Of a stretch of 24,000 nt of DNA, positions 1 through 24,000 are shown piece after piece (within the stretch, counting starts at the first letter, position 1; the number at the start of each line of letters is the position of its first letter). This DNA comes from Alphaproteobacteria bacterium (GTDB lineage Bacteria > Pseudomonadota > Alphaproteobacteria > JACZXZ01), in contig DATEQI010000597.1 in assembly GCA_035272805.1 (NCBI GenBank), positions 3,045 to 27,044 of the forward strand. The letters run 5' to 3'. Position numbers and translations under genes: made by a program. The notes under the pieces are model-generated. The model did not search any database and was not told the DNA's origin. It saw nothing but the letters and a program-made list of their open reading frames with translations.

Positions 1-642
1 CGCGACGCCCTCGTGGGGCCGCTCATGGGCGATGGTCGCGACGATGCCGATCTGGGGATAGGACCAGGAGGTGACCGCGATGCCTGCGTCCTCGCGCAGC
101 CGCGAGTTACGCCCGTCAGCCGCGATCGCGAGCGCTGCCTCGAGCGTGCGCCCGTCGACGAGCCGGGCACGTACACGCGTACGGTCTCGCTCGAGGCCGA
201 CAAGCTCGACGGGTGCCAGGAGCTTGACCGTCGGAAGTCTCGCGAGGGTGGCGAGCAAGGCCTTGCGAATCTCACGGTTCTCGACGATGTAGCCAAGCGG
301 ATGCGGGGCGACCTCCGCGTGGCGGTACTCGAGGAAGAGGAGCGCGGGCCCGTCCGAGACCCGGATATCGAGAATGGGCTCGGCCAGCGGCTCGAGTGCA
401 GGCCAGAGGCCGATGCCGGCGAGTGCCTGGACCGAGCCCCAGGCGATCGCCGAGGCGCGGCCGTCAAAGGCGCTTTCGCGCTGGTGCTGAGGGCTCTCGC
501 GGTCGAGGACGGCGACCTCGATGCCGGCACCCGCCAAGGCCGCGGCGAGGGTCAAGCCGACCATGCCGCCGCCTACGATCAGCACCTCGGTACGCAAGGC
601 TCCCTCGGGTCGTGCTCCCGGCGTTTCGTCAGGGGTTGCCAT
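1..642 (-). CDS. FAD-dependent monooxygenase, UbiH/UbiF/VisC/COQ6 family (N-terminal 214 codons; continues past window start)
   Basis: Absent from the ORF track because it is open at the window edge. The reverse strand from ATG at 642-640 has no stop down to nt 1. It reads MATPDETPGARPEGALRTEVLIVGGGMVGLTLAAALAGAGIEVAVLDRESPQHQRESAFDGRASAIAWGSVQAL...AIAADGRNSRLRE. It has a GxGxxG Rossmann motif and DGR/ADG(R)NS blocks typical of ubiquinone-hydroxylase-type flavoproteins. The + ORFs 13..891 and 396..968 are its antisense shadows. Confidence 0.7.
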   Translation of the reverse strand, partial: MATPDETPGARPEGALRTEVLIVGGGMVGLTLAAALAGAGIEVAVLDRESPQHQRESAFDGRASAIAWGSVQALAGIGLWPALEPLAEPILDIRVSDGPALLFLEYRHAEVAPHPLGYIVENREIRKALLATLARLPTVKLLAPVELVGLERDRTRVRARLVDGRTLEAALAIAADGRNSRLREDAGIAVTSWSYPQIGIVATIAHERPHEGVA

Positions 643-956
643 GGCGTCACCTTCGCCGAGTGCTGCACCTATGTCCAGCGCGCTCCACGGCAGCGGGCGG
701 GGCAGCGACAAAGCGGACGAGGCCGCAAGCTCCTCTCAGCCCGAGGTGGCATCATTTCCCGGGCGCTTGCACCAGGGATCTCTGCCGCGGCCGACGGCGG
801 CCTGAGCAGGCTTTCGGCGGGAACTGGCAAGCAACCAGCCGCGGGAGGGCCGAGCGTGCTGCGGAGAGGGAAAGAGGAGCCTCTACGATAACGCCACAAG
901 CAAGGGACGACCCCACCCGCTCCATTGTTGGGCGGGGCCAAGCACCCGAGGGCTAC

Positions 957-1148
957 TCAGTGCGGTGAGCTGCCGAGGTGGCCCGCAATCGTGTTGAAGG
1001 TCAGGCTCAGGTTGGTCCCGACCAGGGTGACCGCGACAATGATGGCGACCGCGATCAACGCTGCGATCAGACCATATTCGATTGCGGTGACACCCTCATT
1101 GGATTTCAGCGCTAACGCGGTCTTAACAAATCGGGCAAGGCGCAGCAT
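957..1148 (-). CDS. flp: Flp/Fap family type IVb pilin subunit (63 aa)
   Basis: MLRLARFVKTALALKSNEGVTAIEYGLIAALIAVAIIVAV... carries the Flp prepilin motif G/xxxxEY followed by a hydrophobic helix. A GAGGGGGA Shine-Dalgarno lies upstream on the - strand, and the 5' flank (1150-1240) is AT-rich. Confidence 0.9.
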   Translation of the reverse strand: MLRLARFVKTALALKSNEGVTAIEYGLIAALIAVAIIVAVTLVGTNLSLTFNTIAGHLGSSPH

Positions 1149-1442
1149 GGCTCATCCCCCTCGATGGCATGTTTTTAAGACGCGCTCAGCGCCGCCAATC
1201 TACCCAAATTTTGTAAAAACATCATTACGAAGCTGACGGCTCCCCCTCCCCCGCGAGCGGCCCTCGCCCGGAGCTTTGTCGCACCTGACCATGTGCTGCG
1301 GCCTCCCGAGCTCCTTCGCCCCCGGGCGATCGATGCCTAAAATTCAACCACATACCGACCAATGCCCAAATTTTCACCCCATAAGGCCGCGCGCGCGCGC
1401 AATAAGCGTCCGAACCCAGCCGATTTCGCAATGCGGCAAGGC

Positions 1443-1859
<417 letters not shown>

Positions 1860-2029
1860 GCGGCCGCGCGGTCTGGGCCAGCTTTTGCGTAAGGAGGCGT
1901 CATGCGCTCATTCGGTGGGCAAATTTGCCCGGCTCCAGGCCTCGGCGAGGAACGGCGATTCGCCGAGGACGCCCGGCGATTCAACGCATTAGGGGCGAAT
2001 CGTGCGATCGCGAGCGAGACCGCGAGGCG

Positions 2030-2045
2030 TGGCATGGAAATTGAG
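2030..2045 (+). promoter_or_regulatory. second sigma-54-like motif inside the glnK-amtB spacer
   Basis: TGGCATG-gaaa-TTGAg has the same spacing and the same -12 GA deviation as the motif at 1443. It sits ~70 nt upstream of the amtB ATG at 2115. Confidence 0.25.
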
Positions 2046-2114
2046 ATTTGCTCCGCGCGCGAGGAACGGGAGTGCGCAATGGGGCGAGAGCTCACGAATT
2101 TTAGGAGCAAGGCG

Positions 2115-3509
2115 ATGCGGCAGATGACCCGACTGGCGATGTTTGTGATGCTCGCGGCGCTGGCGGGTGCCGTGCTCGGCGGCGTGGCGTTCGCCCAGCA
2201 GGCGCCCGCCGCTGCAGGTGCTGCGGCACCCGCCGCGGCGGCAGCACCCAAGATCGATTCCGGCGACACCGCCTGGATGCTGACCTCGGTGGCGCTCGTG
2301 CTGATGATGACGGTGCCCGGCCTCGCCCTCTTCTATGGCGGCATGGTGCGCAAGAAGAACGTGCTTTCGACGGTGATGCAGAGCTTTGCCATCACCTGCC
2401 TCGTCACCGTCTTGTGGATGATCGTCAACTACTCGACCGCCTTTACCGGCGGCACGCCCTTCTTGGGCGGCCTGAGCCGCGCCTTCCTGCAAGGCGTGGT
2501 GAGCGACATCGCCGCCGACAGCAAGAAAATCCCCTCGGTCAACTCGCTCGCCCCCACCATCCCCGAGATGGTCTACATGTGCTTCCAGATGACCTTCGCC
2601 ATCATCACGCCGGCGCTCATCGCGGGCGCCTTCGCCGAGCGCATGAAGTTCTCCGCCATGCTGTGGTTCATGGCGCTGTGGGCGACCCTCGTCTATGCCC
2701 CGATCGCCCACTGGGTGTGGGGTCCCGACGGCATCTTCAACAGCGGCAACGACAAGGCCTGGGTGCACGTGCTCGACTTCGCCGGCGGCACCGTCGTGCA
2801 CGTCAACTCGGGCGTCGCCGGCTTGATGTGCGCGCTCGTGCTCGGCAAGCGCAAGGGCCTCGGCAGCGAGCACATGGCGCCCCATAACCTGGTGCTCACC
2901 CTCATCGGCGCCGCCCTCCTCTGGGTCGGCTGGTTCGGCTTCAACGCCGGCTCCGCCGTCTCCGCCGGCCTCCAGGCCGGCATGGCCATGACCGTCACCC
3001 AGATCGCCACCGCCACGGCAGCACTTACCTGGATGTTCGTCGAGTGGGCGTTCAAGGGCAAGCCGAGCGTACTCGGCATCTGCTCGGGTGCCGTTGCCGG
3101 CCTCGTCGCCATCACGCCGGCCTCCGGCTTCGTCGGCCCCGCAGGCTCGCTCGCCATCGGCGTCGCCGCCGGCGTCTTCTGCTTCTGGGGGGCCGTGTGG
3201 CTCAAGCCCAAGCTCGGCTACGACGACGCGCTCGACGTCTTCGGCGTGCATGCCGTCGGCGGGGCCGCCGGCGCCTTGCTCACCGGCGTCTTCGCCATCA
3301 GCGAGTACGGCGGCACCTCCGGCCTCATCGAGGGCAACGCCCCGCAGGTGCTCTATCAGGCGATCGGCATCTTGACCGTGGCCGTCTATGACGCGATCGC
3401 GACGCTCATCATCCTCAAGCTCCTCGATGCCACCATCGGCCTGCGCGTCGACGAGGAGACCGAGCGCGACGGCCTCGATTACGCCCTCCACGGCGAGGTC
3501 GTGCAATAG
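2115..3509 (+). CDS. amtB: ammonium transporter AmtB (464 aa with signal peptide)
   Basis: ORF 1902..3509. I place the start at ATG 2115, which has an AGGAG 7 nt upstream. The product then begins MRQMTRLAMFVMLAALAGAVLGGVAFAQQ (signal peptide), then an Ala/Pro linker, then DSGDTAWMLTSVALVLMM (Amt TM1). Amt/MEP blocks are present throughout (FAGGTVVHVNSGVAGL, GWFGFNAGS, DDALDVFGVHAVGG). Confidence 0.93.
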   Translation: MRQMTRLAMFVMLAALAGAVLGGVAFAQQAPAAAGAAAPAAAAAPKIDSGDTAWMLTSVALVLMMTVPGLALFYGGMVRKKNVLSTVMQSFAITCLVTVLWMIVNYSTAFTGGTPFLGGLSRAFLQGVVSDIAADSKKIPSVNSLAPTIPEMVYMCFQMTFAIITPALIAGAFAERMKFSAMLWFMALWATLVYAPIAHWVWGPDGIFNSGNDKAWVHVLDFAGGTVVHVNSGVAGLMCALVLGKRKGLGSEHMAPHNLVLTLIGAALLWVGWFGFNAGSAVSAGLQAGMAMTVTQIATATAALTWMFVEWAFKGKPSVLGICSGAVAGLVAITPASGFVGPAGSLAIGVAAGVFCFWGAVWLKPKLGYDDALDVFGVHAVGGAAGALLTGVFAISEYGGTSGLIEGNAPQVLYQAIGILTVAVYDAIATLIILKLLDATIGLRVDEETERDGLDYALHGEVVQ

Positions 3510-3533
3510 GCCCCGACGCAAGGAAGCGCGAGC

Positions 3534-3566
3534 ACGGCCCGTCCCCTCGAGCGGGCCGTTCTTTTT
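3534..3566 (+). terminator. Rho-independent terminator of glnK-amtB
   Basis: ACGGCCCG (3534-3541) pairs with CGGGCCGT (3552-3559) across a 10-nt loop, followed by TCTTTTT. It starts 25 nt after the amtB stop. Confidence 0.8.
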
Positions 3567-4376
3567 GGCGCGCTCGGATGCCCGGTTCTAGCGACAGATA
3601 TTCCTCCTTATTTCAAGCTGCTGACGGCGAGGCGCTTCAGCTCGCCTTAACTTCGAGCCGTACCATGCCGAAAAATCTGTTTTATTGGAGGCACCCCGCG
3701 CTTGCTCCGGCGGAAATGACAGCGCAAAAGATCATTTCATTTTCTCAAGAAATTAGCATTGATTATCTGAATAAACCGGTAATTTCGTCGTATATCATAT
3801 TGAAATACTTGAGTCATACTGTGCGCTTTGTGGGAACTTCATGGCTGGTCCAGCGGAACGGGGCATCAGCATGAGTCCTCGCGCCTTCACGGGAGATTGC
3901 CGAGGAAGGTTCGAGTGACAGAGTGGCGGAGCTTGCTAACTTCTTGATATGATGATTTTCGAGGGTTGAGCATCGAACCGCCTTGTGGCAAGGAACGGGA
4001 CGTCTTTCAGCGCGCCGCCTCGCCATCTGCAAATCGCACCCGCGCGAGACTTCCATGCTATCATTGCATGTTATCCGTCGCGGTTCTAATGCTGCCGTAA
4101 GAGATCTAGGTAACTGTGGGCGAATATGATCACAAATCGATCCACGCAAATTCGCACCGCGCAGCCGGCAGGCGGCCTGCCGTGCGAGTCGCCGGCAGCG
4201 GAACAAAGACAAAACCAAGGATTCTGGCTCTTCCACTTGTGGAATGCCTCTCCCATCACCGCGACATCCTGTGCTGCTCGGTATGAGAGCGCTTGTTTTG
4301 CCGTTCCGCAGCCGTTACACTCGTTTACCTTTTGTACCGAGAAGAAGCGGCCCTTGTCCGACGAGGAGCTGAAGCG

Positions 4377-6791
4377 ATGGCGCGCGCCGCGGCGCACCGA
4401 TCGAACCGGCTGACTCTGCTGCCTCCCGAGGCGGCGCAGTTCCTGCGCCGCCGCCTCGCCGAGCTGGGGGGTGCGGTTCTCCTCCTTTTCGGCCTCGCGG
4501 TGCTGCTCGCACTCGCCAGCTACGACCCCGCCGACCCCTCCTTCAACCATGCCACGGCTCGCGCCGCGCGCAACCTCGCAGGCGGCCCCGGTGCTTTCGG
4601 CGCCGATCTCTTGCTGCAGCCCTTCGGCCTGGCGGCAACCCTCATCGGCGTCGTGGCCGCCCTCTGGGGCTGGCGCCTCGCCGCCCACAGGGGCTTGGCG
4701 CGACCGCTTCTGCGCGTGGCCGCCCTGGCCCCGCTCCTGCTTTTCGCCGCCATCGCCTGCGCGGCACTGCCGCCACCCAAGGGCTGGCCGATCACAACCG
4801 GGCTCGGCGGCCTCATCGGCCTCATCGGGCATGGCAAGTTTGCGAGCGCGGCCGAGATGAGCGGCCTCACGCTGAGGGCGGAGTTCCTTGGCCTCGCCGC
4901 CGCCCTCCCGGCCACGGCCCTCTTTCTTTACATCCTCGGCTTGAGCCGGGCCGAGTGGAAGGCCGCGGCGCACGGCACGCTTTGGCTTGTGAGCGGCGGG
5001 CCGCGCGGCCTCGTGCGCTCCCTCTCCCTTGCCCTCAGGCGCGGCCGCGCCCTCGGCGCACAACTCGTGGGCCGCGGCCGCGGGGCGCTCGTCGACCGCG
5101 TGGCCGAGCCCAATTTCGCCCGCCTGGCGCCGCGCCCGCGCCGCGAGGGCGCCGAGTCCGGGCTCGGCGCCGGCAAGGCCGCGCGCGAGGGCGGCGCGCC
5201 CGCGATCGAGCCGCGTGCCGCCAATCCCGCCGCGCGCAAGCGTGCCGCTCATTCCCGGCAGACGAGCCTCGGCCTCGACAGCGAGGAAAGCTACGAGCTG
5301 CCGCCGGCCGATCTCCTGACGCTGCCGCCCGCCGCCCGCCACGAGGAGCGGCTCGACGAGGGGGCGCTGGCGGCGAATGCGCGCCTGCTCGAGTCCGTGC
5401 TCGAGGATTTCGGCGTCAAGGGCAAGATCGTGAAGGTCCGCCCCGGCCCGGTCGTGGCGCTTTACGAGCTCGAGCCGGCACCCGGCACCAAATCCTCGCG
5501 CGTCATCAGCTTGGCCGACGACATCGCGCGCTCGATGAGCGCGATTTCGGTCCGCGTGGCCGTGGTCCCCGGGCGCAACGTGCTCGGCATCGAGCTCCCC
5601 AACGCGCGGCGCGAGACGGTCTACCTGCGCGAGCTGCTCTCCTCCGAGGCCTACGAGCGCACGGCGGCCAAGCTCACGCTCGTGCTCGGCAAGGACATCG
5701 GCGGGGCACCGGTGATCGTCGACCTCGCGCGCATGCCGCACCTTTTGATCGCGGGCACCACCGGCTCGGGCAAGTCGGTCGCGCTCAACACGATGATCCT
5801 CTCGCTGCTCTATCGCCTGCCGCCGAGCCAGTGCAAGTTCATCATGATCGACCCCAAGATGCTGGAGCTCTCGGTCTACGACGGCATCCCCCATCTCCTC
5901 ACTCCCGTGGTCACCGAGCCGAAGAAGGCTGTGGTCGCCCTCAAATGGACCGTGCGCGAGATGGAGAACCGCTATCGCGCCATGTCGACGCTCGGGGTGC
6001 GCAACATCGCGGGCTACAACCTGCGCCTCCAGGAGGCGGCGCGCAAAGGCGAGGTGCTGAAGCGCCGCGTGCAGACCGGCTTCGATGCCGAGAGCGGCAA
6101 GCCGCTCTTCGAGGAGCAGCCCCTCGACATGACGCCGCTTCCCTACATCGTCGTCGTCGTCGACGAGTTCGCCGACCTCATGCTCGTCGCGGGCAAGGAC
6201 ATCGAGGCGGCGGTGCAGCGCCTCTCCCAGATGGCGCGCGCGGCCGGCATTCATCTCCTCATGGCGACCCAGCGCCCCTCGGTCGACGTCATCACCGGCA
6301 CGATCAAGGCCAACTTCCCGACGCGGGTGAGCTTCCAGGTCACCTCCCGCATCGACAGCCGCACCATCTTGGGCGAGTCGGGGGCGGAGCAGCTGCTCGG
6401 CCAGGGCGACATGCTCTACATGGCCGGCGGGGGCCGCATCTCCCGCGTGCACGGCCCCTTCGTGCGCGACGACGAGGTCGAGGCCGTGGTCGGCTTCCTC
6501 AAGGAGCAGGGCGATCCCGACTATATCGAGGACGTGACCGAGGAGGATGACGAGGGCTTCATGACCGAGCTCGAGGGCGGCGGCTCGGGCGACGAGCTCT
6601 ACGACCGCGCGGTGGCGCTCGTCTGCCGCGAGCGCAAGGCGTCGACGAGCTTCGTGCAGCGCTATCTGCAGATCGGTTACAACCGTGCCGCCCGCATCAT
6701 CGAGCGCATGGAGGTCGAGGGCGTGGTGAGCACCGCCAACCACGTGGGCAAGCGCGAGGTGCTGGGCCGCAATATCGAGGACGACGAATGA
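4377..6791 (+). CDS. ftsK: DNA translocase FtsK (804 aa)
   Basis: ORF 4293..6791. The start is taken at ATG 4377, with GAGGAG 9 nt upstream. The protein has N-terminal TM helices, an Ala/Arg/Pro-rich linker and an FtsK/SpoIIIE motor (Walker A GTTGSGKS, Walker [13 protein letters not shown]). The C-terminal gamma winged-helix reads [43 protein letters not shown]. Confidence 0.95.
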
Positions 6792-6921
6792 GTCCGGCGG
6801 TGGCGATGACACGCGCTCGCTTGGCGGTCGTTGCATCCGCGCGCATGACAAGGCATGTTATCCGCTTGGCAGCGACTTTCGCGCGCCGCGGCATCGTTAC
6901 GATGGCGCATAGTTCGCACCC

Positions 6922-6947
6922 GCGGCGGCCCGCAAGGCCGCCGCTTT
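6922..6947 (+). terminator. terminator-like hairpin downstream of ftsK
   Basis: GCGGCGGCC-cgcaa-GGCCGCCGC forms a 9-bp stem followed by only TTT. The T-tract is weak, so this could be a partial terminator or just a stable hairpin. Confidence 0.35.
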
Positions 6948-7066
6948 GCCCAGCGTATAAAAGGCGGGCTCTCGGCAGCGGGCGCGGACCAGCGGCGCCG
7001 GGGATGAGGATCGGGCCGGCGTCTTTTGCCAAGGTGCCGTAGAAGGCCGGCATCAGGAGCAAGCGT

Positions 7067-7720
7067 ATGAAGCGCATCAAGTGTCTCAAGGCAGCAATTC
7101 TGGCGGCGGCACTCTCGTTGCAGCCGCTGGCGGCACTGGCGGCGACGCCCGCGCCGAGCCTGAGTGCCGCCGACCAGGCGGACCTCGCGCGCGTCGAGGA
7201 GTATCTCAATTCCATTCGCACGGTCCACGGGCAGTTCCTGCAAAGTGCGGAGGGTGAGGTCTACGCCGAGGGCGCCTTCTACATCGAGCGGCCCGGCAAG
7301 ATGAGGATCCAGTACGCGACGCCCAATACGCTCTACATGGTGGCGAGCGGCTCGACGCTCTCGATCTACGATCCGCGCATCAAGAAGGCGAGCTATGTGC
7401 CGGTTGACGCGACGCCGGCCTACTACCTCTTCAAGGACAGGGTCGGCTTCGGCGACAGCATCGCGGCAAGCAAGCTCGAGCGCGGCGCGGCGTCGCTCCG
7501 TGTCACGATCTACCAGAAGGACCATCCCAACGATGGCCGCATCACGCTCGTCTTCAGCGACAAGCCGCTCGAGCTCAAGAAATGGAAGATGATCGATCAC
7601 GATGGCAACGAGATCGACATCTCCCTCGTCAACACCGAGTTCAATACCAAGCTCGATCCCAACCTCTTCAAGTTCGTCGACCCCTCGCCGACTTCCGAAG
7701 GCGCCGGGTCGACGCATTGA
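7067..7720 (+). CDS. lolA: LolA-like periplasmic lipoprotein carrier, copy 1 (217 aa)
   Basis: It has a signal peptide (LQPLAALAA/TP) with no lipobox. LolA-family blocks are present (F.Q..., ERPGKMRIQY, SIYDP, TPAYYL, C-terminal LFKFVDP). It occupies the classical position immediately downstream of ftsK. AGGAGCAAGCGT precedes the ATG. Confidence 0.8.
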   Translation: MKRIKCLKAAILAAALSLQPLAALAATPAPSLSAADQADLARVEEYLNSIRTVHGQFLQSAEGEVYAEGAFYIERPGKMRIQYATPNTLYMVASGSTLSIYDPRIKKASYVPVDATPAYYLFKDRVGFGDSIAASKLERGAASLRVTIYQKDHPNDGRITLVFSDKPLELKKWKMIDHDGNEIDISLVNTEFNTKLDPNLFKFVDPSPTSEGAGSTH

Positions 7721-7879
7721 TCGACCCGCCGGCCGGCATCGTGGCGCCGAGGCGGCGCAACTGCCGCCCGGTGGCTTGTTGTGCCCGCGCGGCCGCGGCA
7801 CCATATTGATCGGGCGCGGTTGCCGCCCGTGGCGTGCGGGCAAGGCGGCGCCGGGAGGACGCGGGCAGGAGTTGACGTC

Positions 7880-8518
7880 ATGAGGTTTCTCAAGCAAGCG
7901 ATTTTGGCAGCGGCCTTGGGACTCCAGCCGCTTGCGGCCGTGGCGGCGACGCCGGCGGCGAGCCTGAGTGCCGCCGACCGGGCGGACTTGGCACGGGTCG
8001 AGCAATACCTCGATTCGATCCGCACCGTCGCCGCGCACTTCATGCAGAGCTCGGACGGCCGCATTGCCCAGGGCAGCTTCTATCTCGAGCGGCCGGGCAA
8101 GATGAGAATCCAATACGATCCGCCCGATCCGCTTTTTATGGTGGCGAGCGGCATCTTTCTTTCCGTTTACGATCCGCAGCTCAAGCAGACCACTTATCTG
8201 CCCATCGACTCGACGCCGGCCTATTTCCTCGTCCAGGACAAGGTGGGATTCGGCGACAATGTCACGGTCGCCAAGGTCGAGCACGGCAGCGACTCGCTCC
8301 GCGTGACGCTCCATGAGAAGGGCCATCCCGACCAAGGCCGCATCACCCTCGTCTTCAGCGACAAGCCGCTCCAGCTGCGCAAATGGACCGTGATCGATCG
8401 CAACGGCAAGGAGATCGACGTGGCCCTGCTCGATGCCCAGTTCGATACCAAGCTCGACCCCAACCTCTTCAAGTTCGTCGATCCCTCGCCGAGCCCGGGT
8501 GCCGGGGGCCAGCGCTAA
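7880..8518 (+). CDS. LolA-like periplasmic lipoprotein carrier, copy 2 (212 aa), tandem paralog
   Basis: ORF 7781..8518. The start is taken at ATG 7880, after GGCAGGAG. By my hand alignment it matches copy 1 at ~134 of ~202 positions (about two thirds), including the signal peptide and an identical TKLDPNLFKFVDPSP tail. Confidence 0.8.
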   Translation: MRFLKQAILAAALGLQPLAAVAATPAASLSAADRADLARVEQYLDSIRTVAAHFMQSSDGRIAQGSFYLERPGKMRIQYDPPDPLFMVASGIFLSVYDPQLKQTTYLPIDSTPAYFLVQDKVGFGDNVTVAKVEHGSDSLRVTLHEKGHPDQGRITLVFSDKPLQLRKWTVIDRNGKEIDVALLDAQFDTKLDPNLFKFVDPSPSPGAGGQR

Positions 8519-8730
8519 GCGAAGGCGCCGAAGGGCACGGGCGGGGTGGCCGCAGGCGAGGAGCGTGGCGAGCGCTGGGCCCGGCGCCGGCTCATATCCA
8601 TTGGCGCGCGCGGCTTGGCAATGATAAGACAGCCGCTGGAAGCGGGTCAGCGCCGGCCGAATCCTCTTGCGGGCGCGCGCATCCCGTGATTCCTTTGCAG
8701 CGCAAGGCGACGACGACACGAGCGGATGCC

Positions 8731-9519
8731 ATGGCAACCCCTCCCCTCCGACCCCTCATCGGGCTCCCGGCCTGCGTGCGCGAGATCAACGGCTGGCCCT
8801 TCCATGCCTGCGGCGAGAAGTATCTCGCCGCCGTGGTGCAAGGGACCGACGGCATACCGCTGGTCATCCCAGCGCTCGGCGACGGCGACGGCCTGCCGGC
8901 ACTGGTCGCTTCTCTCGACGGCCTCATGCTGACCGGCAGCCCCTCGAACGTGGAGCCGCACCATTACGAGGGGCCGGCGAGCGTGCCCGGCACCAAGCAC
9001 GACCCCAACCGCGATGCGACCACGCTGCCGCTCATACGCGAGGCCATCCGCGCGGGCCTGCCGCTCTTTGCCATCTGCCGCGGCATCCAGGAGCTCAACG
9101 TGGCGCTCGGCGGCACGCTGCATCAGCGCGTGCAGGAGCTTCCCGGCAAGATGGACCACCGCATGCGCCGAGACGAGCCCCGCGAGGTGCAGTATGGCCC
9201 CTGTCATGCCGTCACCCTGACGGAAGGCGGCTTTCTCGCTCAGCTGACCGGGCAGCCGGAGATCATGGTCAACTCGCTGCACGCGCAGGCGATCGACCGG
9301 CCCGCACCGGGACTCGCAGTCGAGGCGGTCTCCTTGGACGGCATCATCGAGGCGGTGAGCGTCAAGGGTGCGTCGACCTTCGCCCTGGGGGTGCAGTGGC
9401 ATCCCGAGTGGAAGGTGCTGGAGAACCCCGTCAGTTGCGCCCTCTTCCGCGCCTTCGGCGACGCCGCCCGGGCAAGGGCCCAAGCCCGCGCGCGCGGACA
9501 GATCGGCATCGCCGCCTAG
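8731..9519 (+). CDS. class-I glutamine amidotransferase / gamma-glutamyl-GABA hydrolase (PuuD, peptidase C26) family protein (262 aa)
   Basis: ORF 8383..9519, with the homologous part starting at ATG 8731 (MATPPLRPLIGLPACV...). Family blocks are LMLTGSPSNVEPHHY, the nucleophile elbow FAICRGIQELNVALGGTLHQ, VNSLHAQAI and GVQWHPEW. Confidence 0.8.
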   Translation: MATPPLRPLIGLPACVREINGWPFHACGEKYLAAVVQGTDGIPLVIPALGDGDGLPALVASLDGLMLTGSPSNVEPHHYEGPASVPGTKHDPNRDATTLPLIREAIRAGLPLFAICRGIQELNVALGGTLHQRVQELPGKMDHRMRRDEPREVQYGPCHAVTLTEGGFLAQLTGQPEIMVNSLHAQAIDRPAPGLAVEAVSLDGIIEAVSVKGASTFALGVQWHPEWKVLENPVSCALFRAFGDAARARAQARARGQIGIAA

Positions 9520-9660
9520 GGCCTTCGGGCTCGGCGCGAAACCTCTTGCCGCCGCCGCCCCGCGCGCTTGGCATTCTCAGGGCCGCACGCATGACCGCGT
9601 GCGCCAAGCTTGCGAAATGTTAAGCGCTGCGCGAGCCGCATGGCTGGGCGTCGGACCCGT

Positions 9661-9690
9661 CATGACGAAGGCGATTCTTTAACCCTATCT
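9661..9690 (+). promoter_or_regulatory. sigma-70-type promoter candidate (alphaproteobacterial CTTGAC-N17-CTATAT style)
   Basis: -35 is CATGAC (9661-9666), followed by an 18-nt spacer and -10 CTATCT (9685-9690) in a locally AT-rich patch. The predicted start site falls at the 5' edge of the hairpin element that begins at 9692. Confidence 0.3.
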
Positions 9691-9691
9691 T

Positions 9692-9820
9692 ATAGGCGAG
9701 CGACCGGCCGGCCACTCCGGTGGCGCCGGTCGCCCGAGGGCAGCTCCCCTGGTGCCCTCGGGCTCCCTACGGAGCTCCAGAACGCCCGGTCAGGCCCCCC
9801 TAGACCGGGCGTTCGCCTAT
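9692..9820 (+). other. ~129-nt GC-rich multi-hairpin element (candidate structured 5' leader or REP/mosaic-type intergenic element)
   Basis: The closing helix is ATAGGCG (9692-9698) with CGCCTAT (9814-9820). H1 pairs 9701-9708 with 9725-9732, plus an inner GCCAC/GTGGC helix capped by a UCCG tetraloop. H2 pairs CCCGAGGGC (9733-9741) with GCCCTCGGG (9754-9762). H3 is CTCC-ctac-GGAG (9763-9774). H4 pairs AACGCCCGGTC (9781-9791) with GACCGGGCGTT (9803-9813). Confidence 0.4.
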
Positions 9821-9920
9821 GCGCGTCCCGCCGCGGCCGCCCGGCTTGAAATATCGCTGTCCGCCGCATAGCTTGCCGGCGAAGGACGGCTCCCGTCCGC
9901 GCGCGGCATCGAGGCCCTAC

Positions 9921-10949
9921 ATGGCTTTCACGGCTCGCCTTCGTCAGCACGACCGCGCCATTGCCGTGGCGGCGGGCGAGACCATCCTCGCGGCAGCGCT
10001 CGCGGCCGAGGTGCCCTATCCCCACGGTTGCCAGTCCGGCAACTGCGGCGCCTGCAAATCGCGCCTCTATGCCGGCGAGGTCGAGATGATGCCCTATTCC
10101 GCCTATGCCTTGAGCGGGGAGGAGAAGGCTCAGGGGCTCATTCTCGCGTGCCGCGCCATGCCCTGTTCCGACGTCGAGGTGGGCTGGCTCGAGAGCGAGG
10201 AGACCGTGATGCATCCCTTGCGCCTCTTGAGCTGCCGCGTGGCGGCCCTCGACAGCGTCACCCACGACATCAAGCGCGTGCGTCTCGAGGTCCTGTCCGG
10301 CGGGCCGTTCAGCTTTTCCGCCGGGCAATATGCCCGCGTGAGCTTCCGCGGCCAGCCCGCGCGCGACTATTCCATGGCCAATATGCCGACCGAGGCGCCG
10401 CTCGAGTTTCACATCCGCCATCTCTCTGGCGGGCGCTCGTCGCGCTACGTCGCGGAGCGTTTGGCGCTTGGCGACGAGGTAACGGTCGAGGGCCCGTTCG
10501 GCACGTCCTATTGGCGCGCGCGCCACATCGGCCCCATCCTCGCGCTCGCCGGCGGCTCGGGCCTGGCCCCCATCAAGTCGATCGTCGAGACCGCACTCCT
10601 CCACGGCATCACCCAGCCGATCGAGCTTTATTTCGGCGTGCGCGACGAGCGCGACCTCTATCTCGAGGACCATTTCGCCGGCCTAGCCGCGCGCCATCCC
10701 CATCTCAGCTTTGTCCCGGTGCTGAGCCAGCCGAGCCGGGCGACGCCGCGGCGCACCGGCCTGTTGCATGAGGCCGTGCGCGCGGATCACGCCAGCGTCG
10801 CGGGCTGGAAGGCCTATCTCGCGGGGCCGCCGGCCATGGTCGAAGCGGCGAGCGCCATGTTGGCCGAGTGCCACATGGCGCCGGAGGACATCCACGCCGA
10901 CGCCTTCTATACTGAGGCGGAGAAGGCGGCGCTGCCGCTCACGGCCTGA
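9921..10949 (+). CDS. 2Fe-2S ferredoxin / FAD-NAD(P)H oxidoreductase fusion (FNR-like reductase component, 342 aa)
   Basis: ORF 9819..10949, with the start at ATG 9921. The N-terminus has plant-type ferredoxin cysteines (C-QSGN-C-GA-C...C). These are followed by the FNR-type FAD motif RDYSMAN and the NAD(P) motif LAGGSGLAPIKS. The architecture matches oxygenase reductases and CDP-6-deoxy-3,4-glucoseen reductase-like proteins. Confidence 0.8.
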   Translation: MAFTARLRQHDRAIAVAAGETILAAALAAEVPYPHGCQSGNCGACKSRLYAGEVEMMPYSAYALSGEEKAQGLILACRAMPCSDVEVGWLESEETVMHPLRLLSCRVAALDSVTHDIKRVRLEVLSGGPFSFSAGQYARVSFRGQPARDYSMANMPTEAPLEFHIRHLSGGRSSRYVAERLALGDEVTVEGPFGTSYWRARHIGPILALAGGSGLAPIKSIVETALLHGITQPIELYFGVRDERDLYLEDHFAGLAARHPHLSFVPVLSQPSRATPRRTGLLHEAVRADHASVAGWKAYLAGPPAMVEAASAMLAECHMAPEDIHADAFYTEAEKAALPLTA

Positions 10950-10966
10950 GCGATCAAGAGAGGGTC

Positions 10967-11161
10967 ATGACGGTAGAGCGCATCGAGGTCCATACCGCAC
11001 GCGAGCTCATGCAGCAGCCGGAGGAATATCAGGCGGCGGTGCGCAAGATCGTGATCAGCCACGCGATCAACGAGCTCTATGGTGCGGAGGTGTTCGACGA
11101 GCCGGCGATCGCGCATGCGGCCGGCCTCGGCCTCGAGTTGCCGGCAATGGACGCCGCCTGA
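10967..11161 (+). CDS. small hypothetical protein (64 aa), possibly the 5' remnant of a ferritin-like oxygenase partner
   Basis: The ATG lies 18 nt after the reductase stop and is preceded by AGAGAGGG. Third-position GC is high, as in neighbouring genes. The segment IVISHAINELYGAEVFDEP resembles the first metal-ligand helix of ferritin-like di-iron proteins (PaaA/MiaE style). This is recognition by eye only. Confidence 0.4.
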   Translation: MTVERIEVHTARELMQQPEEYQAAVRKIVISHAINELYGAEVFDEPAIAHAAGLGLELPAMDAA

Positions 11162-11177
11162 GTCTCGCGCAGCCTCC

Positions 11178-11969
11178 ATGCGCATCGTAACTTGGAACAT
11201 CAATTCGGTCCGCCTGCGCATCGGCCTCCTCGAGCGGCTCATCGCGGAGAGCGATCCCGACGTCCTGTGCCTTCAGGAGACCAAGGTCCAGGACATGCAA
11301 TTCCCGCTTCTGCCCTTGGTACGGCTCGGCTATGAGCACCAGCTCATCCACGGCATGAAGTCCTACAACGGGGTTGCCATCCTCTCGCGCGTGCCGCTCA
11401 AGGAGACGGGGAAGATGGGCTGGTGCGAGAAGGAGGATTGCCGGCACGCCTTTGCCACGCTGCCGGGTGGCATCGAGCTCCACAACTACTACATTCCCGC
11501 GGGCGGCGATATTCCGGACCCCTCGGCCAATCCCAAGTTCGCCCATAAGCTGCGCTTCCTCTCCGAGATCGTCGCCTGGTGGGAGGGTCGGCAAAAGCCG
11601 CGGCGCAAGGCGATCCTCCTGGGCGACCTCAACATCGCCCCGCTCGAGACGGACGTGTGGTCGCACAAGGCGCTCCTCGACGTGGTGAGTCACACGCCGA
11701 TCGAGGTCGCGTGGCTCGACAAGCTCCAGGCGGCGCATGGCTTCATCGATGCCGTTCGGCGCTTCGTGCCGCCCTCTGAGAAGCTTTACAGCTGGTGGAG
11801 CTATCGCGCGGCCGATTGGCGGGCCGCGGACCGCGGCCGGCGGCTCGACCACATCTGGGTGACGCCGGCATTGGGCGGCCGACTCAAGGCCGCCGCCATC
11901 CTCAAGGACGCGCGCGGCTGGGAGCCGCCCTCCGACCACGCCCCCGTGCTCGTCGAGCTCGCGGAGTGA
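11178..11969 (+). CDS. xthA: exodeoxyribonuclease III (263 aa)
   Basis: ORF 11079..11969, with the start at ATG 11178. MRIVTWNINSVRLR...DVLCLQETK...GDLNIAP...SDHAPV are the EEP-family/Xth hallmark blocks. Confidence 0.9.
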   Translation: MRIVTWNINSVRLRIGLLERLIAESDPDVLCLQETKVQDMQFPLLPLVRLGYEHQLIHGMKSYNGVAILSRVPLKETGKMGWCEKEDCRHAFATLPGGIELHNYYIPAGGDIPDPSANPKFAHKLRFLSEIVAWWEGRQKPRRKAILLGDLNIAPLETDVWSHKALLDVVSHTPIEVAWLDKLQAAHGFIDAVRRFVPPSEKLYSWWSYRAADWRAADRGRRLDHIWVTPALGGRLKAAAILKDARGWEPPSDHAPVLVELAE

Positions 11970-12026
11970 GGGCGGGCGCGAGCGGCGGCGGCGGTGCTGG
12001 ACAATCGGCCCCGGTCTATGTTATGT

Positions 12027-12063
12027 GTTACGTTACTCGTAACAGCCACGGCATAGTGCCGTG
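12027..12063 (+). promoter_or_regulatory. two inverted repeats in the higBA promoter region (candidate HigA operators)
   Basis: GTTACG-ttact-CGTAAC spans 12027-12043. CACGGCA-tag-TGCCGTG spans 12047-12063, and its right arm contains the higB GTG start at 12061. The local sequence is AT-richer (TATGTTATGTGTTACG). Confidence 0.3.
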
Positions 12064-12342
12064 ATCAAGAGTTTTGCCGACAGCGACACGGCGGCACTCT
12101 ATGCCGGGCGTGAGGTGCGGCGATTTCGCGGCTATCGCATTCAGGCCGAGCGGCGTTTGGCGATCCTGCGAAACGCCAAGAGACTCGGCGATCTTGCCGG
12201 ATTGCGCAGCAACCGTCTCGAAGCGTTATCGGGAGGGCGCGCCGGGCAGTACAGCATCCGGGTGAACAGGCAATACCGGGTCTGCTTTCGCTGGTTCGAC
12301 AATAACGCCTACGATGTGGAGATCGTGGATTACCATCGTTGA
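12061..12342 (+). CDS. higB: HigB toxin (RelE/ParE superfamily, plasmid-maintenance killer type, 93 aa)
   Basis: MIKSFADSDTAALYAGREVRRF...LEALSGGRAGQYSIRVNRQYRVCFRWFDNNAYDVEIVDYH matches the HigB-type pattern (MIKSF..., L.G...G.WS[IV]RVN..[WY]R[IV].F.[WF]....A.DV...DYH). It has a GTG start. Toxin-first gene order is typical of hig loci. Confidence 0.85.
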   Translation: MIKSFADSDTAALYAGREVRRFRGYRIQAERRLAILRNAKRLGDLAGLRSNRLEALSGGRAGQYSIRVNRQYRVCFRWFDNNAYDVEIVDYHR

Positions 12343-12393
12343 ATCCGTTCGGCCATCGGCCCCGGGGACTATGTCGGCAGCAATGGGGAAGCC

Positions 12394-12729
12394 ATGACGA
12401 GCAAGAAAAAGGCGACGACGAGCTCCGCGCGGGAACCGGTCTTCGCAATGCGGCCGGTGCATCCGGGCGAGATTTTGCGCGATGAGATGGCCGAGCTGGA
12501 ACTTACGGCCAGGGCCCTCGGCCGCGCCCTCGATATCCCGGCCAACCGCGTGACGCAAATTCTCAAGGGGCAGCGCGCCGTGACGGCGGATACCGCGTTG
12601 CGGCTCGGCCGGTATTTCCGGACGTCGCCCGATTTCTGGCTCGGCCTGCAGAAGGATTACGAGCTGCGCCGGGCTGCCGACGAAGTGGGTGCCGCGATCG
12701 CGGCGAAAGTCCGTCCGCGCGCCGCTTGA
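12394..12729 (+). CDS. higA: HigA antitoxin (XRE-family HTH, 111 aa; alternative start at ATG 12448)
   Basis: PVHPGEILRDEMAELELTARALGRALDIPANRVTQILKGQRAVTADTALRLGRYFRTSPDFWLGLQKDYEL is the canonical HigA/VapI HTH core. It lies immediately downstream of higB. Confidence 0.85.
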   Translation: MTSKKKATTSSAREPVFAMRPVHPGEILRDEMAELELTARALGRALDIPANRVTQILKGQRAVTADTALRLGRYFRTSPDFWLGLQKDYELRRAADEVGAAIAAKVRPRAA

Positions 12730-13062
12730 GCAGCCGCTCGCCTGCTTTCAGCCGCGTCTTCCGGCCGTCGCGCGTGCAATGTTCGATCAGCCCGCGAATC
12801 GTGCGGGTGACGCCGGGCCGGCCCGCGGCGCCCATTCGGCGATGCGCTCGCGCACCGGATTGACGACCGCCAGCTCGACCCATTCGCCGCGTGCGCCGAA
12901 ATCCGCCCCATCGGCTCGAGCATTCGGATCGCGGTAATAATAGCCGGCTCGCCGCCGACCGGAGACGGTGACCGTGGCTGCCCCTTCCTCGATGAGCCCA
13001 TGGGACGGGGGCGGCTAGACGGGCGAATTGGGGATGGCAGTGGGGATCGCGAAGTCGCTCAT
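12730..13062 (-). pseudogene. decayed coding remnant (in-frame TAG plus at least one frameshift), function unknown
   Basis: ATG at 13062-13060 overlaps (ATGA) the stop of the 67-aa ORF upstream of it. It reads MSDFAIPTAIPNSPV, then TAG (13017-13015), then PPPSHGLIEEGAATVTVSGRRRAGYYYRDPNARADGADFGARGEWVELAVVNPVRERIAEW..., ending at TGA 12789-12787. Protein-like sequence then continues in another frame (GVTRTIRGLIEHCTRDGRKTRLKAGERLLK) and runs into the 3' end of higA. I recognise no family. Confidence 0.3.
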
Positions 13063-13262
13063 CCGCGTTTCGTTGCCCTTGATCGAGCTTCTTTCGTATC
13101 GGAATGAAATTTATTGCGGGGCGTCAGGCCATGCTGATCCAACGCGAACGCCACCTTCCGTTCCCGGTTCGAAATTTTGCGATGGCCTTCGAACCGCTGT
13201 GCCGTCTCGTCGAGGCTTCTGACGATTACATCCACCATTTTCTTGTCCGTAAGCCGTGTCAT
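13059..13262 (-). CDS. small hypothetical protein (67 aa), first gene of a decayed bicistron
   Basis: MTRLTDKKMVDVIVRSLDETAQRFEGHRKISNRERKVAFALDQHGLTPRNKFH... sits in a patch of locally lower GC (13030-13260). Its stop overlaps the next ATG (ATGA), as in TA-type pairs. I recognise no family. Confidence 0.35.
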   Translation of the reverse strand: MTRLTDKKMVDVIVRSLDETAQRFEGHRKISNRERKVAFALDQHGLTPRNKFHSDTKEARSRATKRG

Positions 13263-13379
13263 CCTATAGCCTCTTCGATCGGCGCCCGGCGCCCGTGCTC
13301 ATACACCACGGGTGGCACCGGATCGCGGCGAGTGCGCATCCCGATGGGGAATGCTAGGATCGCTGCCGAGGAGTTTCGC

Positions 13380-13634
13380 ATGGACGACAAGGTTAACGTG
13401 ACCATTCCGGTCGAACCCGAGGCTGCGGCGGCGCTTGCGGACGCGCGCAATCGCGAGGCAGTCGGTCGGCTGGTCAGCCGCGTGCTCCGGCCGCAGGCAG
13501 GCCCGAGCCCACTCGCGCGAGCCATCGCCGAGATGAAGGCTGATGCGCGGGCAGCCGGCTTGGCCGATGCCGACATCGATGCCGAGCTTGCGGCGTACAA
13601 TGCCGAGCGGCGCAAACCCACCGCAACCGATTGA
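13380..13634 (+). CDS. small antitoxin-like protein (84 aa), apparently orphan
   Basis: ORF 13104..13634, with the likely start at ATG 13380 after GAGGAG. MDDKVNVTIPVEPEAAAALADARNREAVGRLVSRVL...ADADIDAELAAYNAERRK resembles the small acidic-tailed antitoxins that pair with PIN toxins in Rhizobiales-type genomes. This is recognition by eye, not verified. Confidence 0.45.
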   Translation: MDDKVNVTIPVEPEAAAALADARNREAVGRLVSRVLRPQAGPSPLARAIAEMKADARAAGLADADIDAELAAYNAERRKPTATD

Positions 13635-13680
13635 TCGTCTTCGACGCCGCCGCGCCCCTTGAGCGCCGCCGCTGCTCCGC

Positions 13681-14169
13681 TCACTCCACGCGATACATGA
13701 AATAGCGCCCGGGCTCGAGCTCGCCGGGAAGCTCGAGCTCGCGCCATGCCGGGTGCGGCATGGGCTGGTCGCCGAGCACGACCCCGCCCGCTGCCATGAG
13801 CGGGGCGAGGAGCGGGGCAATCTCGGCGGCGAGCGCCCGGCTCGCCTCCGGGCTGTGCGAGCCGATGTCGCAGTGGGCGAGGGCCGCCTTGGCGCCGAGG
13901 TGCTTAAGTGCGCTCGGCAGCGTGTCGCGAAAGTCGCCTTGAATGAAATGCCCGGCGTCGGGGCGCGAGCTCGGGTGTGCCGCGAGCTCGCGGTCGAAGA
14001 CGAAGATCTCGCGGCCCCCGAGGCGCTCGCGCAAATGGTCGTAGGTGCGGCCGTTGCCGAGCCCGAGCTCGAGGACCGGGCCCGGAAGGGCTGCGATGAG
14101 CTTGGCCGCGTGGTCGATCGTGGCGCGTTGGGCGAGGAGGCGCCGGATGAAGCTGTCGAGCCGGCTCAA
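13681..14169 (-). CDS. small class-I SAM-dependent methyltransferase-like protein (162 aa)
   Basis: LELGLGNGRTYDHL (GxGxG SAM motif I), followed by an acidic FVFDRE (motif II-like). The size and sequence are reminiscent of the short stand-alone 'Methyltransf_17'-type family (from memory). Its TTG start overlaps the upstream stop (TTGA). Confidence 0.6.
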   Translation of the reverse strand: MSRLDSFIRRLLAQRATIDHAAKLIAALPGPVLELGLGNGRTYDHLRERLGGREIFVFDRELAAHPSSRPDAGHFIQGDFRDTLPSALKHLGAKAALAHCDIGSHSPEASRALAAEIAPLLAPLMAAGGVVLGDQPMPHPAWRELELPGELEPGRYFMYRVE

Positions 14170-14624
14170 TGGTGCTCCGCGTGATCGACCGCGTCGCGCA
14201 ATTGATGCGTGGTGCGCTCGAGGCGGTCGGCGAGCACGCGCATGATCTCGATCCCCATCTGGGGGAATTCGGTGATCAGCTTGAAGAAGAGCTCCTTCGA
14301 GATGCGCAAGGTGACGAGCTCGCTTTTCGCCTTCACGGTCGCGGTGCGCGGCACATCGCAGAGAATCGCGATTTCGCCCACGATATCATTGCGCCCGAGC
14401 TTGGCGACCACGAGCGGCCCCGCCGGTGTGTCGACGACCACATCGGCCTCGCCGGAGAGGATGATGTAGGCGGCGTCTCCCGGGTCGCCCTGATGAAAGA
14501 GCACCTGGTCGGCATGGTAGGTGAGGCGTTCCGAGGTGAAGGCGAGCAGCTTGAGCTTCGAGGCCTCGATTTTCCCGAAGAGCGGGATGTTGCGCAGGAT
14601 GTCGACTTCTTCCTTGAGACTCAT
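14166..14624 (-). CDS. stand-alone cyclic-nucleotide-binding (CAP effector-type) domain protein (152 aa), no output domain
   Basis: LFGKIEASKLKLLAF...FHQGDPGDAAYIILSGEADVVV...GRNDIVGEIAILCDVPRTATVKA contains the phosphate-binding cassette G-E-[IL]-A...R-[ST]-A with the cNMP-contacting Arg retained. There is no HTH or other effector domain. A GGAGG Shine-Dalgarno lies 6 nt upstream, and the ATG is 18 nt after the ABC gene stop. Confidence 0.85.
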   Translation of the reverse strand: MSLKEEVDILRNIPLFGKIEASKLKLLAFTSERLTYHADQVLFHQGDPGDAAYIILSGEADVVVDTPAGPLVVAKLGRNDIVGEIAILCDVPRTATVKAKSELVTLRISKELFFKLITEFPQMGIEIMRVLADRLERTTHQLRDAVDHAEHH

Positions 14625-14642
14625 CTTGACCTCCAGCCCGCC

Positions 14643-17309
14643 CTATTCCGCCGCCACCATCTCGTGGAACGCCGAGCCTGCGCGGTTGAGCTCGGCGACC
14701 GCACCCTCCTCCACCAGCTTTCCGCTGCGCATGACGAGGACGCGGTCGAAATTGCGCGCGAGCTCGGCACGGTTGAGCACGGCGACAAGGCCGCGGCCCT
14801 TGAACTCCGCGCGCAGGTTCTCGAGAACCCTGCTTTGGGAGCTGCTGTCGAGGGCCGCCAGCGCATCATTGAGGATCAGGAGGTCGGGCCGCTTCAACAC
14901 CACGCGCGCGATCGCGAGCTTCTGCCGCTGCGCGCCGGAGAGGCGGCTGCCGGCGCTTCCGATGTTGTAGCCGAGGCCGGCCTCCATCACCGAGCCCCGC
15001 AGCTCAAGCGTCTCGAGCACTTCCTGGATGAGCGCACCTACCCGCTGCGCGCCTTGAGGCTGGCCGTAGGCGACCTTGCCGAAGAGCACGTTGTCCTGCA
15101 GCGTGGCCGCGGCATTGTAGCTCTCGAAATCGAAGAACGCGACCGCCCCCCGCAACTCCGGCGGCAGCCCGTCGCGGAAGACGTCGCGCGCCTCGAGGAT
15201 GCGCTGCTTGAAATTCGCGTCGATCAGATCGAGGCGATGACGGGCCGGAATGAGCTTGAAGGGCAGGTTCAAGAGACGGTTCTTGTCCTCCTCCTTGAGC
15301 TGGTCGAGGCCGCTCGTGCCCACGCGCGTGAGCAAGGCCTGGAACTCGGGAAGCTCGTCGGCGCTGATGAAGGAGTATTGCTCGAAGAGCTCGCTCCCCG
15401 GCGGCAGACCGGCGAAGAGCTCGACCATGGTCGTGGCTGCCTCGCGCCCCATGCCCAGGATGAGCCCCGTGAGGCCGGTCTTGTCGAGGACCTGGCGCAC
15501 GTAAGCGTTCCCGGCGAGGCGCTCCATGTCGAAGGCGTCGCCCACGGGCGTGCCGAAGAGGAGATTCTCGGCGACGCTCGCGTTGTCGTTGTAGCGTTTT
15601 CGGTCGAAGAGCTCGACGAGTTGCGCGAAACTCGGCTCCGCGAGCCGCTCGCGCAAGGCGTGGCGCGCCTCGAGGACGCTCTTGGCGAGGTCGGGCCGCT
15701 TCGCGGGATCGATGACGCTGAGCAGGCCCACGTGATAGACGTCGTCCTCCATCTCGGTGAGTTTGAGGATCTCGAGGGCGCGTTCCCTGAGCTCGGCCTT
15801 CGAGCCGGCTCCTGCCGCGGCATAATCGATCCACTCGGCTGCGACGTCGAGTGGCGGGTTCCCGGTACGCACGGCCTCCGCCATCAACGCTTGGCGCTCG
15901 GGCGAAGACGGGCCTTCCGATAACGGCTTGTGCTTGAGCGCGTAAAAGAGATTGCTGTCTATGGTGCCGGAGAAGAGATAGCTGTGCTGAGCGACGAAGC
16001 CGACGCGCCGTCCACTGATCGCCTCGGGCCAATCGGCGATATTCTCCCCCCCGATCGTGATCTTGCCGCCGCTCGGCGGCAGGAGCCGGGCCAGCATCAG
16101 GCCGAGCTCCTCCTTGCCGCTGGCACCCGTGCCGACGACGGCGATGTGGTTGTCGAGCGCGAAGCGCGCCGAGACGTTGTCGACGATCTTGAGTCGGCCG
16201 TCCTCGCTGAAGCTGACGTTGGCGAGCTGCACTTCGCCCTTGAGCGGCTCGATCCTCTCGGGCTCGACGAGCTGCCCCTGCTCGTCGCTCGTGCCGGGCG
16301 GGGCGAACTGCTGAACCACCTGCTCGTACATGATCCGCGCGTTGTCCTTGCTCTGGTAGAAGGTGAGCAGCTCGCCCCAGGGGCCCGCGAGATCCTTTTG
16401 CGCGCCGATGACCGCGACGAGCGCTCCGATATCGAGCTGTCCCTGCAAGACCAGATAGCCCCCGATCGTGAAGAAGAAGAACGGCGTCACCTTGTCGGCC
16501 GTGTTGTTGATGTATTTGACGAGGAACTTGAGGATGAAAATCCTGAGGCGGGTATAGTATTGCGTATAGAGACGGTCGGAGAAGTCGGCGCGCTCGAAAC
16601 GGGAGGTGTCGTTGGCGTGAATCTCAAGCGCTCCGCCCACCGCCTCGCCGAGGCGTTCGGAGAGCCCGCGTTGCGTGCGGATGCGCCGCTTGTTGTGCTC
16701 GTTGATGCGCTTCTGCATTTTCGGGATGAGATAGCCCTGCCCGGGATAAAGCGCCACCGCCGCCAGCCCGAGCCAGGGGTTCTGCATCAGGATGAAATAG
16801 AGCGGCACCAGCAGCAGCCCGCCTTGAAATATCGGCGTCGCAACGGCATCGCCGACGAATTCGCCCAAGGTCACGGTCTCGGCGATGAGCATCGCGATGA
16901 TCTCGCCCACGGAGATCTTCTTGAAGTGGGGGAGGGGAAAACAGAGGATGCGGCTGTAGAGCTGATAGCGCATGCGGCGCAGCATGCGCTCCCCGAGGCG
17001 GCCCTTGTAGACATTGATGAAGTACTTGAAGCCGCCGTTCACGATGGTCAGCGCCAGGAACACGACGGAGAGCAGCATGAGCCAGTTGACCGCGCCGAAA
17101 TCCATGCCGAAAAGGTGGTTCGCCTTCACGGAGGCGAGCCCGCCCCCGCGGTAGGCCTGGTTCGCCGAGTCCTTGATGTGATTGATGATCAGCTTGGGCA
17201 GGTCATAGGAGTAGTAGAGAAACGGGAACGAGACTCCCGTGACCATGAGCAAGACGATTTGCTCCTTAAAGCTATACTTTAGGATAAACCGGTAAATATT
17301 TTTTTCCAC
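14643..17309 (-). CDS. ABC exporter-like fused permease/NBD protein with degenerate NBD motifs and a large NBD insertion (888 aa from GTG 17309; 906 aa if GTG 17363)
   Basis: The N-terminal ~340 aa has a type-I exporter TMD pattern. The NBD carries GTGASGKE (Walker A), VAQ (Q-loop), LSGAQRQKLAIAR (signature), LLILNDALAALD (Walker B/D-loop) and VAVLNRA (H-loop position). I prefer the start VEKNIYRFILKYS at GTG 17309, which has GGGGA 9 nt upstream and matches the usual N-termini of this transporter class. Confidence 0.85.
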   Translation of the reverse strand: MEKNIYRFILKYSFKEQIVLLMVTGVSFPFLYYSYDLPKLIINHIKDSANQAYRGGGLASVKANHLFGMDFGAVNWLMLLSVVFLALTIVNGGFKYFINVYKGRLGERMLRRMRYQLYSRILCFPLPHFKKISVGEIIAMLIAETVTLGEFVGDAVATPIFQGGLLLVPLYFILMQNPWLGLAAVALYPGQGYLIPKMQKRINEHNKRRIRTQRGLSERLGEAVGGALEIHANDTSRFERADFSDRLYTQYYTRLRIFILKFLVKYINNTADKVTPFFFFTIGGYLVLQGQLDIGALVAVIGAQKDLAGPWGELLTFYQSKDNARIMYEQVVQQFAPPGTSDEQGQLVEPERIEPLKGEVQLANVSFSEDGRLKIVDNVSARFALDNHIAVVGTGASGKEELGLMLARLLPPSGGKITIGGENIADWPEAISGRRVGFVAQHSYLFSGTIDSNLFYALKHKPLSEGPSSPERQALMAEAVRTGNPPLDVAAEWIDYAAAGAGSKAELRERALEILKLTEMEDDVYHVGLLSVIDPAKRPDLAKSVLEARHALRERLAEPSFAQLVELFDRKRYNDNASVAENLLFGTPVGDAFDMERLAGNAYVRQVLDKTGLTGLILGMGREAATTMVELFAGLPPGSELFEQYSFISADELPEFQALLTRVGTSGLDQLKEEDKNRLLNLPFKLIPARHRLDLIDANFKQRILEARDVFRDGLPPELRGAVAFFDFESYNAAATLQDNVLFGKVAYGQPQGAQRVGALIQEVLETLELRGSVMEAGLGYNIGSAGSRLSGAQRQKLAIARVVLKRPDLLILNDALAALDSSSQSRVLENLRAEFKGRGLVAVLNRAELARNFDRVLVMRSGKLVEEGAVAELNRAGSAFHEMVAAE

Positions 17310-17563
17310 AGTCTTTTTCCCCTGTCCCCAGCCGCCTCGAAGGGGTGCGCGGCGGCCCAGCACCTTAGCCTAGTGCGAGCGGGCCGTAAATGCCGCCCCG
17401 GGCGGTCGGTGCCGAATGGGAGGCATGCGGCCCGTTTCGCAGCACCTGCGGCGAATGACGGCAGGATCGGCCGGCGGGGCCACCTGCTGGCGCGGCGCCA
17501 CAAGAAGCGCGCTCGCCGCAACAGGAACGCAGATTGGCGTCACCCCTTCGTCACAAGACTCGC

Positions 17564-17593
17564 TTTGACGCCGATGGGCGCGATAGGCTATGG
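17564..17593 (+). promoter_or_regulatory. sigma-70-type promoter candidate for the glycosyltransferase operon
   Basis: -35 is TTTGAC (17564-17569), followed by an 18-nt spacer and -10 CTATGG (17588-17593), ~30 nt upstream of ATG 17624. The -35 overlaps the right arm of the inverted repeat GGCGTCA (17536-17542) / TGACGCC (17566-17572). Confidence 0.25.
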
Positions 17594-17623
17594 GGTAGCC
17601 GAATCTCGAGGGGGCCGGTCGCA

Positions 17624-18844
17624 ATGTCGAGCCGCAAAGGCACGCGCGTTCTGATCTACAGCCACGACACCTTCGGCCTCGGACATTTGAGGCGCTGTCG
17701 GGCCATCGCGCATTCCCTTGTCGAGCACCACAAGGACATGTCGGTGCTGATCCTCTCGGGCTCGCCGATCATCGGCAGCTTCGATTTTCGCGCGCGCGTC
17801 GATTTCGTGCGCGTGCCCGGGGTCATCAAGCTCCACAACGGCGAATACACCTCCTTGAATCTCCATATCGACATCGGCGAGATGCTTGCCATGCGCTCGT
17901 CGATCATCCGCCACACGGCCGACACCTTCGATCCGGATCTCTTTCTCGTGGACAAGGAGCCGCTCGGCCTGCGCGGCGAGATCGAGGACACGCTGTCCCT
18001 CTTGAAGGCCCGCGGCGTGCCGATCGTCCTCGGCCTGCGCGACGTGATGGACGAGCCCGCGCTGCTCGCGCCCGAATGGGAGCGCAAGAAGGTGCTGCCG
18101 GCGCTCGCCGACTTCTATGACGAGATCTGGATCTACGGCTTGCCGCAGGTGTGCGATCCGCTCGAGGGGATCGAGATTCCCGACTCCGTTCGGCGTCGCA
18201 CGGTCTACACCGGCTATCTCGAGCGCAAGGTGCCGACGCATCTCACCCACATGCCGGCACGGCCGCGCCTGGAAGTGCCGTATCTGCTCGTGACGCCGGG
18301 AGGCGGGGGGGATGGCGACGCGCTCATCGACTGGGTGCTGCGCGCCTACGAGCAGTATCCCACGATGCCCCACCCGGCGCTCATGGTGCTCGGTCCTTTC
18401 ATGCAGCCGGAGCGCCAAGGCGAATTCATGGTGCGCGCGAGCCAGCTCAAGAACGTCGAGATGATGACCTTCGATGCGCGTATGGAGACGCTTGTCGATG
18501 GCGCGTTGGGGGTCGTCGCCATGGGGGGATACAACACCTTCTGCGAGATCCTCTCCTTCGACAAGCCGGCACTCATCGTGCCCCGCACCGCACCCCGGCT
18601 CGAGCAATACATCCGCGCCTCGCGCGCCCAGGAGCTCGGCCTGGTCTCGCTCCTGGTCGACCAGTACGCGCGCGATCCCCACATGATGGCGACCGCACTG
18701 CGCCAGCTGCCGCAGCAGAAGCGGCCCTCGGACGTGGTCGTGCCGGGGCTGCTCGACGGTCTCAGCAACGTGAACCGCCTGGTCGAGCGGCATCTCAGGC
18801 CGCGCCATGTCCATCCGGTGCCGGTCGCCACGGGTCACCCGTAG
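17624..18844 (+). CDS. GT-B fold glycosyltransferase, MurG/GT28-C-like 'predicted glycosyl transferase' (COG4671-type), 406 aa
   Basis: ORF 17534..18844, with the start at ATG 17624. The N-terminus reads RVLIYSHDTFGLGHLRRCRAIA. The C-terminal nucleotide-sugar motif reads VVAMGGYNTFCEILSFDKPALIVPR. Confidence 0.75.
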   Translation: MSSRKGTRVLIYSHDTFGLGHLRRCRAIAHSLVEHHKDMSVLILSGSPIIGSFDFRARVDFVRVPGVIKLHNGEYTSLNLHIDIGEMLAMRSSIIRHTADTFDPDLFLVDKEPLGLRGEIEDTLSLLKARGVPIVLGLRDVMDEPALLAPEWERKKVLPALADFYDEIWIYGLPQVCDPLEGIEIPDSVRRRTVYTGYLERKVPTHLTHMPARPRLEVPYLLVTPGGGGDGDALIDWVLRAYEQYPTMPHPALMVLGPFMQPERQGEFMVRASQLKNVEMMTFDARMETLVDGALGVVAMGGYNTFCEILSFDKPALIVPRTAPRLEQYIRASRAQELGLVSLLVDQYARDPHMMATALRQLPQQKRPSDVVVPGLLDGLSNVNRLVERHLRPRHVHPVPVATGHP

Positions 18845-18848
18845 AGCC

Positions 18849-20183
18849 GTGGTGCCCACCGTCGCAGTCATCCTCAAGGGCTATCCGCGCCTTTCCGAGA
18901 CCTTCATCGCGCAGGAGCTCAGGGAGCTCGAGCGCCGCGGGCTCTCGCTCCACATCGTCTCGCTGCGCCATCCGACCGACGCGGTCCTCCATCCCATCCA
19001 TCGCGAGATCGCGGCCCCGGTGCTCTACGTGCCCGAGTATCTGCACGACGAGCCGCAGCGCGTGCTGAGCGCGTGGCGGGCGCTCAGGGGATCGAGGGGC
19101 TACCGGCGCGCCCGCGCGGCCTGGCTCGCCGATCTCGCCCGCGATCCCACGCCCAACCGCGTGCGCCGCTTCGGCCAGGCGCTCGTGCTTGCGCACGAGC
19201 TGCCGCCTCGGGTCGAGCGGCTTCACGCTCACTTCCTCCACACGCCTGCCTCGGTCGCGCGCTACACGAGCCTCATGACCGGCCTCAAGTGGAGCTGCTC
19301 TGCGCACGCCAAGGACATCTGGACGATACCCGCGTGGGAGAAGCGCGAGAAGCTCGCGAGCCTCGATTGGCTCGTCACCTGCACGCGCGCCGGCGCCGAG
19401 CATCTCAAGGCGCTCAGCAGCGAGCCGCGCAAGATCGAGCTCGTCTATCACGGACTCGATCCGGCGCGCTTCCCGCCGCGCGAGGCGGCACCGTCGCCGC
19501 GCGATGGACGCGATCCCTCAGCACCGGTCGTGATCCTCTCGGTCGGCCGGCTCGTCGCCAAGAAAGGCTACGGCGATTTGCTCGCTGCCTTGGCACGGCT
19601 TCCCAAGGCGCTCCACTGGCGCTTTATCCATGTGGGGGGCGGACCGCTCGCGCAGTCGCTCGCGCGCGGGGCCGCGAGATGCGGGATCGCCGCGCGCGTC
19701 GCCTGGCTCGGGCCGCTCTCCCAGGAGGCCGTGCTGGCGCAATATCGCAGCGCCGATCTCTTCGCGCTCGCCTGCCGCGTGGCGCCCGACGGCGATCGGG
19801 ACGGCCTGCCCAACGTGCTTCTCGAGGCGCAGAGCCAGGGACTCGCCTGTCTTTCGACCACGGCGGGCGGCGTTCCCGAGCTGATCGAAGCGGGGCGGTC
19901 CGGCCTGCTCGCCCAACCGGGCGACGTGCCGGCACTCGCAGCACACTTGGCACGGCTTATTCAGGAGCCCGCGTTGCGCGCGCAGCTCGCTCGCGCAGGT
20001 GCGGCGCGGGTGCGCCAGAGTTTCAGCTTCCAGCCTGGCATCGCGCGGCTTGCCGAGAAGTTCGGCCTTTCCGCGGGCGGGGAGGCGGATGGCAAGCTGC
20101 CCGCCGCTGCCGCCGAGACGAGCACGGAAGCTGCCGCCAGCGGGCCGCTACCGTCATGCGCATCGCGTTCTATGCGCCGCTGA
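18849..20183 (+). CDS. GT4-family glycosyltransferase (WcaL-like N-terminus), ~444 aa
   Basis: ORF 18807..20183. I prefer GTG 18849, 4 nt after the upstream stop, because homologs of this type begin a few residues before the VAVILKGYPRLSETFI block. ATG 18807 would give a 38-nt overlap. The GT4 E-x7-E region is DGLPNVLLEAQSQGLACLSTTAGGVPELI. Confidence 0.75.
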   Translation: MVPTVAVILKGYPRLSETFIAQELRELERRGLSLHIVSLRHPTDAVLHPIHREIAAPVLYVPEYLHDEPQRVLSAWRALRGSRGYRRARAAWLADLARDPTPNRVRRFGQALVLAHELPPRVERLHAHFLHTPASVARYTSLMTGLKWSCSAHAKDIWTIPAWEKREKLASLDWLVTCTRAGAEHLKALSSEPRKIELVYHGLDPARFPPREAAPSPRDGRDPSAPVVILSVGRLVAKKGYGDLLAALARLPKALHWRFIHVGGGPLAQSLARGAARCGIAARVAWLGPLSQEAVLAQYRSADLFALACRVAPDGDRDGLPNVLLEAQSQGLACLSTTAGGVPELIEAGRSGLLAQPGDVPALAAHLARLIQEPALRAQLARAGAARVRQSFSFQPGIARLAEKFGLSAGGEADGKLPAAAAETSTEAAASGPLPSCASRSMRR

Positions 20184-21295
20184 AGCCGCCGGACCATCCG
20201 GTGCCCTCGGGAGACCGGCGCGTCGGCCGTGCGCTCATCGCAGCCCTCGGCCTCGCCGGACACGAGGTGAGGCTTGCCTCGCGCCTGCGCAGTTGGGACG
20301 GTGCGGGAGATGCGGCCCGGCAGCGCCGTATCGAGCGCCTGGGCGGGCGGCTCGCCTCCCGCCTCATTCGCCGATACGGCAGCGAGCCTCGGCTGCGGCC
20401 GGAACTCTGGCTCACCTACCATCTCTATCACAAGGCGCCGGACTGGCTTGGGCCCGCGGTTGCGAGCGAGCTCGCGATACCCTATGTCGTCGTCGAGGCG
20501 TCATCGGCGCGCAAGCAGGCGAGCGGCTGCTGGGCAATGGGGCATGCCGCGAGTGCCGCCGCGATCGCGCGCGCGGACGCCCTCATCAATCTCAACGGCG
20601 ACGATCGCGAGGGTTTGCTTCAGCTGGTCGGCGAGCCCGCGCGCATCAGCCACTTGGCCCCGTTCATCGAGACGGCGGCCTATGCCCGGGCCAAACCCGC
20701 GCGCACAAGGCTCGCCGAGCGCTATGGGCTCGACTCAGCACGGCCTTGGCTCCTCGCGGTTGCGATGATGCGGGAGGGGGCGAAGCTCGCCTCCTATCGC
20801 GTGCTGGCCGAGGCGCTGCGCCTCATCGACGGCCTCGACTGGCAGCTCGTCATCGTCGGCGACGGCCCGGCGCGCGGCGAGGTCGAGGCGCTGCTGGCCC
20901 CCCTCGGCGAGGGCCGCGCGCGCTTGCTTGGCGCGCTCGCGGCGGAGGCGCTGCCCCCGCTCTATGCCAGCGCCGATCTTTATCTCTGGCCCGCCATCCA
21001 CGAGGCCTTCGGCATGGCGTTCCTCGAGGCCCAGGCCGCCGGGCTGCCGGTGGTCGCGGGGCGCGAGCGCGGCGTGCCGGAGGTCGTGCGCGAGGGCGAG
21101 GCGGGCCTGCTTGTGCCACCGAGCGACGCCCGCGCCTTCGCCGCCGCGGTCGCAACGCTCCTTGCCGATCCCGGCCGCCGCCGTGCCATGGGTGCCCGCG
21201 CCCGCGCGATTGCCTCTGCCGAGGCCGACATCGGCGCCGCAGCGAGGCGGCTGGATGCGATCCTGCGGCAGGTCCTCGCGGAGCGGCGGGCATGA
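20156..21295 (+). CDS. GT4-family glycosyltransferase (379 aa)
   Basis: This is the in-frame ATG 20156 of ORF 19073..21295. Everything upstream of it in that ORF is a shadow of the preceding gene. It begins MRIAFYAPLKPPDHPVPSGDRR and has the GT4 motif HEAFGMAFLEAQAAGLPVVAGRERGVPEVV. It overlaps the upstream gene by 28 nt. Confidence 0.8.
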   Translation: MRIAFYAPLKPPDHPVPSGDRRVGRALIAALGLAGHEVRLASRLRSWDGAGDAARQRRIERLGGRLASRLIRRYGSEPRLRPELWLTYHLYHKAPDWLGPAVASELAIPYVVVEASSARKQASGCWAMGHAASAAAIARADALINLNGDDREGLLQLVGEPARISHLAPFIETAAYARAKPARTRLAERYGLDSARPWLLAVAMMREGAKLASYRVLAEALRLIDGLDWQLVIVGDGPARGEVEALLAPLGEGRARLLGALAAEALPPLYASADLYLWPAIHEAFGMAFLEAQAAGLPVVAGRERGVPEVVREGEAGLLVPPSDARAFAAAVATLLADPGRRRAMGARARAIASAEADIGAAARRLDAILRQVLAERRA

Positions 21296-21882
21296 CGCAG
21301 CTGGCGCTCATCCGCCATGCCGCGAGCGCGTGGAGCGAGCGCGGGCTCATCCAGGGCCGCGCCGACCCCTCGCTCAGCCCCGGCGGTGCCGCCGCTGCCG
21401 CGGCCTGGCGCGTGCCGGCCGCACTCGCCGCCTTCGACTGGGTGGCGAGCCCGCTTGCGCGCGCCTCTGAGACCGCCCGTCTTCTCCTCGGCCGCGAGGT
21501 GGCCGTCGAGCCCTCGCTCATCGAAATGGCATGGGGCGATTGGGAGGGCGAGCATCTTGCCGAGCTTCGCGCCAAGCTGGGCGCCGCGATCGCCGAGAAC
21601 GAAGGGCGCGGGCTCGACTTCCGTCCGCCGGGCGGGGAGAGCCCGCGCGATGTCCAGCGCCGTCTCGAGCCGTGGCTCGCGCGCGTGGCGCTCAGGGCCC
21701 GGCCCACGGCGGCCGTGACGCATAAGGGCGTCATCCGCGCCGTCGTCGGTTTGGCGACCGGGTGGGACTTTCTCGGCAAGCCGCCGCTGCGGCTCGCCCC
21801 CGCCACAGCCCAGCTCTTCGAGCTTGACGAAGGCGGGCGGCCGCGCCTTCTCTCAGCCAACATCCCGCTCGCCGCACCGTGA
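21292..21882 (+). CDS. histidine phosphatase superfamily (phosphoglycerate-mutase-like) protein (196 aa)
   Basis: MTQLALIRHAASAWSERGLIQGRAD carries an RH[GA] catalytic motif. Further blocks are WGDWEG...GESP...VTHKGVIRA (second His). Its ATG overlaps the upstream TGA (ATGA). Confidence 0.8.
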   Translation: MTQLALIRHAASAWSERGLIQGRADPSLSPGGAAAAAAWRVPAALAAFDWVASPLARASETARLLLGREVAVEPSLIEMAWGDWEGEHLAELRAKLGAAIAENEGRGLDFRPPGGESPRDVQRRLEPWLARVALRARPTAAVTHKGVIRAVVGLATGWDFLGKPPLRLAPATAQLFELDEGGRPRLLSANIPLAAP

Positions 21883-23048
21883 GCCGCCTCCTCCTCTACG
21901 TCCAGAGCCTCCTCGGCGTCGGCCATCTGGCGCGCGCCGCCCTCCTTGCGCGCGCCTTCGCCGCGGCCGGCTGGGAGGTCGACCTCGTCTCCGGAGGCAT
22001 GCCCGTTGGAGAAGTGAGCGCGGGTGCGGCCCGCCTCGTTCAGCTGCCCCCCGCGCGCAGCCGAGACGAGGCCTTCAGCGGGCTCGTGGACGAGGCGGGC
22101 AAGGCGGTCGACGCGGCTTGGCGCCAGGCGCGCCGCGAGCGTCTCCTAGCACTCTTCGCCGAGCGCCGGCCGGACGTCCTGATCCTCGAGATGTTTCCCT
22201 TCGGCCGCCGGCAGATGCGCTTCGAGCTCCTCCCGCTCCTCGCTGCGGCGAGGGCCGCGGCGCGCCCTCCGCTCGTCGTCTCCTCCGCGCGCGACGTCGT
22301 GCAAGGCCGGCGCAAGCCGGGCCGGGCGGAGGAGGCGTTGGCCCTCCTCGAGGAGGCTTTCGACCTCGTCCTTGTGCACGGCGATCGGCACCTCGTGCGC
22401 TTCGAGGAGAGCTTTCCGCTCGCAGCCGAGCTCGGTGCCCGGCTGCGCTACACCGGCTATATCGCCCCGCCTCAAGTACCCCGGGGCCGCGCCGGTGAGG
22501 TGGGCTGGGACGAAGTGGTGGTCTCGGCCGGGGGTGGGGCTGTTGGCGCAGCACTGCTTGAAACGGCATTGGCCGCGCGGCCGCTCAGCAAGCTCAAGGC
22601 TCGCCGCTGGCGCCTTCTTGCCGGCCGCAACCTGCCTCAAGGTGCGTTTGCCGCCCTTGCCGCCCAGGCGCCGCCCGATGTTGTCGTCGAGCGCGCGCGC
22701 CCGGATTTTCAAGGGCTCTTGGCCAATTGCCGCGTGTCGATTTCCCAGGCCGGCTATAATACGGTGATGGACATTGCGAGTGCTGACGCGCGGGCCGTGC
22801 TCGTGCCCTTCGTCGGGCTCGGCGAGACGGAGCAGACGCTCCGTGCCGAGAAGCTCGCGGCGCGCGGGCTCGTGCAAGTCGTCCCCGAGCGCCAACTGAC
22901 GGCGGCACGTCTCGCTGCCGCGGTCGATGCGGCCGAGGTGATGCCGGCCCCCCGCTTCGCCGCTTTCGACATGTCGGGTGCTGCGACCAGCGTGCGCATC
23001 GTGAGCGAGGTATTGTCCCGCCGCCCGGCCGCGGGGGTGCGCGCATGA
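21879..23048 (+). CDS. second MurG/COG4671-like GT-B glycosyltransferase (389 aa), paralog of 17624..18844
   Basis: LLYVQSLLGVGHLARAALLA parallels LIYSHDTFGLGHLRRCRAIA in the first copy. The C-terminal VSISQAGYNTVMDIASADARAVLVPF parallels the GGYNT block. Its GTG start overlaps the upstream TGA (GTGA). Confidence 0.7.
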   Translation: MSRLLLYVQSLLGVGHLARAALLARAFAAAGWEVDLVSGGMPVGEVSAGAARLVQLPPARSRDEAFSGLVDEAGKAVDAAWRQARRERLLALFAERRPDVLILEMFPFGRRQMRFELLPLLAAARAAARPPLVVSSARDVVQGRRKPGRAEEALALLEEAFDLVLVHGDRHLVRFEESFPLAAELGARLRYTGYIAPPQVPRGRAGEVGWDEVVVSAGGGAVGAALLETALAARPLSKLKARRWRLLAGRNLPQGAFAALAAQAPPDVVVERARPDFQGLLANCRVSISQAGYNTVMDIASADARAVLVPFVGLGETEQTLRAEKLAARGLVQVVPERQLTAARLAAAVDAAEVMPAPRFAAFDMSGAATSVRIVSEVLSRRPAAGVRA

Positions 23049-23845
23049 GCAGCTGGGCAGCACTTGAGCGCGAGCTCGACGCCTGGCAGGCGGCGGGCCG
23101 GGTCGCGAGCCTGTGGTGGCGCGATGACGACGCGGTGGACACCACGCCGGCGCTCGAGCGGCTGCTCGCGACCGCAGGCACCTATGGCATCCCGTTGGCG
23201 CTCGCCGTGGTGCCGCAGCCGGCCCGCGCGAGCCTCGCGGACGCGATCGGCGATGCGCCGGCCGTGACTCCGCTGCCACACGGCTACGCGCATGTGAGCC
23301 ATGCCCCCGCGGGCGCCAAGAGCGGCGAGCTCGGGCCTGCGCGGGCGGTTGCGGTGAACCTCCGTGAAGCAGCACTCGGCTGGCAGCGCCTTCAGGCGCT
23401 CTTCGGCAGCCGGGCCTTCCCCGTGCTCGTGCCGCCGTGGAATCGCATCGATCCGGCGCTCATCCCGCACTTGCCCGGACTCGGCTTTTGCGGCCTCTCG
23501 GCTTGGGGGGCGCGCACAGAAGCGCTTCCGGCACCCGGCCTCGTGCAAGCCAATGCCCACCTCGACCTCATCGACTGGCGCGGCAGCCGCGGCTTCGTCG
23601 GCGAGGCGGATGCGCTCGACGAGCTCGCCTCCCATCTCGCGGCGCGCCGTCGCGGCGAGGTGGACCCGGACGAGCCGAGCGGCCTGCTCACGCACCACCT
23701 CGCTCATGACGCCGGCGCTTGGCGCTTCATCGAGACGCTCTTCGCGCGGACCCTGGGCCACTCTGCCGTCCGCTGGCTCGACGCGGAGGAGATCTTCCGG
23801 CCTTCGCAAGCGAGGCCGCGCGCCGCCGCCCCCGACGGTCCATGA
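23045..23845 (+). CDS. polysaccharide deacetylase (NodB/CE4-like) family protein (266 aa)
   Basis: LWWRDDDAVD is an Asp-Asp motif-1-like block and HGYAHVSH is a His-x-x-x-His metal motif. LVPPWNRI and LLTHHLAHD are also present. Its start overlaps the upstream stop (ATGA). Confidence 0.6.
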   Translation: MSSWAALERELDAWQAAGRVASLWWRDDDAVDTTPALERLLATAGTYGIPLALAVVPQPARASLADAIGDAPAVTPLPHGYAHVSHAPAGAKSGELGPARAVAVNLREAALGWQRLQALFGSRAFPVLVPPWNRIDPALIPHLPGLGFCGLSAWGARTEALPAPGLVQANAHLDLIDWRGSRGFVGEADALDELASHLAARRRGEVDPDEPSGLLTHHLAHDAGAWRFIETLFARTLGHSAVRWLDAEEIFRPSQARPRAAAPDGP

Positions 23846-24000
23846 GCATCCATCGCTATCCCAGGGCGGCATTGCGGGGGGATTACGTGCGGGCCGGGAT
23901 CGGCCTGGTCCTCACGGGCGGGCTCGCGGCACTGGCAGGGGGCCAGCCGGTCGCCACGGGGGTGCTGGGGGGTGCGGCGCTGCTTTTCCTCGCCTTCGCC
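23842..24000 (+). CDS. membrane protein, N-terminal 53 codons (runs off window end)
   Basis: ATG 23842 overlaps the upstream TGA (ATGA). It reads MSIHRYPRAALRGDYVRAGIGLVLTGGLAALAGGQPVATGVLGGAALLFLAFA, with hydrophobic helices, and the frame is open to nt 24000. Confidence 0.5.
   Translation, partial: MSIHRYPRAALRGDYVRAGIGLVLTGGLAALAGGQPVATGVLGGAALLFLAFA

What the first reader, a model, noticed from the sequence alone, without database searches (positions are those of the whole stretch)
13681..14624. Stand-alone cNMP-binding domain protein coupled to the degenerate ABC gene and to a small methyltransferase
The 152-aa protein is only a CAP-type cyclic-nucleotide-binding domain. Its phosphate-binding cassette is intact (GEIAILCDVPRTATVKA) and it has no DNA-binding or enzymatic output. 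It starts 18 nt after the ABC stop behind a GGAGG Shine-Dalgarno. Its stop overlaps the TTG start of a 162-aa SAM-methyltransferase-like gene (TTGA).

A domain with no output of its own, expressed in step with an exporter lacking catalytic NBD residues, suggests it acts as a cNMP-sensing regulatory subunit of that exporter. Fusions of cNMP-binding domains to ABC exporters are, to my recollection, known in bacteriocin-type exporters. Here the domain is a separate polypeptide in a glycan context.
Basis: inference. Interest (0 to 1): 0.65.

Follow-up and report, generated by a model that had tools for sequence, protein, structure and literature searches.

The report
cAMP-sensor subunit of a dead-ATPase ABC protein
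A small protein that is only a cyclic-nucleotide sensor is the detachable regulatory part of an uncharacterised, widespread ABC-transporter-like membrane protein that has lost its ATP-splitting residues, so a cAMP-type signal, not ATP hydrolysis, may control it.

Summary
Window 14166-14624 (-) encodes a 152-aa protein that is only a cNMP-binding domain, with an intact phosphate-binding cassette. It starts 18 nt after the ABC stop codon, behind GGAGG. Its stop overlaps the TTG start of a PF12692 methyltransferase.

The partnership with the ABC gene is strongly supported. In 57 of 57 orthologous loci from different alphaproteobacterial species, the same unusual ABC gene lies directly upstream on the same strand. 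In more than 100 other lineages the two are one polypeptide (ABC-CNB). Some of these also carry a degenerate GGDEF domain. In 21 of 57 loci an adenylyl-cyclase-type gene follows the CNB gene.

The ABC partner has no complete catalytic motif set in any of 166 relatives examined. It also carries a conserved insert of about 290 aa with no structural neighbour in the PDB.

The methyltransferase is a clade-specific accessory. It is adjacent in 17 of 57 CNB loci, and 44 of 66 methyltransferase loci have the CNB gene upstream. The trio as such is therefore only partly conserved.

I found no paper describing this family. It is best read as a new variant of ligand-regulated ABC proteins. The ligand, the substrate and the mechanism are inferred, not shown.

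The parts
14166..14624 (-). Stand-alone cyclic-nucleotide-binding (CNB) protein, 152 aa
   Evidence: PF00027 is the only domain. The AlphaFold2 model has pLDDT 88.9: N-terminal helices, an 8-strand beta roll and a long C-helix at aa 122-150. Best structural matches are the CRP/GlxR sensor domains, TM 0.7-0.8.
14328..14378 (-). Phosphate-binding cassette GEIAILCDVPRTATVKA (aa 83-99)
   Evidence: G83 through T96 are invariant in 36 homologues. Across the 57 genome orthologues the cassette is conserved, with G, Arg and Ala present in every sequence; the printed alignment shows a few exchanges (E to D, PR to SR or NR, RTA to RSA).
14630..14634 (-). GGAGG ribosome-binding site within the 18-nt ABC-CNB spacer (14625-14642)
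   Evidence: Read directly from the sequence.
14643..17363 (-). ABC type-IV-exporter-like protein with non-catalytic NBD. Longest ORF is 906 aa; the probable true start is the GTG at 17309, giving 888 aa.
   Evidence: PF00664 plus a split PF00005 match. Motif degeneracy. Start codon.
14964..15938 (-). NBD insert region (ABC aa 476-800). About 290 extra residues lie between the Q-loop and the signature motif, and they contain an internal duplication.
   Evidence: The Q-loop-to-signature distance is 344-366 aa in 166 relatives. hhalign between the two halves gives probability 87%, E 4e-6. The model has pLDDT 86.4 and no PDB neighbour (best E 0.74). There is no Pfam hit. The insert defines a family of 716 50%-identity clusters at E<=1e-10.
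16110..16133 (-). Degenerate Walker A motif GTGASGKE (aa 411-418): Ser/Thr replaced by Glu
   Evidence: K-[ST] is present in only 2 of 166 relatives.
14865..14882 (-). Degenerate Walker B motif LLILND (aa 828-833): Asp to Asn, and catalytic Glu to Asp
   Evidence: D-E is present in 1 of 166 relatives.
13681..14169 (-). PF12692 (Methyltransf_17) SAM methyltransferase, 162 aa. Its TTG start overlaps the CNB stop. It is a clade-specific accessory gene.
   Evidence: Adjacent to CNB in 17 of 57 CNB loci. 44 of 66 methyltransferase loci have CNB directly upstream.
17534..23845 (+). Divergent glycosyltransferase cluster: GT28-like, GT4, GT4, His_Phos_1 phosphatase, GT28-like, and an unknown 266-aa protein
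   Evidence: Pfam and NCBIfam. The same gene set sits next to both split and fused ABC-CNB genes in other genomes.

Best explanation
The 152-aa protein is the detached C-terminal regulatory domain of the neighbouring ABC-fold membrane protein.

Shown:
- It is a canonical CRP-type cyclic-nucleotide-binding domain with an intact phosphate-binding cassette. It ends right after the long C-helix and has no output domain.
- It is always encoded directly after one particular ABC family. In many lineages it is fused to that protein's C-terminus.
- In a third of the loci an adenylyl-cyclase-type gene follows it.
- The ABC partner has lost the residues needed for ATP hydrolysis throughout the family.

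Inferred:
- The CNB protein probably acts as a dimer through its C-helix, matching an ABC homodimer.
- It sits under the NBDs, where the C-terminal regulatory domains of MalK, MetN and ModC sit.
- It binds cAMP (cGMP is not excluded), and its ligand state sets the conformation of the NBD pair. That in turn decides whether the transmembrane pathway is open.
- The cargo is most likely the product of the co-inherited glycosyltransferase genes, a glycolipid or small glycoside. In the window's clade, the methyltransferase may modify it.
For: Domain identity and an intact, conserved cassette.

Synteny: the ABC gene is directly upstream on the same strand in 57 of 57 species-level loci spanning Rhodospirillales-like MAGs, Geminicoccaceae, Rhizobium/Sinorhizobium, Breoghania, Pseudoxanthobacter, Rhodobiaceae and Tepidamorphaceae. 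The median gap is 29 nt.

Fusion: L056 is an in-frame ABC-CNB protein of 1025 aa. 116 of the 120 best database clusters are fused proteins of more than 1000 aa carrying PF00664 and PF00027.

ABC-centred look-ups of distant members still find a ~150-aa CNB gene in the cluster.

Cyclase link: PF00211 genes lie after CNB in 21 of 57 loci. All readable cases have Lys at the purine-specifying position, and the best PDB matches are the adenylyl cyclases bPAC and OaPAC.

Dead NBD: 0 of 166 relatives have the full canonical motif set.

The glycosyltransferase cluster is co-inherited with both the split and the fused forms.
Against: - There is no experimental or structural evidence for contact between the two proteins. 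Complex prediction was not possible with these tools.
- The phosphate-binding Arg is missing in 54 of 117 aligned cassette sequences (116 fused relatives plus the window's own protein). Cyclic-nucleotide binding is therefore not a universal property of the family.
- The HetC CNB domain on another ABC exporter binds ppGpp, not cAMP (PMC10986499).
- No cyclase gene lies in this window.
- In one clade (13 loci) no glycosyltransferase genes lie within 10 kb; a CDP-alcohol phosphatidyltransferase is linked instead. The cargo is therefore not fixed.
- With inactive NBDs it is unclear what would power transport.
Confidence: 0.7

Rival explanations
1. The ABC-CNB pair is a signalling receptor or scaffold, not a transporter. 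The ABC-fold membrane domain would sense a lipid or glycan, the CNB would integrate cAMP, and the output would be regulation of the glycosyltransferases or of a downstream domain. No substrate would be moved.
For: The NBD is catalytically dead in all 166 relatives. Some members carry a further C-terminal GGDEF-type domain after the CNB. The NBD has a large insert of its own with no known fold, which could be an interaction platform.
Against: The full type-IV exporter membrane domain is retained (PF00664; MsbA is the best NCBIfam match at 1e-55). The extra GGDEF domain is itself degenerate (ESEF in place of GGDEF). The consistent linkage to biosynthetic genes, and to an Opp-like importer, fits movement of a product.
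Confidence: 0.2
2. The CNB domain binds a ligand other than a cyclic nucleotide (for example ppGpp, a sugar nucleotide or a pathway intermediate). It would then act as a product or metabolite sensor for feedback control of the ABC protein.
For: The HetC CNB domain binds ppGpp and not cAMP (PMC10986499). The cassette Arg is replaced by Thr, Ala, Ile or Val in about half of the fused relatives.
Against: In the split clade that includes the window, the cassette is close to the PKA/PKG/CRP consensus. It has the Gly-Glu pair and Arg-Thr-Ala, which are conserved across the 57 orthologues with only occasional conservative exchanges. Cyclase genes are directly linked in 21 of 57 loci.
Confidence: 0.12
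3. The CNB protein's real partner is the methyltransferase, or the glycosyltransferases. Translational coupling would reflect a CNB-methyltransferase complex, and the ABC adjacency would be only operon packaging.
For: There is a TTGA stop/start overlap in the window and its close relatives. 44 of 66 methyltransferase loci have CNB directly upstream.
Against: The methyltransferase is absent in 40 of 57 CNB loci, including the closest genome relative, L001. No CNB-methyltransferase fusion turned up among the CNB, ABC and fused-protein hits, although methyltransferase relatives were not searched for fusions, whereas ABC-CNB fusions are abundant. In L016 the methyltransferase lies between ABC and CNB.
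Confidence: 0.05

Closest known systems
HetC of Nostoc PCC 7120, and the TIGR03896/TIGR03797 'bacteriocin-type' systems (CNB domains on or beside peptidase-containing ABC exporters)
   Same: A CAP-type CNB domain is attached to, or encoded next to, a type-IV ABC exporter. In HetC it is required for the exporter's function (PMC10986499). TIGR03896 is a separate CNB protein associated with such transporters.
   Different: - In those systems the CNB is N-terminal, or is a two-CNB protein of about 317 aa.
- The exporters there have active ATPase and peptidase domains and move peptides.
- HetC's domain binds ppGpp.
- Here the CNB is C-terminal or split off, the NBD is non-catalytic and carries a 290-aa insert, and the context is glycosyltransferases plus a cyclase.
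- The window protein scores 47.6 bits against the TIGR03896 cutoff of 161.
C-terminal regulatory domains of ABC ATPases (MalK, MetN C2 domain, ModC). Comparison from established knowledge, not tested here.
   Same: A small ligand-binding domain follows the NBD. It dimerises beneath the NBD pair and controls NBD closure (trans-inhibition). The fused relatives place the CNB at exactly this position.
   Different: Those are importers with active ATPases. Their regulatory domains are not CNB folds and bind the transported substrate or a regulatory protein.
CFTR and SUR (ABC proteins working as a gated channel or regulator under cAMP or nucleotide control). Comparison from established knowledge.
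   Same: An ABC exporter fold has impaired catalytic sites, and its gating, rather than pumping, is controlled by a cAMP-linked regulatory element.
   Different: In CFTR, cAMP acts through PKA phosphorylation of the R domain, and one ATP site stays active. Here a CNB domain would bind the nucleotide directly, and both sites of a homodimer are degenerate.
Bacterial cyclic-nucleotide-gated channels MloK1 and SthK
   Same: A C-terminal CNB domain gates a membrane transport pathway. SthK is among the sequence matches (E 2.7e-10).
   Different: Those are tetrameric voltage-gated-like K+ channels, not ABC folds.
CRP/FNR-family transcription factors (Mtb CRP, GlxR, Clr)
   Same: They are the best structural matches for the CNB domain, including the long C-helix (TM 0.7-0.8). 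Several databases label the homologues 'CRP/FNR family'.
   Different: There is no helix-turn-helix domain. The protein ends at the C-helix (152 aa against about 210-250 aa), so it cannot be a DNA-binding regulator.

Membership tests
Cyclic nucleotide-binding domain, Pfam PF00027 | Match to the family profile above the gathering score | tested here: met
   75.2 bits against a cutoff of 27.5, E 4.1e-21.
Cyclic nucleotide-binding domain, Pfam PF00027 | Beta-roll fold with a phosphate-binding cassette containing Gly-Glu ... Arg-[Thr/Ser]-Ala | tested here: met
   GEIAILCDVPRTA at aa 83-95, conserved in the orthologues with few exchanges. The model shows an 8-strand roll plus helices. Fold matches are to cAMP- and cGMP-bound domains.
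Cyclic nucleotide-binding domain, Pfam PF00027 | Actual binding of cAMP or cGMP | not testable with these tools
   Needs ITC or DSF with purified protein. Linked adenylyl-cyclase-type genes in 21 of 57 loci are indirect support.
CRP/FNR transcription regulators | C-terminal helix-turn-helix DNA-binding domain after the CNB domain | tested here: not met
   The protein ends at aa 152, right after the C-helix. There is no HTH Pfam hit. It scores 50.9 bits against the CRP model NF008732, cutoff 266.
TIGR03896 cyc_nuc_ocin (bacteriocin-type transport-associated CNB protein) | Score at or above the curated cutoff, with the two-CNB architecture of about 317 aa | tested here: not met
   47.6 bits against a cutoff of 161.05. 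Only profile positions 139-267 are matched, by a single CNB domain.
ABC type-IV exporter (partner protein) | ABC_membrane six-helix domain followed by an ABC_tran NBD | tested here: met
   PF00664 E 2e-16; PF00005 E 1.6e-14 in two stretches. Aligns to ABCB19, ABCB1, Sav1866 and PCAT1.
ABC type-IV exporter (partner protein) | Catalytic motifs: Walker A GxxGxGK[ST], Walker B hhhhDE, signature LSGGQ, H-loop His | tested here: not met
   The window protein has GASGKE, LLILND, LSGAQ and LNR. 0 of 166 relatives have the full set.
Methyltransf_17, Pfam PF12692 (downstream gene) | Full-length match to the profile and to the solved family member 3IHT | tested here: met
   E 1.5e-58 over profile positions 1-159 of 160. 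3IHT at E 7e-44.
   The ABC-CNB pair is present in 57 of 57 loci. The methyltransferase is present in 17 of 57 CNB loci. 44 of 66 methyltransferase loci carry CNB upstream. The trio holds within one clade only.

The most novel reading that the evidence does not exclude
This family is an ATP-independent, cyclic-nucleotide-gated ABC-fold facilitator or channel. The NBDs would have become pure dimerisation and gating modules. A cAMP-loaded CNB dimer, fed by a dedicated adenylyl cyclase, would replace ATP binding and hydrolysis as the conformational switch. It would open a pathway for release or flipping of a glycolipid or glycoside, and the Opp-like importer in the same cluster could take that product back up.
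Probability: 0.22. Interest if true: 0.9.

Novelty: new variant of a known kind. Interest (0 to 1): 0.68.

Why it matters
ABC exporters are defined by ATP-driven transport. Known degenerate sites occur in heterodimers that keep one working site.

This family differs in three ways:
- It is large: 716 clusters at 50% identity with E<=1e-10.
- It is encoded as a single gene, so it presumably forms a homodimer, and no member has the full catalytic motif set.
- It is always tied to a cyclic-nucleotide-binding domain, and often to an adenylyl cyclase.

If the inference holds, it is a direct, non-transcriptional route from cAMP to the cell envelope in Alphaproteobacteria, where many cyclases still lack known targets. 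It would also be a natural test case for what an ABC fold can do without hydrolysis.

The family is experimentally tractable. Cultured strains carry it: Rhizobium sp. CF122 and Root1220, Rhizobium cauense, Breoghania corrubedonensis DSM 23382 and Marinibaculum pumilum.

Tried and rejected
- Literature: seven full-text searches found no description of this family. They combined CNB, ABC, degenerate, glycosyltransferase, cyclase, Methyltransf_17 and the Pfam names. Only HetC came up as a comparator.
- Complex prediction: not possible, because the structure tool is single-chain and returns no coordinates. I therefore did not model the fused protein.
- Insert: no Pfam hit even at E 0.1 and no PDB structural neighbour.
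- Glycosyltransferase cluster product: it could not be identified. The GT28-like protein and the 266-aa protein have no PDB sequence relatives. The GT4 protein matches only generic small-acceptor or lipid-acceptor enzymes such as PimB', BshA and MshA.
- Regulatory elements: no Rfam family in the window, no sigma-70-like promoter, terminators at chance level, and no CRP-box enrichment. Inverted repeats in the divergent promoter are unremarkable.
- Heterodimer partner: no second exporter-type ABC gene with intact motifs was seen in any inspected neighbourhood. A distant partner cannot be excluded.
- Rejected idea, truncated CRP pseudogene: conservation is too high.
- Rejected idea, assembly artefact behind the L056 fusion: more than 100 independent fused clusters exist.

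Full report
**Observation.** On the minus strand the window carries three tightly packed genes.

- The ABC gene occupies 14643-17363.
- The CNB gene occupies 14166-14624. It starts 18 nt after the ABC stop codon, with GGAGG at 14630-14634.
- The methyltransferase gene occupies 13681-14169. Its TTG start overlaps the CNB stop codon as TTGA.

The 152-aa CNB protein has one Pfam domain, cNMP_binding (E 4.1e-21). The 162-aa protein is a full-length Methyltransf_17 (E 1.5e-58). The ABC protein has ABC_membrane and a split ABC_tran match. The methyltransferase is 1:1 alignable with the structural-genomics protein 3IHT.

The ABC start is probably the GTG at 17309. Homologues align only from residue 13-19 onward, a close relative is 888 aa long, and an AGGGGA precedes that GTG.

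**The CNB protein itself.** Its closest solved relatives by sequence are CNB domains of PKG, PKA-R, bacterial CRPs and stand-alone CNB proteins. An AlphaFold2 model built on 36 homologues is confident (pLDDT 88.9). It shows the N-terminal helices, the eight-strand roll and a 29-residue C-helix. The best structural matches are the sensor domains of Mtb CRP and GlxR, including that helix (TM 0.7-0.8).

The protein ends where CRP's DNA-binding domain would begin, so it has no output domain. It fails the curated cutoffs of CRP, Pat and the bacteriocin-associated TIGR03896 family.

The cassette residues G83 through T96 (GEIAILCDVPRTAT) are invariant in 36 database homologues. Across 57 genome orthologues the cassette is conserved with only occasional exchanges. 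The Arg-Thr-Ala form occurs in both cAMP and cGMP binders, so the sequence alone does not settle ligand specificity (my knowledge of the PKA and PKG cassettes).

**Is the coupling to the ABC gene real?** A scan of one genome per species returned 57 loci with an orthologue at 47-85% identity. They come from several alphaproteobacterial families. In all 57, a homologue of the window's ABC protein lies immediately upstream on the same strand. The median gap is 29 nt.

One locus, L056, has no stop codon between the two genes. It encodes a 1025-aa ABC-CNB protein with an acidic linker. Searching with that protein showed this is common. 116 of the 120 best clusters are proteins of more than 1000 aa carrying ABC_membrane and cNMP_binding. 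They come from Rhodospirillaceae, Hyphomicrobiales, marine Alphaproteobacteria and even Sedimenticolaceae. Seven are about 1180 aa and carry an added GGDEF domain.

The window therefore holds the split form of a widespread fusion. This is the classical argument for physical and functional association.

Look-ups centred on the ABC gene of two distant members gave the same answer. In one, a 150-aa CNB gene directly follows the ABC gene. In the other, a 153-aa CNB gene lies 4 kb away in the same cluster.

**A link to cyclic-nucleotide synthesis.** In 13 Geminicoccaceae-type loci a gene of about 410 aa with a class III cyclase domain starts within a few to a few hundred bases of the CNB stop codon. 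In 8 further loci (Rhodobiaceae, Tepidamorphaceae, Breoghania and others) a more distant cyclase follows. In some of these a metallo-beta-lactamase-fold gene lies in between.

The catalytic domains are most similar to the adenylyl cyclases bPAC and OaPAC (E 1.5e-23). This favours cAMP.

The window has no cyclase gene.

**The ABC partner.** Aligned to ABCB19, the window protein differs from the catalytic motifs at four places:

- Walker A motif: GASGKE in place of GSGSGKS.
- Signature motif: LSGAQ in place of LSGGQ.
- Walker B motif: LLILND in place of LLLLDE.
- H-loop: LNR in place of AHR.

Across 50 split and 116 fused relatives, none has the full canonical set. K-[ST] occurs in 2, D-E in 1, and the H-loop His in 8. 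The Walker A Lys is often Arg or Ala.

The distance from the Q-loop to the signature motif is 344-366 residues. My recollection is that canonical NBDs have about 55-60 residues there. The insert is therefore about 290 aa and of conserved length.

Properties of the insert:

- It contains an internal duplication of the segment that normally precedes the signature motif (hhalign probability 87%, E 4e-6).
- It folds confidently as a mainly helical domain (pLDDT 86.4).
- It has no structural neighbour in the PDB (best E 0.74) and no Pfam match.

Used alone as a query, the insert finds 1042 cluster representatives at E<=1e-3 and 716 at E<=1e-10. In the full-length proteins among the 150 hits listed it always sits at about residues 450-800 of an ABC-like protein. 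Of the 70 full-length proteins among the best 150 hits, 50 are split-type in length, 18 are CNB-fused, and 2 are longer.

No second exporter-type ABC gene was seen in any inspected neighbourhood. A homodimer with two dead sites is therefore the simplest reading.

**Genomic context.** Divergent from the ABC gene, the window encodes a GT28-like protein, two GT4 proteins, a histidine phosphatase, a second GT28-like protein and an unknown 266-aa protein. The same set accompanies both split and fused ABC-CNB genes elsewhere. It is usually followed by a small unknown protein and an Opp-like importer with a fused double ATPase, an SBP_bac_5 binding protein and two permeases.

At least two of the glycosyltransferase genes lie within 10 kb in 32 of 57 loci.

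The Geminicoccaceae clade lacks them. There the order is unknown 540-aa protein, ABC, CNB, cyclase, FkbM methyltransferase, CDP-alcohol phosphatidyltransferase, Usp.

The cargo is therefore not identified. A glycolipid or small glycoside is my best guess. The best family match of the ABC is MsbA, and the best match of the GT4 is PimB'.

**The methyltransferase.** It follows CNB in 17 of 57 loci. It is missing in the closest genome relative, L001. In L016 it lies between ABC and CNB.

Seen from the methyltransferase side, 44 of 66 metagenomic loci with enough upstream sequence have the CNB orthologue directly upstream. Four more lie beside the glycosyltransferase genes.

The methyltransferase is thus a frequent, clade-specific accessory of the cluster, not an obligate partner of CNB. 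A methyltransferase of a different family (FkbM) recurs in other clades. This hints that the product is methylated (inference).

**Mechanism.** Shown:

- A canonical CNB domain without an output domain.
- Obligate genomic pairing, and frequent fusion, with a pseudo-ATPase ABC-fold protein.
- Frequent linkage to an adenylyl-cyclase-type gene.

Inferred:

- The CNB dimer docks beneath the NBDs, at the position it occupies in the fused proteins. The regulatory domains of MalK, MetN and ModC sit there too (my knowledge).
- It binds cAMP, and it thereby controls NBD association and the state of the membrane domain.
- Whether the protein transports, gates or only signals is open.

Caveats:

- The cassette Arg is absent in 54 of 117 aligned cassette sequences, 116 fused relatives plus the window's own protein.
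- The extra GGDEF domain is degenerate.
- HetC's CNB domain binds ppGpp.

**Comparison and novelty.** CNB domains on ABC exporters are known (HetC and the TIGR03896/03797 systems). So are regulatory domains behind NBDs and cyclic-nucleotide-gated channels.

The new features here are the combination of a C-terminal or split CNB with a family-wide non-catalytic NBD, a novel insert, and a dedicated cyclase in a glycosyltransferase or lipid-synthesis cluster. Seven full-text searches found no description of it.

I rate it a new variant of a known kind, with interest 0.68. The most novel reading not excluded by my evidence is an ATP-independent, cAMP-gated ABC-fold facilitator. I give that a probability of about 0.22.

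Noticed in passing
window 14643-17363 (-), motifs at 16110-16133, 14928-14942, 14865-14882 and 14772-14774: The ABC NBD is non-catalytic not only here but in all 166 relatives examined, split and fused. The Walker A Lys is often Arg or Ala, the Walker B Asp is mostly Asn, and the H-loop His is mostly absent. The QRQK that follows the signature motif is nearly invariant in the split forms.
   Followed up: yes
window 14964-15938 (-): The ~290-aa NBD insert contains an internal duplication of the 'LEARxxFRxxL ... YNxxASxxENLLFG ... VLxxxGL' unit (ABC aa ~557-640 and ~716-800). It is confidently predicted as helical and has no PDB structural neighbour. Used alone, it defines a family of about 700-1000 clusters at 50% identity.
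   Followed up: yes
L013:10441-11679, L048:10505-11983, L053:11950-13371, L168:10080-11444: Adenylyl-cyclase-type class III cyclase genes lie directly downstream of the CNB gene in 21 of 57 orthologous loci. The window has the methyltransferase in that position instead.
   Followed up: yes
L053:10880-11773; also L046, L049, L052 and L168:9232-10083: A metallo-beta-lactamase-fold hydrolase sits between CNB and the cyclase in several clades. It could be a cyclic-nucleotide phosphodiesterase, but this was not tested.
   Followed up: no
L082:10001-13555, L083:9311-12865; proteins P0227-P0239: Some family members are ABC-CNB-GGDEF triple fusions of about 1180 aa in the same glycosyltransferase operon. 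Their GGDEF motif is degenerate (for example ESEF), so they are probably not active diguanylate cyclases.
   Followed up: partly
Fused proteins P0121-P0240 (CNB part): The phosphate-binding Arg of the cassette is replaced by Thr, Ala, Ile or Val in 54 of the 116 fused proteins, whereas it is present in all 57 split CNB proteins. Ligand binding may have been lost or changed in those clades.
   Followed up: partly
L084:1-957, L086:1-986, L082:13670-18778, L168:1-5908 (beyond window position 23845): An Opp-like importer and two small unknown proteins are conserved at the far end of the glycosyltransferase cluster. The importer has a fused double ATPase with oligo_HPY, an SBP_bac_5 binding protein and two permeases. 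This suggests a make, release and re-import cycle. The window ends before these genes.
   Followed up: partly
L013:5639-14838 and 12 similar Geminicoccaceae loci: An alternative operon: unknown 540-aa protein, ABC, CNB, cyclase, FkbM methyltransferase, CDP-alcohol phosphatidyltransferase, Usp. No glycosyltransferase genes lie within 10 kb. This points to a lipid-type cargo in that clade.
   Followed up: partly
window 12061-13634 (+): A HigB/HigA toxin-antitoxin pair (12061-12342 and 12394-12729) and an ORF of 176 aa with no family match (13104-13634) lie between the methyltransferase and the exonuclease III-like gene (11079-11969). In close relatives (L084, L088, L090) the exonuclease gene directly abuts the methyltransferase, so this looks like a ~1.7-kb insertion.
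   Followed up: partly
window 17309-17363 (-): The longest ABC ORF starts at the GTG at 17363. Homologues and a purine-rich AGGGGA point to the GTG at 17309 as the true start (888 aa). The first ~50 nt of the gene are unusually A+T-rich for this G+C-rich DNA.
   Followed up: partly
window 4293-8518 (+): Ordinary housekeeping genes lie upstream: FtsK (4293-6791), two tandem LolA-family genes (7067-7720 and 7781-8518), a Peptidase_C26 gamma-glutamyl hydrolase-like gene (8383-9519), a ferredoxin-NAD(P) reductase-type gene (9819-10949) and an ammonium transporter (1902-3509). They are syntenic with L084.
   Followed up: partly

Follow-up and report, generated by a model that had tools for sequence, protein, structure and literature searches.

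A conserved alphaproteobacterial locus for the possible synthesis, release and recapture of a small tailored oligosaccharide or glycoside

Gene Content and Organization of the Locus

The window (the whole 24,000-nt stretch of DNA that was analysed) held ten genes of the locus, arranged in two divergent operons around a control region. The features were as follows:

13681–14169, minus strand: Methyltransf_17 small SAM-dependent methyltransferase, 162 aa (Pfam PF12692, E 1.5e-58, full length)
14166–14624, minus strand: cNMP_binding (CNB) stand-alone protein, 152 aa (Pfam PF00027, E 4e-21)
14643–17309, minus strand: ABC-exporter-fold half-transporter (ABC-like protein), 888 aa (Pfam ABC_membrane and split ABC_tran)
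17310–17623, no strand: divergent control region (alignment of eight related intergenic regions)
17390–17385 (TTTACG), 16 nt, 17368–17363 (CTAAGG), minus strand: leftward promoter-like element (conserved block)
17538–17554, control region: direct repeat CGTCAC-N5-CGTCAC (read directly from the sequence)
17565–17570 (TTGACG), 17 nt, 17588–17593 (CTATGG), plus strand: rightward promoter-like element (conserved block)
17624–18844, plus strand: GT-B 1, Glyco_tran_28_C, MJ1255/VC2487-like, 406 aa (Pfam PF04101, 27.6 bits, cut-off 22)
18849–20183, plus strand: GT4a, 444 aa from GTG 18849, alternative ATG 18807 (Pfam Glycos_transf_1, E 3e-28)
20156–21295, plus strand: GT4b, 379 aa (Pfam Glyco_trans_1_4, E 6e-31)
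21292–21882, plus strand: His_Phos_1 histidine-phosphatase superfamily enzyme, 196 aa (Pfam, E 7.5e-37)
21879–23048, plus strand: GT-B 2, Glyco_tran_28_C, 389 aa (Pfam PF04101, 35 bits)
23045–23845, plus strand: cytoplasmic CE4 (NodB-fold) deacetylase-like enzyme, 266 aa (motifs and fold)
23842–24000, plus strand: 5′ part of a 163-aa membrane protein, open frame running off the window

A sequence-only reading had listed these ten genes, and the Pfam and NCBIfam profiles, motifs and folds agreed with each of them and with every domain call. The divergent-operon layout was also confirmed, and the control region between 17309 and 17624 carried two conserved promoter-like blocks. A base-by-base check reproduced the overlaps and the near-abutment, but two start positions were off by one base. 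GT-B 1 started at ATG 17624 instead of 17623, and the ABC-like gene most likely started at GTG 17309 instead of 17310, because GGGGA precedes this codon and an identical 888-aa protein (P0241) was called from there.

At the GT-B 1/GT4a junction, TAG 18844 was followed by GTG 18849, and the alternative ATG 18807 was in frame. GT4a and GT4b overlapped by 28 nt (ATG 20156, TGA 20183), and the following junctions were ATGA at 21292–21295 (GT4b/His_Phos_1), GTGA at 21879–21882 (His_Phos_1/GT-B 2), ATGA at 23045–23048 (GT-B 2/CE4) and ATGA at 23842–23845 (CE4/163-aa gene). In the leftward operon, the TTG start of the methyltransferase gene lay on the stop of the CNB gene (TTGA, 14166–14169), and the CNB and ABC-like genes were 18 nt apart (14624 to 14643). 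These overlaps suggest tight stoichiometric co-expression.

The invariant columns in the intergenic alignment of eight relatives coincided with the two promoter-like blocks. A strict E. coli-consensus promoter scan of the control region gave no match. The alphaproteobacterial promoter consensus is CTTGAC-N17-CTATAT, and on the basis of this consensus and the block conservation the two blocks can be read as divergent alphaproteobacterial sigma-70-type promoters.

Glycosyltransferases, Phosphatase and Deacetylase

GT-B 1 matched the NCBIfam MJ1255 model at only 39.6 bits and did not match murG; thus it was left without an NCBIfam assignment. It was soluble, with no transmembrane segment, and had more than 8000 homologues, with 72–75% identity to Skermanella and Dongiaceae proteins; its gene was missing from one subclade. 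Its paralogue GT-B 2 (~25% identity) reached 24.3 bits with the murG model, whose cut-off is 250, and was found in all full-length locus versions examined. GT4a was WcaL/EpsE-like over its full length (NCBIfam EpsE, 130 bits; WcaL, 85 bits; both under cut-off) and occurred in all locus versions examined. The best NCBIfam matches of GT4b, BshA (86.7 bits vs. 274) and MshA (74 bits vs. 462), were far under cut-off, and its translation contained an E-x7-E motif (HEAFGMAFLE). Membership in the GT-B family says nothing about donor or acceptor. The His_Phos_1 gene lay immediately 3′ of GT4b in all non-rhizobial loci with GT4b.

The 266-aa protein had no Pfam or NCBIfam match. Five blocks, D27-D28-D29, H79/H83, P131-R134, H172/D174/W178 and H217/H218, were invariant in 52 homologues and corresponded to CE4-like motifs. 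Its AlphaFold (AF2) model had a pLDDT of 95, and nearly all of the top Foldseek matches in the PDB were CE4 deacetylases (E about 5e-7; TM 0.5–0.64), in agreement with its earlier description as a NodB-like deacetylase. It carried neither a signal peptide nor a transmembrane segment, and none was convincing in the glycosyltransferases and the phosphatase, where one borderline hydrophobic stretch was seen in GT-B 2.

Pfam scans of the other plausible window ORFs detected no Wzx/Wzy, Wza/Wzc, priming transferase or GT2 synthase, so the reported absence of standard EPS/CPS/O-antigen machinery held. Called genes with Pfam matches in the 10-kb flanks of relatives likewise included no Wzx/Wzy, OPX/PCP, priming transferase or GT2 synthase. 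The lack of membrane segments and signal peptides, the lack of polymer-pathway genes and the CE4 fold and motifs together point to the synthesis of a small glycan in the cytoplasm.

ABC-Like Protein, CNB Protein and Methyltransferase

The ABC-like protein contained a helical insertion of ~300 aa (about residues 460–780), and its NCBIfam matches (MsbA, HepA, NdvA, and others) were all far under their cut-offs. Its AF2 model (pLDDT 81.7) best matched P-glycoprotein, HlyB, MsbA, TmrAB, and PCAT1 in Foldseek, and the transmembrane domain was the best-conserved part. The register of the nucleotide site was set by HMMER against ABCB19, and the motifs were counted in 48 homologues. In 44 of the 48, Asp/Glu took the place of the Walker A Ser/Thr, and in 37, Asn took that of the Walker B Asp; the canonical Mg-coordinating residues were absent. 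The rhizobial proteins also lacked the Walker A lysine, and their nucleotide site was fully degenerate. Thus, the label "ABC-type exporter" stood for the MsbA-like fold, but ATP-driven export was not assured with such a site. Given the missing Mg-coordinating residues, the protein may not transport at all, or may be a sensor.

The CNB protein had no DNA-binding or effector domain. Its phosphate-binding cassette GEIAILCDVPRTATV was intact and was kept in nine orthologues, its gene directly followed the ABC-like gene in every locus having that gene, and class III cyclase (adenylate cyclase) genes were found within the Rhizobium, Sinorhizobium, and L029 loci. These observations suggest a link to cyclic nucleotides. 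The Rhodobacterales versions contained no ABC-like/CNB pair within the examined ~7–14 kb on each side. The methyltransferase gene was co-located with glycosyltransferase genes in Skermanella, MAGs, Amylibacter, and Ruegeria, where it was inside the glycosyltransferase operon itself.

Conservation and Downstream Importer Genes

More than 15 alphaproteobacterial genomes carried the gene set in unchanged order, and this order and the chained overlaps were retained in relatives over a range of protein identity from 98% to about 45%. Across relatives, the full set occupied the same chromosomal slot (FtsK-LolA-C26 peptidase-Exo_endo_phos), and rearranged versions were carried by pSymB in Sinorhizobium meliloti, by plasmids in Rhizobium leguminosarum and by replicons of Ruegeria/Amylibacter. 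The neighbourhood comparison proposed with the sequence-only reading recovered the set across three alphaproteobacterial orders, with carriers ranging over soil Rhodospirillales-like bacteria, rhizobia and marine Rhodobacterales. Such recurrence of genes, order and overlaps in relatives with protein identities of only 45–80% is more than chance, and the locus is a co-inherited, strongly co-conserved gene set. That reading had matched it to no named system, and the literature likewise yielded no published study or named system matching it.

The locus had been expected to continue past 24000, and this was borne out when the flank was inspected on the identical contig L001, which reaches 1.7 kb further. 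The 163-aa protein had an N-terminal hydrophobic hairpin by hydropathy, and its gene was followed by that of a fused Opp/Yej-type double ATPase (two Pfam ABC_tran domains plus oligo_HPY). Stop and start overlapped between the 163-aa and ATPase genes, and there was a further overlap between the ATPase and binding-protein genes. The proposed size of about ten genes was accordingly too small for the whole unit, although all ten genes stood. The 163-aa and ATPase genes are predicted to be translationally coupled to the glycosyltransferase operon. In most relatives, the binding protein and permeases then followed; they occurred with the glycosyltransferases in L002, L003, L007, L009, L014, L016, L018, L020, L021, and L024, and this co-occurrence persisted despite differing gene order. 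In the stretch examined in L028 and L029, the fused ATPase was present and neither a binding protein nor permeases were found. The conserved partner may be the ATPase and not a complete importer.

The best PDB match of the binding protein was 5ipw (9e-88), an uncharacterised structural-genomics entry, followed by the oligogalacturonide/pectin-binding protein SPH1118 (1.7e-70), the closest characterised solved relative; an alpha-galactoside-binding and a chitin-oligosaccharide-binding protein were further relatives, and peptide binders scored much lower (PMC9314435, PMC7055323). The protein thus appears to belong to the oligosaccharide-binding branch, being sugar-type and not peptide-type.

The window contained no nucleotide-sugar gene, so the product composition was extrapolated from distant relatives. 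In Amylibacter, a dehydrogenase encoded 3′ of the methyltransferase gene passed the TviB equivalog cut-off (601.7 vs. 592 bits), which makes it a UDP-GlcNAc 6-dehydrogenase by equivalog, and ManNAc/GlcNAc-type dehydrogenases (UDP-N-acetyl-sugar 6-dehydrogenases) were found within the Rhizobium and Sinorhizobium loci. The S. meliloti locus had an added PF14099 polysaccharide lyase gene adjoining the importer. The dehydrogenases and the lyase hint at a product with uronic or amino sugars.

Possible Function of the Locus

We tentatively propose, with a probability of about 0.45, a conserved alphaproteobacterial locus that makes, releases and recaptures a small tailored oligosaccharide or glycoside. 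Assembly would take place in the cytoplasm, where three or four soluble GT-B enzymes would use nucleotide sugars to build a short defined glycan, possibly starting on a phosphorylated acceptor. The glycan would probably contain N-acetyl-amino sugars, joined in at least some lineages by N-acetyl-hexosaminuronic acid. The histidine phosphatase would then take off the phosphate, the CE4 enzyme would remove an acetyl group, and the small methyltransferase would add a methyl group. The product would leave through the MsbA-fold half-transporter which, given its non-canonical nucleotide site, would probably be a gated or facilitated pathway controlled by the adjacent CNB protein and not a classical ATP pump. 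The translationally coupled Opp/Yej-type ABC importer would bring the product or its fragments back into the cell.

A rather unlikely alternative is an intracellular glycoside of mycothiol/bacillithiol or compatible-solute logic, serving as a cytosolic osmolyte, redox cofactor or storage compound. A GT4 enzyme would add an N-acetyl-amino sugar to a phosphorylated acceptor, followed by the phosphatase and CE4 de-N-acetylation; in some lineages an AMP-forming ligase would acylate the free amine. Release would occur through an MscS-type channel on downshock, with recapture by the ABC importer, and the ABC-like/CNB pair would be regulatory and not an exporter. The conserved order GT4b, His_Phos, (second GT), CE4 fits this route, as do the AMP-binding ligase gene that L029 and L030 have immediately 3′ of the CE4 gene, the MscS/MscK-family channel genes adjoining the locus in Amylibacter, Ruegeria, and S. 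meliloti, the cytoplasmic enzymes and the non-canonical nucleotide site. This route is also favoured by the established placement of recapture importers beside genes for compatible-solute synthesis. BshA and MshA were the best matches of GT4b; however, their scores far under cut-off are typical of any GT4. Furthermore, three or four glycosyltransferases plus a methyltransferase exceed the needs of known compatible-solute glycosides, the conserved transmembrane domain favours a role in membrane transport or gating, and the S. meliloti lyase and the alginate-export porin of an E. coli plasmid cousin cluster suggest an extracytoplasmic product.

That cousin cluster (GT28, GT4, GT4, canonical ABC exporter, porin) instead fits a cell-envelope glycoconjugate, for which we see little likelihood: a glycolipid, an LPS core/lipid A decoration or a short ABC-dependent surface polysaccharide, which would be built on a lipid in the inner leaflet before the MsbA-like protein flips it, with the Opp-type system a neighbour having its own function. 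The MsbA fold and the best family matches of the ABC-like protein (MsbA, HepA, NdvA, and PglK-type exporters) agree with this, and lipid acceptors are used by GT28-type enzymes, among them MurG and MGDG synthase. The S. meliloti msbA2 operon (acyltransferase, two glycosyltransferases, MsbA2), for which an unknown saccharide was proposed as product (PMC3687685), is comparable. However, the nucleotide site here is non-canonical; neither the window nor the flanks contained a priming phosphoglycosyl transferase, acyltransferase, OPX/PCP protein or ligase; and the glycosyltransferases had no membrane anchor. The importer genes were coupled to the glycosyltransferase operon and moved with it through rearrangements in three orders, unlike a chance neighbour, and Rhodobacterales retained both without a nearby ABC-like gene.

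Uptake of an exogenous acidic oligosaccharide (e.g., plant or algal uronide fragments) by the Opp-type system, with the deacetylase, phosphatase, methyltransferase and GT-B enzymes processing or re-using it in the cytoplasm, has the SPH1118 likeness, the lyase adjoining the S. meliloti importer and the location in rhizobia and Ruegeria on plasmids/chromids with many catabolic genes in its favour, but is highly improbable given four biosynthetic-type GT-B enzymes unexpected in a catabolic operon, the housekeeping genes around the locus in the Rhodospirillales-like lineage and the absence of a uronate-route glycoside hydrolase, isomerase, kinase or dehydrogenase from the window and close relatives.

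Under the favoured reading, the product of this alphaproteobacterial locus would be a tailored and probably acidic amino-sugar oligosaccharide, with cyclic nucleotides controlling its synthesis, release and recapture.

Gene organization and control region

The locus is a glycan biosynthesis cluster that combines enzymes of known families with an unusual, conserved transport and regulation module. The open reading frames named in the sequence-only reading were those with protein-family support (ORF calling and Pfam). The G+C content across the window ranged from 61 to 76%.

Genes of the locus within the window (basis of the call in brackets)
13681–14169, − strand: Methyltransf_17 methyltransferase (Pfam)
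14166–14624, − strand: cyclic-nucleotide-binding (CNB) protein, 152 aa (Pfam)
14643–17309, − strand: ABC_membrane/ABC_tran protein, hereafter ABC-like protein (Pfam)
17624–18844, + strand: Glyco_tran_28_C GT-B enzyme, GT 1 (Pfam)
18849–20183, + strand: GT4 enzyme, GT4a (Pfam)
20156–21295, + strand: GT4 enzyme, GT4b (Pfam)
21292–21882, + strand: His_Phos_1 phosphatase (Pfam)
21879–23048, + strand: second Glyco_tran_28_C enzyme, GT 2 (Pfam)
23045–23845, + strand: 266-aa protein, no family match (ORF)
from 23842, + strand: open frame running off the window (ORF)

A base-level check reproduced exactly the start-stop overlaps described for the rightward operon, with 28 nt at 20156/20183 and ATGA or GTGA junctions at 21292, 21879, 23045, and 23842. 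An additional TTGA overlap was found in the leftward operon (14166–14169). The boundaries proposed for the two divergent operons held overall, but each was off by one base: GT 1 starts at 17624, and the ABC-like gene most likely starts at the GTG at 17309, since GGGGA stands before this codon and the call of an identical 888-aa protein used the same start. The C-terminal tail of GT4a (20060–20183) was of low complexity and rich in Ala, Ser, and Glu (…GGEADGKLPAAAAETSTEAAASGPLP…), and relatives did not have it. The 28-nt overlap of GT4a and GT4b falls inside this tail, so its length is lineage-specific; the same junction in the related locus L003 was a 4-nt overlap. The expectation that the locus continues past nt 24000 was also borne out by an identical metagenome contig (L001), which reaches 1.7 kb beyond the window end. 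The final gene encoded a 163-aa protein with an N-terminal hydrophobic hairpin, and its stop overlapped the start of a fused Opp/Dpp/Yej-type double ATPase.

Two blocks in the intergenic region were kept in eight relatives. Against the alphaproteobacterial promoter consensus, they were read as putative divergent promoters of that type, TTGACG-N17-CTATGG rightward and TTTACG-N16-CTAAGG leftward, with transcription predicted to begin near 17600 and 17356, respectively. A scan with the strict E. coli-type consensus gave 0 sites. Immediately upstream of the rightward −35-like element was a direct repeat, CGTCAC-N5-CGTCAC (17538–17554, 11 bp apart), which was kept only in the closest relatives (L005, L006, and L008) and could be a response-regulator site. 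Rfam and tRNA scans of the sequence returned no matches.

Elsewhere, the window contained GlnK-AmtB, FtsK, two LolA paralogues, a C26 peptidase, a ferredoxin-reductase-type protein, an Exo_endo_phos protein, and a HigB/HTH toxin-antitoxin pair. The HigB-like toxin (PF05015) and HTH_3 antitoxin-like genes (12061–12729, + strand) lay between the Exo_endo_phos and methyltransferase genes. The syntenic loci L003 and L030 had no such pair, so it was probably a recent insertion at the locus boundary. A putative 176-aa ORF without Pfam match (13104–13634, + strand) was located just outside the methyltransferase gene. The LolA-family genes stood in tandem 3′ of FtsK (7067–7720 and 7781–8518, + strand), where L003, L029, and L030 carried a single copy.

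Conservation and variants of the locus

Skermanella pratensis and one 90-kb MAG contig both carried the whole array, with the chained overlaps the same. In both, the methyltransferase, CNB, and ABC-like genes diverged from the series GT, GT4, GT4, phosphatase, GT, and 266-aa protein, which continued with a small membrane protein, the fused ATPase, an SBP_bac_5 binding protein, and permeases. Scanning species-representative genomes and tabulating synteny by tblastn added 15 loci, including those of Azospirillaceae, Enhydrobacter, and Amylibacter, with GT 1 identity from 98% down to 49%. More distant relatives (ABC-like protein ~52% identical) occupied the same chromosomal slot beside FtsK-LolA-C26-Exo_endo_phos, which indicated long vertical inheritance. 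Reshuffled versions were found on R. leguminosarum plasmids, S. meliloti pSymB, and the megaplasmid of Ruegeria sp. TM1040. Of the 275 records matched in the plasmid collection, 143 came from Rhizobium and 80 from Sinorhizobium, and GT 1 had thousands of close homologues. The genes stayed together through these rearrangements, which argues that they are functionally linked. The idea of a single locus had depended on co-conservation, and the same gene set did recur across Rhodospirillales-like soil bacteria, chromids and plasmids of Rhizobiaceae, and marine Rhodobacterales.

Judged by the variable gene content, GT4a, the second GT28-like enzyme, and the fused ATPase define the predicted core. 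Methyltransf_17 joined it in most versions, the ABC-like/CNB pair in all versions except those of Rhodobacterales, and the binding protein and permeases in most versions, being absent at loci L028 and L029. At these two loci the fused Opp-type double ATPase ended the GT operon (L028 2495–4384; L029 837–2732), and no binding protein or permease followed in the stretch covered. The conserved partner of the locus may be the fused ATPase itself and not a complete importer.

Methyltransf_17 was tandemly duplicated in some relatives (L011 5638–6629; P0266 contig). A lone GT 1 copy, 72% identical, was found on an Azospirillum oryzae plasmid (L023 3549–4793), where transposase genes of the Tn3 and IS6 families lay a few kb away, and it is probably a mobilised fragment. 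With the rest of the locus missing, this match was rejected as a source of gene context.

The ABC-like protein and its CNB partner

The ABC-like protein is the most unusual component of the locus. It had the architecture of type IV exporters, in which a six-helix ABC_membrane domain (PF00664, E 2e-16) is followed by a nucleotide-binding domain (PF00005, E 1.6e-14), and the AlphaFold (AF2) model agreed. Foldseek aligned this model with P-glycoprotein, HlyB, MsbA, and TmrAB at E ~1e-18 and also returned PCAT1. The transmembrane half was highly conserved. The canonical ATP-hydrolysing motifs (Walker A GxxGxGK[ST], Walker B hhhhDE, Q-loop Gln, and H-loop His) were not found in the protein; the window copy carried GASGKEE, LILNDA, and Asn at the H-loop (register confirmed against ABCB19). 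Among 48 homologues, the Walker A Ser/Thr position was Asp or Glu in 44 and Ser or Thr in one, and the Walker B Asp position was Asn in 37 and Asp in three. The Q-loop Gln was kept in 25 of them and the H-loop His in 35, and rhizobial orthologues had also lost the Walker A Lys. This had the look of a family-wide carboxylate swap, with an acidic residue at the Walker A Ser/Thr and Asn at the Walker B Asp. The rewired site may be inactive, or it may bind Mg-nucleotide in an alternative mode.

Between the Q-loop region and the signature motif, there was a confidently modelled, mostly helical insertion of ~300 residues, in which the short strand-helix element that follows the Q-loop ('N-[LI]-LFG') is repeated three times. 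The protein stayed below every NCBIfam equivalog cut-off (MsbA 189/602 bits, HepA 169/725, NdvA-type 153/733, and PglK 82/1000), with MsbA, HepA, and the NdvA-type glucan exporter as its best HMM matches.

The CNB gene followed the ABC-like gene in every locus that had the latter. Its domain matched PF00027 at 75 bits, with an intact predicted phosphate-binding cassette (G-E ... R-[ST]-A), and GEIAILCDVPRTATV was kept in nine orthologues. The protein was not of the CRP/FNR type: it consisted of the CNB domain only, with no helix-turn-helix, and scored 50.9 bits on the CRP model against a cut-off of 266. PADLOC found no defence-system signature. Only the generic CNB domain matched Pycsar effector models, without an effector domain; a weak mad3 match fell on the ABC-like nucleotide-binding domain, and the remaining locus proteins had none. 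The ABC-like/CNB pair is the feature of the locus most likely to be new.

Biosynthetic enzymes

The 266-aa protein is a CE4 (NodB-fold) enzyme. It had been taken for a NodB-like deacetylase, and the deformed (β/α) barrel fold was indeed present in the model and the Asp-Asp and His-x3-His motifs in 52 homologues. The AF2 model reached pLDDT 95, and the top 25 matches of a PDB fold search were CE4-type deacetylases (among them peptidoglycan, chitin, and acetylxylan deacetylases and ArnD), except for a phage protein and ChbG. Residues D27-D29, H79/H83, PWNR131-134, H172-x-D174-x3-W178, and H217-H218 were invariant in the 52 homologues, some of which are named 'polysaccharide deacetylase family protein' in their source annotation. 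No family was matched at E ≤ 0.01 in Pfam or NCBIfam, including Polysacc_deac_1 and the NodB/PgdA models, and the enzyme thus represents a divergent, separately evolving branch. It had no signal peptide, which places its action in the cytoplasm, and the GTs and the phosphatase were without convincing membrane segments.

GT 1 and GT 2 passed the gathering score of Glyco_tran_28_C (27.6 and 35.0 bits; cut-off 22), and the N-terminal Glyco_transf_28 domain was detected in neither by Pfam or NCBIfam. The MurG equivalog was not reached (GT 2 24.3 against 250 bits; GT 1 no match). GT4b was below the equivalog level for both BshA (86.7 against 273.7 bits) and MshA (74 against 462.5 bits). Sequence searches against the PDB gave nothing useful for GT 1 or the 266-aa protein.

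Importer and accessory genes

The features of an Opp/Dpp/Yej cluster-C importer were found beyond the end of the window, with the ATPase in L001 and SBP_bac_5 and BPD_transp_1 in the related loci L002 and L003. The ATPase contained two ABC_tran domains and oligo_HPY, and it was GsiA/YejF-like (613 and 507 bits, respectively, both below cut-off). The best alignment of the binding protein, for which the L003 orthologue was used since the window's own copy lies beyond its end, was to an uncharacterised structural-genomics entry. SPH1118 (1.7e-70, full length) came next and is the closest characterised relative in the PDB, ahead of proteins that bind alpha-galactosides and chitin oligosaccharides. 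The closest relatives did not include peptide binders; DppA, OppA, and MppA matched only at E 1e-9 to 1e-12. SPH1118 from Sphingomonas sp. A1 binds acidic oligosaccharides, pectin/oligogalacturonides (PMC9314435, PMC7055323).

Accessory genes varied among the relatives. In Amylibacter, a dehydrogenase above the equivalog cut-off of TviB (UDP-GlcNAc 6-dehydrogenase) started one base after the methyltransferase gene. Rhizobium and Sinorhizobium loci contained ManNAc/GlcNAc-type nucleotide-sugar dehydrogenases, a class III cyclase, and DUF3095, and that of S. meliloti also had a PF14099 polysaccharide lyase, an MBL-fold hydrolase, and an FkbM methyltransferase. MscS/MscK-family channels adjoined the locus in Amylibacter, Ruegeria, and S. 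meliloti, and L029 had a cyclase-TPR protein encoded nearby. An AMP-forming (AMP-binding) ligase gene was located between the CE4 gene and the small membrane protein gene in L029 (3281–4906) and L030 (3355–4980), which belong to a subclade without GT 1. This insertion suggests that the amine left after deacetylation is acylated or aminoacylated.

The PF14099 lyase gene sat between the cyclase and the importer in both S. meliloti records (L022 8666–9634, pSymB; L026 10468–11340, strain 1021). The cyclase copy next to the lyase in strain 1021 was truncated (65% coverage) and may be 'SMb21257, hypothetical adenylate cyclase, truncated'; the pSymB records of strains 1021 and GR4 in PLSDB carry no annotation. 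S. meliloti makes a glucuronan lyase, and its glucuronan genes were reported as unknown (PMC10180729). Glucuronan was kept only as a weak lead to the product because a homopolymer is at odds with four different GT-B enzymes and the window contained neither lyase nor dehydrogenase.

Comparison with known glycan pathways

The locus does not have the features by which the Wzx/Wzy, KpsMT/Wzm-Wzt, and synthase pathways are defined. When every plausible ORF was scanned with Pfam, it was confirmed that the window had no Wzx/Wzy, Wza/Wzc, priming transferase, or GT2 synthase. Likewise, the genes called within 10 kb in Skermanella, L003, and L028–L030 included no Wzx, Wzy, PCP/OPX, or undecaprenyl-phosphate priming transferase. 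For the ABC-dependent capsule/O-antigen route, the Pfam scans of the window detected no KpsM/T, KpsD/E, KpsS/C, or WecA-type genes, and the sole exporter-like protein was a fused MsbA-fold half-transporter, whereas that route has separate KpsM/Wzm and KpsT/Wzt. For the synthase-dependent route (cellulose, alginate, PNAG, and Pel), the window had no GT2, PilZ, or porin, and all four GTs were soluble GT-B enzymes.

The sequence-only reading had matched the locus to no named system, and a search of the literature outside subscription journals, made without the S. meliloti 1021 locus tags, gave no published description either, although one may exist. Searches for COG4671, Methyltransf_17, and combinations of cyclic nucleotide, ABC, GT, and deacetylase found no relevant literature, and the coordinate-guessed S. 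meliloti tag prefixes SMb2076–SMb2084 gave only KPS/rkp-3 capsule and unrelated genes. The Clr regulon cluster nodP2-SMb21248 was rejected as a counterpart, being a different locus.

The S. meliloti msbA2 operon (SMb21188–SMb21191) was the counterpart first suspected. It is likewise a compact GT operon with an MsbA-like half-transporter, and it was proposed both to make an unknown saccharide and to export it by a route other than Wzx/Wzy or KpsMT (PMC3687685). It was rejected because it maps at 938 kb of pSymB, where the ChvI-bound fragment within SMb21188 lies (PMC3687685), and the counterpart of the window at 837 kb. It also differs in having four genes, with an acyltransferase and two GTs, and as described it lists no CNB, CE4, phosphatase, Methyltransf_17, or Opp-type importer (PMC3687685).

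A distant cousin of the locus is the eight-gene cluster of the E. coli IncF plasmid p1RM9088, which encodes GT28, GT4, GT4, an ABC exporter, two APH-family kinases, an alginate-export porin, and a nucleotide-sugar dehydrogenase. Both share the GT28-like, GT4, GT4, and ABC-exporter core, the first GT being 33% identical, and an associated nucleotide-sugar dehydrogenase. However, the p1RM9088 exporter is of ordinary length (604 aa) with an unsplit ABC_tran match, kinases take the place of the phosphatase, and there is an outer-membrane porin and no CNB, CE4, methyltransferase, or importer. The cluster (L025 8998–19005; NZ_CP042296.1 32389–42567) is carried by IncF plasmids beside K88 fimbrial genes and a SPATE protease gene, and no published description of it was found.

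Proposed function and alternatives

Here we propose, with a probability of about 0.45, that the locus makes, releases, and recaptures a short tailored glycan or glycoside under cyclic-nucleotide control. The few cytoplasmic enzymes, the tailoring steps (phosphatase, deacetylase, methyltransferase, and sometimes a ligase), and the lack of lipid-carrier or polymer machinery fit a short defined glycan or glycoside better than a polysaccharide. The dehydrogenases, the lyase, and the relatives of the binding protein suggest acidic N-acetyl-amino sugars, at least in some lineages. The pairing of an exporter-fold membrane protein with an importer that relies on a sugar-type binding protein suggests release of the compound and its recapture. 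Release would be controlled by the CNB protein, and by cyclases as well in several lineages.

The locus resembles the msbA2 operon and the Nod-factor, mycothiol, and Cnt systems in logic only. In the Nod-factor pathway (NodC, NodB, NodS, NodA, and NodIJ), cytoplasmic synthesis of a short N-acetyl-sugar oligomer is followed by de-N-acetylation through a CE4 enzyme, SAM-dependent methylation, and export by an ABC system. The order of steps would be the same here, whereas the locus has no GT2 NodC-type synthase, NodA acyltransferase, or NodIJ-type transporter, its CE4 enzyme has no NodB family match, and its methyltransferase is Methyltransf_17 instead of NodS. The staphylopine Cnt system, which works by secretion and recapture, also joins biosynthesis genes, an exporter, and a cluster-C binding-protein-dependent importer in one locus, and the ATPase scored 383 bits on CntF against a cut-off of 385. 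However, Cnt has opine synthases where this locus has GTs, the CntA match of the binding protein was weak (47 bits), and nothing in the locus points to metal binding.

An intracellular glycoside, with the logic of mycothiol or a compatible solute, is a rather unlikely alternative. The series GT4, phosphatase, deacetylase, and ligase (the last in L029 and L030) mirrors MshA, MshA2, MshB, and MshC, and the top NCBIfam matches of GT4b were BshA and MshA, at scores far below the equivalog cut-offs. In contrast to the mycothiol and bacillithiol pathways (MshA-MshA2-MshB-MshC; BshA-BshB-BshC), whose deacetylase has the LmbE fold, that of the locus has the CE4 fold, and three further GTs, a methyltransferase, and transport genes are present. 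Alphaproteobacteria are glutathione users.

It is unlikely that the product is an envelope glycoconjugate flipped by the MsbA-like protein. The type IV exporters NdvA/ChvA, MsbA, and HepA share the transmembrane fold and domain order of the ABC-like protein, whereas in the latter the Walker A Ser/Thr and the Walker B Asp are replaced family-wide, the helical insertion is present, and a CNB gene is always adjacent. A role in uptake and salvage, as for SPH1118, which serves pectin chemotaxis and assimilation and not an endogenous product, is very improbable.

A more far-reaching version of the make, release, and recapture reading is improbable as a whole. Here the CNB protein and the ABC-fold protein, whose nucleotide site is rewired and whose helical subdomain is triplicated, would form a new cyclic-nucleotide-gated efflux gate that works without ATP hydrolysis or is energised in trans by the fused Opp-type ATPase. 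Together with the sugar-type importer, it would secrete and recapture a previously unknown methylated, de-N-acetylated amino- or uronic-sugar oligosaccharide, which Alphaproteobacteria, rhizobia among them, would use as a signal, a public good, or an osmolyte.

The locus recurs widely and is not a curiosity of one metagenome contig. Its carriers S. meliloti, R. leguminosarum, and Ruegeria sp. TM1040 are open to genetics, which makes it directly testable. If the proposed make, release, and recapture function is true, small bacterial glycans served by dedicated machinery for release and uptake would make up a class not recognised so far, and there would be an ABC-fold family in which a systematically rewired nucleotide site is linked to a sensor of cyclic nucleotides. 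Rhizobia and other Alphaproteobacteria have large sets of adenylate/guanylate cyclases, most of them orphans, and these would then gain a concrete output.

Follow-up and report, generated by a model that had tools for sequence, protein, structure and literature searches.

How does an ABC exporter work if the residues at its nucleotide sites have been replaced? To our knowledge, no ABC exporter characterised so far works without at least one consensus ATP site. The window analysed here, a stretch of 24,000 nt from an alphaproteobacterial contig, encodes an ABC-exporter-like protein with altered nucleotide-site motifs and a large insert in its NBD, which an initial annotation of the DNA took for a non-hydrolytic, regulatory or differently energised exporter. 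We examined the gene, its family and its neighbours by profile alignment, structure modelling, conservation and synteny (Table 1).

Gene structure and overall fold

The open frame at 14643..17363 on the minus strand comprises 906 aa and is a mechanical ORF, in which the Walker motifs were numbered by the initial annotation, whereas homologs are ~888 aa long. Translation is likely to start at GTG 17309 and to yield an 888-aa product, because a Shine-Dalgarno-like sequence (GGGGA) lies upstream of this codon and the 21 N-terminal amino acids that follow from it are conserved among homologs. Pfam identifies ABC_membrane (PF00664, E 2e-16) and ABC_tran (PF00005, E 1.6e-14), the latter as two stretches on either side of the insert; this NBD also aligns by profile to the NBDs of solved ABC exporters. 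The AF2 model (mean pLDDT 84.6) matches TmrAB, HlyB, MsbA, TM287/288 and NdvA in Foldseek, with a TM-score of ~0.62 normalised to the target. The protein is a member of the ABC superfamily with a type IV (ABCB-like) exporter fold. Curated NCBIfam models all match far below their cut-offs, with 189 bits against 602 for MsbA, 153 against 733 for the PRK13657 glucan exporter and 164 against 726 for HlyB.

Table 1 Features of the locus, with coordinates in the window
Feature	Coordinates	Strand	Evidence
ABC-exporter-like gene, 888 aa from GTG 17309	14643..17309	(-)	Pfam, NCBIfam, homolog length, Shine-Dalgarno-like sequence
Transmembrane domain, aa 1-335 of 888-aa product; six long helices, type IV exporter fold	16305..17309	(-)	Pfam ABC_membrane, AF2 model, Foldseek, conservation
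Walker A GTGASGKE; Lys kept, Glu instead of Mg-coordinating Ser/Thr	16110..16133	(-)	Profile alignment, relatives
Helical-subdomain unit 1, aa 436-538; canonical Q-loop strand GFVAQ, SYLFSGTIDSNLFYAL, then divergent helical part	15696..16004	(-)	Profile alignment, hhalign
Helical-subdomain unit 2, aa 539-697; VELFD...YNDNASVAENLLFG and family-specific block FEQYSFIS..LPEFQ...LPFKLIPARHRL	15219..15695	(-)	hhalign, conservation
Helical-subdomain unit 3, aa 698-805; VAFFD...YNAAATLQDNVLFG, continuous with LSGAQRQ signature helix	14895..15218	(-)	HMMs, profile alignment, hhalign
Signature LSGAQ, within unit 3 helix	14928..14942	(-)	Profile alignment
Walker B LLILNDA; Asp to Asn, catalytic Glu to Asp; D-loop AALD next	14862..14882	(-)	Profile alignment, relatives
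H-loop position VAVLNRA; His to Asn	14766..14786	(-)	Profile alignment, relatives
Stand-alone CNB protein, 152 aa, without DNA-binding domain; canonical phosphate-binding cassette GEIAILCDVPRTAT	14166..14624	(-)	Pfam, synteny, alignment
Methyltransf_17 SAM methyltransferase; start overlaps CNB stop codon	13681..14169	(-)	Pfam, synteny
Divergent conserved cluster, whole	17624..23845	(+)	Pfam, synteny
GT28-like	17624-18844	(+)	Divergent conserved cluster
GT4	18807-20183	(+)	Divergent conserved cluster
GT4	about 20150-21295	(+)	Divergent conserved cluster
His_Phos_1 phosphatase	about 21292-21882	(+)	Divergent conserved cluster
GT28-like	21879-23048	(+)	Divergent conserved cluster
Conserved gene, no assigned function	23045-23845	(+)	Divergent conserved cluster

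Nucleotide-site motifs of the query protein

Motifs were assigned by profile alignment to solved ABC exporters, in which GTGASGKE is aligned to GSSGCGKS, LLILND to ILLLDE and VAVLNRA to IVIAHRL. The A-loop aromatic residue is absent; its Tyr column is a gap in the alignment and the A-loop position is Glu/Asp. Of the features that mark a competent ATPase, the query thus has neither a GxxGxGK[ST] Walker A, an hhhhDE Walker B, an H-loop His nor an A-loop aromatic residue; it does have the signature and the D-loop, both of which erode in distant members. The Q-loop Gln (GFVAQ), the signature LSGAQRQ and the D-loop AALD are retained in the query and its clade.

The profile alignment bears out the altered Walker A, A-loop, Walker B and H-loop positions named in the initial annotation, whose Walker A and Walker B coordinates are correct, and equally its statement that the Q-loop Gln, LSGAQ signature and D-loop are kept in the query. 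Pfam, NCBIfam and profile alignment revealed no canonical copy of Walker A, Walker B or the H-loop elsewhere in the protein, so that the profile HMMs give no relocation of these motifs. Judged by its motifs, the NBD would be without catalytic competence.

The helical insert and its repeat units

No solved ABC protein has an equivalent of profile positions ~464-755, and the insert is therefore ~290 aa long, instead of the ~320 aa estimated initially; the count of ~349 residues between Q459 and L808 (906-aa numbering) was correct. The extra residues look like tandem copies of the alpha-helical subdomain. Homology between units 2 and 3 is clear (hhalign probability 97–98.7%; E 3.7e-16 over 45 aa and 2.6e-11 over 80 aa), and unit 2 is the best-conserved soluble region of the protein. 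Units 1 and 3 align co-linearly across 77 columns that begin at the Q-loop strand and end at the 'AR' of the signature helix, but at a weak hhalign probability of 31% (E 5e-4), with short core segments of unit 1 reaching 79–91%. The three-fold occurrence of the post-Q-loop segment, as proposed initially, is real, although the homology of unit 1 is statistically weak.

Curated models place the canonical Q-loop segment on either of two units: the MsbA model (residues 89-477) on unit 1, and the MsbA_rel, CydC, CydD and ECF models (starts at residues 732-753) on unit 3. The terminal helix of unit 1, LAKSVLEAR, continues into the start of the following segment. Foldseek against the PDB returned no fold match for the insert alone (best E 0.6), and an HMM search found no such insert in PDB sequences.

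Conservation across the family

At 50% identity, the insert profile matches 1247 clusters with E <= 1e-3, of which 463 reach E <= 1e-30. Members occur on pSymB of Sinorhizobium meliloti and in Rhizobium, Azospirillum and Ruegeria. The family is large and bacterial, and we found no published description of it in the literature. Family-wide counts refer to 76 full-length sequences (the query and 75 representatives) aligned with MAFFT, whose placement of motif columns may be imperfect in the most divergent representatives. In this set the Walker A Lys is present in 32/76, with A, G, Q or R instead in over half of the sequences; the Walker B Asp and the catalytic Glu are each found in 21/76, the Q-loop Gln in 7/76 and the H-loop His in 5/76. 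The signature decays in distant members, with Ser in 32/76 and the second Gly in 5/76, and the full K-S/T-D-E-H set occurs in none of the 76 sequences. Of the columns conserved to at least 85%, 27 fall within the transmembrane domain and 23 within insert units 2 and 3, against only 6 from the NBD core. Constraint is strongest in the transmembrane domain and the insert; the catalytic residues, as far as the alignment can tell, are essentially free to vary across its wider range. Both the motif profiles and this variation point in the direction of the initial suggestion of an exporter that does not hydrolyse ATP, is regulatory or is energised differently.

Among 121 close relatives (>=50% identity), the Walker A Lys is kept in 111, Walker A E/D in 106 and Walker B N/S in 115, and the non-canonical K-[E/D] ... 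[N/S]-[E/Q/D] pattern is itself conserved. Strict charge-swap covariation of Walker A E/D with Walker B N/S was rejected, as mixed combinations occur. The orthologs do not have canonical motifs, and the substitutions do not reflect isolated decay of this copy. The S. meliloti homolog (pSymB, NC_003078.1, 841,723-844,434) reads GGTSGGGE, in which GGGE replaces GK[ST] and the Walker A Lys is lost, FYVFNQ and VLANQ at the motifs, and its gene is intact across ~80 pSymB replicons.

A cyclic-nucleotide-binding partner

The gene of the cyclic-nucleotide-binding (CNB) protein starts 18 nt past the ABC stop codon. Its product matches PF00027 (E 4e-21), and its best matches of known structure are the regulatory domains of PKG and PKA. 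The phosphate-binding cassette GE...R[ST]A is nearly invariant (G 59/60, E 60/60, R 59/60, T/S 52/60, A 56/60). The cNMP-binding neighbour recorded initially proves to be a regular companion: the CNB gene adjoins the ABC gene in 37/43 loci from alpha-, beta- and gammaproteobacteria, with the misses at contig ends or the flank limit, and likewise in S. meliloti. In 21/75 representatives a full-length CNB domain is fused to the C-terminus (E 1e-17 to 1e-39), an architecture confirmed by Pfam. Pairing with a CNB protein in nearly all loci, taken together with the decayed ATP site, suggests that cAMP or cGMP, in place of ATP hydrolysis, probably controls the exporter-like protein.

The S. meliloti neighbour is annotated as a Crp/Fnr transcription factor. 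We rejected this assignment for the CNB protein, which at its short length carries only PF00027 and no helix-turn-helix; its CRP match spans only the N-terminal 138 of 214 positions. A class III cyclase gene lies beside the fused gene in two of six fused relatives examined, which it overlaps or abuts (L047 and L053), and in L050 a second CNB gene follows the fused gene.

Neighbouring genes and glycan context

In the query clade, the ABC and CNB pair lies inside a conserved cluster of four glycosyltransferases, and glycosyltransferase homologs are found within 10 kb in 40/43 loci, rearranged gene orders included. This association is clade-specific. Fused relatives adjoin a Sulfatase-family protein and an HGSNAT-type membrane protein, both of which we take to be glycan-modifying enzymes, and the cargo is uncertain because these relatives lie in contexts other than the glycosyltransferase cluster. 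A second ABC-exporter gene was found neither within 10 kb on either side in the 43 loci nor in the window, and the protein is on this ground presumed to form a homodimer. The 314-bp divergent intergenic region contains no sigma-70-like site, and inspection by eye for a promoter or CRP site gave nothing convincing.

Comparison with known systems

MsbA, the cyclic-glucan exporter NdvA/ChvA, HlyB and TmrAB share with the query the order of a six-helix ABC_membrane domain followed by an NBD, and NdvA and MsbA also lie beside glycan or lipid biosynthesis genes. Compared with these four, the query has replaced the Walker A Ser/Thr, Walker B Asp and Glu, H-loop His and A-loop aromatic residue, has gained ~290 aa in the helical subdomain and has an obligatory CNB partner. 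Non-catalytic sites with substituted catalytic Glu and H-loop His occur in TM287/288, TmrAB, BmrCD, LmrCD and CFTR/SUR as well. These systems, however, keep one consensus site and are encoded by a neighbouring gene pair or as a single full-length polypeptide, whereas the query has no partner gene nearby and both sites of its presumed homodimer would be degenerate. CFTR is under cAMP control via PKA, that is, by phosphorylation, whereas for the query we propose direct cNMP binding to the CNB domain.

As in the query family, an ABC exporter is joined to a PF00027-type domain in HetC of Nostoc PCC 7120, a PCAT in which this N-terminal cNMP-type domain is needed for function, lies beside the C39 peptidase and in vitro bound ppGpp, GTP and GDP, not cAMP, and in which the catalytic Glu E970 is essential (PMC10986499). 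The CNB domain of the query family is, in contrast, C-terminal or stand-alone and has a canonical cNMP cassette, and it accompanies a decayed ATPase site and a helical insert. A precedent for energisation without ATP is provided by SbmA/BacA (SLiPT fold), whose transmembrane domain is akin to those of type IV ABC transporters and works without ATP hydrolysis (PMC12912959). The likeness is of working mode only: SbmA/BacA has wholly lost the NBD, uses a glutamate ladder for protons and imports peptides, whereas the query retains a remodelled NBD and is not a SLiPT transporter.

Proposed working of the module and alternatives

On balance, we consider the gene to encode, somewhat more probably than all other kinds of product taken together, the membrane subunit of a module that consists of two components and is widespread among proteobacteria, a hydrolysis-deficient ABC-fold exporter or facilitator under cAMP/cGMP control. 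The observed fold, motif states, conservation pattern, internal repeat, and CNB synteny and fusion are the grounds for a mechanism in which hydrolysis would be lost and the CNB protein would dock physically onto a homodimer. The alpha-helical subdomain would have been copied in tandem into three units, each running from a Q-loop strand to a signature-type helix, with LSGAQ only in the last. The conserved transmembrane domain would still supply the translocation pathway, and the NBD with its helical insert would serve as a regulatory or gating platform instead of a motor. In the query clade, ATP may still be bound as a non-hydrolysed 'glue' through the P-loop Lys, signature and D-loop. Opening or activity would be set by cAMP or cGMP on the CNB partner. 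The cargo in this clade would probably be the product of the cluster of four glycosyltransferases, phosphatase and methyltransferase, an oligosaccharide or glycolipid bound for the envelope, which would move downhill or coupled to something besides ATP hydrolysis. More tentatively, and with rather less conviction, we propose that this ABC-fold family has swapped ATP hydrolysis for cNMP binding, such that a pseudo-ATPase NBD with a triplicated helical subdomain docks the CNB protein and cAMP/cGMP gates a facilitator or channel for an envelope glycan or possibly, in cyclase-linked clades, for the cyclic nucleotide itself.

The protein could instead be an ATP-driven pump of unorthodox chemistry, in which, by a charge swap, the Walker A Glu/Asp coordinates Mg2+ in place of Ser/Thr and the Walker B Asp, Asp833 or a Glu acts as general base and the CNB protein merely tunes the rate. 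Conservation of GxxxxGK[E/D] with hhhh[N/S][E/Q/D] in the 121 relatives and the intact P-loop glycines, Lys, signature LS.AQRQ and D-loop fit such a pump; we nevertheless regard it as unlikely, since each of these residues varies in the wider family, where Lys is lost in more than half and His almost never present, the acidic Walker A residue and the Walker B Asn do not covary strictly, the A-loop aromatic residue is missing, and the Lys-less S. meliloti gene is still intact. A degenerate Walker A, B and H set with a good signature and D-loop, as in the query clade, is also the pattern of degenerate subunits of heterodimeric ABC exporters such as TM287/288, TmrAB or BmrCD (cf. PMC7544095), and the retained signature could complete one consensus site on a canonical partner encoded elsewhere. 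Known heterodimers are adjacent genes, yet the 43 loci contain no second exporter gene within 10 kb, and the signature itself decays in distant members, which makes this arrangement quite improbable.

Little probability also attaches to a non-transporting role, in which the protein would be anchored in the membrane for signalling or as a scaffold and, like SUR, act as a regulatory ABC protein, passing cNMP status on to glycosyltransferases or cyclases or, in a variant, handling the cyclic nucleotide itself. The decay of the ATP site beside an almost invariant CNB cassette, and operons in which some relatives are accompanied by cyclases instead of glycosyltransferases, speak for this role, but the full exporter fold is kept and conservation peaks in the transmembrane domain, with its 27 positions at >=85%. 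Several catalytic substitutions in a single protein might finally betray the decay of an MsbA-like exporter copy into a pseudogene. The uninterrupted 888-aa frame, hundreds of orthologs of the same architecture, the many invariant insert positions and the conserved synteny refute such isolated decay, whose probability is negligible, and agree with the initial view that the gene is intact.

More than 1,000 sequence clusters would represent a new use of the ABC exporter fold if three traits hold together, as they appear to: (i) freely drifting catalytic residues, (ii) a conserved transmembrane domain with a novel helical insert and (iii) a cNMP sensor that is always attached or adjacent. If true, a non-transcriptional cAMP/cGMP effector would be added to bacterial signalling, and the conserved glycosyltransferase cluster may point to an uncharacterised envelope glycoconjugate. 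The idea is directly testable because S. meliloti, Rhizobium, Azospirillum and Ruegeria, in which members occur, are genetically tractable. The S. meliloti homolog, at 841.7-845.0 kb on pSymB, is distinct from msbA2 (SMb21191), whose operon lies at ~938 kb on the same replicon (PMC3687685).

Reading frame and domain architecture

The open reading frame proposed in the initial annotation for the ABC-exporter-like protein is real. We take its product as 888 aa, because its closest relatives measure 867–890 aa, GGGGA stands upstream of GTG 17309, and the 21 N-terminal residues that an ATG start (M40 in the initial numbering) would drop are kept across the family; a 100%-identical database entry also has 888 aa. 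Residue numbers refer to this product (add 18 for the initial numbering). NCBI annotation of near-identical MAG genes gives an 867-aa product from that ATG, and the GTG start with its upstream GGGGA fits better. Pfam identifies ABC_membrane and a split ABC_tran. All 167 matching NCBIfam ABC models fall far under cut-off (top, MsbA, 189 bits vs 602), and every one matches in two stretches, stopping near residue 477 of the initial numbering and restarting at 732–800. Neither Pfam nor NCBIfam holds a model specific to the family or insert, database names of members are generic, and no published description of the family was found in the literature searched.

Coordinates of features in the window and in homologous loci
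Feature	Sequence	Coordinates	Strand
ABC-exporter-like ORF	window	14643–17363	−
Alternative start region	window	17247–17309	
Tandem LolA-family genes	window	7067–7720, 7781–8518	+
ftsK	window	4293–6791	
HigB-like toxin gene	window	12061–12342	+
HTH antitoxin gene	window	12394–12729	+
176-aa ORF	window	13104–13634	+
266-aa ORF	window	23045–23845	+
Opp/Dpp-type importer	L003	1–1171	
Opp/Dpp-type importer	L044 (S. meliloti pSymB)	1–5906	
ABC-like homolog	L044	10567–13278	
ABC-like and CNB genes together	NC_003078.1	841,723–844,996	
Class III cyclase	L047	13171–14451	as fusion gene
CHASE2-cyclase (class III)	L053	3–1718	as fusion gene
Stand-alone CNB gene, 145 aa	L050	3690–4127	

Degenerate catalytic motifs are a family trait

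Alignment of the family profile to solved exporters bore out all motif statements and coordinates of the initial annotation. We counted motif residues in 121 close-clade sequences sharing at least 50% identity and in 76 aligned full-length sequences, comprising the query and 75 representatives of at least 800 aa; motif columns of the most divergent representatives rest on the MAFFT alignment. Searching the insert profile against 1.84 billion representatives returned 1247 clusters, 463 of them at E ≤ 1e-30.

Motifs of the query, of solved exporters and of the family
Motif	Query	Solved exporters	Close clade (n = 121)	Full-length (n = 76)
A-loop	gap	Tyr	aromatic residue absent	
Walker A	GTGASGKE	GSSGCGKS	GxxxSGK[E67/D39]	Lys 32
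Q-loop			Gln only 52	Gln 7
Signature	LSGAQRQ	LSGGQKQ		second Gly 5
Walker B	LLILND	ILLLDE	hhhh[N87/S28][E87/Q17/D16]	Asp 21, catalytic Glu 21
H-loop	VAVLNRA	IVIAHRL	H88/N20	His 5

Both samples show the non-canonical motifs to be a trait of the whole family, and a pseudogene or isolated decaying copy is rejected. Across the 76 sequences the catalytic residues are essentially free of constraint, and a full canonical catalytic set was found in none of them. Since 27 positions of the transmembrane domain and 23 of insert units 2 and 3 are at least 85% conserved vs 6 in the NBD core, the alignment indicates that it is the membrane domain and the insert that are under selection, and not ATP chemistry.

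A homolog occurs on pSymB of ~80 Sinorhizobium meliloti strains; its identity with msbA2 was rejected. Its Walker A, GGTSGGGE, is without any lysine, Walker B reads FYVFNQ and the H-loop VLANQ. Its neighbours encode GT4, a hypothetical protein, and class I and FkbM methyltransferases. The adjoining CNB (cyclic-nucleotide-binding) protein (UniProt Q92VD3) has only 154 aa and no DNA-binding domain; despite both, its database names read 'Crp/Fnr family transcriptional regulator' and 'cAMP-dependent protein kinase'.

The insert probably repeats the helical subdomain

The insert between Q-loop and signature is present, its size nearer 290 aa than the ~320 aa first estimated: ~292 profile positions (464–755) have no counterpart in solved exporters. 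Of the threefold repeat initially proposed, units 2 and 3 are strongly related, residues ~539–621 being homologous to ~698–778 in profile–profile self-comparison (probability 97–98.7%, E 3.7e-16 and 2.6e-11) with the common pattern iLeAR.al..L......VE.FD...YN..AT..(E/D)N(L/I)LFG....yv..VLd..gL...l..G. The true Q-loop strand belongs to unit 1, and this unit is co-linear with unit 3 through to the signature helix (GtiDPa.Rp.lA..iL.AR against sRLS.aQRQKlA--iAR) at a probability of only 31%. Positions invariant across the family come in threes (N453/N582/N740, G457/G586/G744, R549/R708/R802), and curated HMMs differ in the copy matched to the canonical Q-loop segment. When the insert profile is aligned locally with a canonical importer NBD, its best match pairs FD..rYN.NATvaENLLFG with FQsyalfphlTVfENVaFG, the Q-loop and post-Q-loop helix; the position is telling, the statistics weak (E 0.028). 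We read the NBD as RecA-core-N, three helical subdomains and RecA-core-C, in which the last copy alone would keep the signature and units 1 and 2 would carry extra helices. AF2 gives a confident model of the region (pLDDT 84.6 over the full length, near 90 in NBD plus insert), and the insert alone matched no solved structure by fold or sequence.

Probable coupling to a cyclic-nucleotide sensor

The 152-aa protein encoded next to it consists of a CNB domain alone. Its suggested co-occurrence with the ABC-like protein held: CNB homologs lie inside the cluster in 37/43 loci (Alpha-, Gamma- and Betaproteobacteria), the other six being at contig ends or beyond the flank limit. A full-length CNB is fused C-terminally in 21/75 representatives, all 21 of those of at least 1000 aa (E 1e-17 to 1e-39), an architecture borne out by Pfam. 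The phosphate-binding cassette of 60 family-linked CNBs is near-invariant (G59, E60, R59, T/S 52, A56), in sharp contrast to the family's ATP site. That the ABC-like protein is coupled physically and functionally to a cNMP sensor appears well supported, with CNB docking putative and cAMP or cGMP the presumed ligand. Two fusion genes directly adjoin class III adenylate/guanylate cyclases, of which one is GAF-linked and the other CHASE2-linked: the L047 cyclase overlaps the 3′ end of its fusion gene by 7 nt, and the L053 cyclase lies 23 nt before its own. L050 has an extra CNB gene after the fused one.

Gene neighbourhood and cargo

In the query clade, a conserved divergent cluster opposite the ABC/CNB pair encodes GT28-like, GT4, GT4, His_Phos_1, GT28-like and a 266-aa protein, and Methyltransf_17 lies downstream of the pair. 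Glycosyltransferase homologs occur in 40/43 loci, rearranged gene orders included. Fused relatives have different neighbours, an HGSNAT-type membrane protein or a Sulfatase-family protein, from a family to which OpgB, LtaS and EptA belong. Among neighbouring genes we saw neither a polyprenyl-phosphate priming enzyme nor Wzx or Wzy. A (methylated) oligosaccharide or glycolipid for envelope export would be a reasonable inference for the cargo.

Mechanism and alternatives

The family is ABC by fold and lies outside the catalytic definition of the superfamily. The leading explanation, slightly more probable than not, is that its members are hydrolysis-deficient exporters or facilitators, which would work without ATP hydrolysis and whose remodelled NBD would serve the cNMP sensor as a regulatory platform. 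A precedent for such a non-ATP mode is SbmA/BacA, whose type IV-like transmembrane domain is driven by a proton gradient (PMC12912959). HetC offers one for a cNMP-type domain on an ABC exporter, but its PCAT is canonical and ATPase-dependent (PMC10986499). The query clade retains an unaltered P-loop Lys, signature and D-loop and for this reason may still bind ATP as a structural ligand; in the rhizobial clade even binding seems unlikely.

An active ATPase of unorthodox chemistry could draw on the same retained elements; we consider this alternative unlikely. Exporters with degenerate sites are known, always beside one consensus site (PMC7544095), and a heterodimer would need a partner encoded at a distance, no second ABC-exporter gene lying within 10 kb on either side in 43 loci; we regard it as quite improbable. 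Just as improbable is a signalling scaffold without transport; the conserved CNB cassette would favour it, and the conserved membrane domain tells against it.

Further observations on the locus

The 266-aa ORF closing the glycosyltransferase cluster matches no Pfam or NCBIfam family and is kept in 26/43 loci searched (41–87% identity). In distant alphaproteobacterial loci and S. meliloti an Opp/Dpp-type importer adjoins this cluster, in L003 with a fused double ATPase bearing oligo_HPY domains; the window ends short of that position. The toxin–antitoxin pair lies between the Exo_endo_phos and methyltransferase genes, in a region whose gene order apart from this pair agrees with that of homologous loci (FtsK-LolA-...-Exo_endo_phos-MT17-CNB-ABC-GTs). 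No such pair occurs among the genes called in L001 and L003. Between this pair and the methyltransferase gene stands the 176-aa ORF, without family match; roughly the equivalent position is taken in some related loci by a second copy of Methyltransf_17. Downstream of ftsK the window has two LolA-family genes, and related loci one.
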